Shown piece after piece: positions 1-46,367 of a stretch of DNA of 46,367 nt; within the stretch, counting starts at the first letter, position 1, and each line of letters opens with the position of its first letter. The notes beneath the pieces are model-generated. The model had not been told where the DNA came from. It saw nothing but the letters and a program-made list of their open reading frames with translations, and did not search any database. The stretch is from NCBI GenBank assembly GCA_009859145.1, contig VRVR01000064.1:74489-120855 (forward strand). The letters are read 5' to 3'. Made by a program: the position numbers and the translations under genes. The DNA comes from Andalucia godoyi And28. Lineage: Eukaryota; Protista; Jakobida.

Positions 1-93
1 GGCTTTGAATTTGAAGACCGCGGGTTTGTGAATGTGAAGGGAAAAGGCCAGCTGCAAGCGTACTTGCTGAATGGAAAGAAGAGCAAGGTGTAA
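1..93 (+). CDS. 3' end of a class III adenylyl/guanylyl cyclase (partial, runs off the left edge)
   Basis: Frame 1 reads GFEFEDRGFVNVKGKGQLQAYLLNGKKSKV* (TAA 91-93). This matches the C-terminal RGxxxVKGKGx(M/L)xxYxL signature of class III nucleotide cyclases. Not in the ORF track. Confidence 0.75.
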   Translation, partial: GFEFEDRGFVNVKGKGQLQAYLLNGKKSKV

Positions 94-361
94 GTTGGCG
101 CGGTGAACGGAAAGTATGACAAAATAAATAGTCGATACCCTGCGATGGGACATTTTTACGGATTGTCAGAAACCTGGAAAACTTATGGTGGGGACGGTCC
201 TTGGCAAATTGGTTGAGGCATTTAGATCAGCGGCTTCAAATATGAATTAAACCCTCGCTCCATGCAAGAGAAGTCTGTTCCAAAAAATCCTAAGCAGATG
301 CTGTGCATTTTTCTTTCCTGTGAAAGGATTTGGTAATTAAGTCTACTGCAGAGTTTTCATC

Positions 362-3300
362 ATGCAGAAGCTGTTCATAGCCTCCTGTGAGAAAGAACCG
401 CTGCCTTTTTCTGGAAATGTTCTCAACTACGGCGTTCTGCTTGGTATTTCCCTCATTGTGAACGAATCTGGGGCACAGTCTTCAGTCATCGTGAATGTTT
501 CCGACAATGTGAGGGATCACTTTAGATTTTCTGTCGAGCAGCTTCTCTATCAATCTTTGTCAGTTCTGGTTGACTCTGTGGAAATCTTTGAAGAAGGTCC
601 GACAAAGGATCTGAGCTTGTTGCACTCTAAAACCCTTGCGTATGCTGGGGAGACTTCGAGGTTTGGTCCCATTTCTGTGTTCATCAATGAACCTAGTGTG
701 TCCGTCGAAAACATGACTAAGAGGCAAGGCGACTCCTCGGATGAGCATTGCAGCGGAGGTCCGCTGAGGCATTTTCCTGGGTTTGCGTTTATGACAAAAG
801 GAATTCTAGTTCTGGAACTGGACTGTGCCGAGGCCACTCGTTCTCCGCAGCGTGCTCCATCCCCATGGCCCTCAAATTCCCTTCAGTATGTGGAAATGTA
901 CAGACGTGGCATCACTACCATGAACGAACGGATGTCGTCTTGCAAAACTCTGCATGACGTGTGCACAGTTTTGGGAACGCAAGTCTTTGAATTTCTTGGC
1001 TGCGACCGTTGCATGGTTTATGAGTTTGATGTTTCCGACGAGTCCGGAGACGTTATTTGTGAATGGAAGCGCGATGGTGTCACCACTTCGTATGATGGCC
1101 TGCATTTTCCTGCTTCCGATATTCCACTTATTGCTCGATCGTTGTATGTAAGGAATCCCATTCGTTGCATCCCAGATGTGGACATTGGAAATTCCAGGAT
1201 CTTGCCGACGTCTTCTGCGATAGATCTATCGAACAGCTTCCTACGCAGCGTCTCGCCAGTTCATGTTCAGTATTTGAAAAACATGAAAGTGTGCGCCTCC
1301 TTGTCTTTGAGCATTGTTGTTGAGGGGAGACTTTGGGGACTTGTTTCCTGTCACCATTATTCTCCCTTCTTTCCGCCGTTGCATGTTCGATCGATGTGCG
1401 AGTGTCTTTCCAAACTGGCGTCCACCACAATCTCCGAAAAAATTAGGCAGACAAAGGCTGCAACGTGGAACGCAGATCTTCAGTTGGTGCAGGCTGTTGT
1501 ATCGAAGCTGATTTTCGACATTCACGACGAAAACCTGAATCCCACGCATGTCGGCCTGTCGCGGTGGTTGCAATGCGCGAGTCCAACGCTGATGACGCGC
1601 CTTCGTTCATCCTTGATGATCCTCAAAGTCGCTGGAACAGCTTTCGTTTCGGATCAGTGTCCGTCTGTTGATCCATTCCTGGAGTTGTGTTCGTGGTTGC
1701 GCTCACGATCTGCTCCGCAGCGGCAAACGCTATCTTCCTACCTGTCTCCAGTGACAGATATTATCCTTCCGTCTGTCCAAGTGATTGACTGTCTCAAAGA
1801 GGAATTCCCCTCCCAGCTTCCCTACGACTTGCTGTGTAAGATCGACGGCGGCGACGACGCAAACGTGGCGGGTGTCGTGTTTGTTCCGCTATCCCCAAAC
1901 TGTGCTGATTTTCTTGCATTTTTCCGTCCTGAGAAGATTCGCACGATCAAGTGGCTTGGCAATCCTGCACAAAAGGAAGCGAACGAGAGCGGTTTGCTTT
2001 CTCCGAAGTTGTCGTTTGACTCGTATTTACAGACTATTGTGGGTAGGTCTGAGCGATGGAATTCAAGTGATGTCGACGTTTGCAGAATGGTCCAAGAAGG
2101 ACTGTTTTCACGGATGCAAAACATTTCCGTGCAGTTGGAAGAAAGGAGAGCTGTGAAGAGTGAATATCAAAAACTAGCGGCTCTGGAAAGCGACAAACTA
2201 CGCAGAGGGTTTTTGTCGCATCTGTCCCATCAGATGAGAACTCCGTTTAATAATGTTCTCGACACCCTTAATGATTTGGCACGAAAGGAAGATGTTTCGC
2301 AGGAAAGTATTCATCTTGCCTGTTCTTCTGCAACATCTGCATTAATGTTGATCGATAACTTGCTGGAACTCCTGCAGTTGGAAACTTCCGCCATGGACCT
2401 TGTGGAGCGTGAGGCGTCGCTTCCCGAACAGTTTGAGAAAGCCGCCAAAATTCTGCAGGTCGCAGCGGATCGTCGGGGCGTTCGGTTGTTCCTTTCCATA
2501 CATCCGGACATTCCATCCGCAGCTATTTTTGACGTTGAGCGTCTGAATCAAGTGCTTATTAACATTCTTGGAAATGCCGTCAAATATACAGAACCGCGTG
2601 GCTCCGTATTTATGAACGTCGTTTTGCTGCGGCAGATCGATCCAAGTCTCGTCGAAAAGGACAATGAAGCAACAATAGTTGTGAGTGTTCGAGATGAAGG
2701 AATCGGAATGGGTCAAGATGTCTTGGATAATTTGTTCAATCCACTGTTTCCGAAGGAAGCTGCGGTTTCGAAGCGAAAATACGGCGGCTCCTGTCTAGGA
2801 TTGACGCTGTGCAAACAGATTGTGGATCGCATGCGTGGTCGAATTGATGTGGACAGTTCTGTGGGTTCCGGCTCCGAATTCATTATTCGTCTTCCTTTGC
2901 GCCTACCGATGAATAGACCAATGCGATTGCTCCGCGATGACTACCTTGTTGTGTCCAGCAAGATTGGATGGCTTCGTGACAACTATCCAACAGTGCTGGT
3001 TCTTGCTGGCGCCTTCTTTGACACGATTGCATGGCTGTTGCGATTCTTTGGGTTTGACGTTATCCAGTGCACTGGACTTGCATCGCTGAAACACCGCCTT
3101 CAATTTGAACGAAAATACGTAATCTTCATTGAGGACGAAAGTTTGTATTTTGATTTGCCTTCCACTTCCGAGGCAACAGAGTGTTTGCTGCTTGTCAAGG
3201 AAGCCGCATTGCGAAACAGTCACATTATTCGAATTCGGTCTGAACATATGTCCAAAATTGTGGACCCCCAGTTCTCCGGTGCGTCGTCGTCATCCTCATC

Positions 3301-4080
3301 ATCCGGTTTTTCTGATACTGTTACTCTTCCACCAAATACTCCACAATTATCACCATATTTGCGAGAGAGGAAGACCGACAGATACACAAGCCACGACGGT
3401 ATTTCTTATTCCGAGGATCTTTTGCCTCTTGTCCAAGCCCGCTTTGACGAGTCTATTCTTCGGATTGATCTTGTTGCCGCAGAAATTTTCGAAAAGATTG
3501 GAGAGTTTTCTGACGTTTTGAAGTTGTGCAAAACATACACCATATTCAAACCGTTAACCTTGTTGTCCATCGAGGAGACACTGGTTGCTGTTCAAAAAGA
3601 GGGAATTCACAATCTGACGTTCTCTGTCAAGATAGGTTCAGCGAACGGATGGCACGATGAGCCTAGATCCGACCCGAGCACTGTCAGCGATGCAAAGAAA
3701 TGTGCGCTCGTTGCCGAGGACAATCCTTTAAATGCTCGAGTGTTGGCAAAACATCTTTCAAGACTTGAATGGGACTATGATATCGCGTGTCATGGCGTCC
3801 AGGCAGTAGAGCATTTCCAAGCAAATCCACAAAAGTACAGTGTGGTGTTGATGGATTGCTTTATGCCGATATGGACGGCTTCGAAGCAACCGCGAAGATC
3901 CGGATGGAAGAGAAGTTAATATCGGAAACTCACCGAATTCCCATCATTGCTATCACTGCAGATGTTTTGTACGAAACCCGGAAAAAGTGTTTCGAGGTGG
4001 GAATGGATGACTTCTTGGGGAAGCCCGTTCATCGGGAATCGTTAGATGCTGTACTCAAGAAGCACAAGTTGAGGCTGTAG
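362..4080 (+). CDS. Phytochrome-type hybrid sensor histidine kinase (PAS-GAF-PHY-HisKA-HATPase-degenerate REC-REC), bacteriophytochrome/fungal-phytochrome class, with a 1-nt frameshift in the final receiver
   Basis: N-terminal SCEKEPLPFSGNVLNYGVLL resembles the BphP CxxEPIHxPGxIQxHGxLL motif (Cys9 at 386-388). GAF: DRCMVYEF, LHFPASDIP (PASDIP 1109-1126), LRSVSPVH, LWGLVSCHH. PHY: WLGNP and PKLSF. H-box SHQMRTP; HATPase boxes NAVKYT, DEGIGM, GGSCLGL. The receiver starts LVAEDNPLN...VVLMDCFMP in ORF 362-3919 and continues MDGFEAT...IIAITAD...GMDDFLGKP in the other frame from 3871 to TAG 4078-4080. Confidence 0.93.
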
Positions 4081-4081
4081 G
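3945..4081 (+). repeat. 137-bp segment (phytochrome receiver 3' end) duplicated at 19375-19511
   Basis: Base-by-base comparison: CATTGCTATCACTGCAGATG...AAGTTGAGGCTGTAGG is identical in both copies except one substitution (GTACTC here, GTTCTC in the second copy). Confidence 0.95.
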
Positions 4082-4373
4082 GTGAATATTACGCAGCAGC
4101 AGATATTCGTAAACAGTGTACTTTCATTGATATAAGAGTGGTTCGTAAAGACTGCGGTTAAGGGACGTCGGTGAGTAACGTCCAGCACGAACGGACACTG
4201 ATTGTAGGGCAATCTCGGCTGCCGTAAGTAACCTGCAGCACTTTTTGCTCTGAAAAAAAGATGTGCAACATTTTGTTTGCTCGTTGTGTGATTTAAGAAC
4301 GTTCCAGACATTGCATTGCTAGGTTGACGTATCCCATTTGACTTTGGAATCTTCTGTATAGCATTTCACGTCC

Positions 4374-6592
4374 ATGTCATCCAATACGTCTGACGGCGAA
4401 CACAAGTCCGCCACACTGTCCTTCGAGGCTGGCGCCAGCCCCTTTTTGCGGTACCGTTTTCCGAGACAGTCTTCAGAGCTAGAGTCAGTTGTGCAGCAAG
4501 ATGCATCATCACTCAATGCTTCTCTGTATTCCGACACTCCCATGATGATCGACCATTCCAGAAGGAATCATGCACCTGCGCAAGGTTGCAGTACCAGCGG
4601 TGGCGAAGAACTTGGTTTGGACTTTGCTGGAAATCAAGTATTATTTTCAAATATCTTTGCGTCGACTCGTTCTGCAGCCCACCTGCTTGGCGAGCTGCTC
4701 TCTACAGCACTCTGCGGGAATGACATTACATCCTCATGCTTGTACACTGCTGCTTTTGTAGCGAAATCAGCAGCTGTTTATTCTTTTATTTCTCTTTTGT
4801 TGGTGGCTTTTGTGTTGTACTTTTTCCGGTTTGTCTATGAAGAACTGGGAGATGCTCTTCCGCTGAATTGGGGTTCGTACACAATCTTCTTGAATACGTC
4901 GCAGAAGTGGCTTGCTTCCTTTGCTGGCAGTTGCTCGTTCCTTTCCTACGTGGCAACTGCCGTTGTAAGTGTGGCAACTGCGATTTCGTATGGGTCTGCA
5001 CTGTGGGGTTCTGGTGTGGACGCTACTGCCCTTACAATCGCATTGCTTGCAGTTTTCTGCCTCTTGACGCTGCTAGGTCTGACAGAATCGGCGACCGTTG
5101 CAGTTGTGATTTTTGTCTTGCATGTCATTTCGTTGACCGCTCTGATTGTCGCTTGTTTTGTGTTCCTGTGCATGAACCCACATGTTATTCAGGAAAATTG
5201 GCGGAGCTCCGAGGCAGTTCCTTCTCAGTACAACGTCGTTGAAGGCATACTGATTGGGTTCGGCGCTGGTATGTTGGGCATCACAGGATTCGAAACAAGC
5301 TGCAACTTTCTTGAGGAGCAAAAGCCAGGGGTGTTCCCAAAGACTCTCCGCAACATGTGGATCTGTGTCCTGTTGTTCAATCCTCTCATATCGTTCTTCG
5401 CTTACGGAGTTCTGACGAACGATGAAGTTGCGAATGCATCTGGAGCCCTGCTTGCTGACATGGCACTCCGAGTGACTGGTGGGAACAGGATTTTCTTTGT
5501 CATCATTTGTGTCGATGCATTCTTGGTTCTTTGTGGAGCAGTTCTTACGGGCTACGTCGGCGTTGTTGGATTGCTAGGGCGTCTTGCGGAGGATCGCTGT
5601 ATTCCAGTTGTCCTGGCTGCCAAGAATTCCCTAACTGTCACCCGTACCTTTTCTATTCTACTATTTTTCGGGATTTGCGCGTCCATGGTGTACATTGTAG
5701 GGGGAGTGGAAAATCTCGCGATCCTGGAAGGAGTCTACGCGGTTGCATTCCTGATGGTCATGACTCTTGTGGCCATCGGAAACATGCTTCTCAAGTACTG
5801 TCGCTCCTATATTCCGCGTTGTACAACGTGCTCTCTGCGCACGGCGGTTTTTGCTGCATGCTGCACCTCTGCAGCTCTGCTAATTAACGTCATTGTCGCT
5901 CCGTCTGTGTTATATTATTTCCTGATCTATCTGTCCTTCTGTGCCGTCTGTCTGTTTATCATGTTTCAGAGACTCCGTATGCTCAAGATCTTCCAGTTCA
6001 TCTTGTGTTTAGCCTTGTCTCAGGTACGCTTATGGGGCTTGCATTTCGAAAATTGAGCGATGCCGAGTTCTCCGCATTTTGCAGTTCTGTAAATGCTTGG
6101 GTGAAGAGGGTGATGCATGACGTTTGCAGTCAGCCAATCGTTTTGTGCACTCGGGAGTCGGACGTGCAGTCTTGCCTAAAAATGTTGCAATACGTTCACG
6201 GAAATGAGCTGTGCGACCATGTAATTTTCGTTCACATGTTCTCCGCCGTTCCAAACGAATTCGTCACCGAAGCGCTATCTGAGGCCGACCAAATCGATAA
6301 TGATGAAGTCGTACTCACAGATCCGTCCCCCATTCAATTTCAGTTATTAGAGCATGACCTCGAAATCGTGCAAGGGCTTCGCAGCACCGTGGATTTTCTG
6401 CAACTGTGGTATCCATCGTATCGTATGGACTTGGTACTTGTGAATAGCACGTTCACTCCACTTTCGTTAGAAGCAGTGTGTAAGCATTTATCGGTTTCAA
6501 AAAATTTTGCATTCATTTCTTGTCCAGGAAAGCATGCGAACAGTGCCGTTTCCATTGGGAAGTTTGCAGGCGTCAGGATCGTAGTATCCTGA
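4374..6592 (+). CDS. APC-superfamily amino-acid permease with a C-terminal soluble domain, split over two frames at about 6005-6067 (intron or frameshift)
   Basis: ORF 4374-6056 has about 11-12 hydrophobic segments and APC motifs (GAGMLGITGFETSCNF, PGVFPKTLRNM, VLCGAVLTGYVGVVGLLGRLAEDRCIP). ORF 6005-6592 supplies a C-terminal domain (QPIVLCTRESD...LQYVHGNE...YPSYRMDLV...GVRIVVS) of the kind found on this permease subfamily. A candidate intron GT 6024 to AG 6067 would restore the frame. Confidence 0.85.
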
Positions 6593-6877
6593 CCCCTGCT
6601 GTCTGTAACTTGAGCACGTACCGGCGTACCATTTTGAAGGAGATGTGGCAATTCCGGTCGGCGAGAACCAACGTTTGGTAGCGCGCTGCTATCGCCCTTG
6701 GTCAGTTGCAGACACAGGCTTTTTCAACGTCAGATTGGGCGATGGCAGGCAGCTCGTAAATAAAATGTTCAATCGTTCTCAAAAAAACAGAAAACTATCT
6801 CCGCTGACGTTTATTGGAAGCGCGCTTACTGATGCCCATTGTCAGTGAATAATGCTCGGCTTGCATGAAGTCCGGAC

Positions 6878-7676
6878 CTAATTTAGAACGACAGAAAAAG
6901 AATCAACACACAAGGCCATCTTCTTGGAAACAATGACGTGGCCGATTGTCTCATTGCTGGAATTTCGCAGAATCAGTCGATCACGAAATCGTATTGGACG
7001 CGACAGCTTCAAAACCACTTCAACTTTCGGATTCTTCGACAAAGAACAGTAGCTCCCCGCGGATCACATCTCCCTCCGAGACTTCTACAAATGAAGGGAC
7101 GGCTGGCAAAACAGAATTCATTGCTGCCCACAGCTCGGAAACACCCTTGTCTTCAAATGAGTCCACGTGGAAGACAGACGCGCTGAATCCAACAGCACGA
7201 AGATACTTTTTCAAATCGTCTTCGTCGTTGGAGGCCGGCATCCCGCTTCCCACTTTTGTCCAAACCACAATCAAATCCTTGATACCCGTTGAGCGTATCA
7301 GCTTCAGATACTCCTTCACCTCACCCAAGCGAAATCCAGAATGAAATTCGTCGCTTTTTTATGATACACACAGAATTCCACAAGAAATATCTGCAGCAGT
7401 CAGCGCTTGCAGGAACTCGCGAATGAACATTTTGTGTCCTGGCGTGTCAAACAACTCAATGCTAGGTCCTATTTCTGTGCGGCTCCATTCAAAAGTCTTG
7501 TTACGTGAACGTTCCTCTTCAAACGTATCCAGCAGCTGTCCAAGCCAGTTATTTGGAGACTCCAGCTTTCTCTTCTCTACCTCGTGAGCGTCGGTTGACC
7601 CGTAGTTGACTAGCAGTCTACCGCACAGCGTGCTTTTCCCATGATCAACGTGCCCCGTCAAAAGAAACCGCTTCAT
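6878..7676 (-). pseudogene. Disrupted, shortened HBS1/eRF3/EF-1alpha-family translational GTPase
   Basis: G1 GHVDHGKST, G2 region EEERSRNKTFE, G3 DTPGH. An in-frame TAA at 7361-7359 interrupts GILCVS*KSDEFHSGF...GIKDLIVVWTKV, which resembles the eRF3/HBS1 stretch AILVVSARKGEFEAGF...LIVVVNKMD. ORFs 7359-7676 and 7020-7328 are the same frame. A third piece in another frame, VEVVLKLSRPIRFRDRLILRNSSNETIGHVIV (TAG 6880-6878), resembles the end of domain III. Confidence 0.78.
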
Positions 7677-7770
7677 CGTTATTTAAATTAATTAAAATAC
7701 GTCAAGCGTAATTCATCACGTAAAAATAAAGGCAGAAATGGCGAATGAAACGCGCGCAAGTTTTGGGTGA

Positions 7771-7810
7771 GCACAACATCGCACAAACATCGCACAACAT
7801 CGCACAACAC
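7771..7810. repeat. Short tandem repeat, about 4 copies of GCACAACATC (one copy has an extra A, the last is imperfect)
   Basis: GCACAACATC GCACAAACATC GCACAACATC GCACAACAC, read directly in the intergenic DNA. Confidence 0.85.
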
Positions 7811-8026
7811 CCGCCAATTACGAACAATGCTTCCTGTGTGCATACAGCTGGAAAAAAAAGTGGCTTGTTATCCGAACTCTGCAAGACAAAATCACAACCC
7901 AGGAACGATCGTCTGCGCTAGGGTCGAGGAAAGGCAGGAATGAAGAAGCCCAGATAGGGCTGCATTCTTCGATGTGATTATGCACATGTGTTCGCTTTAC
8001 CATGGAATAACAAAAAAAAAACGGAC

Positions 8027-9382
8027 CTACCACATTTGGCAAACTCTAACATCTTGATCATCCAGCAAACGCACACGGGATGGCGAGCTTGCGCCATAAA
8101 TAGGCAATCGAGGCTCCAGAGGCTGAACGTCCTGCATCTCGACGGTCTCGGTGGACACCCCTTCGGAAAAGTCTTCCCCAGCGAGTCTGCGAATCGGAAG
8201 CATCGGGTTTGCTCCTCCAGTCTTCTTCCACCCTCCCGATTTCGGTTGATTGTTTGCAATACTTTGGTTCCCATTGCGATCGGAGACACTCGACTTGACA
8301 TCTACAATGGCACGAACAACTCGAATCTTCTTGTGGACATCAACGTAGACATCCGTCTCATCGACGATTTCTTCCGCAATAAGCTCTTCGAGCACGTCTT
8401 CAAGAGTCACGACACCAACCAAGTCATACGATTGAAAGACAAGCGCCATGTGCGAGCGACCCTGTTGGAACTTGTTCAGCAGCTGGTCAAGCGGCATGTG
8501 GGAAGGGACATGCAAAGGTTCCCGGAGAGGCAGCTGGCCGACAGTGATTCGCTTTGCAAGACCGTCATCTGAGAAGGCCAGTCCTGCAGATTTGATGAGC
8601 GTTTTCACAATCAATAACCCAATGACATTTTTCCTGTCACCCTTCTCATAAACTGGAATTCTTGAATGCGCCTTTTCGTACAATTCATCAAGGAAGGATG
8701 CATCAAAAACTCGATCAGCAGACGCCATGAATACAGAATCAAGCGGTGTCATGACCTGCAGCGCCGTCTTTTCGCGGAGTTCCAATGCACCGCGAATAAT
8801 AGAAACTTCATCACCTGTTAATTTGTGTTCTTCCCCATGCATGCGAACAAGTTCTTTGAATTCTGCTCTTCGAAAGAATCCTGCATGCGACTTTCCAAGA
8901 ATCAAATCAAGCAACTTGGAAATGGGCCAGGAAATAGGGAACGCAAGGGCCATGAGAAAACGGACGATAGGAGAGGCGTAAGCGCCAATGACAAGCCCGT
9001 ATCGCGAGCAAACACCTTGCGGAATGACCTCGCCAAAGAGGAGAACAGCAGTGACCGATATTATGATGGCAAGGTATGATGGGACAATCCTGTCGAGTGC
9101 AAGCGGAAGTCCTTCCATTGCAACCGCATTCCACAACAGCAAAGTCACAAGCAGCAAATGCTCCTTTTCCACGAGCGGCAAAATTCTACCTGCAAAATAT
9201 TTTTCTCTTTCCGACCCTACAGACACCAGAAGCCGCAAATTTAGCTTGTCAAGAGACAAGATACCGAGAGTCAGACCAGACATTAAGCCAGCGAAGCAAA
9301 CAAGGAACATGCACAGGAATAGCAATGCCAGAAAAGAACCGGAACCCGGCTCGGCAACGCTCTCTTCGCAGCTTTCGCTCAT
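8027..9382 (-). CDS. CNNM/CorC-family divalent metal transporter (DUF21 transmembrane domain + CBS pair)
   Basis: FAGLMSGLTLGILSLD, HLLLVTLLLWNAVAMEGLPLAL, LFGEVIPQGVC, GALELREKTALQVMTPL, HSRIPVY, FQQGRSHMALV and GVVTLEDVLEELIAEEIVDETD are all family-typical motifs. 451 aa, uninterrupted. Confidence 0.93.
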   Translation of the reverse strand: MSESCEESVAEPGSGSFLALLFLCMFLVCFAGLMSGLTLGILSLDKLNLRLLVSVGSEREKYFAGRILPLVEKEHLLLVTLLLWNAVAMEGLPLALDRIVPSYLAIIISVTAVLLFGEVIPQGVCSRYGLVIGAYASPIVRFLMALAFPISWPISKLLDLILGKSHAGFFRRAEFKELVRMHGEEHKLTGDEVSIIRGALELREKTALQVMTPLDSVFMASADRVFDASFLDELYEKAHSRIPVYEKGDRKNVIGLLIVKTLIKSAGLAFSDDGLAKRITVGQLPLREPLHVPSHMPLDQLLNKFQQGRSHMALVFQSYDLVGVVTLEDVLEELIAEEIVDETDVYVDVHKKIRVVRAIVDVKSSVSDRNGNQSIANNQPKSGGWKKTGGANPMLPIRRLAGEDFSEGVSTETVEMQDVQPLEPRLPIYGASSPSRVRLLDDQDVRVCQMW

Positions 9383-9646
9383 GTAAACCTCCCAAGAAAC
9401 GGCTGAAATTGGAGAAAGTACTATGATGTGTCCAATGAAATCTGATAAGTAACAACAAAATTGTTTTGTTATGAAAGAGTGACGTGGGATACTAAAAGAT
9501 CAAGCAGAAGTATTTCGGCAAGCAGTACATTGAGAGAAAACTAATAAAAATAATTGCAGATTGACGATGCGGATTTCTCAGATTTCAAACCCTTCGCAGC
9601 GGCACCGACAAAAGATTTGAAAACGTGTACGAGCAAGAAATACCAC

Positions 9647-10400
9647 CTACCGCTCCGAGTCAGCGCTACACTGCCATGAAGGGTGCGTTTTCAGATTTTC
9701 CAAATCCACATCTACTCGTTCATTCAAGTATTGACTTTTTTGTTCTGTTGCTTCTTTTTGCCATTTCATTGTATTCCCTAGGATCTTGCATATCCAGCAG
9801 TTTCGAAATCAGTACGTAATTCCGTTTGTCTCTTCCAAAATCAACTGCTTCCTCCGGAGTGCTCTGCCAGTGTCCGCCGTTGGGGGTTGGTGCAGCAGTA
9901 TGACAAAAGTAAAGGCACTCCCTGCTCCCAGCAAGTTGAAACTCATTTTGCCATGAGCTGCTTTTTCAAACGGTAGCGCCATCAATATGTGTCCAGTAGA
10001 AACATCTTGTCGCGTTACCGACGTTATTTTCGACCTTGCAGCTGGCCCAACAACCGTTTGACGGCTGCTTGCAGAACATTACACGCTGAAGTCTTTCTTG
10101 ACAAGATATTTGATCAGCTTGGAAAGCAGTTTACCACCGCGCATGATCAGATGAAACGCAGAGTCCTTGTCGTGCTGCCATAATCAGTACTTCTAGATTT
10201 CCAACACTTATTGTCTGAGCAACCACTGCATCAGGGAGCTTTGCAGGATTCCTCGCGTAGCAACTGCATCCTAGGCATGAATGGCTTCTCCGCGACCACC
10301 TTTCAAAGCATCGACAACCGACGGCACATAGTTCGTGTTGGACCCGATCTTGCGAAGACCGGCGTCGCTGACGACGTTACAAGAAAATAGTTGCTTTAAT
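9647..10400 (-). pseudogene. Possible heavily degraded ankyrin-repeat-like gene
   Basis: Stop-interrupted minus-strand frames contain DKDSAFHLIMRGGKLLSKLIKYLVKKDFSV, NVLQAAVK and WQSTPEEAVDFGRDKRNYVLISKLL, which loosely resemble ankyrin repeats. A pyrimidine tract lies just upstream on the minus strand (about 10405-10440). Weak. Confidence 0.25.
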
Positions 10401-10625
10401 TTGAGCAAAAAAGGAAAATAGAAGCAGGGAAAAAGAAGAGAACATTTCTCATTGCGGAGCAGAAAGTTCAGCGGGAAAAAAATATCCGGAGAACAGATTT
10501 TGTTTCCTGTTTTTTTCGGGTCTTTTGGAGCTTCACGCATTGACAAACTGTCTATTGAAATGCGTCTCTGTTTTTTCGACTTTATTGGATTTGTGTTCTT
10601 CGGTTGACGAATTTCTTGACCAGCA

Positions 10626-11012
10626 ATGCGTTTTGTGTTTTGTCTTGTGCTTTGCGCAACGATCGCTGCGGCAGTGTATGCAAGCCCTTGTGCCACTTGT
10701 GGAGGGGCGGCGCATGCTGACATTGCCTCTTCTTGCGCAAAGTTTTCCGGCTGGTCGCAGCACTGTTGCCAGTGCATTGTGGAGCATGAGTCTGGGGGAA
10801 ACTACCATGCGTGCAATGAAAATACGAATCAGTCGAAAGACGTGGGATTGTGGCAGGTGAACTCAGCAAACTGGAATGCCTGCAACGGTGGTTCGCCCCC
10901 ATGTGAGATTGAGAACAACCTGAAGTGTGCCATTGATGTTTGGCACTGGGGCGGCGGAACCTGGAAATACTGGTCCACCTGCGGCGCGTGTGGATGCTGC
11001 GGGAGCGCATGA
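10626..11012 (+). CDS. Secreted Cys-rich lysozyme-fold protein (c-type lysozyme / SLT-like)
   Basis: Signal peptide MRFVFCLVLCATIAAAVYA. CIVEHESGGN carries the catalytic Glu position. KDVGLWQVNS resembles c-type lysozyme TDYGIFQINS. NLKCAIDVW and WKYWSTC follow. 128 aa. Confidence 0.8.
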   Translation: MRFVFCLVLCATIAAAVYASPCATCGGAAHADIASSCAKFSGWSQHCCQCIVEHESGGNYHACNENTNQSKDVGLWQVNSANWNACNGGSPPCEIENNLKCAIDVWHWGGGTWKYWSTCGACGCCGSA

Positions 11013-11569
11013 TGATAAGATTTCCAGACCTCTCATTTGATGCCGAATTTGTAGTTTTTTCTTCTTCTTCTGGAGTTCTGTGTTGTTGAACATGAATAAA
11101 CAAAGGAGAAGCAATTGCGTATCTCATGTATGTCGCATTTCAGCTCTTCTCATCGCGATGCTTCTTGCACATTTTCGACGACGGCGGCGGAAGCCGAAGC
11201 AACTGAATGGCCAAGAATCACTTGCAAAAGGCCAGCTGGAAGATACTGACATCCTCCTGATGCCTTTGAGAACTCCCAATTGCCCAAAAGTCCTTCCAAT
11301 TGTCTGCTGCATGTCACCCCAGTAAATTATTAAGAAAGTGATTCATCCCATTCCATACAGTTGGAGAAGAGCCAGAATGTGTTTGTTGTCTTTCTGTGAA
11401 TAAGAACCATTGTACAGTGAAAGGCATCCAGCTTCCGCTTTGAGCATTGTGTGCCATCAGCATATCCAATGTCAAGCAATGAACTAGAATGTGCAGTATG
11501 GAATCTGGAACACATCAGAATCGTCTCCAGGAATGCCTTAAGCTGTCTTCAAAAGACACTCCTTGCTTT

Positions 11570-14500
11570 TCAGTCATACATGTCAGGTACACCCAAATCA
11601 TCTTCGAAATCGTCTTCGTCGGACGACATGTCCTTGCGCGCTCGTTTGCGCAGACCTGCCTGCTTTTTGGAAAACAGCGACGCAATGCGCTCCTTTGTGT
11701 TTCCAAGAGCTACGGTCTTTTCCGTTTTCGGCGGCTTGACAACCGGCGGCGCCTGCAGTGTCTTCAGTTTCCGCGGCACCTTTGCACCTTCCACAACAGT
11801 CTCGGGCATACGAGCTTTCCATTCCTGCATGAACCAGTCCAATTCGGGAATCCACATCTCTTCTGCGCTTCTAGACTCCAATGCACGACAGGCTTCTTCA
11901 CTGGCAGAGGCTCGCACCCGCACCTCCGCCACCCGCACCGACGCGACATTGAGATCACGCAGCAGGTAGTCGAACGATCCATTCACCCTTGCAAGGCCTG
12001 CTGCTTCGAGGTCGGGCGACGGATCAAGCCCGTCGAGGTTCGCAAGCACGACCGTCTGCACCAAAGCACGATTCTCGACATACTGCACAATGCTTCGAAG
12101 TCGGACTGCTTCCAACCGTTTTTGCTCGAGGATCACCTGCTTGCGTCGGCGGTACAATTCCAGCCGAGCAGGCACGAAGGCACGAAGGATGTCGCATGGA
12201 TGCGCGAACTTGCGAATTCGAAGGCCCTCCCCGTCCGTGGAAAACAAGTGGACATTCGAAAACGACACTTGCCCTTGCAGCCTCATCAGTTTGTATACAT
12301 CGCGACTCATTAGATCCCTGACATCCTCGGAATTATGGAACTGGATGTGGAGACAAACGCGATTCTCCTCGCTCAGATTCTGTGCATCCTGAAATGGACC
12401 GACTTTGTTCTTCGAACTTCGGTCCACCATCCACTTCTGCAACTGCTCAAACATCGGCCGAACCCATGCATGAACAGGAAGCTCGGAAATCTGCAGCGTG
12501 CGCGGACCATCGCGCTTCACGCGACCAAAGTTTGCCCACGAACACGCTGCCCCTTCCACAGGAACGATCTCTCCCGTGAAGCCTGCATACCACGGTGTCC
12601 AACCGGTGCCGAAATGCTTCTCATACCGATCCATCTCACCTTCCACTGGGGCACCGGAATCGAGGAGGAAGGCTTTCAGGCGCTGGGCGAGATCACCAGG
12701 ATGAAAATTCGGCACTTCCGTCGAAAACCCAGTCCCAATGCCGCGGGCACCATTCACAAGGATCATGGGCATGATGGGAAGCATGACCTTTGGCTCAACG
12801 TTTTGTCCTTCTTCTGAAAAGTACTCCAACAATGCCAGATCGTCGGTCGGAAACAGAATGTGCGCAATTGGATCCAGCCGCGTGAAAATGTACCGCGGCT
12901 TCGCAGCATCTTGACCGCCCATCAGTCGACTTCCAAACTGGCCAACCGGCACGAGCAAAGGAACGTTGTTGCTCCCCACAAACGACTGGGCCATGCCGAT
13001 AATCGTTTCACCCAACGACGCCTCTCCGTGGTGATACTTGGTTTGCCGAACGACCATGCCAATCAATTCCGACACGCGCATGTCCTCTCCATCGCCATCG
13101 TGTCGCAACAGCGTGTACAGCACCTTGCGCTGTGCAGGAGTCAGTCCGTCCAGCACATTCGGAATCGACCGAATGCAATCGTACAAACTCGAGGACACCA
13201 TCTCCTTTTGTAAGAAATGGTCCATTGTGATCGTTTCGGCAGCAATCTCGGAGATGCTGACATCGAGCAGGGCAGCATCGACCGTTTCCTGCTCTTTCCA
13301 GCACTCTTCCAGTACCTTGCGCCGCTCTTCGGCCTTCTTTTCCGAAAAGAAAACATCCAGCATCGACCGGTTTGTATCCGCGAAAAGAAACGAGCGTTCA
13401 TAATCCTGCGGTCGCTCAAAATACCGACGGCCTTCTTCCGTCGTCGAAGTTCCCAGTCCCTTGTAGTACTTGACACGCCACGCACGCTGCTCGTCCTCGG
13501 AGAGACCTTCAAACCACGTTCGAAACTGGCGCAACGCAAAGAACTCCTGGAAATCACTGCCATTCGAATGAACTGCTCGGATAATCGGAGTCCGCAGTTC
13601 TTTCAAGAAATCCGGAATGCGAACAACCAAGTGTGGCCAGAAGAATTGGAAGAAGTTCAGCAGCAGACCCTTGATGTGCAACCCGTCGTGGTCCTGGTCG
13701 GTCATCAGCACCACGTGGCCATAGTGCAACGTATTCAGCTCGGCATCGTTGTCGTAAACAAGATCGAAACTGAGATTGAGTGCCTTCACAATGTTTTTCA
13801 CTTCTTCGTTGTCCAGGACATCTTCCCGCGAGACTTCGCAGACGTTCAGAAACTTGCCCCGCAGCGGGTACACGCCAAAATGTCTTTTTTGATCGGTCGA
13901 CAAAGAATTGCTCACCAGCGCCATGGCCGAGTCGCCCTCCGTCAAGATCAAGGAACACTGGCGCCGCTGGTCTGTTCCCGCAAGAGCCGCATTCTGCAGC
14001 TTGGGAACATCAAGAGCGCTGCCGACGCGGAGGTTCGAAAAGCGGATGTCGTCCTGCTTCAACTTTTGAATGATCGCCTTGGTCACACTCTCAACGAAGC
14101 GATTTTGGACCAGTTTTTGCACAGTCTGCTTCGCAAGGCCTCCGTTCCACACCGGCAATTCCGAAAGATTGAGAAATTTGACCAGCTCTTCCTTGGTTTG
14201 TGACGAAAACTCGGGATTGTGCAGTTGGCAGCAAACGACAACTTGCATGACTTGGCGAAAATGCGTGAGGTTTGCATTTGCGCATTTCTTCCTCACTTCG
14301 TCCGACACCCCGTTGTTCCAGAGCCCATCGATGATCATCTTCACATGCTCGCCGCCACCGGACGTGAAAATGCCGTTCACAATGGATACTTGTTGCAACT
14401 CGCGGCCCAACGGCTGAATGGCGAACACCACCAACAATCGATTAGCAACGATGGGGAGGAACACGGCATCCGGAAAGAATGCTCTCGCGTACTGCTGTGT

Positions 14501-15286
14501 AGTCGGCAAAAGATCCGAGCAGCTGACATCATGCGTCCACGTGCCATCGGAACCACTCCGGAAATGCACATGCACGTTGCGCCCGATCATGTGAAGGTAT
14601 GCAGAAACATCCAAGACCCGTCGAAAGAACAGTGACACAAGATCGTCCGAAATATGCTCCAGTCCCATTCGCCCAAGATCGGGGATGAAGGTCACACAGA
14701 CGGAGGGTTGGGAAGCGGGTGCGGGATTCAAAACGGGTGGGGTGTATTCGCTCATGTTGTTGCCCCACTCCTGCTTGTACTCGGTATTGCCATCGCACAA
14801 GTCGACTGAAAACTTGCTTGAGAACACATTGGCAAGCTTGGCTCCGTACCCATTGCGTCCGCCCACCACACGCGCAGTATTGTCCTCGAAATTCGAGGAG
14901 GACATGAATTCCGCAAACACAACTTCCGGGACGTATAAATGCGTCCTCTGGTGATGGGGCTGCAGTTCCACGCAACCGCCATTGTTGTACACGGAAATGG
15001 AATCTGCGTTTCGATCAATTGTAACGCGAATCTCGGTGACGCGCGGCTCCTGCACCGCAAAATCCGAGGCATTGACGAGAACTTCGTCAAAGATCTTAAG
15101 AAGTGCTGGCGAGACCTGCACATTCGGGTGCTTGACCATGCATCGAGCATTCACATCAAAAACCCACGCTTCAACCGGTTTGACCGTGAGCGCGCCGACA
15201 TACGTATCTGGACGAGTGAGAATGTGCACCCTGTGATCCAGAATTTGCACTCGAGAATTCGACGAAGATGAAGCAGCGGTTTCCAT
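11570..15286 (-). CDS. TOP2: Type IIA DNA topoisomerase (eukaryote-like single chain, short C-terminal tail)
   Basis: GHKL ATPase: FDEVLVNASD, SSNF...GGRNGYGAKLANVFS. TOPRIM: LILTEGDSA, PLRGKFLNV, MTDQDHDG, YYKGLGTS. Breakage-reunion core: RSIP..DGL, YHHGEASL, GQFGSR, PRY (catalytic Tyr), NGARGIGTGFS. 1238 aa, no introns. Confidence 0.96.
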   Translation of the reverse strand: METAASSSSNSRVQILDHRVHILTRPDTYVGALTVKPVEAWVFDVNARCMVKHPNVQVSPALLKIFDEVLVNASDFAVQEPRVTEIRVTIDRNADSISVYNNGGCVELQPHHQRTHLYVPEVVFAEFMSSSNFEDNTARVVGGRNGYGAKLANVFSSKFSVDLCDGNTEYKQEWGNNMSEYTPPVLNPAPASQPSVCVTFIPDLGRMGLEHISDDLVSLFFRRVLDVSAYLHMIGRNVHVHFRSGSDGTWTHDVSCSDLLPTTQQYARAFFPDAVFLPIVANRLLVVFAIQPLGRELQQVSIVNGIFTSGGGEHVKMIIDGLWNNGVSDEVRKKCANANLTHFRQVMQVVVCCQLHNPEFSSQTKEELVKFLNLSELPVWNGGLAKQTVQKLVQNRFVESVTKAIIQKLKQDDIRFSNLRVGSALDVPKLQNAALAGTDQRRQCSLILTEGDSAMALVSNSLSTDQKRHFGVYPLRGKFLNVCEVSREDVLDNEEVKNIVKALNLSFDLVYDNDAELNTLHYGHVVLMTDQDHDGLHIKGLLLNFFQFFWPHLVVRIPDFLKELRTPIIRAVHSNGSDFQEFFALRQFRTWFEGLSEDEQRAWRVKYYKGLGTSTTEEGRRYFERPQDYERSFLFADTNRSMLDVFFSEKKAEERRKVLEECWKEQETVDAALLDVSISEIAAETITMDHFLQKEMVSSSLYDCIRSIPNVLDGLTPAQRKVLYTLLRHDGDGEDMRVSELIGMVVRQTKYHHGEASLGETIIGMAQSFVGSNNVPLLVPVGQFGSRLMGGQDAAKPRYIFTRLDPIAHILFPTDDLALLEYFSEEGQNVEPKVMLPIMPMILVNGARGIGTGFSTEVPNFHPGDLAQRLKAFLLDSGAPVEGEMDRYEKHFGTGWTPWYAGFTGEIVPVEGAACSWANFGRVKRDGPRTLQISELPVHAWVRPMFEQLQKWMVDRSSKNKVGPFQDAQNLSEENRVCLHIQFHNSEDVRDLMSRDVYKLMRLQGQVSFSNVHLFSTDGEGLRIRKFAHPCDILRAFVPARLELYRRRKQVILEQKRLEAVRLRSIVQYVENRALVQTVVLANLDGLDPSPDLEAAGLARVNGSFDYLLRDLNVASVRVAEVRVRASASEEACRALESRSAEEMWIPELDWFMQEWKARMPETVVEGAKVPRKLKTLQAPPVVKPPKTEKTVALGNTKERIASLFSKKQAGLRKRARKDMSSDEDDFEDDLGVPDMYD

Positions 15287-15490
15287 GAGAGAAACGCGAT
15301 GAATGCGATTATCATTGCAGAATGAAAAGGGAACAGGGGAAAGGCGGGTTCTGCGATTTGGTGAGTCGGCGAAATTCAGGAATCCTACCGGTCACTTGAT
15401 GCACCGTTTTCCCAGACTCACCGATATTTTCCATTTTTCCTCCCTTTTTCTTCGCGTTTTTTCTTCCATATTTCCCGTGAGGTGTCAAAA

Positions 15491-16084
15491 ATGTCCATGA
15501 CAAGCCGTGCAGTTTCGTCTTTGTTGAATATTCCACACAAGGATCGGAAAAGACTGAAAGACCGGCAATCAGAGGTTCTCGAAAGTGGCGTGAACCGGCT
15601 GTTTCGCTCGGTGCCCTATGCCGGCGAATTTTCCGAATTGCTGGTCGTGACGATGCACTGCCCAAAGTTCAGCAAGAAGGGCATCGACTTGAGCATGCAG
15701 GTTCGTGAAAACACCGGTGGTCGATTTACCAGCTCGCGGTTCACCAACCCAGATGCCGAGGATGCTTCGATGGACGCAGTTGCATTGCAAATACCGGCAA
15801 AACGACCGGCGCAGACAGAATCGTTGCTCGAGTTTCTGGACCGCAAGCTACAAGCCGGCACTTCCACAACGCTCGCGAACGCCTTACAGGAATACGTCAA
15901 TGAGGAGACCAAGAGAGGACGGAAGCGAGTGCGTCTTTGCTCGGAACACGACGAACTCATGCAGAAGGCAGAAGCAATCGAAAAAGCCGAGGGAGCAGAT
16001 GCATCGAGCAGTCGCAGGAAGCATTCCTCGATGCAGAGGCGCGCATATGGGCGCACGAAACGGGAGGCCCATAAAGTAGAATGA
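15491..16084 (+). CDS. Hypothetical basic, probably nuclear protein; head-to-head with TOP2; has a decayed paralog at about 41880-42315
   Basis: First in-frame ATG is 15491 (the track starts at GTG 15482). NLS-like KRGRKRVR. Conserved blocks shared with the second locus support coding status. Confidence 0.62.
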   Translation: MSMTSRAVSSLLNIPHKDRKRLKDRQSEVLESGVNRLFRSVPYAGEFSELLVVTMHCPKFSKKGIDLSMQVRENTGGRFTSSRFTNPDAEDASMDAVALQIPAKRPAQTESLLEFLDRKLQAGTSTTLANALQEYVNEETKRGRKRVRLCSEHDELMQKAEAIEKAEGADASSSRRKHSSMQRRAYGRTKREAHKVE

Positions 16085-16450
16085 AGCGACTTTGGTGCGG
16101 AGTATTTCCTTCACTTCCATTTTTGGGTCACTCAATGCACCCTGCAGACGATGCAGCTTTGTGAGTGCCAGTCAGTTACGGGTTCTGTTTTACTGAGCCC
16201 CCGGGGATGGAAGCGGCTGTCGCAGATACTTGAAACGGCAGTATTTCCAAGACCGGATGGATTCTTTGCAGGCTGTGGTTGTCCATCCATCTTTACTCGG
16301 CTTTACGTGCTGCGAGTAACGACTATTTCTATTTCAGGCTGGGGTTCAATAACAGACTTTATGAAATAGAGGAACAAGTCGATAATTCATTTTTCGTAGA
16401 TACCCGTAACGCATTGGGGTGTCTGGGCAGTTTCAGATGCTCGAGCCTCG

Positions 16451-16600
16451 CTAACGAACTTTTGAAGCTCCGCAGCTGCCGCAACGGGTTCCGGTGTATT
16501 TGTTGTATCCGCCTTTGCAGTTGCTCGCGGTACAGTGCTTCGCTCCGCATCCGCTGCAGACGTGCAACTGGTTACCACCACACTTATCACAAGCTCCCAT
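16451..16600 (-). CDS. 49-aa Cys/Gly-rich microprotein (zinc-finger or metallothionein-like), below the ORF-track cutoff
   Basis: ATG 16600 to TAG 16453-16451: MGACDKCGGNQLHVCSGCGAKHCTASNCKGGYNKYTGTRCGSCGASKVR. Eight Cys, arranged CxxC-x7-CxxC-x4-C-x4-C-x11-CxxC. Confidence 0.6.
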   Translation of the reverse strand: MGACDKCGGNQLHVCSGCGAKHCTASNCKGGYNKYTGTRCGSCGASKVR

Positions 16601-17325
16601 CCTTGCAACTCTTTATTACTTTGCTAGATAACAGACAAAGAACGTGTAGACCGAGCAAAGGAGGCCAGAACCAAGAAAAATCAGAACAAAATGCTTTTTT
16701 AATGTTTGCGGAAAGATTCAGGTGCTTGCCTTCTTAACGACTTTTTTCTGATCAGACGACATTCTACAAATTTGTATGGTGGACGGTAATGATGAATCTA
16801 CCCGCACAAGCAGACTCGTTCGTTGGCGCGTACGCTGTTCAGCTTCCATTCCGCCGGCAGCGTCCGTTTGCTTTGCAGGTTAGAATGGGGCTCAAAATAC
16901 GAAGTATTACTGAGCAGAAAATCAATTATGAAAGTCGTATGCGCAACTTGGAACTCATTTTTTACAAATCCGAAAGCAGACCTAGGCACGACCAGGACAA
17001 GTCATGAGCGAATTGCCATTCGACGGATTGTGCTGTTCTTCCTTGTTGACCCGACCAGCCGGATTGTCTCCACCGCAGACGTTGTGCATTTGCCACACAC
17101 AGTACTGAACAACGAAGCAAGGTGCAGGATCCGTCTCGGCATGATAGTGGAGCGATCTGCCGCCAAAAAGGACCTGAACGAGGAACTGTCGCGCAACTTT
17201 AAATTTTGCGAGTATGGACGAGGCTGTAAAACGAGCCACAGGACGATGGAGTTCCCCGTATAAGCGCATGCGCTGAACAAAGCCGAACCTCCCATCGTTC
17301 TTTTTCTGGTTATCCTTGCAGATTT

Positions 17326-18498
17326 TTAGTAAGACTCATTGGTAGAATGTGCGTATCCACGTCTTGCGTCGTCGCTGTAAAGGACTACTTTCGGTTGAGC
17401 AACGTACGCTGGTTCAACATGACTCCAGGCAGGTGCAGAAGGATGAGGACCAACCACGGCAGGTGCCTGATGGTGTTGAGAGGGATGGTACTCGTTGGTA
17501 GAAAAGTAAGGATTAGTACTGCTTGCAGTTGTGGGAAATCCGACATCCACTGCCGGCGACTTGGGAATAGCAGAATCTGCAGTCTGTTGGGTGGTTGGCA
17601 GATCCGAGCTACCGATCTTGGGATGCTTCCCACGGTAGACGGAAGACAATTTCAGTGCAATCAGATCAACCAACAGCGCAACTCCAAACATACCGCAGGA
17701 CGCAGCAGCGAGAGACAATCCAGGTCCATCACGAATACCTCCATTTCGAGACCCAGAACCTGGCGTAAGGGCGGAAACATTTTGGTTTGCCCGGTACTGA
17801 ATCGTGACGCCACACGCAAATACAGCTGCGAGGCAAACTAGCAAGCAGTGAAAGACGAGAAATCTTGACAAGGACACATATGACGCATACTCACGTTGAG
17901 AGTCGGGAACAGTAGCACAAAACTGGCATGCATAAGCCATAAACAACGCCCAAGTAATCGCTGAAAGGACACCAAACACAAGAGAAAAGACTGCAACAAT
18001 GTGCAACCCTGCAATCGCATCTCGATACGTTTCGAAGGCAGAACATTGACTGTACCCTGCATCACACACAACTTGAACAAAATCATTCCACTTTTTCGCA
18101 ACATGATTGGTACAAGCACCGGACACACCAGAGGATGAACAAGTGTCCACATACGCATGGGACAGAGACGCATAAAAGACTCCAAATGGTGCCGAAGCGT
18201 CTCCCAACAACTTGTTCATTAGTTCCACGTAGGTCGCAGACGCAGATGCTGGTGCTAGTTTGCTGTTCGATGTCCCTGATGCTAACCACATCACCTCGTA
18301 TGAAGGAGGGAAAGCGGCAAGGCCTATGCAAATGGTTGCCGGGACTGTGAATAGAAAAAGAAACATTGTGGTTAGAGTGATGCAAGACTGGTAAGGCTGT
18401 CCAAGAAATCCTGCTCTTCCCGGTCGATGTTGGCTTGGAAATGCAGCAGAGGACGCACCCGAATGACCGCTTCCATGAGAAGGAGGAGGAGCACGCAT
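17326..18498 (-). CDS. Four-TM membrane protein (claudin/SUR7/amastin-like tetraspan topology) with a Pro/Ser-rich C-terminal tail
   Basis: Four hydrophobic segments (FLFLFTVPATICIGLAAF; LHIVAVFSLVFGVLSAITWALF; FLVFHCLLVCLAAVFACGVTI; GPGLSLAAASCGMFGVALLVDLIAL) and a Cys-containing first extracellular loop. 390 aa. Confidence 0.68.
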   Translation of the reverse strand: MRAPPPSHGSGHSGASSAAFPSQHRPGRAGFLGQPYQSCITLTTMFLFLFTVPATICIGLAAFPPSYEVMWLASGTSNSKLAPASASATYVELMNKLLGDASAPFGVFYASLSHAYVDTCSSSGVSGACTNHVAKKWNDFVQVVCDAGYSQCSAFETYRDAIAGLHIVAVFSLVFGVLSAITWALFMAYACQFCATVPDSQREYASYVSLSRFLVFHCLLVCLAAVFACGVTIQYRANQNVSALTPGSGSRNGGIRDGPGLSLAAASCGMFGVALLVDLIALKLSSVYRGKHPKIGSSDLPTTQQTADSAIPKSPAVDVGFPTTASSTNPYFSTNEYHPSQHHQAPAVVGPHPSAPAWSHVEPAYVAQPKVVLYSDDARRGYAHSTNESY

Positions 18499-18739
18499 GT
18501 CTTTTCAGCAAATGGAAAAATTCGAGTAGCTGAAACCTCGGGAGTTGGAGACAAGGCTAGCGAAATGCAGAGTGTGCATATTTTTAGTGGGAATCGGGCA
18601 TCGACTTGACCCAAGTTTGCGTCTGCTCGAACCCAAACCTCCCGATTCAAGAAATTTGGTCTTCTTCTTCCACTCTCCATTTTTCATTCTTCTTTTACCC
18701 TTCTTTTATTACAAATTCTCTTTACCATAGCGCTGACTG

Positions 18740-19603
18740 ATGAGTTCGGCTGATCGAAATGCCGAAATTCAGAAGCTGCTACTGCAGATAGAACAGTTAC
18801 AACGGGAAACCCAACTGATTTAGTCTGAACGAGAACAGCTGCAACGGGAAAGTGACGCCCTATCCCAGCAGGAAGACAAGAATACTTTGTCTGAGCCCAC
18901 TCTGGAGCAACTGCGCCAAGTTACGGAGACTGCACGGGAAGAAACAAGGAAGGCGAGTGAAGGACTAAGGAAGTCGAAGGACGGGCTGAAAAAGATGAAA
19001 ATCGAGAAGTTTCTCTCCAATATGTCGCACAGTTTGTTGCAAGCGTATATATCGTCGAGAGGATTCATGGATTATCTTTATCGAAATGAAATTTCGTTTA
19101 AAGACATGTTTCCGTGTCTTTCCGTGCCTCCAAACTGGGACGATTTCCATGCTTTGTGGAACGAATTGGAGGAGAAACTTCCATCGGATGCGTGCTCCGA
19201 ACCGCTTCTTCAAGAGCAATTTCGGATATTCGTTTTCTCAGTTTCTCTCTCAGCATTGCAACTTGCATCTGGCAGATTTCTCGTCGGTGTGTGTGACGCA
19301 TCAGCTGGGCACGACGGAGGATCCCAATCGAAGAAATCCGAGGCTCTGACGAATGTAACCCGCCGATTTACCAGCATTGCTATCACTGCAGATGTTTTGT
19401 ACGAAACCCGGAAAAAGTGTTTCGAGGTGGGAATGGATGACTTCTTGGGGAAGCCCGTTCATCGGGAATCGTTAGATGCTGTTCTCAAGAAGCACAAGTT
19501 GAGGCTGTAGGATGAACGTCGTTCTGCGCAATGCCCTCTCCTACGTTTCCTACTGGAGCTGCATCGACGCTTAGTGTACACCCGTTTTTGGTTTTGGCAG
19601 TGA
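18740..19603 (+). pseudogene. Chimeric pseudogene: paralog of the 36615-38597 coiled-coil/nuclease/kinase gene with most of its body replaced by a 137-bp phytochrome receiver fragment
   Basis: ATG 18740 MSSADRNAEIQKLLLQIEQLQ resembles MSLSDPNDKIQELLKQFEQLK. Premature TAG at 18821-18823. WDDFHALWNE...SEPLLQEQFRIF resembles WEDFQAMWNE...PEPLLQVQFRLF, and SKKSEALTNVTRRF resembles SKLSEAIQQVYQRF. The phytochrome patch follows (19375-19511). After its TAG, the same frame reads DERRSAQCPLLRFLLELHRR, resembling the paralog C-terminus EERRPLRSFLQRLHRE. Confidence 0.85.
19375..19511 (+). repeat. Second copy of the phytochrome 3'-end segment (3945-4081)
   Basis: 136 of 137 bases identical by direct comparison. 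Confidence 0.95.
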
Positions 19604-19659
19604 CTGTCTCGGTGTCTCGGAATTATCTAAATAAATAACAAACACCGACATGAACGCTG

Positions 19660-20763
19660 TTATGATCCGGGCTGCCATCTTCTTTTGGCCGCAGGGACAA
19701 GCAGTTGATGGTGATATGTGGCCCGCTCAGTCTTCCTGTGAACCCCTGCAGTTTGGACAGGCTTCTTGCTCTTGACAAAGAACGTGGGACTGTAAGCCTG
19801 GCACAGGAACTGCATGCCCGACAGTGACGAGTCTATTATTGCTTGTAGGTCTGCAAAGACAGAGACCCGAAAACGGCTTGGAACAACCTTTCCCATCGAC
19901 AGCAGAGAGTGCGACAAGATGCTGAACGGGCCAACAAGTCCTTCATACGTAACAATCCCGGTTTCATGGTCCTTGTCTGTGTAAACCATTCGATACGCCA
20001 AGAGACTTGAAGGCAAGATGGAGTGCTCCTCGACGAGGGACGTAATGTCATTTGCAGATGATCTTCCCGCACGAAGCAATGTATGGTGCATCACGTTTCC
20101 CTCAGCGTCCGTTAGCTCAAGTGAGCAGCACAAGACGCTGCGAAAGGAAAGGAGATGTTGCGGGGCACCATTGCATAAATTCGAAATGGGAAACGACACA
20201 GACACATGCAGCGAGTACACTGATGTCTTATACCATTCCAAGTCTGCAAAATCGATGGCAGAAGCAACCGGAGTTCTCTTGGCGAGAAGGTTTCTGTAAT
20301 AGTCAGCGGGACCACTCGGCTCTGTCCAGTTCCGAAAGGCCGTCTTGGAAGACCGCGACTGGATGCGGATGCAAGTGTTGTTGACTGTAGCGCATCGGAT
20401 AACCCAATCTTGCATGCGATCGGAGTACGCTTGACAGGCATTCGCGGAAGAAGAGGCCTGGTGCGACTGGATGTTTCCTTTCACACAAGGCATTCTCGGC
20501 AAACACGGAGTACTTTCCAAGACAGAATGTGCCGGAGAGGCTGCATCACAGCTTGTGGAGTAATCTGTAACTTCGCAGCTCTGTGGGTTTCTGATTGAAT
20601 CCGCAGTAAGTTGACCAAATGCAAAATCTACGAATTCCAAAAGATGAATGTCCAACATTAGATCGGGAAATGGTCTGCGAAACGGGGATTCTGTGCTCAG
20701 CGACTTGGTTAGTGCCTCCGAAATTACATTGTCCGCGAAAGGAACTGAATGTTCTTTGTCCAT
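19660..20763 (-). CDS. Hypothetical protein, 367 aa (low-complexity N-terminus, beta-rich C-terminal domain)
   Basis: Long uninterrupted ATG-initiated ORF filling the space between neighbours. No family recognised with confidence. Confidence 0.62.
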   Translation of the reverse strand: MDKEHSVPFADNVISEALTKSLSTESPFRRPFPDLMLDIHLLEFVDFAFGQLTADSIRNPQSCEVTDYSTSCDAASPAHSVLESTPCLPRMPCVKGNIQSHQASSSANACQAYSDRMQDWVIRCATVNNTCIRIQSRSSKTAFRNWTEPSGPADYYRNLLAKRTPVASAIDFADLEWYKTSVYSLHVSVSFPISNLCNGAPQHLLSFRSVLCCSLELTDAEGNVMHHTLLRAGRSSANDITSLVEEHSILPSSLLAYRMVYTDKDHETGIVTYEGLVGPFSILSHSLLSMGKVVPSRFRVSVFADLQAIIDSSLSGMQFLCQAYSPTFFVKSKKPVQTAGVHRKTERATYHHQLLVPAAKRRWQPGS

Positions 20764-22360
20764 GGATAAGGTAATTTGGAGAAATCTTGCGCGGAAGTGG
20801 CGAGAAAATAAACTTTTGCAAATGGAAGAGAAAGGAAAATCTAACCCGACAGAACGTTCCAGAAATCACCCTCGTTCAACCCTTCATGCAGTTTAACAGC
20901 TGACCATTCACTCTGATCATACGACGAGCAAAGGAGTCGGGACTTCGGACCCAAGAAAGCTGACCAGTCGTCAAGGGCTTCGAACGGACATGCTGAGGTT
21001 CTTTTAGCTGCTTGCTCCTCAACGAGTGCATCCAAGCAGACGGACAGAGTCTTTAGGGGATTCGAGTGTTCCGTCATGAAGCAAACGTGTGAGTGAACGG
21101 GCATTCCGGATTTGGAGTTGAGCATACCCACAAATGGAAAGTCCGAGAATCATCGCTTTTTCTTTAGCTCTGCAACTCGTCGAAGAAGAAACTTTGCGAC
21201 CTCTCCCATCGACCATCACTATCCCCAGCATTTTGAAATTTTCATGGAAGCCTGTCTTACAATGTCTGCAAAAGGACGATCAGTCCAGTCCAATGGAGCA
21301 TACTACAAAGTCTTTGAATATCCAGACAGTGAGCTGTAGCTCCTACAGACGATGCATTGGAGCGTCTGCTGAACTCATTGGCGTGCGTATACCCTAATGA
21401 CGTGATGATCATATTGGTCTCTTTTTATCGCCCAATTCGATCTCAATCTCACAATTCATCAGGACGAAGGACGACCAGTTGCCTGTAACGCGCTGGCATG
21501 TTCAAACAGATTGCACGTGCCGAATCATCCAGGGAAACAAGAGAAAGAATATCGCAACATCTGCAAGGAATACGAACATGAGCGGTCCACTGACCAAAGA
21601 CAAGATATGATAGTGTTCTTCGAAAACTGGCAAAGATGCAAACACCGCAAAGAACCACGCAAGCAGGAGCATGCAGGCGATGATAACTGCAGCAACGACT
21701 GTCATGACAGGAATGTAGCTCAGTGGATATTAACAACAATAATACAGGGTTAATGAATAAGCAAAAAAAGCAATGATAGCGTTTCCGTCGATCTTGGACC
21801 GAGTCTCGACAGATCCGAATCGGTTTACTTCTGTCCATTCTGACGGTACCGTGAATCTCTGGCATCAAGATCAGTGCACGAGCTCTGTTTCTTTGTCATT
21901 TGTTGAGTGGATGTCATTTTACACGGACTCCATCGTCATGGGTGTGCAGGTAAATGGGAAAGCTTTCGTTATTCAGGACGGTCATTTGAGATGGAATGAC
22001 ACTGTCAATGATAAGATACTGATAGAATCGACGCTGCTTCAGATCACAAGCCATTCTGACGTACCATGTGTTTTTTGGCAAAGGCGCGAGCTCGTTGAAC
22101 GATGAAGAAGCGCGCTTTCGATAGCTGCGCCACGTAATAAAATTGTGTCAGCGGAACGGTCTGGTGGAGCTCAATCCAGTTCGCAAGCGTTGATTGCGAA
22201 TTACAGGCCAAAGAGCCTTTTTTAGACACTTTGCACTTATTTTTGGCTCAAAAATTGCCGCAAAATCTGGGCTTACTCATCGCGAAATGAGCATCTCCAG
22301 AAGTGTCCTTCACAGTTTGATTTTGAATGAGACGGAGCGTATCTAGGAACTTTACAGGTT

Positions 22361-25300
22361 CTACTCGGCGGCAGGCGGAGGGTCTGCGGCAGCGACATCC
22401 TCAGCAATTCCCGAGTCTCTCTCCTGGAGTGGCGTACAATCAATGTTCGACTGTTCTTCACAATTCGAAGGGGCCGATTTTTCGTTCAAACCAGTGTCGG
22501 GCACCATTTCCGCCGCACTGATGTTGGTCTCTGGCTCGGAAATTCGCGACTCTTCACTGACGACGTTTTCTTTCTCTGGCGCCGCTTCCGTCTCCACGAT
22601 GACGGTAGAGACGTCAATGCTCGACGACATCTTGCATTCTGCAACATGCGATGATGATCCACACTCCGTGTCGTCTGTGCTCATGTCGAGCATGGGGATG
22701 GCGGGAGATAAAGGCAGAGCTGCAGACTTGCGCCGTTTCCAGAACCAGACTCTTCCGACAACTAGGGCGCCGAGAACTACCAGAGGTACCAAAACAATTG
22801 CAGCAATGTCTCCTGCAGATAGTGACCTCGATCCGCTTCCGTCAGACGATGGTGAAGAAGGGCTCCGGAGCGCATAAAAAACCGTCACAGTCGGCTGTGA
22901 TCCGGAGCTGCGGACAAAGTGTAGAGCAGGTGTAGGAGACAACGGCGTCGGATTGTACAGACCGACGTACACCGGCCCGCTCGCAAGGATCGACAGTGTT
23001 GCCGTTGTCGACTCGATGCGCTGCATGACTTCCCAGCTGGCCGAAGACGGCGAGGGGTTCGATGTCGACAGATATGCATCCACCGTGCCCCCGGTCACCG
23101 TGACAGTGATTTCGACGGTTCGTGCGCCGGCGGTTGCGAACGGTGGTGTGGACACGAACTTTGGCTGGCCGGGAGCAACAGCACCTACCAGCACCTCGGA
23201 ATTCTCGGCGACAACCTCTGTCTCTGACAGCGCAATCCAGGCACTGCCTGCCGCCGATCCACGCATGCACACGAAGCACTTTGCGTTTTGCACAAACCAC
23301 GCGCTTGCCGACGTGAGCGTTGTCACATTCAGCGCCAGGCTCAGCGACTCTCCTTTGGTGCTCGCAGTCGGCAGCGTTTCAAATGTGCTGACGTTGCACG
23401 AGGCAAACGATTCCACGGTCACTGCCTGGCGATTCCAGGTCGCATACACAGCGAGGGAGGCATTCGACGAGCTCAGCTGGTGCGATGCACACTGCCAATC
23501 TGCCGACAGCAGCGACAGTTCTGTGGGCAATAGTGCAGTCTCGGAAACATTGTAGACATTGCACCGGGGAGCTCTGTCCACGCTGGAGACTCCGCTGCTG
23601 CAGGTCGTGCAGTATGGTGATGCAGTTGGCGAGTACGTTCCTACTGGGCACGCATCGCAAGCCCCGCTTGCGTAGATGCCCGTGTAGGTTCCTGCAGGAC
23701 ACGGGCCGCATCCAGAGTTTCCGGATCCGGGAGCAAACCACCCCGGATAACACTGCACACAGCTTGCCGATCCGCTTGCGGGATACCATCCAGCAGCGCA
23801 GGGTGTGCAGACGCTGACGTTGTTCGCACCAACGACTGACGACGCCTGTCCAAAGGGACAGTAGTAGCAGGAAGGCTGGTCCGGCAGATTCTGCCAGGTG
23901 CCTGCTGCGCACTGTGCACAGGTCGTTGCGCTGACGCGGTACTGGCCGGGAGAGCATGTGCAAGCGCCGCAGGACGTCGATCCGACAGCGAGCGCGCACT
24001 GTCCGGTGCTGCAAGCTGTGCAGGTAGCGCTGCCCGCCGCCGACGAGAACGAGTTCACGGCACATGGAATGCACGATGTTGCATTCGTCGAGCCGTTGCT
24101 CGGATTGTAGGTACCTGCAGAGCACAGTGCGCACGACGTGGATCCCGCAGCGGTCGTGTAGCTTCCGGCAGAACAAGGTGCGCACACAGAGCTGGTTGCA
24201 GATCCAGTGGCGTTTCTCCATGTCCCGGCGGCACACAACGTGCATAAAGTTGAACCGTTGGCCGCTGCGAACGAGCCAGCAGGACATTGCAGGCACGATG
24301 CCGAGCTGATTCCGCCTGTGCGGTTGCTGTATGTCCCAGCAGCACAAAGCGTGCATGATGTCGAGCCATTCAATGCCGAAAACGAGCCAGCCGGACATGC
24401 AAGGCATGCAGATGCGCTCGACGTACCCCCAGTTGTGTTGCTGTATGTTCCGTACGGACATAAAACGCAAGCACTGGACCCGGCTGTTGAGTATGACCCA
24501 CTCGGGCAATCAAAGCACGAAGAAGCGCTCGTGGCACCAGTTGTGTTGCCAAACGATCCGGCGGCACATGCATGGCAAGATTCAACACTTGACGCACCCG
24601 TTACGTTCCCAAAAGAACCAGCAGGGCATGACTGGCATGAGCCGGATCCGCTCGCAGCGGAAAATGTTCCTACAGGGCACTGCGTGCATACTGAAGAATT
24701 GATTGCACCGGTGGCATTGCCAAATGTTCCCGCAGCACAGGGTGTGCATTGCGACAATCCAGCCGACGTTGCGTAACTACCTGCTGGACATGCAAAGCAA
24801 GCCGCAGAGCTGTTTGCAGCAGTGGTATTGCCAAACGTCCCCGCATCACAGAGTAAGCATTGTGATGATCCATTGGATGCAGTATAACTGCCTCCTGGAC
24901 ATGCGAAGCAAGACGATGAACTGTTTGCTGCAGTAGCATTGCCAAATGTGCCCGCAGCACAGGGTGTGCATTGCGACAATCCAGCCGACGTTGCATAACT
25001 ACCTGCTGGACATGCGAAGCAAGCCGATGAACTGTTTGCTGCAGTAGCATTGCCAAATGTGCCCGCAGCACAGGGTGTGCATTGCGACGATCCAGCTGAG
25101 GCTGCGTAACTACCTGCTGCACATGAGAAGCAAGACAAAGTGCTGTTACCCCCCGTCGTAGGGTTATATGTACCAGCAGGACACAATGTGCAATTAGGCG
25201 CTCCATAGGAAGCAGCGTATGTTCCTTCTGCGCACACATCGCAGCTTTGACCATTGAGGCCGGCAGCACCCGGAGAACATGCGATAGTCATCACTACTGC

Positions 25301-26371
25301 CCTCTGACCTAGTGCATTATCTACAAAAGCAACATACGGGACTCCAGAGCTGTCGAGCGCAAGGCTCGTGTCAACTGTTCCTGTACCTCCAGCAGAAAAT
25401 CTGGCTGATCCGACCGCCGTCCACACACTACCATTATACTTCATCACCGTTGTCTTGGAGCTTTCCCGAAAAGCAACATACGGGACTCCAAAGCTGTCAA
25501 ACACGAGATTCGTGCTATCTACGGCCCCGGCAGAAAATCCAGTCGATCCGACTGCCGTCCACACACTACCATTGTACATCATCACTGTTGCCTTGTTAGA
25601 ATTCGCTACATCCCGGAAAGCAATATACGGGACTCCAGAGCTATCAAGCGCAAGGCTTATGTCATATGCGGCTCCAGCAGAAATTCCGGCGGATCCGACT
25701 GCTGTCCACACTCCACTAGTGTACTTCATCACTGTTGCCTTGTAGGCATTTCCTGCATCTTGAAAAGCAACATATGGGACTCCAGAGCTATTGAGCGCAA
25801 GACTCGTGTAATCTGCAGTTCCAGCAGAAATTCCTGCGGAGCCGACAGTCGTCCACAATTCATTACTGTACTTCATCACTCTCGTTTTGCCTGAATTTGT
25901 TAAATCCCGAAAAGCAACGTACGGGACTCCAGAACTATCAAGCGCAAGACTGACGTACATAACGTCTCCAGCAGAAAATCCAGCCGACCCGACTGCCGTC
26001 CATACACTACCATTGTACTTCATTACTGTTGCCTTGTCAGAATTTCCTCCATCTTGAAAGGCAACGTACGGGACTCCAGAGCCATTGAGCGCAAGGCTAA
26101 TGAATCCAGCGGATCCAGCAGAAAAACCGGCCGATCCAACTGTCGTCCATATCCCACCGACGTATGCCCTCACTGTTGCCTTGAGTGAGTTCGCATTATC
26201 TCGGTAAGCAACATACGGGACTCCAGAACCATTGAGTACAAGATTTGTATCTGATACAACTGCACCTGAATTAATAACACCGTTTCCCACGCTTACCCAC
26301 GTATTGAACTGCTGCCCGTGAGTCAAACAAACTAACGTGCACAAGAGAACAACCCGCAGAACCAGTCTCAT
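22361..26371 (-). CDS. Type I membrane surface protein: signal peptide, 7 x about 49-aa beta-propeller-like repeats, long Cys-rich (GCC2_GCC3/ephrin-receptor-like) stalk, TM helix, acidic tail
   Basis: Signal MRLVLRVVLLCTLVCLTHG. Seven WTxVGSAGFSAG...SLALDSSGVPYVAF.D...KATVMKY repeats. Many CxxCPAGxY/F units. TM IAAIVLVPLVVLGALVVGRVWFW followed by KRRK. 1336 aa. Confidence 0.92.
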   Translation of the reverse strand: MRLVLRVVLLCTLVCLTHGQQFNTWVSVGNGVINSGAVVSDTNLVLNGSGVPYVAYRDNANSLKATVRAYVGGIWTTVGSAGFSAGSAGFISLALNGSGVPYVAFQDGGNSDKATVMKYNGSVWTAVGSAGFSAGDVMYVSLALDSSGVPYVAFRDLTNSGKTRVMKYSNELWTTVGSAGISAGTADYTSLALNSSGVPYVAFQDAGNAYKATVMKYTSGVWTAVGSAGISAGAAYDISLALDSSGVPYIAFRDVANSNKATVMMYNGSVWTAVGSTGFSAGAVDSTNLVFDSFGVPYVAFRESSKTTVMKYNGSVWTAVGSARFSAGGTGTVDTSLALDSSGVPYVAFVDNALGQRAVVMTIACSPGAAGLNGQSCDVCAEGTYAASYGAPNCTLCPAGTYNPTTGGNSTLSCFSCAAGSYAASAGSSQCTPCAAGTFGNATAANSSSACFACPAGSYATSAGLSQCTPCAAGTFGNATAANSSSSCFACPGGSYTASNGSSQCLLCDAGTFGNTTAANSSAACFACPAGSYATSAGLSQCTPCAAGTFGNATGAINSSVCTQCPVGTFSAASGSGSCQSCPAGSFGNVTGASSVESCHACAAGSFGNTTGATSASSCFDCPSGSYSTAGSSACVLCPYGTYSNTTGGTSSASACLACPAGSFSALNGSTSCTLCAAGTYSNRTGGISSASCLQCPAGSFAAANGSTLCTLCAAGTWRNATGSATSSVCAPCSAGSYTTAAGSTSCALCSAGTYNPSNGSTNATSCIPCAVNSFSSAAGSATCTACSTGQCALAVGSTSCGACTCSPGQYRVSATTCAQCAAGTWQNLPDQPSCYYCPFGQASSVVGANNVSVCTPCAAGWYPASGSASCVQCYPGWFAPGSGNSGCGPCPAGTYTGIYASGACDACPVGTYSPTASPYCTTCSSGVSSVDRAPRCNVYNVSETALLPTELSLLSADWQCASHQLSSSNASLAVYATWNRQAVTVESFASCNVSTFETLPTASTKGESLSLALNVTTLTSASAWFVQNAKCFVCMRGSAAGSAWIALSETEVVAENSEVLVGAVAPGQPKFVSTPPFATAGARTVEITVTVTGGTVDAYLSTSNPSPSSASWEVMQRIESTTATLSILASGPVYVGLYNPTPLSPTPALHFVRSSGSQPTVTVFYALRSPSSPSSDGSGSRSLSAGDIAAIVLVPLVVLGALVVGRVWFWKRRKSAALPLSPAIPMLDMSTDDTECGSSSHVAECKMSSSIDVSTVIVETEAAPEKENVVSEESRISEPETNISAAEMVPDTGLNEKSAPSNCEEQSNIDCTPLQERDSGIAEDVAAADPPPAAE
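23555..25277 (-). repeat. Intragenic Cys-rich tandem array (111-bp / 37-aa period), with near-identical units at about 24700-25130
   Basis: CGCAGCACAGGGTGTGCATTGCGAC recurs at 24731, 24953 and 25064 (offsets 222 and 111 bp). Protein unit CPAGSYATSAGLSQCTPCAAGTFGNATAANSSSACFA. Confidence 0.9.
25277..26299 (-). repeat. Seven tandem about 147-bp coding repeats (predicted 7-bladed beta-propeller)
   Basis: Repeat-initial Trp at codons 25, 75, 124, 173, 222, 271 and 317. ACGGGACTCCAGAGC-like DNA recurs once per unit. Confidence 0.9.
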
Positions 26372-26566
26372 TTTCTTCGTTTACTTAAGAACAGTTCGAT
26401 GAAAAAGAAGAAAGAAAAAGAAGGAAAAGCGGCTCTTGTTGCAACCCAGGAATTGCCATTATGCTGGTTGCCATCCTTTTCCGCGATTCAGAGGTTTCCT
26501 CCGCGACATGCAAGCAGATCGATCCAGCTGTTCGTTACTCATCTATCCTGTTGAGACCCGAGCACA

Positions 26567-27163
26567 TCATTTGCCGTCGATGGATCCGCTGCCGCTCGCT
26601 CCAACTCCGAAAGTATTCCGTTTTTGGATATCCGCTTCAAAGCAAGCCGCACAATTGTCACGTATCAGCATCCATTGTATTTCGTCTGCTGATGCTGGAC
26701 TGGTTTCCGTCACGTAACAGGATGGTAGATGTTTCATCGGAACAACAACAGATGAACGAAGCAAAAGTAACGACCACTGCAGCAGACACCGTCGATCAAC
26801 CAAGCTGTCGCCACAGATTTGCCATCGGACGACGTGGACAAAGATGATCGCATTTCCATCCCACTGCAATCTTCCGACCGTTGAGAAAGTGGCCTGGATC
26901 AGCAAAGAATGACTTCCATATATGCAGTTACCTGAAAAGGACGGTGATGACGGAAGACACAGCTCTCGCCTGCATCTGAACAACAACGCATCCGTCTTCT
27001 TGTCGATTAGATTGCTTGCTGTTGCTCCAACACATTCTCGCTCCCAGCCGTTCCCAACAACATGGATCTGCAAACCGTCTGAATGCCAAATCCACGAAAC
27101 CATTTCACGATCACGGACATAGAGATGGAATCTCAACGTTGTCCACATTCTTGAGGTGCACAA
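26567..27163 (-). CDS. Possible hypothetical protein or degraded gene
   Basis: 198-codon ORF in otherwise unexplained space. No recognisable motif. Confidence 0.3.
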   Translation of the reverse strand: MCTSRMWTTLRFHLYVRDREMVSWIWHSDGLQIHVVGNGWERECVGATASNLIDKKTDALLFRCRRELCLPSSPSFSGNCIYGSHSLLIQATFSTVGRLQWDGNAIIFVHVVRWQICGDSLVDRRCLLQWSLLLLRSSVVVPMKHLPSCYVTETSPASADEIQWMLIRDNCAACFEADIQKRNTFGVGASGSGSIDGK

Positions 27164-27462
27164 TCTTCTAGCTACTTTGACCTCTGCTCTGAAGACAAAA
27201 AACGGAAAAGTTGTGCGTTAAAAGGCGATTGCTGTTTACTGCAAGAGAGCTTCCGAAGTTGATCCGGTTTGCTTGATCAAACGCACCGCGCCTGAACAAT
27301 CTCAGTTTGAACGTGCCCTCCGTCTCGAATGTCTGGTGCTTCTTGTCTTTTTGCAGGTGGCCTTCCAGATGGATAGCATGGCGTTTATGACAAACGTAAT
27401 ACTGTGGAAGTATGTCGAGGCTCTCTTAGACCAAATACCCAGTGCGGCAGATTTCCAAGCAG

Positions 27463-28497
27463 CTATTGCGCCGGGAGTTCAGCGAACTGACGACCACGCA
27501 CAGCTGCACAGAACTCACGTATTCGAACTGTCATCGCATTGTCCGCACTGCACCGCTCTTCCAAATCAAAAAGCGTTAGCGCCGCGTCCCTCAGCTGCTG
27601 GAAAAACAAGCGAAGAGGCCCAAGGCCGTTCAAAACAGGCGTGTCAAGCGAGACATCCAGGAGATGAGCGATGATTTCTCTTCGAATCTTAAACAGGTCG
27701 TCCTTCGTTCGTACGCGGGTGTGTGAGTCCTGTTGCAGATTCTTCTTCTCATCAAGAACGATGGCCATTGGCGGCAGCCACGAGATCACGTCACCAAATG
27801 CAATGTACATTGTCGTCAGAATGACTTGTTGAAAGCAGATCTGTAATCGCTCGCCATCGGACAGATCGGCCAACGACGCCACTGCATCCAGCCAATCGGG
27901 CGAGAACGCAGAATGGTAGTGGAACTCGTCGTCTCTCTTTTGCATGAATGATGCACCGCCCCAGTTGATCAAGCATACAGGAAACATAAAATCATTGAGA
28001 GGTTCCGTCAGAAGCACGATGTTCTGCGGACAAATATCTATGTGGTGGATGCCATTCTCGTGGCAATTCGACACGATGGATGTCAGCTGAAGAAGGAGCT
28101 CGGTGCAGTAAAGCATCGCATGCTCAGAAAAGCACGATGCAAGTGGCAAAGGGTTGCCCACGGGAGTCGTGCAGAGAACACCACCGCGCTCGGACTGTCC
28201 AGAAACCACAAGGGACGGCACCCAGTACTTGTGAGCGTCCCAGTCGATTCTCGAAATTTCGAGCAGCACACTTCGCTCCGTTTCCATATCACCCAGCTTC
28301 GAAGGTGGAAAGCTCTTCACGACAACTGGCGTCGTTTGATCCACCACACCCGTCGCAACCTCGACTGCATCCGGCTCTCCCACTCCATGTACAGTGCACG
28401 CAAACCCTCCTGAGTCCAGTGCAACGGAACTGGTTTACAGCAGATCATAGTCCCAGCCGCTGCGAATCTGCAGAATGCGCAGATGCAGGAACACAGT
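27463..28497 (-). pseudogene. 5'-truncated, decayed kinase half of the coiled-coil/nuclease/kinase family (paralog of 36615-38597)
   Basis: HHIDICPQN...LINWGGASF...FSPDWLDAVASL closely matches HHMDICPQN...LIDWGGASF...FSPDWLDAVASL. Upstream in the same frame, VFLHLRILQIRSGWDYDLL*TSSVALDSGG matches VFICLRIFDSESGWNYELLETAPIALDDGG, with TAA at 28437-28435 and an internal deletion of roughly 45 codons. The DFG-position Asp is replaced by Asn. The track start (28383) is a GTG. Confidence 0.85.
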
Positions 28498-28720
28498 TTT
28501 CAGCGTCTATCGGATTCTGAATCCAAAATGACATCAATAAGCACAGTAACTGGTGTCATGACTGATGTATGAATTTTACTGAAACAAAACAGCTCGTCCA
28601 CGGACGAAACGCAGTTGCAAGATGTTTCCCTGCTGTTCCCATTTGTGCACTACGCTGACCAGAAAATTCAATTTAAAAAAATTGATAGCATTTCATTTTG
28701 TGATTTCTTTCATTAGCTCA

Positions 28721-31700
28721 TCACAGTCGGTCGTTTTGTATCTGTCCAGCGTACGCACTATTGGTTGTTGGAGACCAGACTGCAGTGCCCCGGCTTGCGG
28801 GTCTCGTAACAGGAGGAGCTCCAACGTTTGCCGGAGCCGAGGGCGAAAACGGTGATGCAGGACTTTGCAGAGGGAACATCGGTTGCGGTGTAGGCTCCTG
28901 GCTGTGTGGCCCTTTCGTTGCCGCAGCCGTTCGCCTCTTTCGAATGAAGTACACGGCTGCTCCGACACCGGCAGAAACGACTACGATGCATGCAATGACG
29001 ACGCCGGCAATCAAACCTGCGGAACCCGATGCTTCCGAACCATTGCCACTCGATGGATTCGACGGAGTTGGCGGAGGAGCCACAGTACTGGTATAGGAAA
29101 GCACTCTCCATGAAAACGTTCCGTCGCACTCTATGTAAGAACCTTGCATATAGAGCGTTGCAATGCTGGAAGACGCACTTAACAACGTCGACGACGGCGA
29201 CGAAGTGGTAGAAGAAGAACCGGACGTGGAAAACGACGGCAGGATACCATTTCCCGAAACAAAAGGACCTGAAAGATCGAAAAGACTGCAGTTTGCAATA
29301 AGAGTGAACGTCGTGGTCGAAGCCGAACAGCCATCCGAGACAGTTAGCTGCACCACATACGTGCCCGCAGCACGCACGGTGAGCCATGTTGACTTTTCCT
29401 GGGTTTCTGAAAGCAGAGGGGCAAACGAGGAAGCATCGGAAACTGCAGGACTTGTGGAAAACGACAGGGACTGTGACACCGTCCACGAGAAGCCCAAGGG
29501 ATCGGAATCAGCATCCGACGACGATGTTCCATTCAGGAACAGCGAAAAGATGCCAGTGTCGTTGAGCATCACCATCGAGGAGTCCGCAAGCGTAGATACG
29601 ATGCGTGCAGCTGGAGGGCTGTTGCAAACGGCAGTCAACGTAACAGTGGCAGTCTTCGTGCACGATGAATCCGACATTGAAAGCTGCACAACGTAACTAC
29701 CAGGAACGTCCAGAGGGATAAAGGGGATGTTGAATAGACCGCGGGTTGCTGTGGATACAGGTCCTAGCCGAACTGTCGTGGTGACTGCGGTCGTCGTGCT
29801 TGTCGTCGTTGTATTGTAAAATACGGTTCGTTCTGTATCCGTTTCCTGCGTGACATTTTGCGCTTGCACCACGGAAGAGTTCACAACAACAGTCTGTACT
29901 TGGCAGAGTACACTCTGCTGCGGCGCGCTGATCACCTCCCACAAAAATGTGTAGTTTGCGAAATTCCGTCCCGCATCCAGTGTAGAGAGATCCGCGCTCA
30001 GCGAAGTTTCAAATCCAAAAGACTGGCCGCTGTTCCAGACCACGGTCTTCGCCGTTCCACCAACATTTGGAACGAAGCTGCCGCATCCCAGCACCACTGA
30101 GACAGCATCGAGATCGTCGTCATGAGTGTCTTCCACCACCTCGACCACAATACTGTCCCTCTCCGTTGCTGCGGTGCACCCATCCGTAACCGTCAACTGA
30201 AGTTCATACACTCCCGGAGAAGTGATAGTTAAGCTCGTGGCAATGCCTTGCGCAAACAAGAATTCTTCGCGCCTGCCAGATGACATCCTGGAAAGCTCCC
30301 AAGAGTACGTCCAAAGGTTTTCATCTTCGCATTTCATGTCTGCATCACAGCGCGTCTGCTCTGCGGACAAAAAAATCGTCCCAACACCTCTGTGCCTGTC
30401 CAGTACAAGATGCTTGGAAGAGCCCAGTGTTGACAGAGTGAGCTGACCTGCTGCAAAGCGACAATCAGCGTGGATCGAATATCCGGTATTTCCGCCCATT
30501 TCACAAATGTTCTTACTCCCCACACGCACGTGATACGTTCCAGACTGCAGCGGAGTAGCCGAGATGAACGGAGCGTTGTGCAGTGATTCGAAAGACACAA
30601 AAGACGAAAGTCTTTCAGCATTACATAGTTGCATATCAGTCATGCCACCGACGGGAAGGAGGACCGCAGAAAACTTGCGTAGTGCAGCATTCCAGTTGCT
30701 CTTCAAAGCGACCGCGGAATCGTCCGCATCAATTTTTCCAAACTGTTTCGTTGTCTGAGGCATCGTCCGAGTCTGGACTGGCAGACTTTCATCGGCTAAT
30801 GATCGCAGACTGACAGACGATGTCAGCAGTTTTGTTATACCCCACCTTGCTGCCGAGCAGCCATTGCTCAGTACAAGATTTACACTCACTCTTCCTCCGT
30901 TTCCTGGCGCTGCAAAAGTGATTGCCGGCGATGTAGAATTGCTGGAGATGATCGTTCCGCCGTTCGCTGGTTCATATTGGAGTGTCCAAAGATAGGAAAG
31001 CTGTCGTCCATAAGGTTCCACGCTGCGACTAGCGTTCCACGTGATAGGATCGATGACGCCTGTGATGGGGTTGAACGGATTGGCGACTCCAAGAGTATCG
31101 AAAACTTTGATCAATGGCGCTGGTCCACAGGCCACCGTGGCGGTACCAGTCGCGGATGCAGAAGAGCATGCCGACTCCAGATGGTATCCAATCGTGTAGG
31201 TACCAACACATTTCGAGGGACTGCTCGGATCCGCCGGGATCACAGATACCGTCGTGGTCGATGGCTGAACATCGGGAATAGGACGAATCGCAGATGTTGA
31301 AAGAGCAGCATTGTTGGAAGGGGATGGAGGTGATAATGTAATGTTGCACAAATTGTTTGCAGGGATAGCTTTCAGTTGTCGGACCGACGTCAGTGTCGTG
31401 GAAATTGTCGTCGTGTACACAGCAAGAGGGACTCTCCAAGCGGGGACCATTCCTCCCCACGAAGACATGGATACTTGAGATGCGGAAAGAGTGGTGTTCG
31501 AAACAACAATTGTTTTTGGCAGATTGACGACCACCGGGTCCGAAAGGTTGCGACTGGCGGTTCCTGGCACGAAAACAGAGTAGGATTTTGATTGAGAAGT
31601 CGTGTTTGCAAGCACAAACACAGCAGAAGGATAATCTTGAATGCTTGCTTCTTGCAGGACAAAGCTTTCACTGTACGGAACACCTCGCTGCGGTCCCAAG

Positions 31701-33907
31701 CCGAGCGCAATCAGAGGTCGAACTAGTACGGACCGGAATGCACCCACCGAAGATGTTTTGTTCCAGACGGCGTCCTTGTCCATGGTCACCGCGGGATTCA
31801 GCGCAGCGGACGATGTGCAGTCCGGACACTGTGCGCTGACGTTCCACCTCAGTTTTTGCAAATTGCAACCGTCATACACTGCAACTTCGAACGAAAATGA
31901 GCCTGGTCGCGTCGCCTGCCACATCACAGACTGCCCCGACTCAGCCGTTAGAAATGGCGCATCAGAACCTTGAATCATCTTCCAGGAGAAGTACAGGGAG
32001 CGTCCAGAAACACCGCCAATCACGGGAATCGTCAACTTCACCACAGGGTACCCATACAATGGATCCGGAACGACAGTCTGCGGAGCGACGATCGTGCTCA
32101 CAGTTAGCCCCACCGAGCATGCAATCACGACTGAAGTGTTTGCCGTCCGGCCAGAGCAGGGAGAGCTCACGGACCCCGCGATCATGTAAGTGCCGCCCAA
32201 CGTCTTTTTGGAGGAAACCAGCAGAGAACCATTGGGCTGCTGGACGAAGTTCAGGGGAGGTACGACGGCACCACCATACGTCGCATGAAAATCAACTGGC
32301 TGCGAAATACCAGTGCCAAGAAGCTCCAGATCACACTGGTACTGACATGTAGTAGTGTTCACAATCGGAATGCTGGGAAGACCTTCTTTGCACAGCGCGT
32401 TGCAAGCAACGATGAGCAAGTCCGAGGATGACGTCGCATATTCGATATTTCCAGTTGTGACGACGTCAAACAAGCATGACTGGAAAAGAAACGAAGTAGA
32501 ACTAACTCCTGGAAGAGCATTCGAACAGGCAATGTACGATGCGTCTGTGGAGGCAGGAGCTGTAAAGGCCGGGTCGCCCGGGCCTGATACTGCGCTTACG
32601 GGTGCTGCAACCGGCGAAGCATAGCCGAGGAACGACGGAAAAAATGAATCCAGCGACGACGACACCGCAGAAGCGCTCACGAACGCAGCCACGTCTGCTG
32701 GCACACGTGAAGTCGCGTTACTGGGGATAATTCCGGAAATGGTCGAAAAGATGGAAAAGTCGTCATCCGGGCAGCCGTCATAGAATCCACAGAGACCATA
32801 GAGAGATCCGTACAGAATCGGATGCGGCCGCAGAATCGCCGACGACGAGAAAACCGAAAACCGAATTTCTGCGCGATGTAGCAATGGACCGTAATCCACG
32901 ACGACGATCACCGTGGATGGTGCTTCTCGTTTGATGCTTACAGTAGTGTTGGAAACCGAGGACGTCCACAAACTTCCGGACAAAAGCGGTTTCAGCTGAG
33001 CAGCAACCCCGTTGTGAAAGAGCAGAACGGAAGAACTATCGGTCTCATAAAACACAGAGATTGTTTCCGCTGAGGTACGCATGGCAAACCCACGAGCACA
33101 CGTCTGAGATGACGCAGCAAAGCAAGGGAGATGGCGAACCTGCACGTTCCATGAGAACTTGGGGTCTGTAGCTGCTGAGCGAATGGCCCAGTAATCTCCC
33201 GTGGACTGAGTAGAAAACGAGGAACCATCAAAAGTCACATAATGTGGATCACCAAAAATGGTGCACGCGTTTCCCACTGCTTGTCGGATGCTGGTCGTCA
33301 GGCGCACAATGGAGACCAGCAACAACTGAAATGTCTGCGCCACAAAGTTGTGGCTGTTTGGTGGAGACGAGCCGAGCGAAGAAAGCTCACTTTGAGAGAT
33401 GGAGGTGCCCACTCCGAGGGTGAATATTTCAATGCCGCTCGCTTTCGCTGCATCTGCTGCCGCAACTGGGCTATCGTCGGCGACACCATCCGTTATGAGA
33501 ACCAGCGCACGACGACGATTCATGGTCTGCACACTGAGCATCGTCTGCGCGGCATTCAGGCACGAAATCATGTTTGTGCTTCCTCCACTGTATACCATTG
33601 TCTGTAATGTATTCACAACGACGGATTCGGACACATTCAGCGGTTGCACGACTGTCGAAGAACTTCCAAATGAGATGGCACCAACCCGAATATTGCCGCT
33701 GAGAGCCGCTGGACGCAGCAAAGTTTGCGATAATTGAATAACAAATGGACGGACGCTGTCCTCGAACACGGGAGCGGTGATGGATCCCGACACATCAATA
33801 CAGAGAGCGATATCGATCTGCGCAGCGATGCCGCATCCCTGAGAATGCACAGTATGCAAGCTACAGCACAGGACAACTAGCGAAAACAGAAAAAAGAATC
33901 GATGCAT
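28721..33907 (-). CDS. Large type I membrane adhesin: signal peptide, VWA (MIDAS), VWD, several Ig/PKD(REJ)-like domains, TM helix, Pro-rich tail
   Basis: VWA: DIALCIDVSGSI, RVGAISF, GGSTNM, LVLITDG, IFTLGVG. VWD: CTIFGDPHYVTFDG, GLCGFYDGCPDDDF. Repeated FSWxV...GxYxVQLTVSDGC strands. TM GLIAGVVIACIVVVSAGVGAAVYFI followed by RKRR. 1728 aa, no introns. Confidence 0.92.
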   Translation of the reverse strand: MHRFFFLFSLVVLCCSLHTVHSQGCGIAAQIDIALCIDVSGSITAPVFEDSVRPFVIQLSQTLLRPAALSGNIRVGAISFGSSSTVVQPLNVSESVVVNTLQTMVYSGGSTNMISCLNAAQTMLSVQTMNRRRALVLITDGVADDSPVAAADAAKASGIEIFTLGVGTSISQSELSSLGSSPPNSHNFVAQTFQLLLVSIVRLTTSIRQAVGNACTIFGDPHYVTFDGSSFSTQSTGDYWAIRSAATDPKFSWNVQVRHLPCFAASSQTCARGFAMRTSAETISVFYETDSSSVLLFHNGVAAQLKPLLSGSLWTSSVSNTTVSIKREAPSTVIVVVDYGPLLHRAEIRFSVFSSSAILRPHPILYGSLYGLCGFYDGCPDDDFSIFSTISGIIPSNATSRVPADVAAFVSASAVSSSLDSFFPSFLGYASPVAAPVSAVSGPGDPAFTAPASTDASYIACSNALPGVSSTSFLFQSCLFDVVTTGNIEYATSSSDLLIVACNALCKEGLPSIPIVNTTTCQYQCDLELLGTGISQPVDFHATYGGAVVPPLNFVQQPNGSLLVSSKKTLGGTYMIAGSVSSPCSGRTANTSVVIACSVGLTVSTIVAPQTVVPDPLYGYPVVKLTIPVIGGVSGRSLYFSWKMIQGSDAPFLTAESGQSVMWQATRPGSFSFEVAVYDGCNLQKLRWNVSAQCPDCTSSAALNPAVTMDKDAVWNKTSSVGAFRSVLVRPLIALGLGPQRGVPYSESFVLQEASIQDYPSAVFVLANTTSQSKSYSVFVPGTASRNLSDPVVVNLPKTIVVSNTTLSASQVSMSSWGGMVPAWRVPLAVYTTTISTTLTSVRQLKAIPANNLCNITLSPPSPSNNAALSTSAIRPIPDVQPSTTTVSVIPADPSSPSKCVGTYTIGYHLESACSSASATGTATVACGPAPLIKVFDTLGVANPFNPITGVIDPITWNASRSVEPYGRQLSYLWTLQYEPANGGTIISSNSTSPAITFAAPGNGGRVSVNLVLSNGCSAARWGITKLLTSSVSLRSLADESLPVQTRTMPQTTKQFGKIDADDSAVALKSNWNAALRKFSAVLLPVGGMTDMQLCNAERLSSFVSFESLHNAPFISATPLQSGTYHVRVGSKNICEMGGNTGYSIHADCRFAAGQLTLSTLGSSKHLVLDRHRGVGTIFLSAEQTRCDADMKCEDENLWTYSWELSRMSSGRREEFLFAQGIATSLTITSPGVYELQLTVTDGCTAATERDSIVVEVVEDTHDDDLDAVSVVLGCGSFVPNVGGTAKTVVWNSGQSFGFETSLSADLSTLDAGRNFANYTFLWEVISAPQQSVLCQVQTVVVNSSVVQAQNVTQETDTERTVFYNTTTTSTTTAVTTTVRLGPVSTATRGLFNIPFIPLDVPGSYVVQLSMSDSSCTKTATVTLTAVCNSPPAARIVSTLADSSMVMLNDTGIFSLFLNGTSSSDADSDPLGFSWTVSQSLSFSTSPAVSDASSFAPLLSETQEKSTWLTVRAAGTYVVQLTVSDGCSASTTTFTLIANCSLFDLSGPFVSGNGILPSFSTSGSSSTTSSPSSTLLSASSSIATLYMQGSYIECDGTFSWRVLSYTSTVAPPPTPSNPSSGNGSEASGSAGLIAGVVIACIVVVSAGVGAAVYFIRKRRTAAATKGPHSQEPTPQPMFPLQSPASPFSPSAPANVGAPPVTRPASRGTAVWSPTTNSAYAGQIQNDRL

Positions 33908-34549
33908 GCAGGGCGGTGCTCTGGTTTCTTGCCGATTTCAAACGTCTATTAGTCTGCTCTATGGACAGGCGAAAGAAATACGCTGGTGGAAATTTTGGCG
34001 TTTTTGCAGGAAGAGGCACTCAGATTCCGCGCGACATTTTGTACGTTTTCTGTGCAGCAACGTCGCCAAGCGTGGCAACTTGCGATTCCAGAGCGCGGAT
34101 GTCGTGCAACTCCTTCGGATCATGTCCGAGCAGAAAAAACCTTTTTGTCCGTTGTTGCTTTTACATGACACAGTTGCATATTGTTTTGGTTTGAATGGTG
34201 GTGACAAAGTACACACGCAAATCCTCGGACGTCACTGCTGAGGGACGGTACCGCCTGCTCTGACATCGTTCCTCTACAGGCTGTTTGTTTAGCATACGAG
34301 CATGCTCTATTGTGTTCCTCTACAAACGACTGTTGTTGTTCCTGGATGCAAAGATACACACAGGCATCCACGCAACCAGAAACGAAGAACTCATTCGCAC
34401 CACCGACGGCCAAGTGGCGTTGGTGAGCCTCGAAATTTTGCCGACTGAAATGTGCCGCCAGCCGCCAGCACCACGCCCGACCATTAAGCGCGTGGTTTAT
34501 CTTTGCTGCTCCGATTTTTTTCTGTATTCTTTCCCAACAGTCGAGCAGT

Positions 34550-35137
34550 ATGCGGTCTATCGGTTTGTTTGCAGCCCTTGTGTGTGTCGCTGTCCTCAAC
34601 TGCTCAGTTTTCCGGGTAGAGGCTGCGTGCCCTGCTACGGTCTCTCAGGTGCTAAGCGCCGCTTCTCAGACTTGGGGCAGTATCTGCTTTGCCACAGAGG
34701 CAACCTCGTGCCCCTGGAGTCTGATCACGACGTCGACTTCGACGACCATCACTGCTGCGGGTGTAACGTACACCCCGACTGGGACAGACTCGGACGTCTC
34801 ATGCAATCCCATGTCCTACGTCGGTGCTGGTTCCCGCTATACTTGCAGAATTCAGCGAACCACAGGATCCATTGCAACCGGTGATATTGTCGTTACAGTG
34901 ACGTACAACTCATCGTCCACCTGTGATACGATCATTGCGGGAACCGTAGGTCGCGTCTCGTCCTCTACCTCCACGATTAACAACCTCTTCCGAGGTCTGG
35001 CCAGTGCATCGAATTCTCAGGGATTCTCGGGCTGCACGACATGTACTCCTACCAATCCCACAGGCTCTTCCTCTGTGTTTGGTGTTCCCATAGTTCTGGC
35101 AGCGGTCTTCTCTCTGTTGACCATTCTAATTTGCTGA
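34550..35137 (+). CDS. Secreted Thr/Ser/Cys-rich protein with a hydrophobic C-terminus (likely GPI-anchored surface protein)
   Basis: Signal MRSIGLFAALVCVAVLNCSVFRVEA; Ser/Thr-rich body with 8 Cys; TGSSSVFGVPIVLAAVFSLLTILIC C-terminus with no cytoplasmic tail. Confidence 0.75.
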   Translation: MRSIGLFAALVCVAVLNCSVFRVEAACPATVSQVLSAASQTWGSICFATEATSCPWSLITTSTSTTITAAGVTYTPTGTDSDVSCNPMSYVGAGSRYTCRIQRTTGSIATGDIVVTVTYNSSSTCDTIIAGTVGRVSSSTSTINNLFRGLASASNSQGFSGCTTCTPTNPTGSSSVFGVPIVLAAVFSLLTILIC

Positions 35138-35369
35138 TATGTCACGATAAACTACTTTGTTCTGTTTTACATAATTCTATGGAGAGGTTGTCTTATCTAT
35201 CCTGGGATGTCTGCTGCACATTCTGGGATATATGAAAAAAGGACCGTATGGTGCAGATCTGTTAGCGAAAAATAAGATTCAATTGGAGCATCGACAAATA
35301 GTGCAACAAAATAAGCACTTTTCGCACATTTTGAGATCATCTCGTGTTGGACACCATAACATTTTCTCG

Positions 35370-36053
35370 TTAGTTTACGCAAAGTGAGCAGTTTGTGGAA
35401 GGAGAAGTTGCCGCACTGATCTCGTGGATCTTCGTCTTCCTTTGCTGAAACAACTCGTATGCCGCAGCTGCTGTCAGACATGCTGTTAGGAAAACATGCA
35501 CGAACAGGAGGATTGGCCCCGCACTCACCACTGACATATTTTCCTCACGAGTGGAGAGATCAAAAGTTGCACTCTACAAACAGCAAGGCACCATAACTGA
35601 CATTCGTGATCCAAGCTGCGGGTGGAATGAGACCGCCTATTGCCGACCCGCAAAGACTTGCGAGGGCAGCACTTTTCCAAATGAGTTTTGAGATATCGGC
35701 AAAGAAAGAACCTATATGAGCCACAAGTGCGCCAACAAGGAAGAAAACCGGAATGAGCATGGTTCGGAAAGCGGTGTTGGACGCGGTTTGCACATTGTCT
35801 GCCTAGGTGTAGCAGTCCGAACCGTCAGGACAGCGATTCACTAGAGATGAATAAGTGTATCGGAATCATGCCGTGTCCAGTACGTCAAGAACAATATATG
35901 GTAATAGCCATCGCTCGGGGGATAGTAAATGCTCCACTGCACTCCAAAGGCAATCAACAGGATTACCAACGTCAGTACAGAAATCGATGCGATGACAATT
36001 TCGTGAGGTGGCGGAACCTTTCTTTTTTGCATGGTCTCAGCCTTTAAGCACAT
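35370..36053 (-). pseudogene. Disrupted tetraspan-like membrane protein gene
   Basis: Four hydrophobic segments in order across broken frames: IVIASISVLTLVILLIAFG; MLIPVFFLVGALVAHIG; AALASLCGSAIGGLIPP; AGPILLFVHVFLTACLTAAAAY. Separated by a frameshift near 35860, an in-frame TAG near 35805 and a break near 35560. Confidence 0.45.
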
Positions 36054-36614
36054 GAGCTACTCAACAGACAGTTTATGATCACGAAAAGAACAGCACATTT
36101 TCGTGGGATTCGGCCAACCAAAAAACCGCCAGTCTGTTCCTCGGATGCCTTGGAAACCTCAAACTGTGGTTCTTTTCTTTACTTTTGTGTGATCCGAAAT
36201 GAAAGCAACAGGAAGTCTCGGGCGATGTTCCTTCACAAATTTGTTCATACCATTCGCGATCTGCATCTGTTTCCGCGACTACAGAGCAGACTGAGTATGC
36301 TCCATCCTTGGAAACTACGGTGCTTGCTCATCATCCACATCCTTTGCCCTGTCTGCATCTGCCGTCTTGATCCCCGCAGTGATTGCAGCCTGGTTGTAAG
36401 GCTACACGGAATACAAAGGAACTGCCTTTTCTATTCGTAAACTTTCTTTTGTTTTTTCATTTTTCACGCAAACCGATGCAGCTTTAAAGATGAAAACCAT
36501 CTGCAGGGCATTTGTCCGCACTCGTCGCTGCTCGAACATGGAAGAGCAACTTTTGTGAAAAGTATCGACAAGGTTGAAATGCAATTTACTAAACTTGGGG
36601 CAGCGCGTCGCTAG

Positions 36615-38597
36615 TCATCCAAGAGAAGAGCAGAACTCTAGCACGTGTCTAACCAGCCGTTCACTCGCGCTGCTCTCGTTCTTCATCTCAAACAAACTGG
36701 GGAACTCACGGTGCAGCCGTTGCAAAAAGGAACGCAGTGGTCGCCGCTCCTCCGTGTCCAGCGCAGGAATCGGTAGGTATGGATTCAGCACATCGTTCAG
36801 AATACGCGACCGGATTCGAAACAGTTCATTTTTGTTGTGCAGCCGGGTATGCGATTCTAGAGTTGATTCGTTCAAATAGATGGCCACCGGCGGCAGCCAC
36901 GAGAGGACGTCTCCAATTGCCAGGTACACCGTCGTGAGCACAGCCTGCTGCAGACACACATGGAACCGTTGTCCATCGGACAGATCAACCAACGACGCCA
37001 CTGCATCCAGCCAATCGGGTGAGAAGGCAGCATGGTAGTGAAACTCTTTTTTGTCACGCTTCTGGATAAACGACGCACCGCCCCAGTCAATCAAACAAAT
37101 TGGAAACTGAAAGTCGCTTTGGACGTTCTCCAGCAACACCACATTCTGCGGACAAATGTCCATGTGATGTATGCCATTCTGGCTGCACTGCAGTACAATG
37201 CTGATCAACTGCTGCAAAAGTTCCGTGCAAAAAGCGAGGGCACGGTTCGGGTAACACGATGCAAGTGGCAATGGCACTCCTACTGGAGCTGTGCACAGAA
37301 TTGCTCCATGATCGGACTGTTCAGAATGCAAGAGATTCGGCACCCAGAATCGATGGTGGCCCCAGTCGATTCGAGAAAGCTCCTGCAGTGCACCCAGTTC
37401 GGTCGTCCACTCCGCTTGCTTCGATACCGGAAAACACTTGACAACGACGGATGTTGTTGAATCAAGAGTCGCGGTCGCTAGTTCCACAACATCCATCTTC
37501 CCGATGCCATGGACCGGTGCACGCTGCAGCATTCCAGTCAATTCCAGCCTCGGTGAAATGGATAGTGAGTGCACGATTCCAGAGGACAAGGTGGACACAA
37601 CTGGTGGTGGCGCGCCATTCCACCCACACAGGGCATGCGGATCACTGGACAACAAGTAGCAAATGCCTTTCATTCCACCGTCATCGAGGGCAATGGGTGC
37701 AGTTTCCAGCAGCTCGTAGTTCCATCCAGATTCAGAATCGAAAATGCGCAAACAAATAAAAACGATGAAATTCCGGTTGCACGCAAAGCCCCAACACACA
37801 CGGCGAAAAATTCCGGATTCCTGAACAATGTGCGCAAATCGCTGGTACACTTGCTGTATGGCCTCGGAGAGCTTTGACTTTGATGTGCCGTCGAATCGAT
37901 CGGATCCTTTGAGTTCCCCGGCAATGCTTGCTCCCGAGTACATGGAACGCCGAAGGGCAAGACGGCCTATGCAAAGCAGAAGGTCCACCCTTTGGTTCTG
38001 TCCGTAAAGGCCACTCCGCGAAAAATCCACTAGGTGCATGTCGCCGTGCTTGGAGAGGAATCGAGTGATGAACAACCGGAATTGGACTTGCAGGAGCGGC
38101 TCAGGACAAGAGTCCAAAGGAAGCGTTCCCACCGTCTCGTTCCACATTGCCTGGAAATCCTCCCAGAACGGGAGATTGGAAGAAATGGATGGGAAAAGAT
38201 CGTCAAACGAAGCACCGGTGGCATACAAATTGGTGGTGCCGCTGCGCGACGACGACCCCAAAGCCAGCAAATCCTGCGACAACTTGGAGAGAAAATACTT
38301 GATATCGGATACTCGCTCTGCTTCTTGTGACCTCTTTGCTTCTTCTTCGGACTTGGTCGCTCGTTCTAGGGACTTTTTCGCCATTTCTTCGGCAGCAAGT
38401 CTTCTTTGATGCTCTGCCTCTTTCTCCTGTCTTTCTCTCTCTTTCTCAAGGCGTTCACGTTCAAAGGCTGCTTCAGCAATTTCCTTCGCCTTCCGTTCAC
38501 GTTCAGCGACTGCTTCAGCAGCCTCCTTTGCCTGCTTCAACTGCTCGAATTGCTTCAGCAGCTCCTGAATCTTGTCATTTGGATCAGACAAACTCAT
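36615..38597 (-). CDS. Coiled-coil + PD-(D/E)xK (REase-fold) nuclease-like + protein kinase; Crinkler/RHS-effector-like or FunK1-like architecture; intact copy
   Basis: Charged coiled coil over about the first 95 aa. Helix PEPLLQVQF, then RVDLLL...IAGELKG (D and ExK). Kinase motifs VVVK, TE (alphaC), HHMDICPQN and LIDWG. 660 aa. Confidence 0.85.
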   Translation of the reverse strand: MSLSDPNDKIQELLKQFEQLKQAKEAAEAVAERERKAKEIAEAAFERERLEKERERQEKEAEHQRRLAAEEMAKKSLERATKSEEEAKRSQEAERVSDIKYFLSKLSQDLLALGSSSRSGTTNLYATGASFDDLFPSISSNLPFWEDFQAMWNETVGTLPLDSCPEPLLQVQFRLFITRFLSKHGDMHLVDFSRSGLYGQNQRVDLLLCIGRLALRRSMYSGASIAGELKGSDRFDGTSKSKLSEAIQQVYQRFAHIVQESGIFRRVCWGFACNRNFIVFICLRIFDSESGWNYELLETAPIALDDGGMKGICYLLSSDPHALCGWNGAPPPVVSTLSSGIVHSLSISPRLELTGMLQRAPVHGIGKMDVVELATATLDSTTSVVVKCFPVSKQAEWTTELGALQELSRIDWGHHRFWVPNLLHSEQSDHGAILCTAPVGVPLPLASCYPNRALAFCTELLQQLISIVLQCSQNGIHHMDICPQNVVLLENVQSDFQFPICLIDWGGASFIQKRDKKEFHYHAAFSPDWLDAVASLVDLSDGQRFHVCLQQAVLTTVYLAIGDVLSWLPPVAIYLNESTLESHTRLHNKNELFRIRSRILNDVLNPYLPIPALDTEERRPLRSFLQRLHREFPSLFEMKNESSASERLVRHVLEFCSSLG

Positions 38598-39449
38598 GGG
38601 TCAATACGGAAATGAATATAATATAAAATAAAATACAAAATATGACTACACATAAAGCGAGAGAAAGAAGGAAAGGAAAAGGAAGAAAAGACATGTAAAC
38701 GGGAAAAAACATGGCAAGCGCGGGGTTTTCTGACTGCTCCGATGGTATGAGTACGGATTTTCCCCGACTCAAGAAGGCTGCCGAGCAAGCATTCTATTTC
38801 TGCAAAAGCAGATCGAAAAACAGATGGCTTCGTATTTTGCGATCGAATTCCGTCAACTTCAAACTCAAAATCCTTGATTCTGCTCGGTTTCATGAATGTG
38901 GTTGAGAAAATAACTATCTTTTCAACTTTTCTCACCAATTCCAATCAGCTTGTTTGCAGAAGAGGTTTGTTCAAGCCACACCTAAGCCGACAGGACAATA
39001 TGACAGAGGTTTCAGGTGTCGTGAATGCTGTGTCATTGACGAATGATGCCGTTCAACTGCCATGATGAATTAGTCGTCGTTCGAATTGATGTTTTACCGA
39101 GTAGCACTGTTCACTGCGCGAATCCTGGATCCTGCTACTATTACAGAAACGACAACGAAACTGTTGCTATTCCTCCTGACATACCTTTCTCGATAGTGGG
39201 CGCTAGAATCCATGGAATTCGTGATGCAGTGTAACAGCGTTTGGATCTGTCCAATTCGACGTTCATCATTTTTCTAACTTAATGACTGCGAAAGTAACGA
39301 ACGCTCTATTGCCACTGTGACATTGTTTGAGCGAGGATTATTCTTTCCTTTTTACATACGACCTCGAAAACGCGGTGTGAGTTCTGTGACGGAATGGTTA
39401 TGCTCTCTTGATTTACCCGTACCCGCCCAGCAGACCCAATTGGAATAAA

Positions 39450-40661
39450 CTACAATTCTAATTTTCTGGCTACCCTGGGCGCTCTGGTCTTGCTTTCGTC
39501 ACGTAAAAACGTTCGCAATCGAACAGACAGCGTCAGTTCGACGAATGCTAAATCATAATGACAATGTCTTCGTTGCCAAAGAAAACGCTTTCCAATTTCC
39601 GGATTTCCCGACGGAGACCCGTACACTCCTATGTCACCACTGAGACTCTGATCCGAGTAAGGCTGATCCAAGTGAGCGAAAACGTCGTTTCCACGAAAAG
39701 CAAATTCTGTTAGAGCATTCTGTGGAGCAGAAACAGCGGTTTCCCAGTTTGTGTTACGGTTTCTTGACTTCATCACTGGAGCAGGATTCACCAATATCAC
39801 AATACTGTCATCCTGGGACTCAATATCGGCGACAGGCGTTGGTTTCTCTCGTGTCTGCTGGAGACGATGGCGGTTTGACTTTTTCCTGCTGTGCACTTCA
39901 TATTCCGACAATTCTTCTTCCAGAATGTGTTCGGCGTCGAAATCATCATTCTCCACAAATCCATCCCAGTACTGGCGTATCTCATCGTTCCGGAAGAATC
40001 GAGGAGTTTCAAACTTGATCTCATACAGATCTCGGTCATACGAGATGCGATTGATCACTGGAGTAAACGCCAAATGCTTCCATTCCGACGTTCCTTCCAC
40101 AATAGCCTTCCAAAATACCGCAGCGTTCTCGCCTTCGTGCCCAATTGTAGTAGTCGAATACAACTCCTCCATTGCACGGGCAAGAGAGATGTTAACAGCC
40201 GGTCCAAACGGAGTGTCCAGTAACGGCTCATTCCACAGAAACCGATACTTGATTTGGACTGGCTTAGCTTGCAATAGACGTCCCGCAATTGAGTGAGTAT
40301 TCCCATTCTGGTGCTCTTTGGATCTTTTCGGATTGGAGACACTGGAGAACATCGATTCAACCACGCCATCAGAGAACATCGATGCTATCTCATTTTGTCG
40401 GGGATCAAATGGGTGATGCTGGATTAGAATCCGTTCCAAATTCCTGATCACATGCCGGGACACGACATTCGACAAAAACTGGCAGAGTACTGACGGATCA
40501 TGCGGACGTTGCATTCTATCCAAGAAAAGCGCTGGTGGCTTCGGAAGGCTGAGATGAAACGGATCTTCATTCTCGGCACTCCCAAAACTCTGTGCAGCAT
40601 GCGAACAGAGAAGGACGCAAACGATCAAGACGATCGGAGTCCACGGAAATGAGAATCGCAT
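39450..40661 (-). CDS. Secreted hypothetical protein, 403 aa
   Basis: ATG-initiated long ORF with signal peptide MRFSFPWTPIVLIVCVLLCSHA. No family recognised. Confidence 0.7.
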   Translation of the reverse strand: MRFSFPWTPIVLIVCVLLCSHAAQSFGSAENEDPFHLSLPKPPALFLDRMQRPHDPSVLCQFLSNVVSRHVIRNLERILIQHHPFDPRQNEIASMFSDGVVESMFSSVSNPKRSKEHQNGNTHSIAGRLLQAKPVQIKYRFLWNEPLLDTPFGPAVNISLARAMEELYSTTTIGHEGENAAVFWKAIVEGTSEWKHLAFTPVINRISYDRDLYEIKFETPRFFRNDEIRQYWDGFVENDDFDAEHILEEELSEYEVHSRKKSNRHRLQQTREKPTPVADIESQDDSIVILVNPAPVMKSRNRNTNWETAVSAPQNALTEFAFRGNDVFAHLDQPYSDQSLSGDIGVYGSPSGNPEIGKRFLWQRRHCHYDLAFVELTLSVRLRTFLRDESKTRAPRVARKLEL

Positions 40662-41243
40662 CTCTGCGTTATGGTGAATGCTTTGTTGGCCACTCGTTTC
40701 TGTATGAAAATGCTTCGCTACACAGTTGAAACAGGCTTCTCAACTTCTTGTTCAAATGGACCATAAACATGAGTTGTGATCTTTGCAAAACCCAGACGAG
40801 TACTCAAGTGTGAGGTTTCCTCAAAAAACAGAGGAACGATGCTCGAAAGGCAAGGTTTTCACTTTCCCTCCTGAATTTTCCAAATATCTTCAAATGATGA
40901 TTACGGAAAGCAGTCATCCGAAGACGATGAATCCGAAGACGAAAGGTCCTCGGATGATGAATATGCTCATCCTGTAGCAATGGCTGTTCGGAAAGCAGAA
41001 AGCTGTACATCATGTCATTCTACCGATCCACGCCACAACTTGTTTTCGCTGTCCAAATCGAAACGTTTGTATCTTTATGAGCATCGGTGATCGTTCTATT
41101 TCACTCATTGCAAAGTATCGAGAATTTGATCAATTCGAACGCACGCGGTTGTCGTATCTTTACTCTTCGAAACAGTCGAGAGCGCTGTCCAATGTGTCTG
41201 CGCTTCCGGTGAGGTAATCGGCCAATCCATTGCACATCTCGAA

Positions 41244-41780
41244 ATGTTGAACTCCGCAGCACTTATGCGCGGCCCGCTGAAAAGCATTTCTTCAAAAACC
41301 GTCACTCAGAGATTACACAGTCTTCTCAAATCTTCTTCGTTCGAGCAAATGCCTGCGAAGCGGTGGATGAATTCTCGGTTTATCGCCTCCGTCAAAGACT
41401 TTTACGATACGCATCTCGTGTTCCCAGAGGTTGCTCGATGTCTGCGGGAACGTTATCCTGCATTCTATCGAAGAAATATGAAGTTCATGCGCGATATATA
41501 CGTTTGGATGGGTGTCATTGAGTATTTTGTCATCAAACACTATCGAAGATCTGGAGCTCATGATGCAATCTATTCAGCGAGTCTGCCAAGATCGTGTCCT
41601 GAAATTTCAAGGCCTTTCTCAAGAAAGGCCGACGTTGAATGGTGGCAAATGGAAGAGGTCTGGAAATTGCGCACTCAGATCACGACGTTCTTCTGTCGTG
41701 ATAGGGAGTTGAGACCTTCATTGAGCATTCAATCAGGTGCTGTCGCTTCAGAGAAGGATGTGATTCTCTTTCTGTTGTAA
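41244..41780 (+). CDS. Hypothetical protein or remnant of a larger degraded gene
   Basis: 178-aa ORF with globular-looking composition. The frame stays open for some distance upstream of the ATG, and an acidic fragment (SEDDESEDERSSDDEY) lies at about 40910-40970. Confidence 0.38.
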   Translation: MLNSAALMRGPLKSISSKTVTQRLHSLLKSSSFEQMPAKRWMNSRFIASVKDFYDTHLVFPEVARCLRERYPAFYRRNMKFMRDIYVWMGVIEYFVIKHYRRSGAHDAIYSASLPRSCPEISRPFSRKADVEWWQMEEVWKLRTQITTFFCRDRELRPSLSIQSGAVASEKDVILFLL

Positions 41781-41879
41781 AATGGTCGATGTGCGTTTCT
41801 TATTCCATCTTTTGTCGCGACCGATTGTGATCTGCCTCGATAGAGTAATTTGAGGAAGCGTTTGACCACGATGGAAGAT

Positions 41880-42315
41880 TCACTGCAAGAAGGGTCTTGG
41901 TCTGTCCATGACAGTTCGAGAAAATATAGACAGTCGATACTGGAGCTGTCCGTACACAAACCCCGATGCTCAAGATGCGACATTCGAGCCGAGAGCCCAA
42001 ACCGCCTCAATCAGATGGTCAATGCAAATGGAGTCTTTTCTTGCAATCCTCGACGCCAAGTTGCGTGTGGGAGCATCGACGACGTTGTGCGATGCGATGC
42101 AAGAATGCGTCAATGCGAAAACGTAACGAGCAAGAAAACGGGTTCGTGGTTGTTCGGAAAATGATGCACTTGTGGTGAAAGCTGAGGAAATCGGAAAGCT
42201 GACAGTGTAGAGAAATTTGAAACGCGTCGAGAAGCATTCCTCGATACGGAGACAGAAGCATGGGCGCAACAAACGGGAGAGGATGGTCACGATGCGAGTA
42301 CGAGACCAGGTGTGA
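41880..42315 (+). pseudogene. Decayed paralog of the 15491-16084 protein
   Basis: KKGLGLSMTVREN...TNPDAQDA...LDAKLRVGASTTLCDAMQECVNAKT*RARKRVRGCSENDALVVKAEEI...KHSSIRRQKHGRNKRE aligns with KKGIDLSMQVREN...TNPDAEDA...LDRKLQAGTSTTLANALQEYVNEETKRGRKRVRLCSEHDELMQKAEAI...KHSSMQRRAYGRTKRE. In-frame stops TAA 42124-42126 and TAG 42208-42210. Confidence 0.8.
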
Positions 42316-43150
42316 ACGATCGTGGGGCGCGTCGATGAAAATAGGAAATTCGACGGTGAGTCAACATTCTGATGAAATTAGGATTGCAAATGGCATCTTG
42401 TACTTTCGATAAGTGTTTGCACAAATTCTAAATGCAATCGATTTCATTTGCTCATGCACTTCACAGAATTGTAGGTGAAGCACATTCGGGAGAACAACAA
42501 TGCGTTCGACATTATCCTTCTTCGCAGACTCGTAACGGATTCGGGAAAGGACGCAGCCTACAATTCTGTGGCGTCATGCGTCAGAAGAAGTCCTTGCAAG
42601 TAACCAGCTGCAGTGCGACGAAGATTGCATGTGTTTTCTCCGTAGGTATTGACGCACATGTTATCATCGGCAAGGACAAAGGACCAGATCAATGTAAATC
42701 CGATTGGATGACAGTGTTTGCCGACTCTGTCGAGTTCTTGTAAGTCTGTCCGTCGAATCTGAGAAACAAATCCGACCACCAATTTCCTGCACATAAATCA
42801 AGCTCAAGATCACTGAATGATGTGCAAAAGACACTACCGCAAATTTACGCAGACAGTTCGTTATCTGATCTGTTAACGATGATGATGCACTAACCACTCT
42901 CTTTTATGTTCATCCCGAACTGCATCACACAACATTAGAATGTCAATTGAAATGATTCGCATTGTTTCCTTGCTGTTTTGAACATTCAAATTCCTCGTCG
43001 AGGGTCTAATTAAAGAAGGAAAAGGAAAGGCACAATCCGCTGTGGCTGTGATAAACTCAAAACACGTCTTGTTACACAATAAGATCAGCCATTTGATTTC
43101 CAGATGTGAAAGGCAGTGAAATTTGAGTCATTTACACGCAGTCAACAACT

Positions 43151-45583
43151 TCACGATTGACCGTTTGCTGGAGCAAAAGTCAGGATTTCTAAATCCTCCA
43201 AGTGTATATCGATAATTTCACGCTGCATCATCGTCATCAATCGATAGACGCACGGTAGCAACCAACCGGTCACTGGCGACCAGAACACAACTTCATTGAC
43301 TGCACGACCACTGTGTTCGCCGAAACATGCAGAAATCGCAGCGACTTTGACATCAAGAGGTAATTCCCGAGAATGTTGAAGAGCGTGCCGAATGTAAGTG
43401 ATCAATCGAGGGACGATCATGTTGGCGAATCGGTTTTCCGTCTGCAAGCCGATCCGGAAATGTGGCGCCAACTCCAAAGGGAGACACGTTTCTACCGTCA
43501 GAATTCCGCTGGCCCATGCAACAGGCCGCTGAACAAACAGAGCGAGGAGTCTTGAATCGTCCAAGAAAGCAGGAATATCCTGTGTACCCAGCGCAATCTT
43601 GTCATAGAGTCTCATAAAAAATCCCTCCAATCCATCATGTGACAAGAAAAATGGATGCGTCAGCAGATCTGTAATTTTGGGTCTTGCCTGTTCGTCGTGT
43701 AATAACATCCATTCCAAAAGGTAAAAGAGCATCGGAGCGCGCGTGCGCAGACAGCTTTCCAAGTACTGAGGGGTCTGTCTTTTCAGAATGAAATCTGATT
43801 GATGACCAGCAGCTTCTCTCGATCCATTTCCGAAAGGCAAGTTTCCATCCAAGAAGACATACGACATTGTCATGCCAAGCATGAATACGTCCTGGAAAAA
43901 TGAACAAGGGACGATACCACCACTTAACCTCGGGCTTCTTGTGTCGTCGTTTCCTTGCACGACCCCTCCGTCGGAAACTGCTGAATGAAAGCGTCGAAGC
44001 ACGGAAACTACTTCGAAAGGCTGAAACTCTCCCGCGAGTCCGTTCGTGGGCACTGGACTGTTAATGTTCGCACCAATGTTGATACGATCTACGGTCGGCA
44101 TGTTTCGTATGCGAGAGGGAAGCACGGCGGAAGCTGCAAGGCAGTGGCTTATCCCAAAATCTGCCAGTTTGATCTTGCCAGTGCGGGAGATAAGGACATT
44201 GCAAGGTCGAATATCCCTATGAACCCAAAGATGGCTGTGCATCTGCTTGATTGCATTGCAGAGAGTCTGGAATACATACATCTTCTCACTGTTTGGCATC
44301 GGGATTGGAGATTCTAGGAGAAGTGCTGATTCAAGACGATCATCCAGAGATCCAATACAAAACTCTTGTACAATGAAACAATCCGCATCGTAAGGAACAA
44401 TTGCGAACACATCGGCGAAATGATCTGGAGATAACTCATGCAGCCTTTTCTGGATCTCAACTTCGACGCTTAGGATTTCCGCATCTCGCATGCCCACCAT
44501 TCTTTTCATCGCAACCGGTTGGAGAATCACTGATCCGAACGAATCAACCTTCATGACTCCGCGAAATACCATCGTTCCCCCTGATCCGCGTCCCAACTCG
44601 CATCTGAAGTCTACCCAAAATCTGTCATCTATTTGTCGCATTCTTGTCGTATCATTCCAGCCTTGACCGAGAAGACGGTCATTACGGCGACTGATGAAAT
44701 CACGATGAATACTGGAAATGGAATATCTTGAATGTTCCCCCGTATCTGGACGGACAGATGGTTCTACGGAGTGCCGCATAGTAAGAGTTCCCTCTTCAGT
44801 TCGAGCAGCGGCAGGAGGGCTGATCGGTGCCGGAGTGTTGGAAGACAATACATGTGGATTGTTATTGATACGGATGTCATCAAGGTCTTGAACAAGACGT
44901 TCAAGATCAATTCTATGTGCAACATCTTGCGAGACAGTAAATCCACGATCTTCCAATGCATGTCGGAAAGCAGGATGCGTCGAATATCTCAAGTTCATTG
45001 GAAGTGCTTCGGGATGATGTAGTCGAATCCAATCCGAAAGTGCAGCACCTAGCGTGGGACCAAATAGACTCCGAACTCCTCTAAGACGCTCATTGAGAAA
45101 TTTTGCAAACTGTGATGCGATGTGACGAACAAATTCGTCGCGAAGCCTTCTGGCGACTGCGCGGGCCACAGGTAAGAGCAATCTTTCAGTTTGAACGGTA
45201 ACATCCCAGAAGACACCGTCAATCATGCGTGAGCGAAATGCCAACAATATCGCAATCCCTTGTTCAAAAAGCTCCGTAGACAAGAACGTAACACGCGCAG
45301 ATGTTTGGGCAACACTATTGGTACGCAACACCTGTACTTCGGTTCTATGTCCGATGCTCCCGAGACGATTCTTCAACTGCTGCTCCGAATTCTCGGATGA
45401 GATGCCCGCTTGCTCGGATGGCACATTTTCAACTAGCAGAGTACATTCTTGAAGGGAACGAACCGTGTCGACTAGCAATGGATCGTTGCGAAAGAAGTCG
45501 TACACAAACCCTTGCTCGCTCTGCACAAGAAGTGCATTTACGCTTTCCAATAACAAGTGGAGTTCCGCTGATTCGCCGTTCAT
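43151..45583 (-). CDS. IRE1/RNase L-like Ser/Thr kinase + KEN ribonuclease with an N-terminal RRM-like domain; no signal peptide or TM segment
   Basis: The track start 45634 is TTG; the first ATG is 45583. Kinase: LGRGSGGTMVFRG, VAMK, HRDIRPCNVLI, LADFGIS, DVFMLG...GNLPFG, RPKITDLLTHPFF, all IRE1-like. KEN-like: LEGFFMRLYDKI...W...RLITYIRHALQHSRELP...LLPCVY. RRM-like: TLLVENVP...EQQLKNRLGSIG..EVQVLR...ARVTF...GIAIL...WDVTV. Confidence 0.88.
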   Translation of the reverse strand: MNGESAELHLLLESVNALLVQSEQGFVYDFFRNDPLLVDTVRSLQECTLLVENVPSEQAGISSENSEQQLKNRLGSIGHRTEVQVLRTNSVAQTSARVTFLSTELFEQGIAILLAFRSRMIDGVFWDVTVQTERLLLPVARAVARRLRDEFVRHIASQFAKFLNERLRGVRSLFGPTLGAALSDWIRLHHPEALPMNLRYSTHPAFRHALEDRGFTVSQDVAHRIDLERLVQDLDDIRINNNPHVLSSNTPAPISPPAAARTEEGTLTMRHSVEPSVRPDTGEHSRYSISSIHRDFISRRNDRLLGQGWNDTTRMRQIDDRFWVDFRCELGRGSGGTMVFRGVMKVDSFGSVILQPVAMKRMVGMRDAEILSVEVEIQKRLHELSPDHFADVFAIVPYDADCFIVQEFCIGSLDDRLESALLLESPIPMPNSEKMYVFQTLCNAIKQMHSHLWVHRDIRPCNVLISRTGKIKLADFGISHCLAASAVLPSRIRNMPTVDRINIGANINSPVPTNGLAGEFQPFEVVSVLRRFHSAVSDGGVVQGNDDTRSPRLSGGIVPCSFFQDVFMLGMTMSYVFLDGNLPFGNGSREAAGHQSDFILKRQTPQYLESCLRTRAPMLFYLLEWMLLHDEQARPKITDLLTHPFFLSHDGLEGFFMRLYDKIALGTQDIPAFLDDSRLLALFVQRPVAWASGILTVETCLPLELAPHFRIGLQTENRFANMIVPRLITYIRHALQHSRELPLDVKVAAISACFGEHSGRAVNEVVFWSPVTGWLLPCVYRLMTMMQREIIDIHLEDLEILTFAPANGQS

Positions 45584-45687
45584 TTGGAATGGAGTTGTTG
45601 CACAAAAAAATAAACAAAAGACGACGAGTGACAATCAGGTGGCCGTTTTAGAACTCCCCAACACACCTGAGACCAGCAACCGAGGAG

Positions 45688-45850
45688 TGTTACGACCCAA
45701 GTCGATTTTAGGCGAACTCGAGTTCGCATGGCAGGCGAACACGAGTTCGCATAGCTCCTTAGGCGAACACGAGTTCGCATGGCTGGACGACCGAAGTCGA
45801 TTTTCATGCGAACTCGTGTTCGCCTGATTCCTGCCTATGCGAACTCGTGC
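45688..45850. repeat. Array of a near-palindromic 20-bp unit AGGCGAAC(T/A)CGAGTTCGCAT (3 forward, 1 inverted, 1 partial inverted) plus an 18-bp direct repeat
   Basis: 16-bp cores at 45712-45727 (perfect palindrome GCGAACTCGAGTTCGC), 45735-45750, 45763-45778, inverted at 45808-45823, partial at 45839-45850. ACGACC(C/G)AAGTCGATTTT at 45692-45709 and 45787-45804. Confidence 0.93.
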
Positions 45851-46056
45851 TTTGATTATGTTGGAAGCTTTGCGCGTGTTCTCCCTCCTTTTTTTATCGG
45901 TGTAGGTTCTCAATGACAAGTATTCTGCTCCTCGCGCTGTCGCAGAAGTCCCAGCATGTCAGAATGTCGAGGGAAGGGCGAGATGCAGCGTGTGCGCAGT
46001 CGTTGAGCAAAGAGGATATGTGCAGCACTCATCATTCTCATGATGGCCACCTTCGG

Positions 46057-46367
46057 TCACCCATTCGCGCACGAGTCGCCTTCGTGGCACAGCGCGGTGC
46101 ACCGACGGTTGTTCTTGATGCATGGACAGTGTGGGTTGGAGCATTTCTTTTTCGCTCTCCTACAGTTACAGAAGCGCGGTCCATCGTTTGACAATATCGG
46201 CTCGACACCCGTTGAATGCTTCATCCCAGCTTCGGAGACGGATATCGTTTCCACTGTCTCTTGGCTTTGGTATTTTTGGAACATGGCTCGGAGTTGCGTA
46301 TCTTGGTTTGTTGTTCCTTTGGGAGCAAGTGCCACGAGAGCAGAAGACTTCATCGCAGGCTCAACTA
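46057..46367 (-). CDS. C-terminal fragment ending in a CXC/tesmin-like Cys cluster; frame open to the right edge of the window
   Basis: CNCRRAKKKCSNPHCPCIKNNRRCTALCHEGDSCANG*. Upstream of the track ATG the frame continues (..VEPA) to the window end, so the gene is 5'-incomplete. Confidence 0.7.
   Translation of the reverse strand, partial: VEPAMKSSALVALAPKGTTNQDTQLRAMFQKYQSQETVETISVSEAGMKHSTGVEPILSNDGPRFCNCRRAKKKCSNPHCPCIKNNRRCTALCHEGDSCANG

Follow-up and report, generated by a model that had tools for sequence, protein, structure and literature searches.

A nuclear gene of the jakobid Andalucia godoyi probably codes for a photoreceptor of the bacteriophytochrome type with the build of a hybrid histidine kinase. 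The gene lies near the start of the window, that is, the whole 46,367-nt stretch of DNA that was analysed, and its domains run in the order PAS-GAF-PHY, HisKA/HATPase, a middle region of ~250 residues and a C-terminal receiver. Beyond plants and algae, phytochromes are known from fungi, slime moulds, stramenopiles and bacteria.

Results

A complete photosensory module fused to a kinase and a receiver

The phytochrome ORF (362..3919, forward strand) comprises 1185 aa, and coding continues in another frame to position 4080. An in-frame stop is located 24 nt 5' of the ATG, and the N-terminus of the protein is therefore well defined. The translation of this ORF is identical to database entry P0241, which represents the 1185-aa ORF without joining of the two frames. 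The positions of the domains and of the other features discussed below are listed in Table 1.

Pfam searches recognized GAF, PHY, HisKA, HATPase_c and REC domains in the protein. The initial annotation, made from the sequence alone, had described a complete PAS-GAF-PHY module, and our data agree: GAF and PHY scored above the Pfam cut-offs, and the module as a whole was recovered by AlphaFold and Foldseek. Residues 1-613 were modelled by AlphaFold2 with a pLDDT of 86 and a pTM of 0.85, and Foldseek matched complete PAS-GAF-PHY crystal and cryo-EM structures over ~590-600 columns with target TM-scores of 0.76-0.86. The top 50 PDB matches were all phytochrome photosensory modules (50/50). At the sequence level, the same residues matched BphPs with E = 6e-56 in a 5.8-billion-protein database, far beyond chance. 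The annotation covered positions 362-2100, but the gene extends beyond these, as the histidine kinase and the receiver run on to 4080; the frameshift at 3869/3870 was absent from it. No tRNAs and no Rfam families were found within the 46-kb window.

Table 1 Features of the Andalucia phytochrome gene and of its partial copy in the window
Feature	Position (nt)	Strand	Basis
First-frame CDS of the phytochrome hybrid histidine kinase (aa 1-1169, ending at the frameshift)	362..3868	+	ORF and Pfam
Cys9 codon, predicted biliverdin thioether attachment site	386..388	+	Column is Cys in 97% of 120 BphPs
Divergent PAS domain, aa ~9-190	386..931	+	Foldseek whole-module matches; AlphaFold2 confident except loops
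GAF bilin-pocket domain, aa ~191-360	932..1441	+	Pfam GAF 51.7 bits, above cut-off
PHY domain, aa ~361-590	1442..2131	+	Pfam PHY 66.9 bits, above cut-off
PHY tongue, aa ~525-560	1934-2041	+	Alignment; AlphaFold2 beta-hairpin
Histidine kinase transmitter (DHp/HisKA and HATPase_c)	2132..2911	+	Pfam and motif positions
Middle region, no Pfam match	2912..3688	+	AlphaFold2 model of paralogue ANDGO_07399
C-terminal receiver (REC), split by the frameshift; stop codon 4078-4080	3689..4080	+	Response_reg
Frameshift site, 1-nt deletion	3869..3870	+	Frame analysis and paralogue comparison
Direct copy of the phytochrome 3' end (3927-4086)	19357..19516	+	Repeat search, blastn and alignment

A predicted chromophore site of the biliverdin class

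An N-terminal Cys together with the lack of a GAF Cys is the arrangement of the biliverdin-binding BphP and Fph proteins. The Andalucia protein had been placed in this class on the basis of an N-terminal Cys and of PASDIP and SPVH motifs, and the placement is upheld by the alignments, in which Cys9 occupies the BphP column and Val300 the position of the GAF Cys. Cys9 lies in the N-terminal sequence 'ASCEKEPLPFSG', where 8 residues precede it, and was aligned with the N-terminal Cys of XccBphP and of FiDCB; the conserved residues E12 and P13 follow it. PASDIP was located at aa 250-255 and SPVH at aa 298-301; opposite Val300 of the latter motif, the dual-Cys cyanobacterial phytochrome FiDCB (PDB 9jry) has the Cys of its 'SPCH'.

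The GAF domain keeps Y220, F249, D253-I254-P255, Y262, R268, R295, S298, H301, Y304, S313, S315 and H331. Among 120 BphPs, 88 columns were conserved to at least 85%, and the Andalucia phytochrome retains 71 of these 88, including Cys9, E12, P13, R259, the DIP motif and every GAF residue from Y262 to H331 named above. We take the roles of the pocket residues (the DIP Asp, the propionate-binding Arg and Ser, and the two His) to be those assigned via DrBphP numbering.

Other parts of the photosensory module have diverged further. The motifs near Cys9 are degenerate when compared with 'EPIHIPG' and 'IQPHG' (I14L, H15P and Q21L). The PAS domain contains loop insertions at aa ~110-134 and ~160-172, and it scored 12.8 bits against Pfam PAS_2, below the cut-off of 21.4. 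The PHY tongue reads WLG, PKLSF and YLQ in place of the usual W(G/A)G, PRxSF and (W/F/Y)xE; R549K alters an Arg that is invariant (100%) among the bacterial sequences, and W555Y lies in a column with 97% conservation. The PK.SF and WLG variants are common to both Andalucia copies of the gene. Because the degenerate motifs are found in both copies where these can be compared, they are traits of the lineage rather than signs of decay, and the tongue variants are, as judged from the two sequences, fixed in Andalucia.

Transmitter, receiver and a single frameshift

The transmitter scored 80.2 bits for HATPase_c and 24.2 bits, just under the cut-off, for HisKA. Its H-box His623 is encoded by nt 2228-2230, the N-box lies at aa 734, and the G1 and G2 motifs read DEGIGM and GGSCLGL. 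The middle region may begin with a receiver-like alpha/beta domain that has degenerated and continue as a disordered, Ser-rich linker with little conservation: the AlphaFold2 model of ANDGO_07399 displays a beta-alpha-beta arrangement at pLDDT 50-63 in this region and then ~150 residues at pLDDT <35.

The product as written is truncated in the receiver by the frameshift. With both frames joined, the domain matched Response_reg at 74 bits, from position 2 to position 110 of the 111-position profile, and the receiver residues E1119/D1120, the phospho-acceptor D1165, T1199 and K1221 are all present. At the frameshift site, 'ccg at atg' contains the two-base remnant of a codon that is Asn in ANDGO_07399. 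This is the sole lesion in 3.7 kb; over the next 70 codons the frame is open and matches the paralogue at ~85% identity. Such preservation downstream means that the 1-nt deletion either arose very recently or is an error of sequencing or assembly. We rejected an intron as the cause of the frame change, since only two extra bases lie between the halves of the receiver. The direct copy of the 3' end, ~15 kb from the gene, forms the C-terminus of another ORF (18887-19510); it is 96% identical to its source, and a core of ~137 nt contains one synonymous mismatch.

A second copy in a jakobid genome

The paralogue ANDGO_07399 is 79% identical overall to the window copy. Identity varies by domain: it is 94% for GAF, 88-89% for the kinase and 81% for REC, against 34% for the linker. 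Judged by these domain-wise protein identities the two Andalucia copies show purifying selection. ANDGO_07399 carries SSVH at the SPVH site, likewise with no GAF Cys, and its receiver is intact ('MDCFMPNMDGFEAT'); its gene model is without the N-terminal 143 residues, the part that carries the Cys. The public A. godoyi proteome auto-annotates ANDGO_07399 as 'Phytochrome-like protein cph1', which is imprecise because Val300 replaces the GAF Cys of the Cph1/plant type.

The initial annotation had pictured the host as an intron-poor heterotrophic protist, and had named a fungal or stramenopile host and contamination as explanations that would undercut its reading. The host is Andalucia, a jakobid of the Discoba and a bacteria-eating flagellate, and thus neither a fungus nor a stramenopile. 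The A. godoyi genome is compact, roughly 20 Mb and intron-poor (PMC7050145). ORFs of the window have exact counterparts in EukProt, and A. godoyi proteins share 87.7-96.5% identity with the topoisomerase II encoded nearby. A 7.1-kb segment holding this topoisomerase II (window positions 11570-18673) is 95% identical in nucleotide sequence to A. godoyi contig VRVR01000066.1, with a sharp boundary; the contig diverges beyond the matched segment and contains no phytochrome within 10 kb there. The phytochrome has a GC3 of 0.50, and its neighbours range from 0.41 to 0.63. Because its neighbours are eukaryotic, its GC3 matches theirs and a second diverged copy exists in Andalucia, the gene is a resident of this genome and not contamination. 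In the 46-kb window there is no gene for a heme oxygenase, an HPt protein or a partner response regulator, and none of the three is mentioned in the A. godoyi genome paper and its supplements (PMC7050145).

Relationship to known phytochromes

An exhaustive HMMER search of 1.84 billion representatives returned ANDGO_07399 as the sole close relative (890 bits), and the next match scored 207 bits. Besides ANDGO_07399, the nearest relatives among ~15 billion proteins were bacterial BphPs at ~30% identity. Bacterial BphPs topped the HMMER results for every module, with up to 208 bits for the photosensory module, 129 for the kinase and 98 for the receiver; fungal Fph proteins reached at most 157 bits for the photosensory module, versus up to 208 for bacteria.

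Compared with bacterial BphPs (structural references include XccBphP, SaBphP2, RpBphP3, Agp1 and DrBphP), above all those of the hybrid BphP-HK-REC type, the Andalucia phytochrome has the same PAS-GAF-PHY order, N-terminal Cys, lack of a GAF Cys, DIP/R/Y/H/H pocket and HisKA/HATPase plus receiver layout, and its 'RSVSPVH', 'IVVEGRLWGL' and 'CHHYSP' match the bacterial consensus nearly letter for letter. It differs from them in its low identity (~30%), nuclear location, PAS insertions, PKLSF/WLG/YLQ tongue and very short pre-Cys segment of 8 residues, and in the ~250-residue region, with its possible pseudo-receiver and disordered linker, between kinase and receiver.

Fungal Fph proteins (Aspergillus nidulans FphA; group VIII histidine kinases) resemble the Andalucia phytochrome in several respects: their hosts are heterotrophic eukaryotes, they are of the biliverdin type with the Cys ahead of PAS, and they are hybrids of the order PAS-GAF-PHY-HK-REC that feed into a phosphorelay. 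In contrast to the Andalucia protein, they possess an N-terminal extension of 150-350 residues before the Cys and keep PRxSF and the signatures 'RAMSPIH' and 'CHSYG', whereas the Andalucia pocket follows the bacterial consensus. In a neighbour-joining tree of GAF-PHY, which covered neither Dph, Physarum, cryptophyte nor plant phytochromes, fungal Fph and the Andalucia pair came out as sister groups, with 72 of 100 bootstraps. We did not accept this grouping as a sign of shared origin with Fph, because it joins the two longest branches while motifs and bit scores favour bacteria; it is probably long-branch attraction.

The Dph proteins of diatoms and brown algae are of the biliverdin type. No Physarum or Dph protein was among the best database matches of the Andalucia phytochrome. 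Like it, the phytochromes of Physarum polycephalum and the Dph proteins are non-plant eukaryotic and linked to a histidine kinase, and some occur in non-photosynthetic cells (PMC6324907). Cph1 and plant-type phytochromes share the knotted PAS-GAF-PHY fold, and Cph1 was the top Foldseek match by E-value and scored 154 bits by sequence; unlike the Andalucia protein with its Val300, they attach PCB or phytochromobilin via the GAF Cys ('CH').

Discussion

Alternative explanations

The frameshift raises the question of whether the window copy is a decaying pseudogene in which the receiver deletion is real and ANDGO_07399 does the job. Such decay would be consistent with the truncated 1185-aa ORF that serves as the database model, with the second copy of the gene's 3' end at a distance of 15 kb, a sign of local rearrangement, and with the degeneration of several N-terminal and tongue motifs. 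We nevertheless consider it unlikely, since the frame downstream of this single lesion has stayed open and conserved, single-base indels are also common as assembly errors, the catalytic and pocket residues are all kept, and the GAF domains of the two copies have stayed nearly identical; the degenerate motifs are common to both copies where comparable (PK.SF and WLG). A bacterial source, through contamination or a very recent transfer, would explain why the best relatives outside Andalucia are all bacterial or metagenomic BphPs and why the pocket motifs are bacterial-like rather than Fph-like. This explanation is effectively refuted by an identity of only ~30% to any bacterium, by the 46-kb stretch with eukaryotic genes of the same base composition, by two Andalucia copies that are 21% apart with conservation varying by domain, and by the long, disordered, Ser-rich linker of eukaryotic style. 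We also regard it as highly improbable that the locus is an endogenous virus-like or mobile multi-copy element with a virus-borne phytochrome, as in phaeoviruses. The topoisomerase II is atypical (35-38% identical to other eukaryotic topo II), the A. godoyi proteome contains at least 4-5 diverged copies of it, and its 7.1-kb segment has been duplicated; however, this segment excludes the phytochrome, no viral hallmark gene was detected among the large ORFs of the window, and no copies of the permease, the VWA protein or the kinase reach 90% identity.

The protein might instead be a phytochrome-fold kinase that does not act as a reversible red/far-red switch, such as a bilin, heme-breakdown or redox sensor, or one that is photochemically atypical. 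The replacement of Arg by Lys in PRxSF (R549K), W555Y and WLG for W(G/A)G could be read in this way, as could the loss of the His and Gln of 'EPIHIPG..IQPHG' in a non-photosynthetic host. Yet no part of the bilin pocket has been lost: the DIP Asp, the two His and the Arg and Ser residues that bind the propionates are all in place, and a Lys could still pair with the DIP Asp in a salt bridge. Such phytochromes serve as light sensors in heterotrophic fungi, in Physarum and in many bacteria that do not photosynthesize (PMC6324907). A sensor of this other kind appears rather improbable to us, and a bacteriophytochrome-type photoreceptor remains our preferred reading.

Proposed mechanism

We infer the bilin binding, photoconversion, direction of kinase regulation, downstream partners and physiological output of this photoreceptor as follows. 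A heme oxygenase would convert heme into biliverdin IXa, which would sit in the GAF pocket and be thioether-linked to Cys9 ahead of PAS. The suggestion of the initial annotation that the bilin might come from the heme of prey is purely speculative. Red and far-red light would isomerise the bilin between Pr and Pfr, and the PHY tongue and a long helical spine would relay the change to the DHp/CA kinase. Autophosphorylation of His623 would thereby be altered, and the phosphate would be transferred to Asp1165 of the C-terminal receiver and onward to a separate HPt protein and a response regulator, as in Fph and other eukaryotic phosphorelays. A plausible output in this soil or freshwater bacterivore is light- or depth-dependent behaviour, or encystment.

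Significance

A survey of eukaryotic histidine kinases recorded no phytochrome in the sampled excavates, namely Naegleria, Trichomonas, trypanosomatids and diplomonads (PMC6324907), and our literature search retrieved no paper linking phytochromes to jakobids or Discoba. With the Andalucia gene, red/far-red sensing would thus reach one more of the deep lineages of eukaryotes, and a flagellate that lives by heterotrophy alone. Since the gene family is already auto-annotated in a public proteome, it is undiscussed rather than unseen, and the system is of a known kind. Andalucia owes its renown chiefly to its mitochondrial genome, the most bacteria-like of any. The very divergent sequence of its phytochrome, with ~30% identity to anything else apart from the paralogue, bears on whether eukaryotic phytochromes arose by several bacterial transfers or by ancient inheritance, and the natural Arg-to-Lys variant of the PRxSF tongue would be useful for mechanistic study.

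We give an even chance to a fuller reading, in which this first Discoba phytochrome is a working red/far-red biliverdin receptor that forms an isolated long-branch lineage, derived either from a very early eukaryotic phytochrome shared with the fungal lineage or independently from unsampled bacteria, and that controls a phosphorelay by light via its Lys-containing tongue. If this is true, a bacterivorous flagellate would possess light-controlled phosphorelay signalling with an unusual tongue of this kind.

The phytochrome gene and its interrupted receiver domain

A long ORF on the plus strand (362..3919, 1185 aa) has a well-defined start, since an in-frame stop lies 24 nt 5' of its ATG. Pfam identified GAF, PHY, HisKA and HATPase_c domains in this ORF, along with the front half of a receiver domain. 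The rest of the receiver is encoded in a different frame (ORF 3787..4080), and the phytochrome gene extends to 4080. The initial annotation had correctly placed a phytochrome at 362-2100 but missed the onward run to 4080 and the split receiver. The frame junction at 3863-3879 reads 'atg ccg at atg gac ggc' where a receiver is expected to have 'MP-x-MDG', the x codon being reduced to two bases. When both frames were joined, the receiver scored 74 bits and covered profile positions 2-110 of 111 (Pfam). The paralogue ANDGO_07399, a second Andalucia copy, is intact at this point (MDCFMPNMDGFEAT), and the window copy therefore carries a 1-nt deletion. This is the sole lesion in the gene, with the 70 codons 3' of it open and conserved, and it is either an assembly error or very recent. 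All catalytic residues of the kinase (H623, N-box, G1 and G2) and the receiver (E1119/D1120, D1165, T1199 and K1221) are present. The middle region, ~250 residues between kinase and receiver, gave no Pfam match; the paralogue's AlphaFold model has a low-confidence beta-alpha-beta pattern here, possibly a degenerate receiver, followed by ~150 disordered residues.

The 3' end of the gene (3927-4086) recurs 15.4 kb downstream at 19357-19516 with 96% overall identity. The duplicate comprises the last 51 receiver codons, the stop codon and 6 further nt, with one synonymous mismatch in a ~137-nt core. It supplies the C-terminal end of an ORF of 207 aa, in whose N-terminal part nothing is recognisable beyond a faint H-box-like 'KFLSNMSHSLL' and one degenerate strand of a receiver ('VGVCDASAGHDGG'). 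This ORF could be a chimeric hybrid-kinase remnant, a tract of gene conversion or an artefact of the assembly.

Features of the window and of the phytochrome (nt, window positions; aa, phytochrome residues)
Feature	Position	Strand	Description	Identity to ANDGO_07399
GAF	aa 197-353		Pfam, 51.7 bits	94%
PHY	aa 407-586		Pfam, 66.9 bits	74%
HisKA	aa 614-674		Pfam
HATPase_c	aa 724-847		Pfam, 80.2 bits
Kinase				88-89%
Ser-rich linker				34%
Receiver				81%
Topoisomerase II	11570..15286	-	Best named relatives from Andalucia godoyi
ORF with duplicated receiver end	18887-19510	+	207 aa
Secreted/adhesin-like protein	22361-26371	-	1336 aa; 13 ephrin-receptor-like Cys-rich repeats
VWA-VWD-PKD protein	28721-33907	-	1728 aa; large, secreted/adhesin-like
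Three divergent protein-kinase genes	27463-28383, 36615-38597, 43151-45634	-

A complete biliverdin-type photosensory module

The motifs named in the initial annotation are all in the protein: Cys9 within 'ASCEKEP', 'PASDIP' at aa 250-255 and 'SPVH' at aa 298-301. In an alignment with 120 bacterial bacteriophytochromes (BphPs), 71 of the 88 columns conserved at ≥85% were kept, among them the Cys column (Cys in 97% of the bacterial proteins), the two pocket His, the DIP Asp and the bilin-holding Arg, Ser and Tyr residues. Alignment with the dual-Cys cyanobacterial phytochrome FiDCB placed Val300 opposite the GAF Cys of 'SPCH'. With an N-terminal Cys in the BphP column and no GAF Cys, the arrangement is therefore of the biliverdin type, as originally proposed. 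The PAS-GAF-PHY module is likewise complete: GAF and PHY were detected by Pfam, and PAS_2, below threshold (12.8 bits vs a cut-off of 21.4), was supported by fold. AlphaFold2 modelled aa 1-613 with pLDDT 86 and pTM 0.85, confidence being low in the inserted loops alone, and the best 50 Foldseek matches in the PDB were all phytochrome photosensory modules (~590-600 aligned columns, target TM-score 0.76-0.86). These results confirm that the phytochrome is real and was correctly interpreted.

The second copy

ANDGO_07399 was found by full-length homology search and is named 'Phytochrome-like protein cph1' in EukProt. It is 79% identical to the window copy over window aa 144-1237, and the domain-wise identities follow the pattern of purifying selection acting on a functional sensor kinase. 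Its public gene model begins at the equivalent of Met144, leaves out for that reason the bilin-binding Cys together with the N-terminal half of PAS, and is probably N-terminally truncated. At the SPVH position of the window copy it reads SSVH, and its 'cph1' label is imprecise.

Host and neighbouring genes

The suspected intron-poor heterotrophic host was borne out: the window topoisomerase II matches A. godoyi proteins, and this species, a jakobid (Discoba), is free-living and heterotrophic, with a compact, intron-poor genome of ~20 Mb (PMC7050145). EukProt holds exact entries for the phytochrome, topoisomerase, permease, VWA protein and one kinase; A. godoyi was the one Andalucia data set encountered in it, and the window most likely derives from A. 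godoyi or else from a very close relative. Contamination was excluded by the eukaryotic neighbours of the phytochrome, by its second, diverged copy in Andalucia and by its GC3 (0.50), which falls within the range of its neighbours (0.41-0.63).

The topoisomerase II is 96.5%, 92.9% and 87.7% identical to ANDGO_07753 (KAF0852137.1), ANDGO_06851 and ANDGO_07751, respectively; at least 4-5 diverged copies (88-96.5% identical) occur in the A. godoyi proteome. It is atypical, being only 35-38% identical to other eukaryotic topoisomerases II, with no HATPase_c Pfam match. Window 11570-18673 (7.1 kb, including this gene) shows 95% nt identity to positions 1-7244 of A. godoyi contig VRVR01000066.1 (GCA_009859145.1), with homology stopping exactly at the stop codon; these features point to segmental duplication or a multi-copy element.

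Upstream, window 1-90 (+) holds the 3' end of a gene encoding 'GFEFEDRGFVNVKGKGQLQAYLL', which ends 271 nt before the phytochrome on the same strand. Over the final 25 positions of the class III adenylate/guanylate cyclase catalytic domain (PF00211) it aligns at 15 bits, a weak score owing to the shortness of the fragment. The Cys-rich repeats of the 1336-aa protein form tandem arrays with 111- and 147-nt periods, and two kinase genes share a 168-nt segment with 80% identity (27760-27927 and 36879-37046).

Relatives and origin

When 1.84 billion representatives were scanned exhaustively with HMMER, ANDGO_07399 was the sole close relative (890 bits); the next match scored 207 bits, and the named proteins among the next matches were bacterial. 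A word-indexed search with aa 1-613 missed both the window protein and the 83%-identical ANDGO_07399, which full-length and exhaustive searches returned. In a neighbour-joining GAF-PHY tree, which left out diatom, brown-algal, Physarum, cryptophyte and plant sequences, the Andalucia pair stood beside fungal phytochromes (Fph) in 72 of 100 bootstraps, these being the two longest branches. In contrast, Fph scored below BphPs in every module by HMMER. The Andalucia protein has the BphP pocket signatures 'RSVSPVH', 'IVVEGRLWGL' and 'CHHYSP', whereas Fph have 'RAMSPIH' and 'CHSYG', together with a long N-terminal extension absent from the Andalucia protein. The gene could have come by an old transfer out of a bacterial group not yet sampled, or could belong to an old eukaryotic lineage.

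Predicted signalling and significance

In the most likely mechanism, biliverdin would be bound at Cys9 within the GAF pocket and undergo red/far-red photoconversion, upon which the tongue and helical spine would modulate His623 autophosphorylation; phosphate would pass to Asp1165 and on to an HPt protein and response regulator. Of this scheme the analysis establishes the anatomy, while binding, photochemistry and output are inferred. Neither a heme oxygenase nor an HPt or partner regulator was found in the window, nor is one mentioned in the A. godoyi genome paper or its supplements. Speculatively, the bilin might be taken from prey heme, as the initial annotation suggested. Both copies have Lys for the invariant Arg of the tongue PRxSF (PKLSF, PKESF), WLG for W(G/A)G and Y.Q for W.E, and the sequence near Cys9 reads 'EPLPFSG..VLNYG' where the BphP consensus has 'EPIHIPG..IQPHG'. 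These lineage-specific departures may change how stable Pfr is or how it reverts in the dark, and at the sequence level they give the main grounds for doubting that the photochemistry is normal.

Our literature search on phytochromes in Andalucia, jakobids, Discoba and excavates (Excavata) brought up no account of a gene of this kind. A survey of eukaryotic histidine kinases reported no phytochrome in the excavates sampled and, outside stramenopiles, phytochromes only in plants and algae, fungi and Physarum (PMC6324907). This lineage was already visible, though unanalysed, in automated annotation, and the published model of its second copy, ANDGO_07399, hides the defining Cys. The Andalucia gene represents a new lineage for a known kind of photoreceptor.

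Follow-up and report, generated by a model that had tools for sequence, protein, structure and literature searches.

One gene in the window, the 46,367-nucleotide stretch of Andalucia godoyi DNA that was analysed, probably encodes a soluble and most likely cytosolic member of a divergent, unannotated clade of the IRE1 family. This assignment is drawn from sequence comparison and structure prediction, and the protein would combine a kinase and a KEN/HEPN endoribonuclease with about 320 lineage-specific residues at its N-terminus. The order of the parts along the polypeptide is an N-terminal region, a protein kinase domain and, directly behind it, a KEN-like domain (Table 1).

The reading frame from 45583 down to 43151 is a real gene. 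It lies within a single ORF (43151..45634, minus strand) in which 45583 marks the first ATG, and no intron has to be invoked. Codon usage gives a positive log-likelihood ratio (LLR) in frame 0 over the full length of the CDS, and for residues 1-131 the LLR amounts to +0.10 to +0.13 per codon, which is comparable to the neighbouring genes, the other frames and the intergenic DNA being negative. A start at Met119, which would drop the proposed RRM-like segment and give a length like that of the relative P0004, was considered and is not the preferred model because the sequence is already clearly coding from residue 1. Direct translation finds GRGSGG, VAMK, HRDIRPCN, DFG and RHALQH in the places that the original prediction had assigned to them.

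Table 1. Features of the kinase-KEN gene and its upstream DNA, in coordinates of the window
Feature	Position	Strand	Basis or remark
Whole CDS, 810 aa and stop (stop codon 43151-43153)	43151..45583	-	ORF list; intron not required
In-frame TGA, 17 codons 5' of the ATG	45635..45637	-	Sequence and translation; bounds any N-terminal extension within the same exon
Residues 1-46, predicted helical leader	45446..45583	-	AlphaFold secondary structure, low pLDDT; no homologue found
Residues 47-131, proposed 'RRM-like' segment	45191..45445	-	Without RRM signal
Residues 136-240, predicted helical region	44864..45178	-	From residue 157 common to P0004 only; piece alone against P0004, E 3.6e-4
Residues 241-319, Pro/Ser/Thr-rich linker, then short helix before the kinase	44627..44863	-	Lowest pLDDT, 30-43 over 241-290
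Protein kinase domain, residues 320-648	43640..44626	-	All catalytic motifs; Pfam Pkinase E 2.2e-19; pLDDT ~90 (alignment-based AlphaFold)
Glycine-rich loop GRGSGG, residues 331-336	44576..44593	-	Translation
VAMK with ATP-anchoring Lys360	44504..44515	-	Translation, family alignment
Catalytic loop HRDIRPCN, residues 455-462	44198..44221	-	Translation, family alignment
Long activation segment, DFG (475-477) to QPFEV (521-525)	44009..44161	-	Includes near-invariant Thr513
KEN-like (HEPN-type) C-terminal domain, residues 649-795	43199..43639	-	Predicted all-helical; profile comparisons; helices pLDDT 48-85
R732-H-A-L-Q-H737, putative R-x4-H RNase active-site motif	43373..43390	-	Aligns on IRE1 R-N-K-K-H-H
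Cluster of four to five 16-nt palindromes GCGAAC-WCGW-GTTCGC	45708..45849	.	125-270 nt upstream of the ATG

The kinase and the KEN-like domain

The kinase had been described as IRE1-type with intact catalytic motifs, and this description holds, with all of the motifs found and the domain recognised by Pfam. The DFG triplet is encoded at 44153-44161. The motifs are both intact and unchanged across 10 relatives, and G331, G333, A358, K360, H455, R456, D457, R459, N462, D475, F476 and G477 are invariant within the family. Arg459 stands where HRDLKxxN normally has its Lys. The domain is apparently an active-type kinase with the look of catalytic competence, and Thr513, within the activation segment, may act as a phospho-acceptor.

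The C-terminal domain appears, at the level of profile comparison, to be homologous to KEN and is located directly after the IRE1-like kinase. When the PDB is searched with the family profile the best 13 matches are all IRE1 (E 2e-35, 125.7 bits), in one alignment that runs from the kinase N-lobe through the KEN domain and sets 'lvkwlRhaltH' on 'LLRAMRNKKHH'. For the next-best PDB kinases found with this profile (TTK, 117 bits) the alignment ends where the kinase ends. Comparison of the family with canonical KEN by hhalign gives a probability of 96.3% with the end of the kinase and the junction included, and when the KEN part alone is compared with 12 KEN domains, canonical or divergent, the probability is 84% (P 7.5e-6; 76 columns). 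The Pfam model Ribonuc_2-5A (PF06479) finds no match at E<=10 either in the whole protein or in its C-terminal 189 aa, and none at E<=0.01 in 13 other family members scanned whole; a KEN-only family profile against PDB sequences returns RNase L alone, at E 1.1. The original prediction of a KEN-like domain containing R-H-A-L-Q-H is thus sustained by profiles and not by Pfam. An AlphaFold model built on the family alignment has seven or eight helices over residues 649-803 (pLDDT 48-85), and the 50 matches listed by a Foldseek comparison of the whole of this model with the PDB are plain kinases, which does not confirm by structure either a KEN fold or an IRE1-like layout of kinase and KEN.

Within the domain four residues, R732, H737, W774 and P777, do not vary among the 14 diverse C-terminal domains compared, and the residue after the R732-equivalent is H or N in every family member, as in typical active HEPN sites. 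A survey of HEPN proteins (PMC3710099) gives the residue behind the conserved Arg as 'mostly N, D or H', so His733 is acceptable at that position, as had been proposed. By sequence, R732-H-A-L-Q-H737 reads as a HEPN-type R-x4-6-H motif, with one of N, D or H after the Arg and conservation across the relatives.

A competing explanation is that the domain derives from KEN and is not a nuclease in this protein, which would then be a signalling kinase using its KEN-like part for dimerisation or for binding RNA or protein. The domain is too divergent for Pfam, its model is only moderately confident and three of its positions deviate. Catalysis by the IRE1 KEN domain depends on a Tyr, an Arg, an Asn and a His; in this protein His733 takes the place of the Asn, and the conserved Tyr of canonical KEN, which profile alignments place 13 residues before the Arg, is Phe719. 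At position 769 a His that is near-invariant in the family is replaced by Ser. Taken together, Phe719, His733 and Ser769 mean that the RNase of this particular member could be weak or inactive. Against a non-nuclease role stand R732 and H737, whose equivalents are essential by mutagenesis in KEN and other HEPN RNases (PMC3710099) and which are invariant across the family, this protein included. Moreover, a His following the Arg is ordinary among HEPN domains and occurs in five relatives, alternating with Asn in the family, and the Tyr position is variable and conserved nowhere in the family, so that Phe719 does not mark a loss peculiar to this member. Loss of the nuclease is accordingly regarded as unlikely, and a kinase coupled to a putative endoribonuclease is the preferred reading.

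The relatives and the N-terminal region

An exhaustive search recovered about a dozen unnamed relatives in which kinase and C-terminal domain are both present; they come from metagenomes, from EukProt and, in one case, from a barley-library cDNA. They include P0004, P0006, P0074/P0153, P0096, P0123 (EukProt), P0030, P0092, P0055, P0070 and P0021, none of which is annotated with a function. P0006 is GenBank BAK02759.1, labelled as a barley 'predicted protein', and is suspected to come from a contaminant organism in the barley library. Identity to these proteins is only 19-33%, and the features that they have in common are a kinase with HRD-[ILV]-R, QP-x-EV, DVFMLG, the invariant C-terminal R-x4-H and W-[LIVF]-[LV]-P. 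On these comparisons the family is a small, divergent and so far unannotated group of protist proteins. Word-indexed homologue searches, run with the whole protein, with its C-terminal 170 aa and with the family alignment, found nothing beyond the protein itself and generic kinases, and a metagenome scan gave only generic, mostly short matches to the kinase core. Within the window two other weak kinase-like ORFs show no paralogy with this gene, and no second KEN-like ORF is present in any frame.

The N-termini of the relatives cannot be aligned with that of this protein, with the exception of residues 157-270, which align with P0004; homology to P0004 is contiguous over residues 157-788. A phmmer search with residues 1-140 matched only the protein itself. 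It is in this region that the original prediction had seen a beta-alpha-beta-beta-alpha-beta pattern, at 45440-45190, and had proposed an RRM that binds RNA directly and activates the RNase through oligomerisation, the whole being an RNA-triggered antiviral or surveillance nuclease. Some observations lean in this direction. The distant family member P0041 carries a recognisable RRM before its kinase-KEN core (PDB cS22 RRM, E 1.9e-4; Pfam RRM_1 sub-threshold, E 0.018), and in P0030 an OST-HTH/LOTUS match falls short of the threshold (E 2.4e-4; 21.3 bits, cut-off 23.8). Residues 47-131 show weak local similarity to beta2-beta3-alpha2 of the P0041 RRM (z 3.6, 5/500 shuffles), the sole positive result, alongside a weak local similarity to P0006 (z 3.3). 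Single-sequence AlphaFold predicts a helix at 63-75, strands at 81-87 and 94-100, a helix at 103-117 and a strand at 124-130, an alpha-beta-beta-alpha-beta order with pLDDT <50 in a model whose mean pLDDT of 36 makes it unusable.

The evidence against an RRM is broader. Residues 47-131 have no Pfam RRM_1 match at E<=10 and phmmer of the segment finds no RRM in the PDB, whilst profiles that combine the segment with its presumed relatives reach RRM proteins there at E 0.5-1.4 only, none of them significant. A small custom RRM profile scores -2.8 bits on the segment, and 61/300 shuffles score as well. In the RRM consensus RNP1 lies on beta3 and RNP2 on beta1, with exposed aromatics; on inspection LLVENV is similar to RNP2, but in QTSARVTF, the candidate beta3, Ser and Arg occupy the aromatic positions of RNP1. 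The alignment-based AlphaFold model has no strands in residues 47-131 and so disagrees with the single-sequence model, both having pLDDT <55 there, and the closest relative, P0004, does not have the segment. The pattern read from the sequence is thus recovered by no sequence method and the two models do not agree on it, and with the RRM fold of residues 47-131 unsupported, direct RNA binding by this protein through an RRM is likewise unsupported. The antiviral or RNA-surveillance role had been pure inference; no relatives were present in the viral contigs scanned, and PADLOC and NCBIfam gave kinase-core matches only, with no defence-type context. An RNA-triggered nuclease built on an RRM in residues 47-131 is therefore judged decidedly unlikely.

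Known kinase-KEN systems and a proposed mechanism

The closest known system is IRE1/ERN1 (PDB 3FBV, 2RIO, 4PL3, 4YZ9), which likewise has a kinase followed immediately by KEN, intact kinase motifs and an HPFF...FF..L.D.I junction helix that is found in both proteins. The family profile also ranks IRE1 first among PDB sequences, with R-x4-H falling on RNKKHH. Unlike IRE1, the present protein has no signal peptide, lumenal sensor or TM helix and is missed by PF06479. At what are taken to be the catalytic positions it has His for Asn and Phe for Tyr, with Arg732 and His737 kept. It differs further in having HRDIRPxN rather than HRDLKPxN, a long insert in the activation segment and an orphan N-terminus of 320 residues.

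RNase L is a pseudokinase whose N-terminal ankyrin repeats bind 2-5A. The likeness to RNase L (ankyrin-pseudokinase-KEN; PDB 4O1O) lies in a soluble protein with an N-terminal module, a kinase-fold domain and KEN, in that order, together with the weak match of the KEN region (E 1.1). By analogy the two likely follow the same logic, that of a nuclease turned on by ligand-driven dimerisation. In contrast to RNase L, the present protein is non-vertebrate, lacks ankyrin repeats (no Pfam match to the Ank family at E<=1), keeps all of the kinase catalytic residues and implies no 2-5A system. Without a signal peptide, TM helix, lumenal domain or ankyrin repeats it is neither the canonical IRE1 of the unfolded protein response nor RNase L, in agreement with the original prediction.

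Extrapolating from IRE1 and RNase L, the N-terminal region would control self-association on some cue, after which the kinase domains would take up nucleotide and phosphorylate one another on the long activation segment. Dimers arranged back to back would then juxtapose two KEN domains, in which R732, H733 and H737 may form an RNase site that needs no metal and generates 2',3'-cyclic phosphate ends.

Soluble kinase-KEN proteins with ankyrin, CCCH, UBI or BRCT domains have already been catalogued (PMC3710099), and the hit list of this analysis holds a CARD-kinase-KEN protein (P0152) and a kinase-KEN-CCCH protein (P0109). These share with the present protein the same core, reused outside the unfolded protein response and fitted with a lineage-specific accessory domain. 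The architecture had been thought undescribed; since such proteins are already known, the class as a whole is not new, and what is new here is only the divergent clade and its N-termini. The KEN domain of the catalogued proteins is canonical and passes the Pfam threshold, whereas the KEN-like domain of this clade fails it. The accessory regions also differ, being an RRM in P0041, LOTUS-like in P0030 and otherwise without an assigned domain, and no description of an RRM- or LOTUS-kinase-KEN architecture was found in the literature searched.

A wider proposal, and a rather doubtful one, is that microbial eukaryotes hold a soluble IRE1-like clade, invisible to Pfam, in which the lumenal sensor has been swapped for interchangeable nucleic-acid-binding heads, such as the RRM of P0041, LOTUS-like winged helices of the P0030 type and the orphan domain found here. 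Its members would be nucleases that sense or target RNA in the cytosol, and would give protists a counterpart of RNase L with an origin independent of OAS/2-5A. To our knowledge, the kinase-KEN switch is well understood in only two of its uses, IRE1 in ER stress and RNase L in vertebrate antiviral defence. A soluble clade of this divergence, with an intact kinase, R-x4-H and front ends of other kinds, would add a third natural setting for this ligand-gated RNase module, in which one can ask what other signals trigger it. Since the Pfam KEN model does not recognise the clade, PF06479-based surveys (e.g. PMC10400998) would miss it, and kinase-KEN proteins are probably more widely distributed among protists than has been estimated. 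The practical value of this gene would be modest pending proof of RNase activity and of the function of the N-terminus.

Membrane segments and the upstream DNA

The absence of a signal peptide or TM helix from the first ATG onwards, also noted originally, is confirmed by hydropathy. No 19-residue window reaches a Kyte-Doolittle value of 1.6, and the maximum, 1.48, is inside the C-terminal domain; canonical IRE1s in the same hit list (P0053, P0134, P0109, P0144) reach 2.2-3.0 at the TM helix before the kinase. The 320 residues before the kinase have no hydrophobic N-terminus, no TM helix and no lumenal or PQQ-type Pfam match at E<=1, and the canonical IRE1s in the hit list give weak PQQ/beta-propeller matches. 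The relatives are similar in having no segment of TM strength upstream of the kinase, P0096 being a borderline exception.

An ordinary ER-membrane IRE1, with its signal peptide, lumenal sensor and TM helix in unrecognised upstream exons, is very improbable: introns are possible in a eukaryote, the window stops 784 bp 5' of the ATG and the 17 codons that precede the ATG in frame encode a hydrophobic stretch (LSLVVFCLFFCATTPFQ), but the pre-kinase residues carry no trace of such parts and the relatives are complete ORFs, on transcript-sized contigs or cDNA, without a TM or lumenal domain. Furthermore, the next ORF upstream on the same strand (with a Cys-rich, CXC-like C-terminus) ends at 46057, only ~470 bp from the ATG, which makes a hidden exon for a lumenal or TM part unlikely.

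The gap of ~470 bp consists of palindromic repeats and has non-coding codon usage. The palindrome has four matches, with zero expected in shuffles and zero elsewhere in the window, and the cluster is a candidate promoter element of the kinase-KEN gene.

Gene limits and membership of the kinase-KEN family

The kinase-KEN gene lies in an ORF that is open on the minus strand from 45634 to the stop codon at 43151-43153 and encodes 810 amino acids from its first ATG (45583), 17 codons 5' of which there is an in-frame TGA. A codon-usage log-likelihood, trained on eight other long ORFs in the window, is positive for frame 0 throughout the ORF, at +0.13 per codon in residues 1-46 and +0.10 per codon in residues 47-131, and negative in its other frames and in the adjoining intergenic DNA. 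Since the score is positive from residue 1, the N-terminal part is coding, and ATG 45583 is a reasonable start for the protein.

That no transmembrane helix follows this ATG, as originally predicted, is borne out by hydropathy. The Kyte-Doolittle maximum in 19-residue windows is 1.48, inside the C-terminal domain, and no window reaches 1.6, whereas canonical IRE1s from the same homologue search have windows of 2.2-3.0 immediately N-terminal to the kinase. The maxima of the relatives lie in kinase core helices, with the exception of P0096 (a borderline 1.93 near the N-terminus). A Pfam scan of the protein gave neither a lumenal or PQQ-type domain nor ankyrin repeats. A concealed upstream exon carrying a sensor and a transmembrane helix is very unlikely, because an ORF on the same strand ends at 46057 and the approximately 470 bp from there to the ATG are taken up by palindromic repeats with non-coding codon usage. 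This upstream ORF closes with 40 Cys-rich residues that bear a weak resemblance to CXC domains of the tesmin/TSO1 type (Pfam E 0.12).

When 1.84 billion representatives were searched exhaustively with HMMER, only three proteins fell below 1e-30, the query included; the best non-self match, P0004 (707 aa), aligns with query residues 157-788 at 33% identity. A profile of the C-terminal domain, run over the search matches, gave the members P0006, P0074/P0153, P0096, P0123, P0030, P0092, P0055, P0070 and P0021, and the remoter members P0034, P0016, P0041, P0115 and P0028. Their sources are metagenomes, Logan assemblies, EukProt and, for one of them, a cDNA entered in the databases as a barley 'predicted protein'; the cluster records give none of them a functional name. 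The Pfam Ribonuc_2-5A model of the KEN domain matches none of 13 other family members in whole-protein scans; it does match true IRE1-like proteins among the same search results.

The original prediction did not recognise this architecture. RNase L and catalogued fusions to CCCH, ankyrin, UBI and BRCT domains are known kinase-KEN proteins that lack the IRE1 sensor, and CARD-kinase-KEN and kinase-KEN-CCCH examples occur among the search matches. The novelty lies in a divergent kinase-KEN clade that escapes the curated KEN model and whose N-termini are unassigned or of RNA-binding type, and no description of this clade was found in the searchable literature.

Two other matches, P0029 and P0043, show the canonical-type KEN profile at two or three separate places per polypeptide, with R-N-x-x-Q-H motifs, as if the kinase-KEN unit had been duplicated in tandem. 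On L001, the metagenome contig carrying P0153, a 1329-aa gene (3333-7322) about 2.7 kb upstream of the kinase-KEN gene joins a protein kinase to LRR repeats and has a weak IBR match, an innate-immunity-like architecture; Pfam assigns no domain to most other genes on this contig.

Kinase and KEN-like domains

All of the motifs quoted in the original prediction of an intact IRE1-type kinase are present (see table). Ten aligned family sequences are invariant at G331, G333, A358, K360, H455, R456, D457, R459, N462, D475, F476 and G477, and the alpha-C Glu374 is nearly invariant among 23 sequences. These residues are the signature of a kinase predicted to be active, or at least nucleotide-binding. 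Every member of the family alignment has an HRD-[ILV]-R-x-x-N catalytic loop, with Arg at the Lys position of Ser/Thr kinases. Src-type tyrosine kinases likewise carry Arg here, and the loop of P0006 is HRDIRAAN, as in those enzymes. The activation segment is long, from DFG 475 to QPFEV 525, and includes the near-invariant Thr513.

The KEN-like character of the C-terminal domain holds at the level of profile homology to IRE1, but the Pfam KEN model has no match in the query. R732, H737, W774 and P777 are invariant across 14 diverse C-terminal domain sequences. A family profile that includes the last kinase helix matches canonical KEN with 96.3% probability; without any kinase residue, and against only four canonical KEN sequences, P is 0.0016. 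The KEN-only profile set against twelve canonical and divergent KEN domains reaches 84% (P 7.5e-6) over 76 columns, which take in the conserved Trp and the R-x4-H helix. When the whole-family profile is compared with all PDB sequences, the 13 best matches are all IRE1 (E 2e-35, 125.7 bits), in a single alignment that crosses from kinase into KEN, with 'RhaltH' opposite 'RNKKHH', whilst other kinases score lower and their alignments end with the kinase. With the KEN-only profile, RNase L alone is retrieved from the PDB, at E 1.1. The AlphaFold model built on the family alignment has a confident kinase (pLDDT about 90) and predicts, at moderate pLDDT (48-85), a C-terminal domain made up of helices; with the whole model as Foldseek query, the 50 matches listed are plain kinases.

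Profile alignments place the conserved Tyr of canonical KEN, which we take to be a catalytic residue of IRE1, at Phe719 of the query, 13 residues before R732, a position that varies among family members. The query also has Ser769 where the family has a near-invariant His. Directly after R732 the query and six relatives have His, whereas the remaining seven sequences have Asn. That His is acceptable here, as originally proposed, agrees with the description of the residue following the conserved HEPN Arg as 'mostly N, D or H' (PMC3710099), and mutagenesis has found the HEPN Arg and His essential (PMC3710099).

The N-terminal region and a proposed mechanism

The RRM-like sensor originally proposed at residues 47-131 is not supported beyond weak signals. 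Residues 1-140 have no detectable homologue, family members included, and residues 157-270 match P0004 only. Residues 47-131 have no match in Pfam at E<=10 or in the PDB by phmmer, and profiles of these residues with visually similar segments of relatives bring in RRM proteins only at E 0.5-1.4. A small profile built from RRM sequences scores them at -2.8 bits, equalled by 61 of 300 shuffles. One AlphaFold model has strands here and the other none, both at low confidence. The sole positive signals are weak local similarities to the P0041 RRM (z 3.6) and P0006 (z 3.3), in segments picked by eye, and both fall on the would-be beta2-beta3-alpha2. The distant member P0041 has a real RRM (cS22 RRM E 1.9e-4, a score reached by 0/300 shuffles) and P0030 has a sub-threshold LOTUS match; RNA-binding heads are therefore present in the wider family. 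For the window gene, such a head is not established.

The evidence best fits a soluble kinase-KEN switch, for which the parts and their conservation are observed and the steps are drawn by analogy with IRE1 and RNase L. An N-terminal regulatory region would control how the protein self-associates, nucleotide binding and autophosphorylation would fall to the kinase, and the KEN domains, once dimerised, would cleave RNA via R732, H733 and H737. An antiviral role is speculation, since a viral-contig scan gave no viral relatives and the defence-system signal did not extend beyond the kinase core.

Upstream palindromes and neighbouring genes

Features of the window around and including the kinase-KEN gene
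Feature	Position	Strand	Basis
Phytochrome-type ORF, 1185 aa, GAF-PHY-HisKA-HATPase_c, uninterrupted	362-3919	+	domain matches
Strand-switch region, divergent	6056-8027		ORF orientation
Pair of very large repeat proteins of secreted type: one has NCD3G-like Cys modules and 13 ephrin-receptor-like repeats, the other is VWA-VWD-PKD	22361-26371, 28721-33907	-	
ORF with weak sub-threshold protein-kinase match	27463-28383	-	Pfam E 6.8e-4
ORF with weak sub-threshold protein-kinase match	36615-38597	-	Pfam E 2.4e-4
RHALQH	43373-43390	-	direct translation
DFG	44153-44161	-	direct translation
HRDIRPCN (residues 455-462)	44198-44221	-	direct translation
VAMK	44504-44515	-	direct translation
GRGSGG	44576-44593	-	direct translation
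16-nt palindrome cluster GCGAAC-WCGW-GTTCGC and flanking repeat	45692-45849		pattern match, 46-kb window
3' end of upstream gene, leaves window	46057-46353	-	ORF; same strand as kinase-KEN gene

The palindrome is present as four exact-pattern copies and a half copy, 125-270 nt 5' of the kinase-KEN ATG, and these are flanked by the 18-nt direct repeat ACGACC[CG]AAGTCGATTTT. No copy would be expected by chance, and the rest of the 46-kb window has none. The cluster may be a group of sites for a transcription factor or else a small repeat element, and suggests a dedicated transcriptional input.

Neighbouring ORFs, all apparently uninterrupted, encode a phytochrome, an amino-acid permease, a CNNM/CBS protein, an ephrin-receptor-like repeat protein, a VWA/VWD/PKD giant protein and a single-chain eukaryotic topoisomerase II. 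The approximately 340 C-terminal residues of the phytochrome have no domain assignment. By BLASTP, the larger ORF with a weak kinase match is unrelated to the kinase-KEN protein. The GC content of the window is about 48% and the eukaryote is intron-poor; the phytochrome and the other genes point to a photosynthetic or photosensing organism, for which a stramenopile or diatom would be no more than a guess. Three window proteins, looked up by exact match, gave no record. Left of the strand switch, two long ORFs (362-6056) lie on the plus strand, and from 8027 to the window end the long domain-supported ORFs are on the minus strand.
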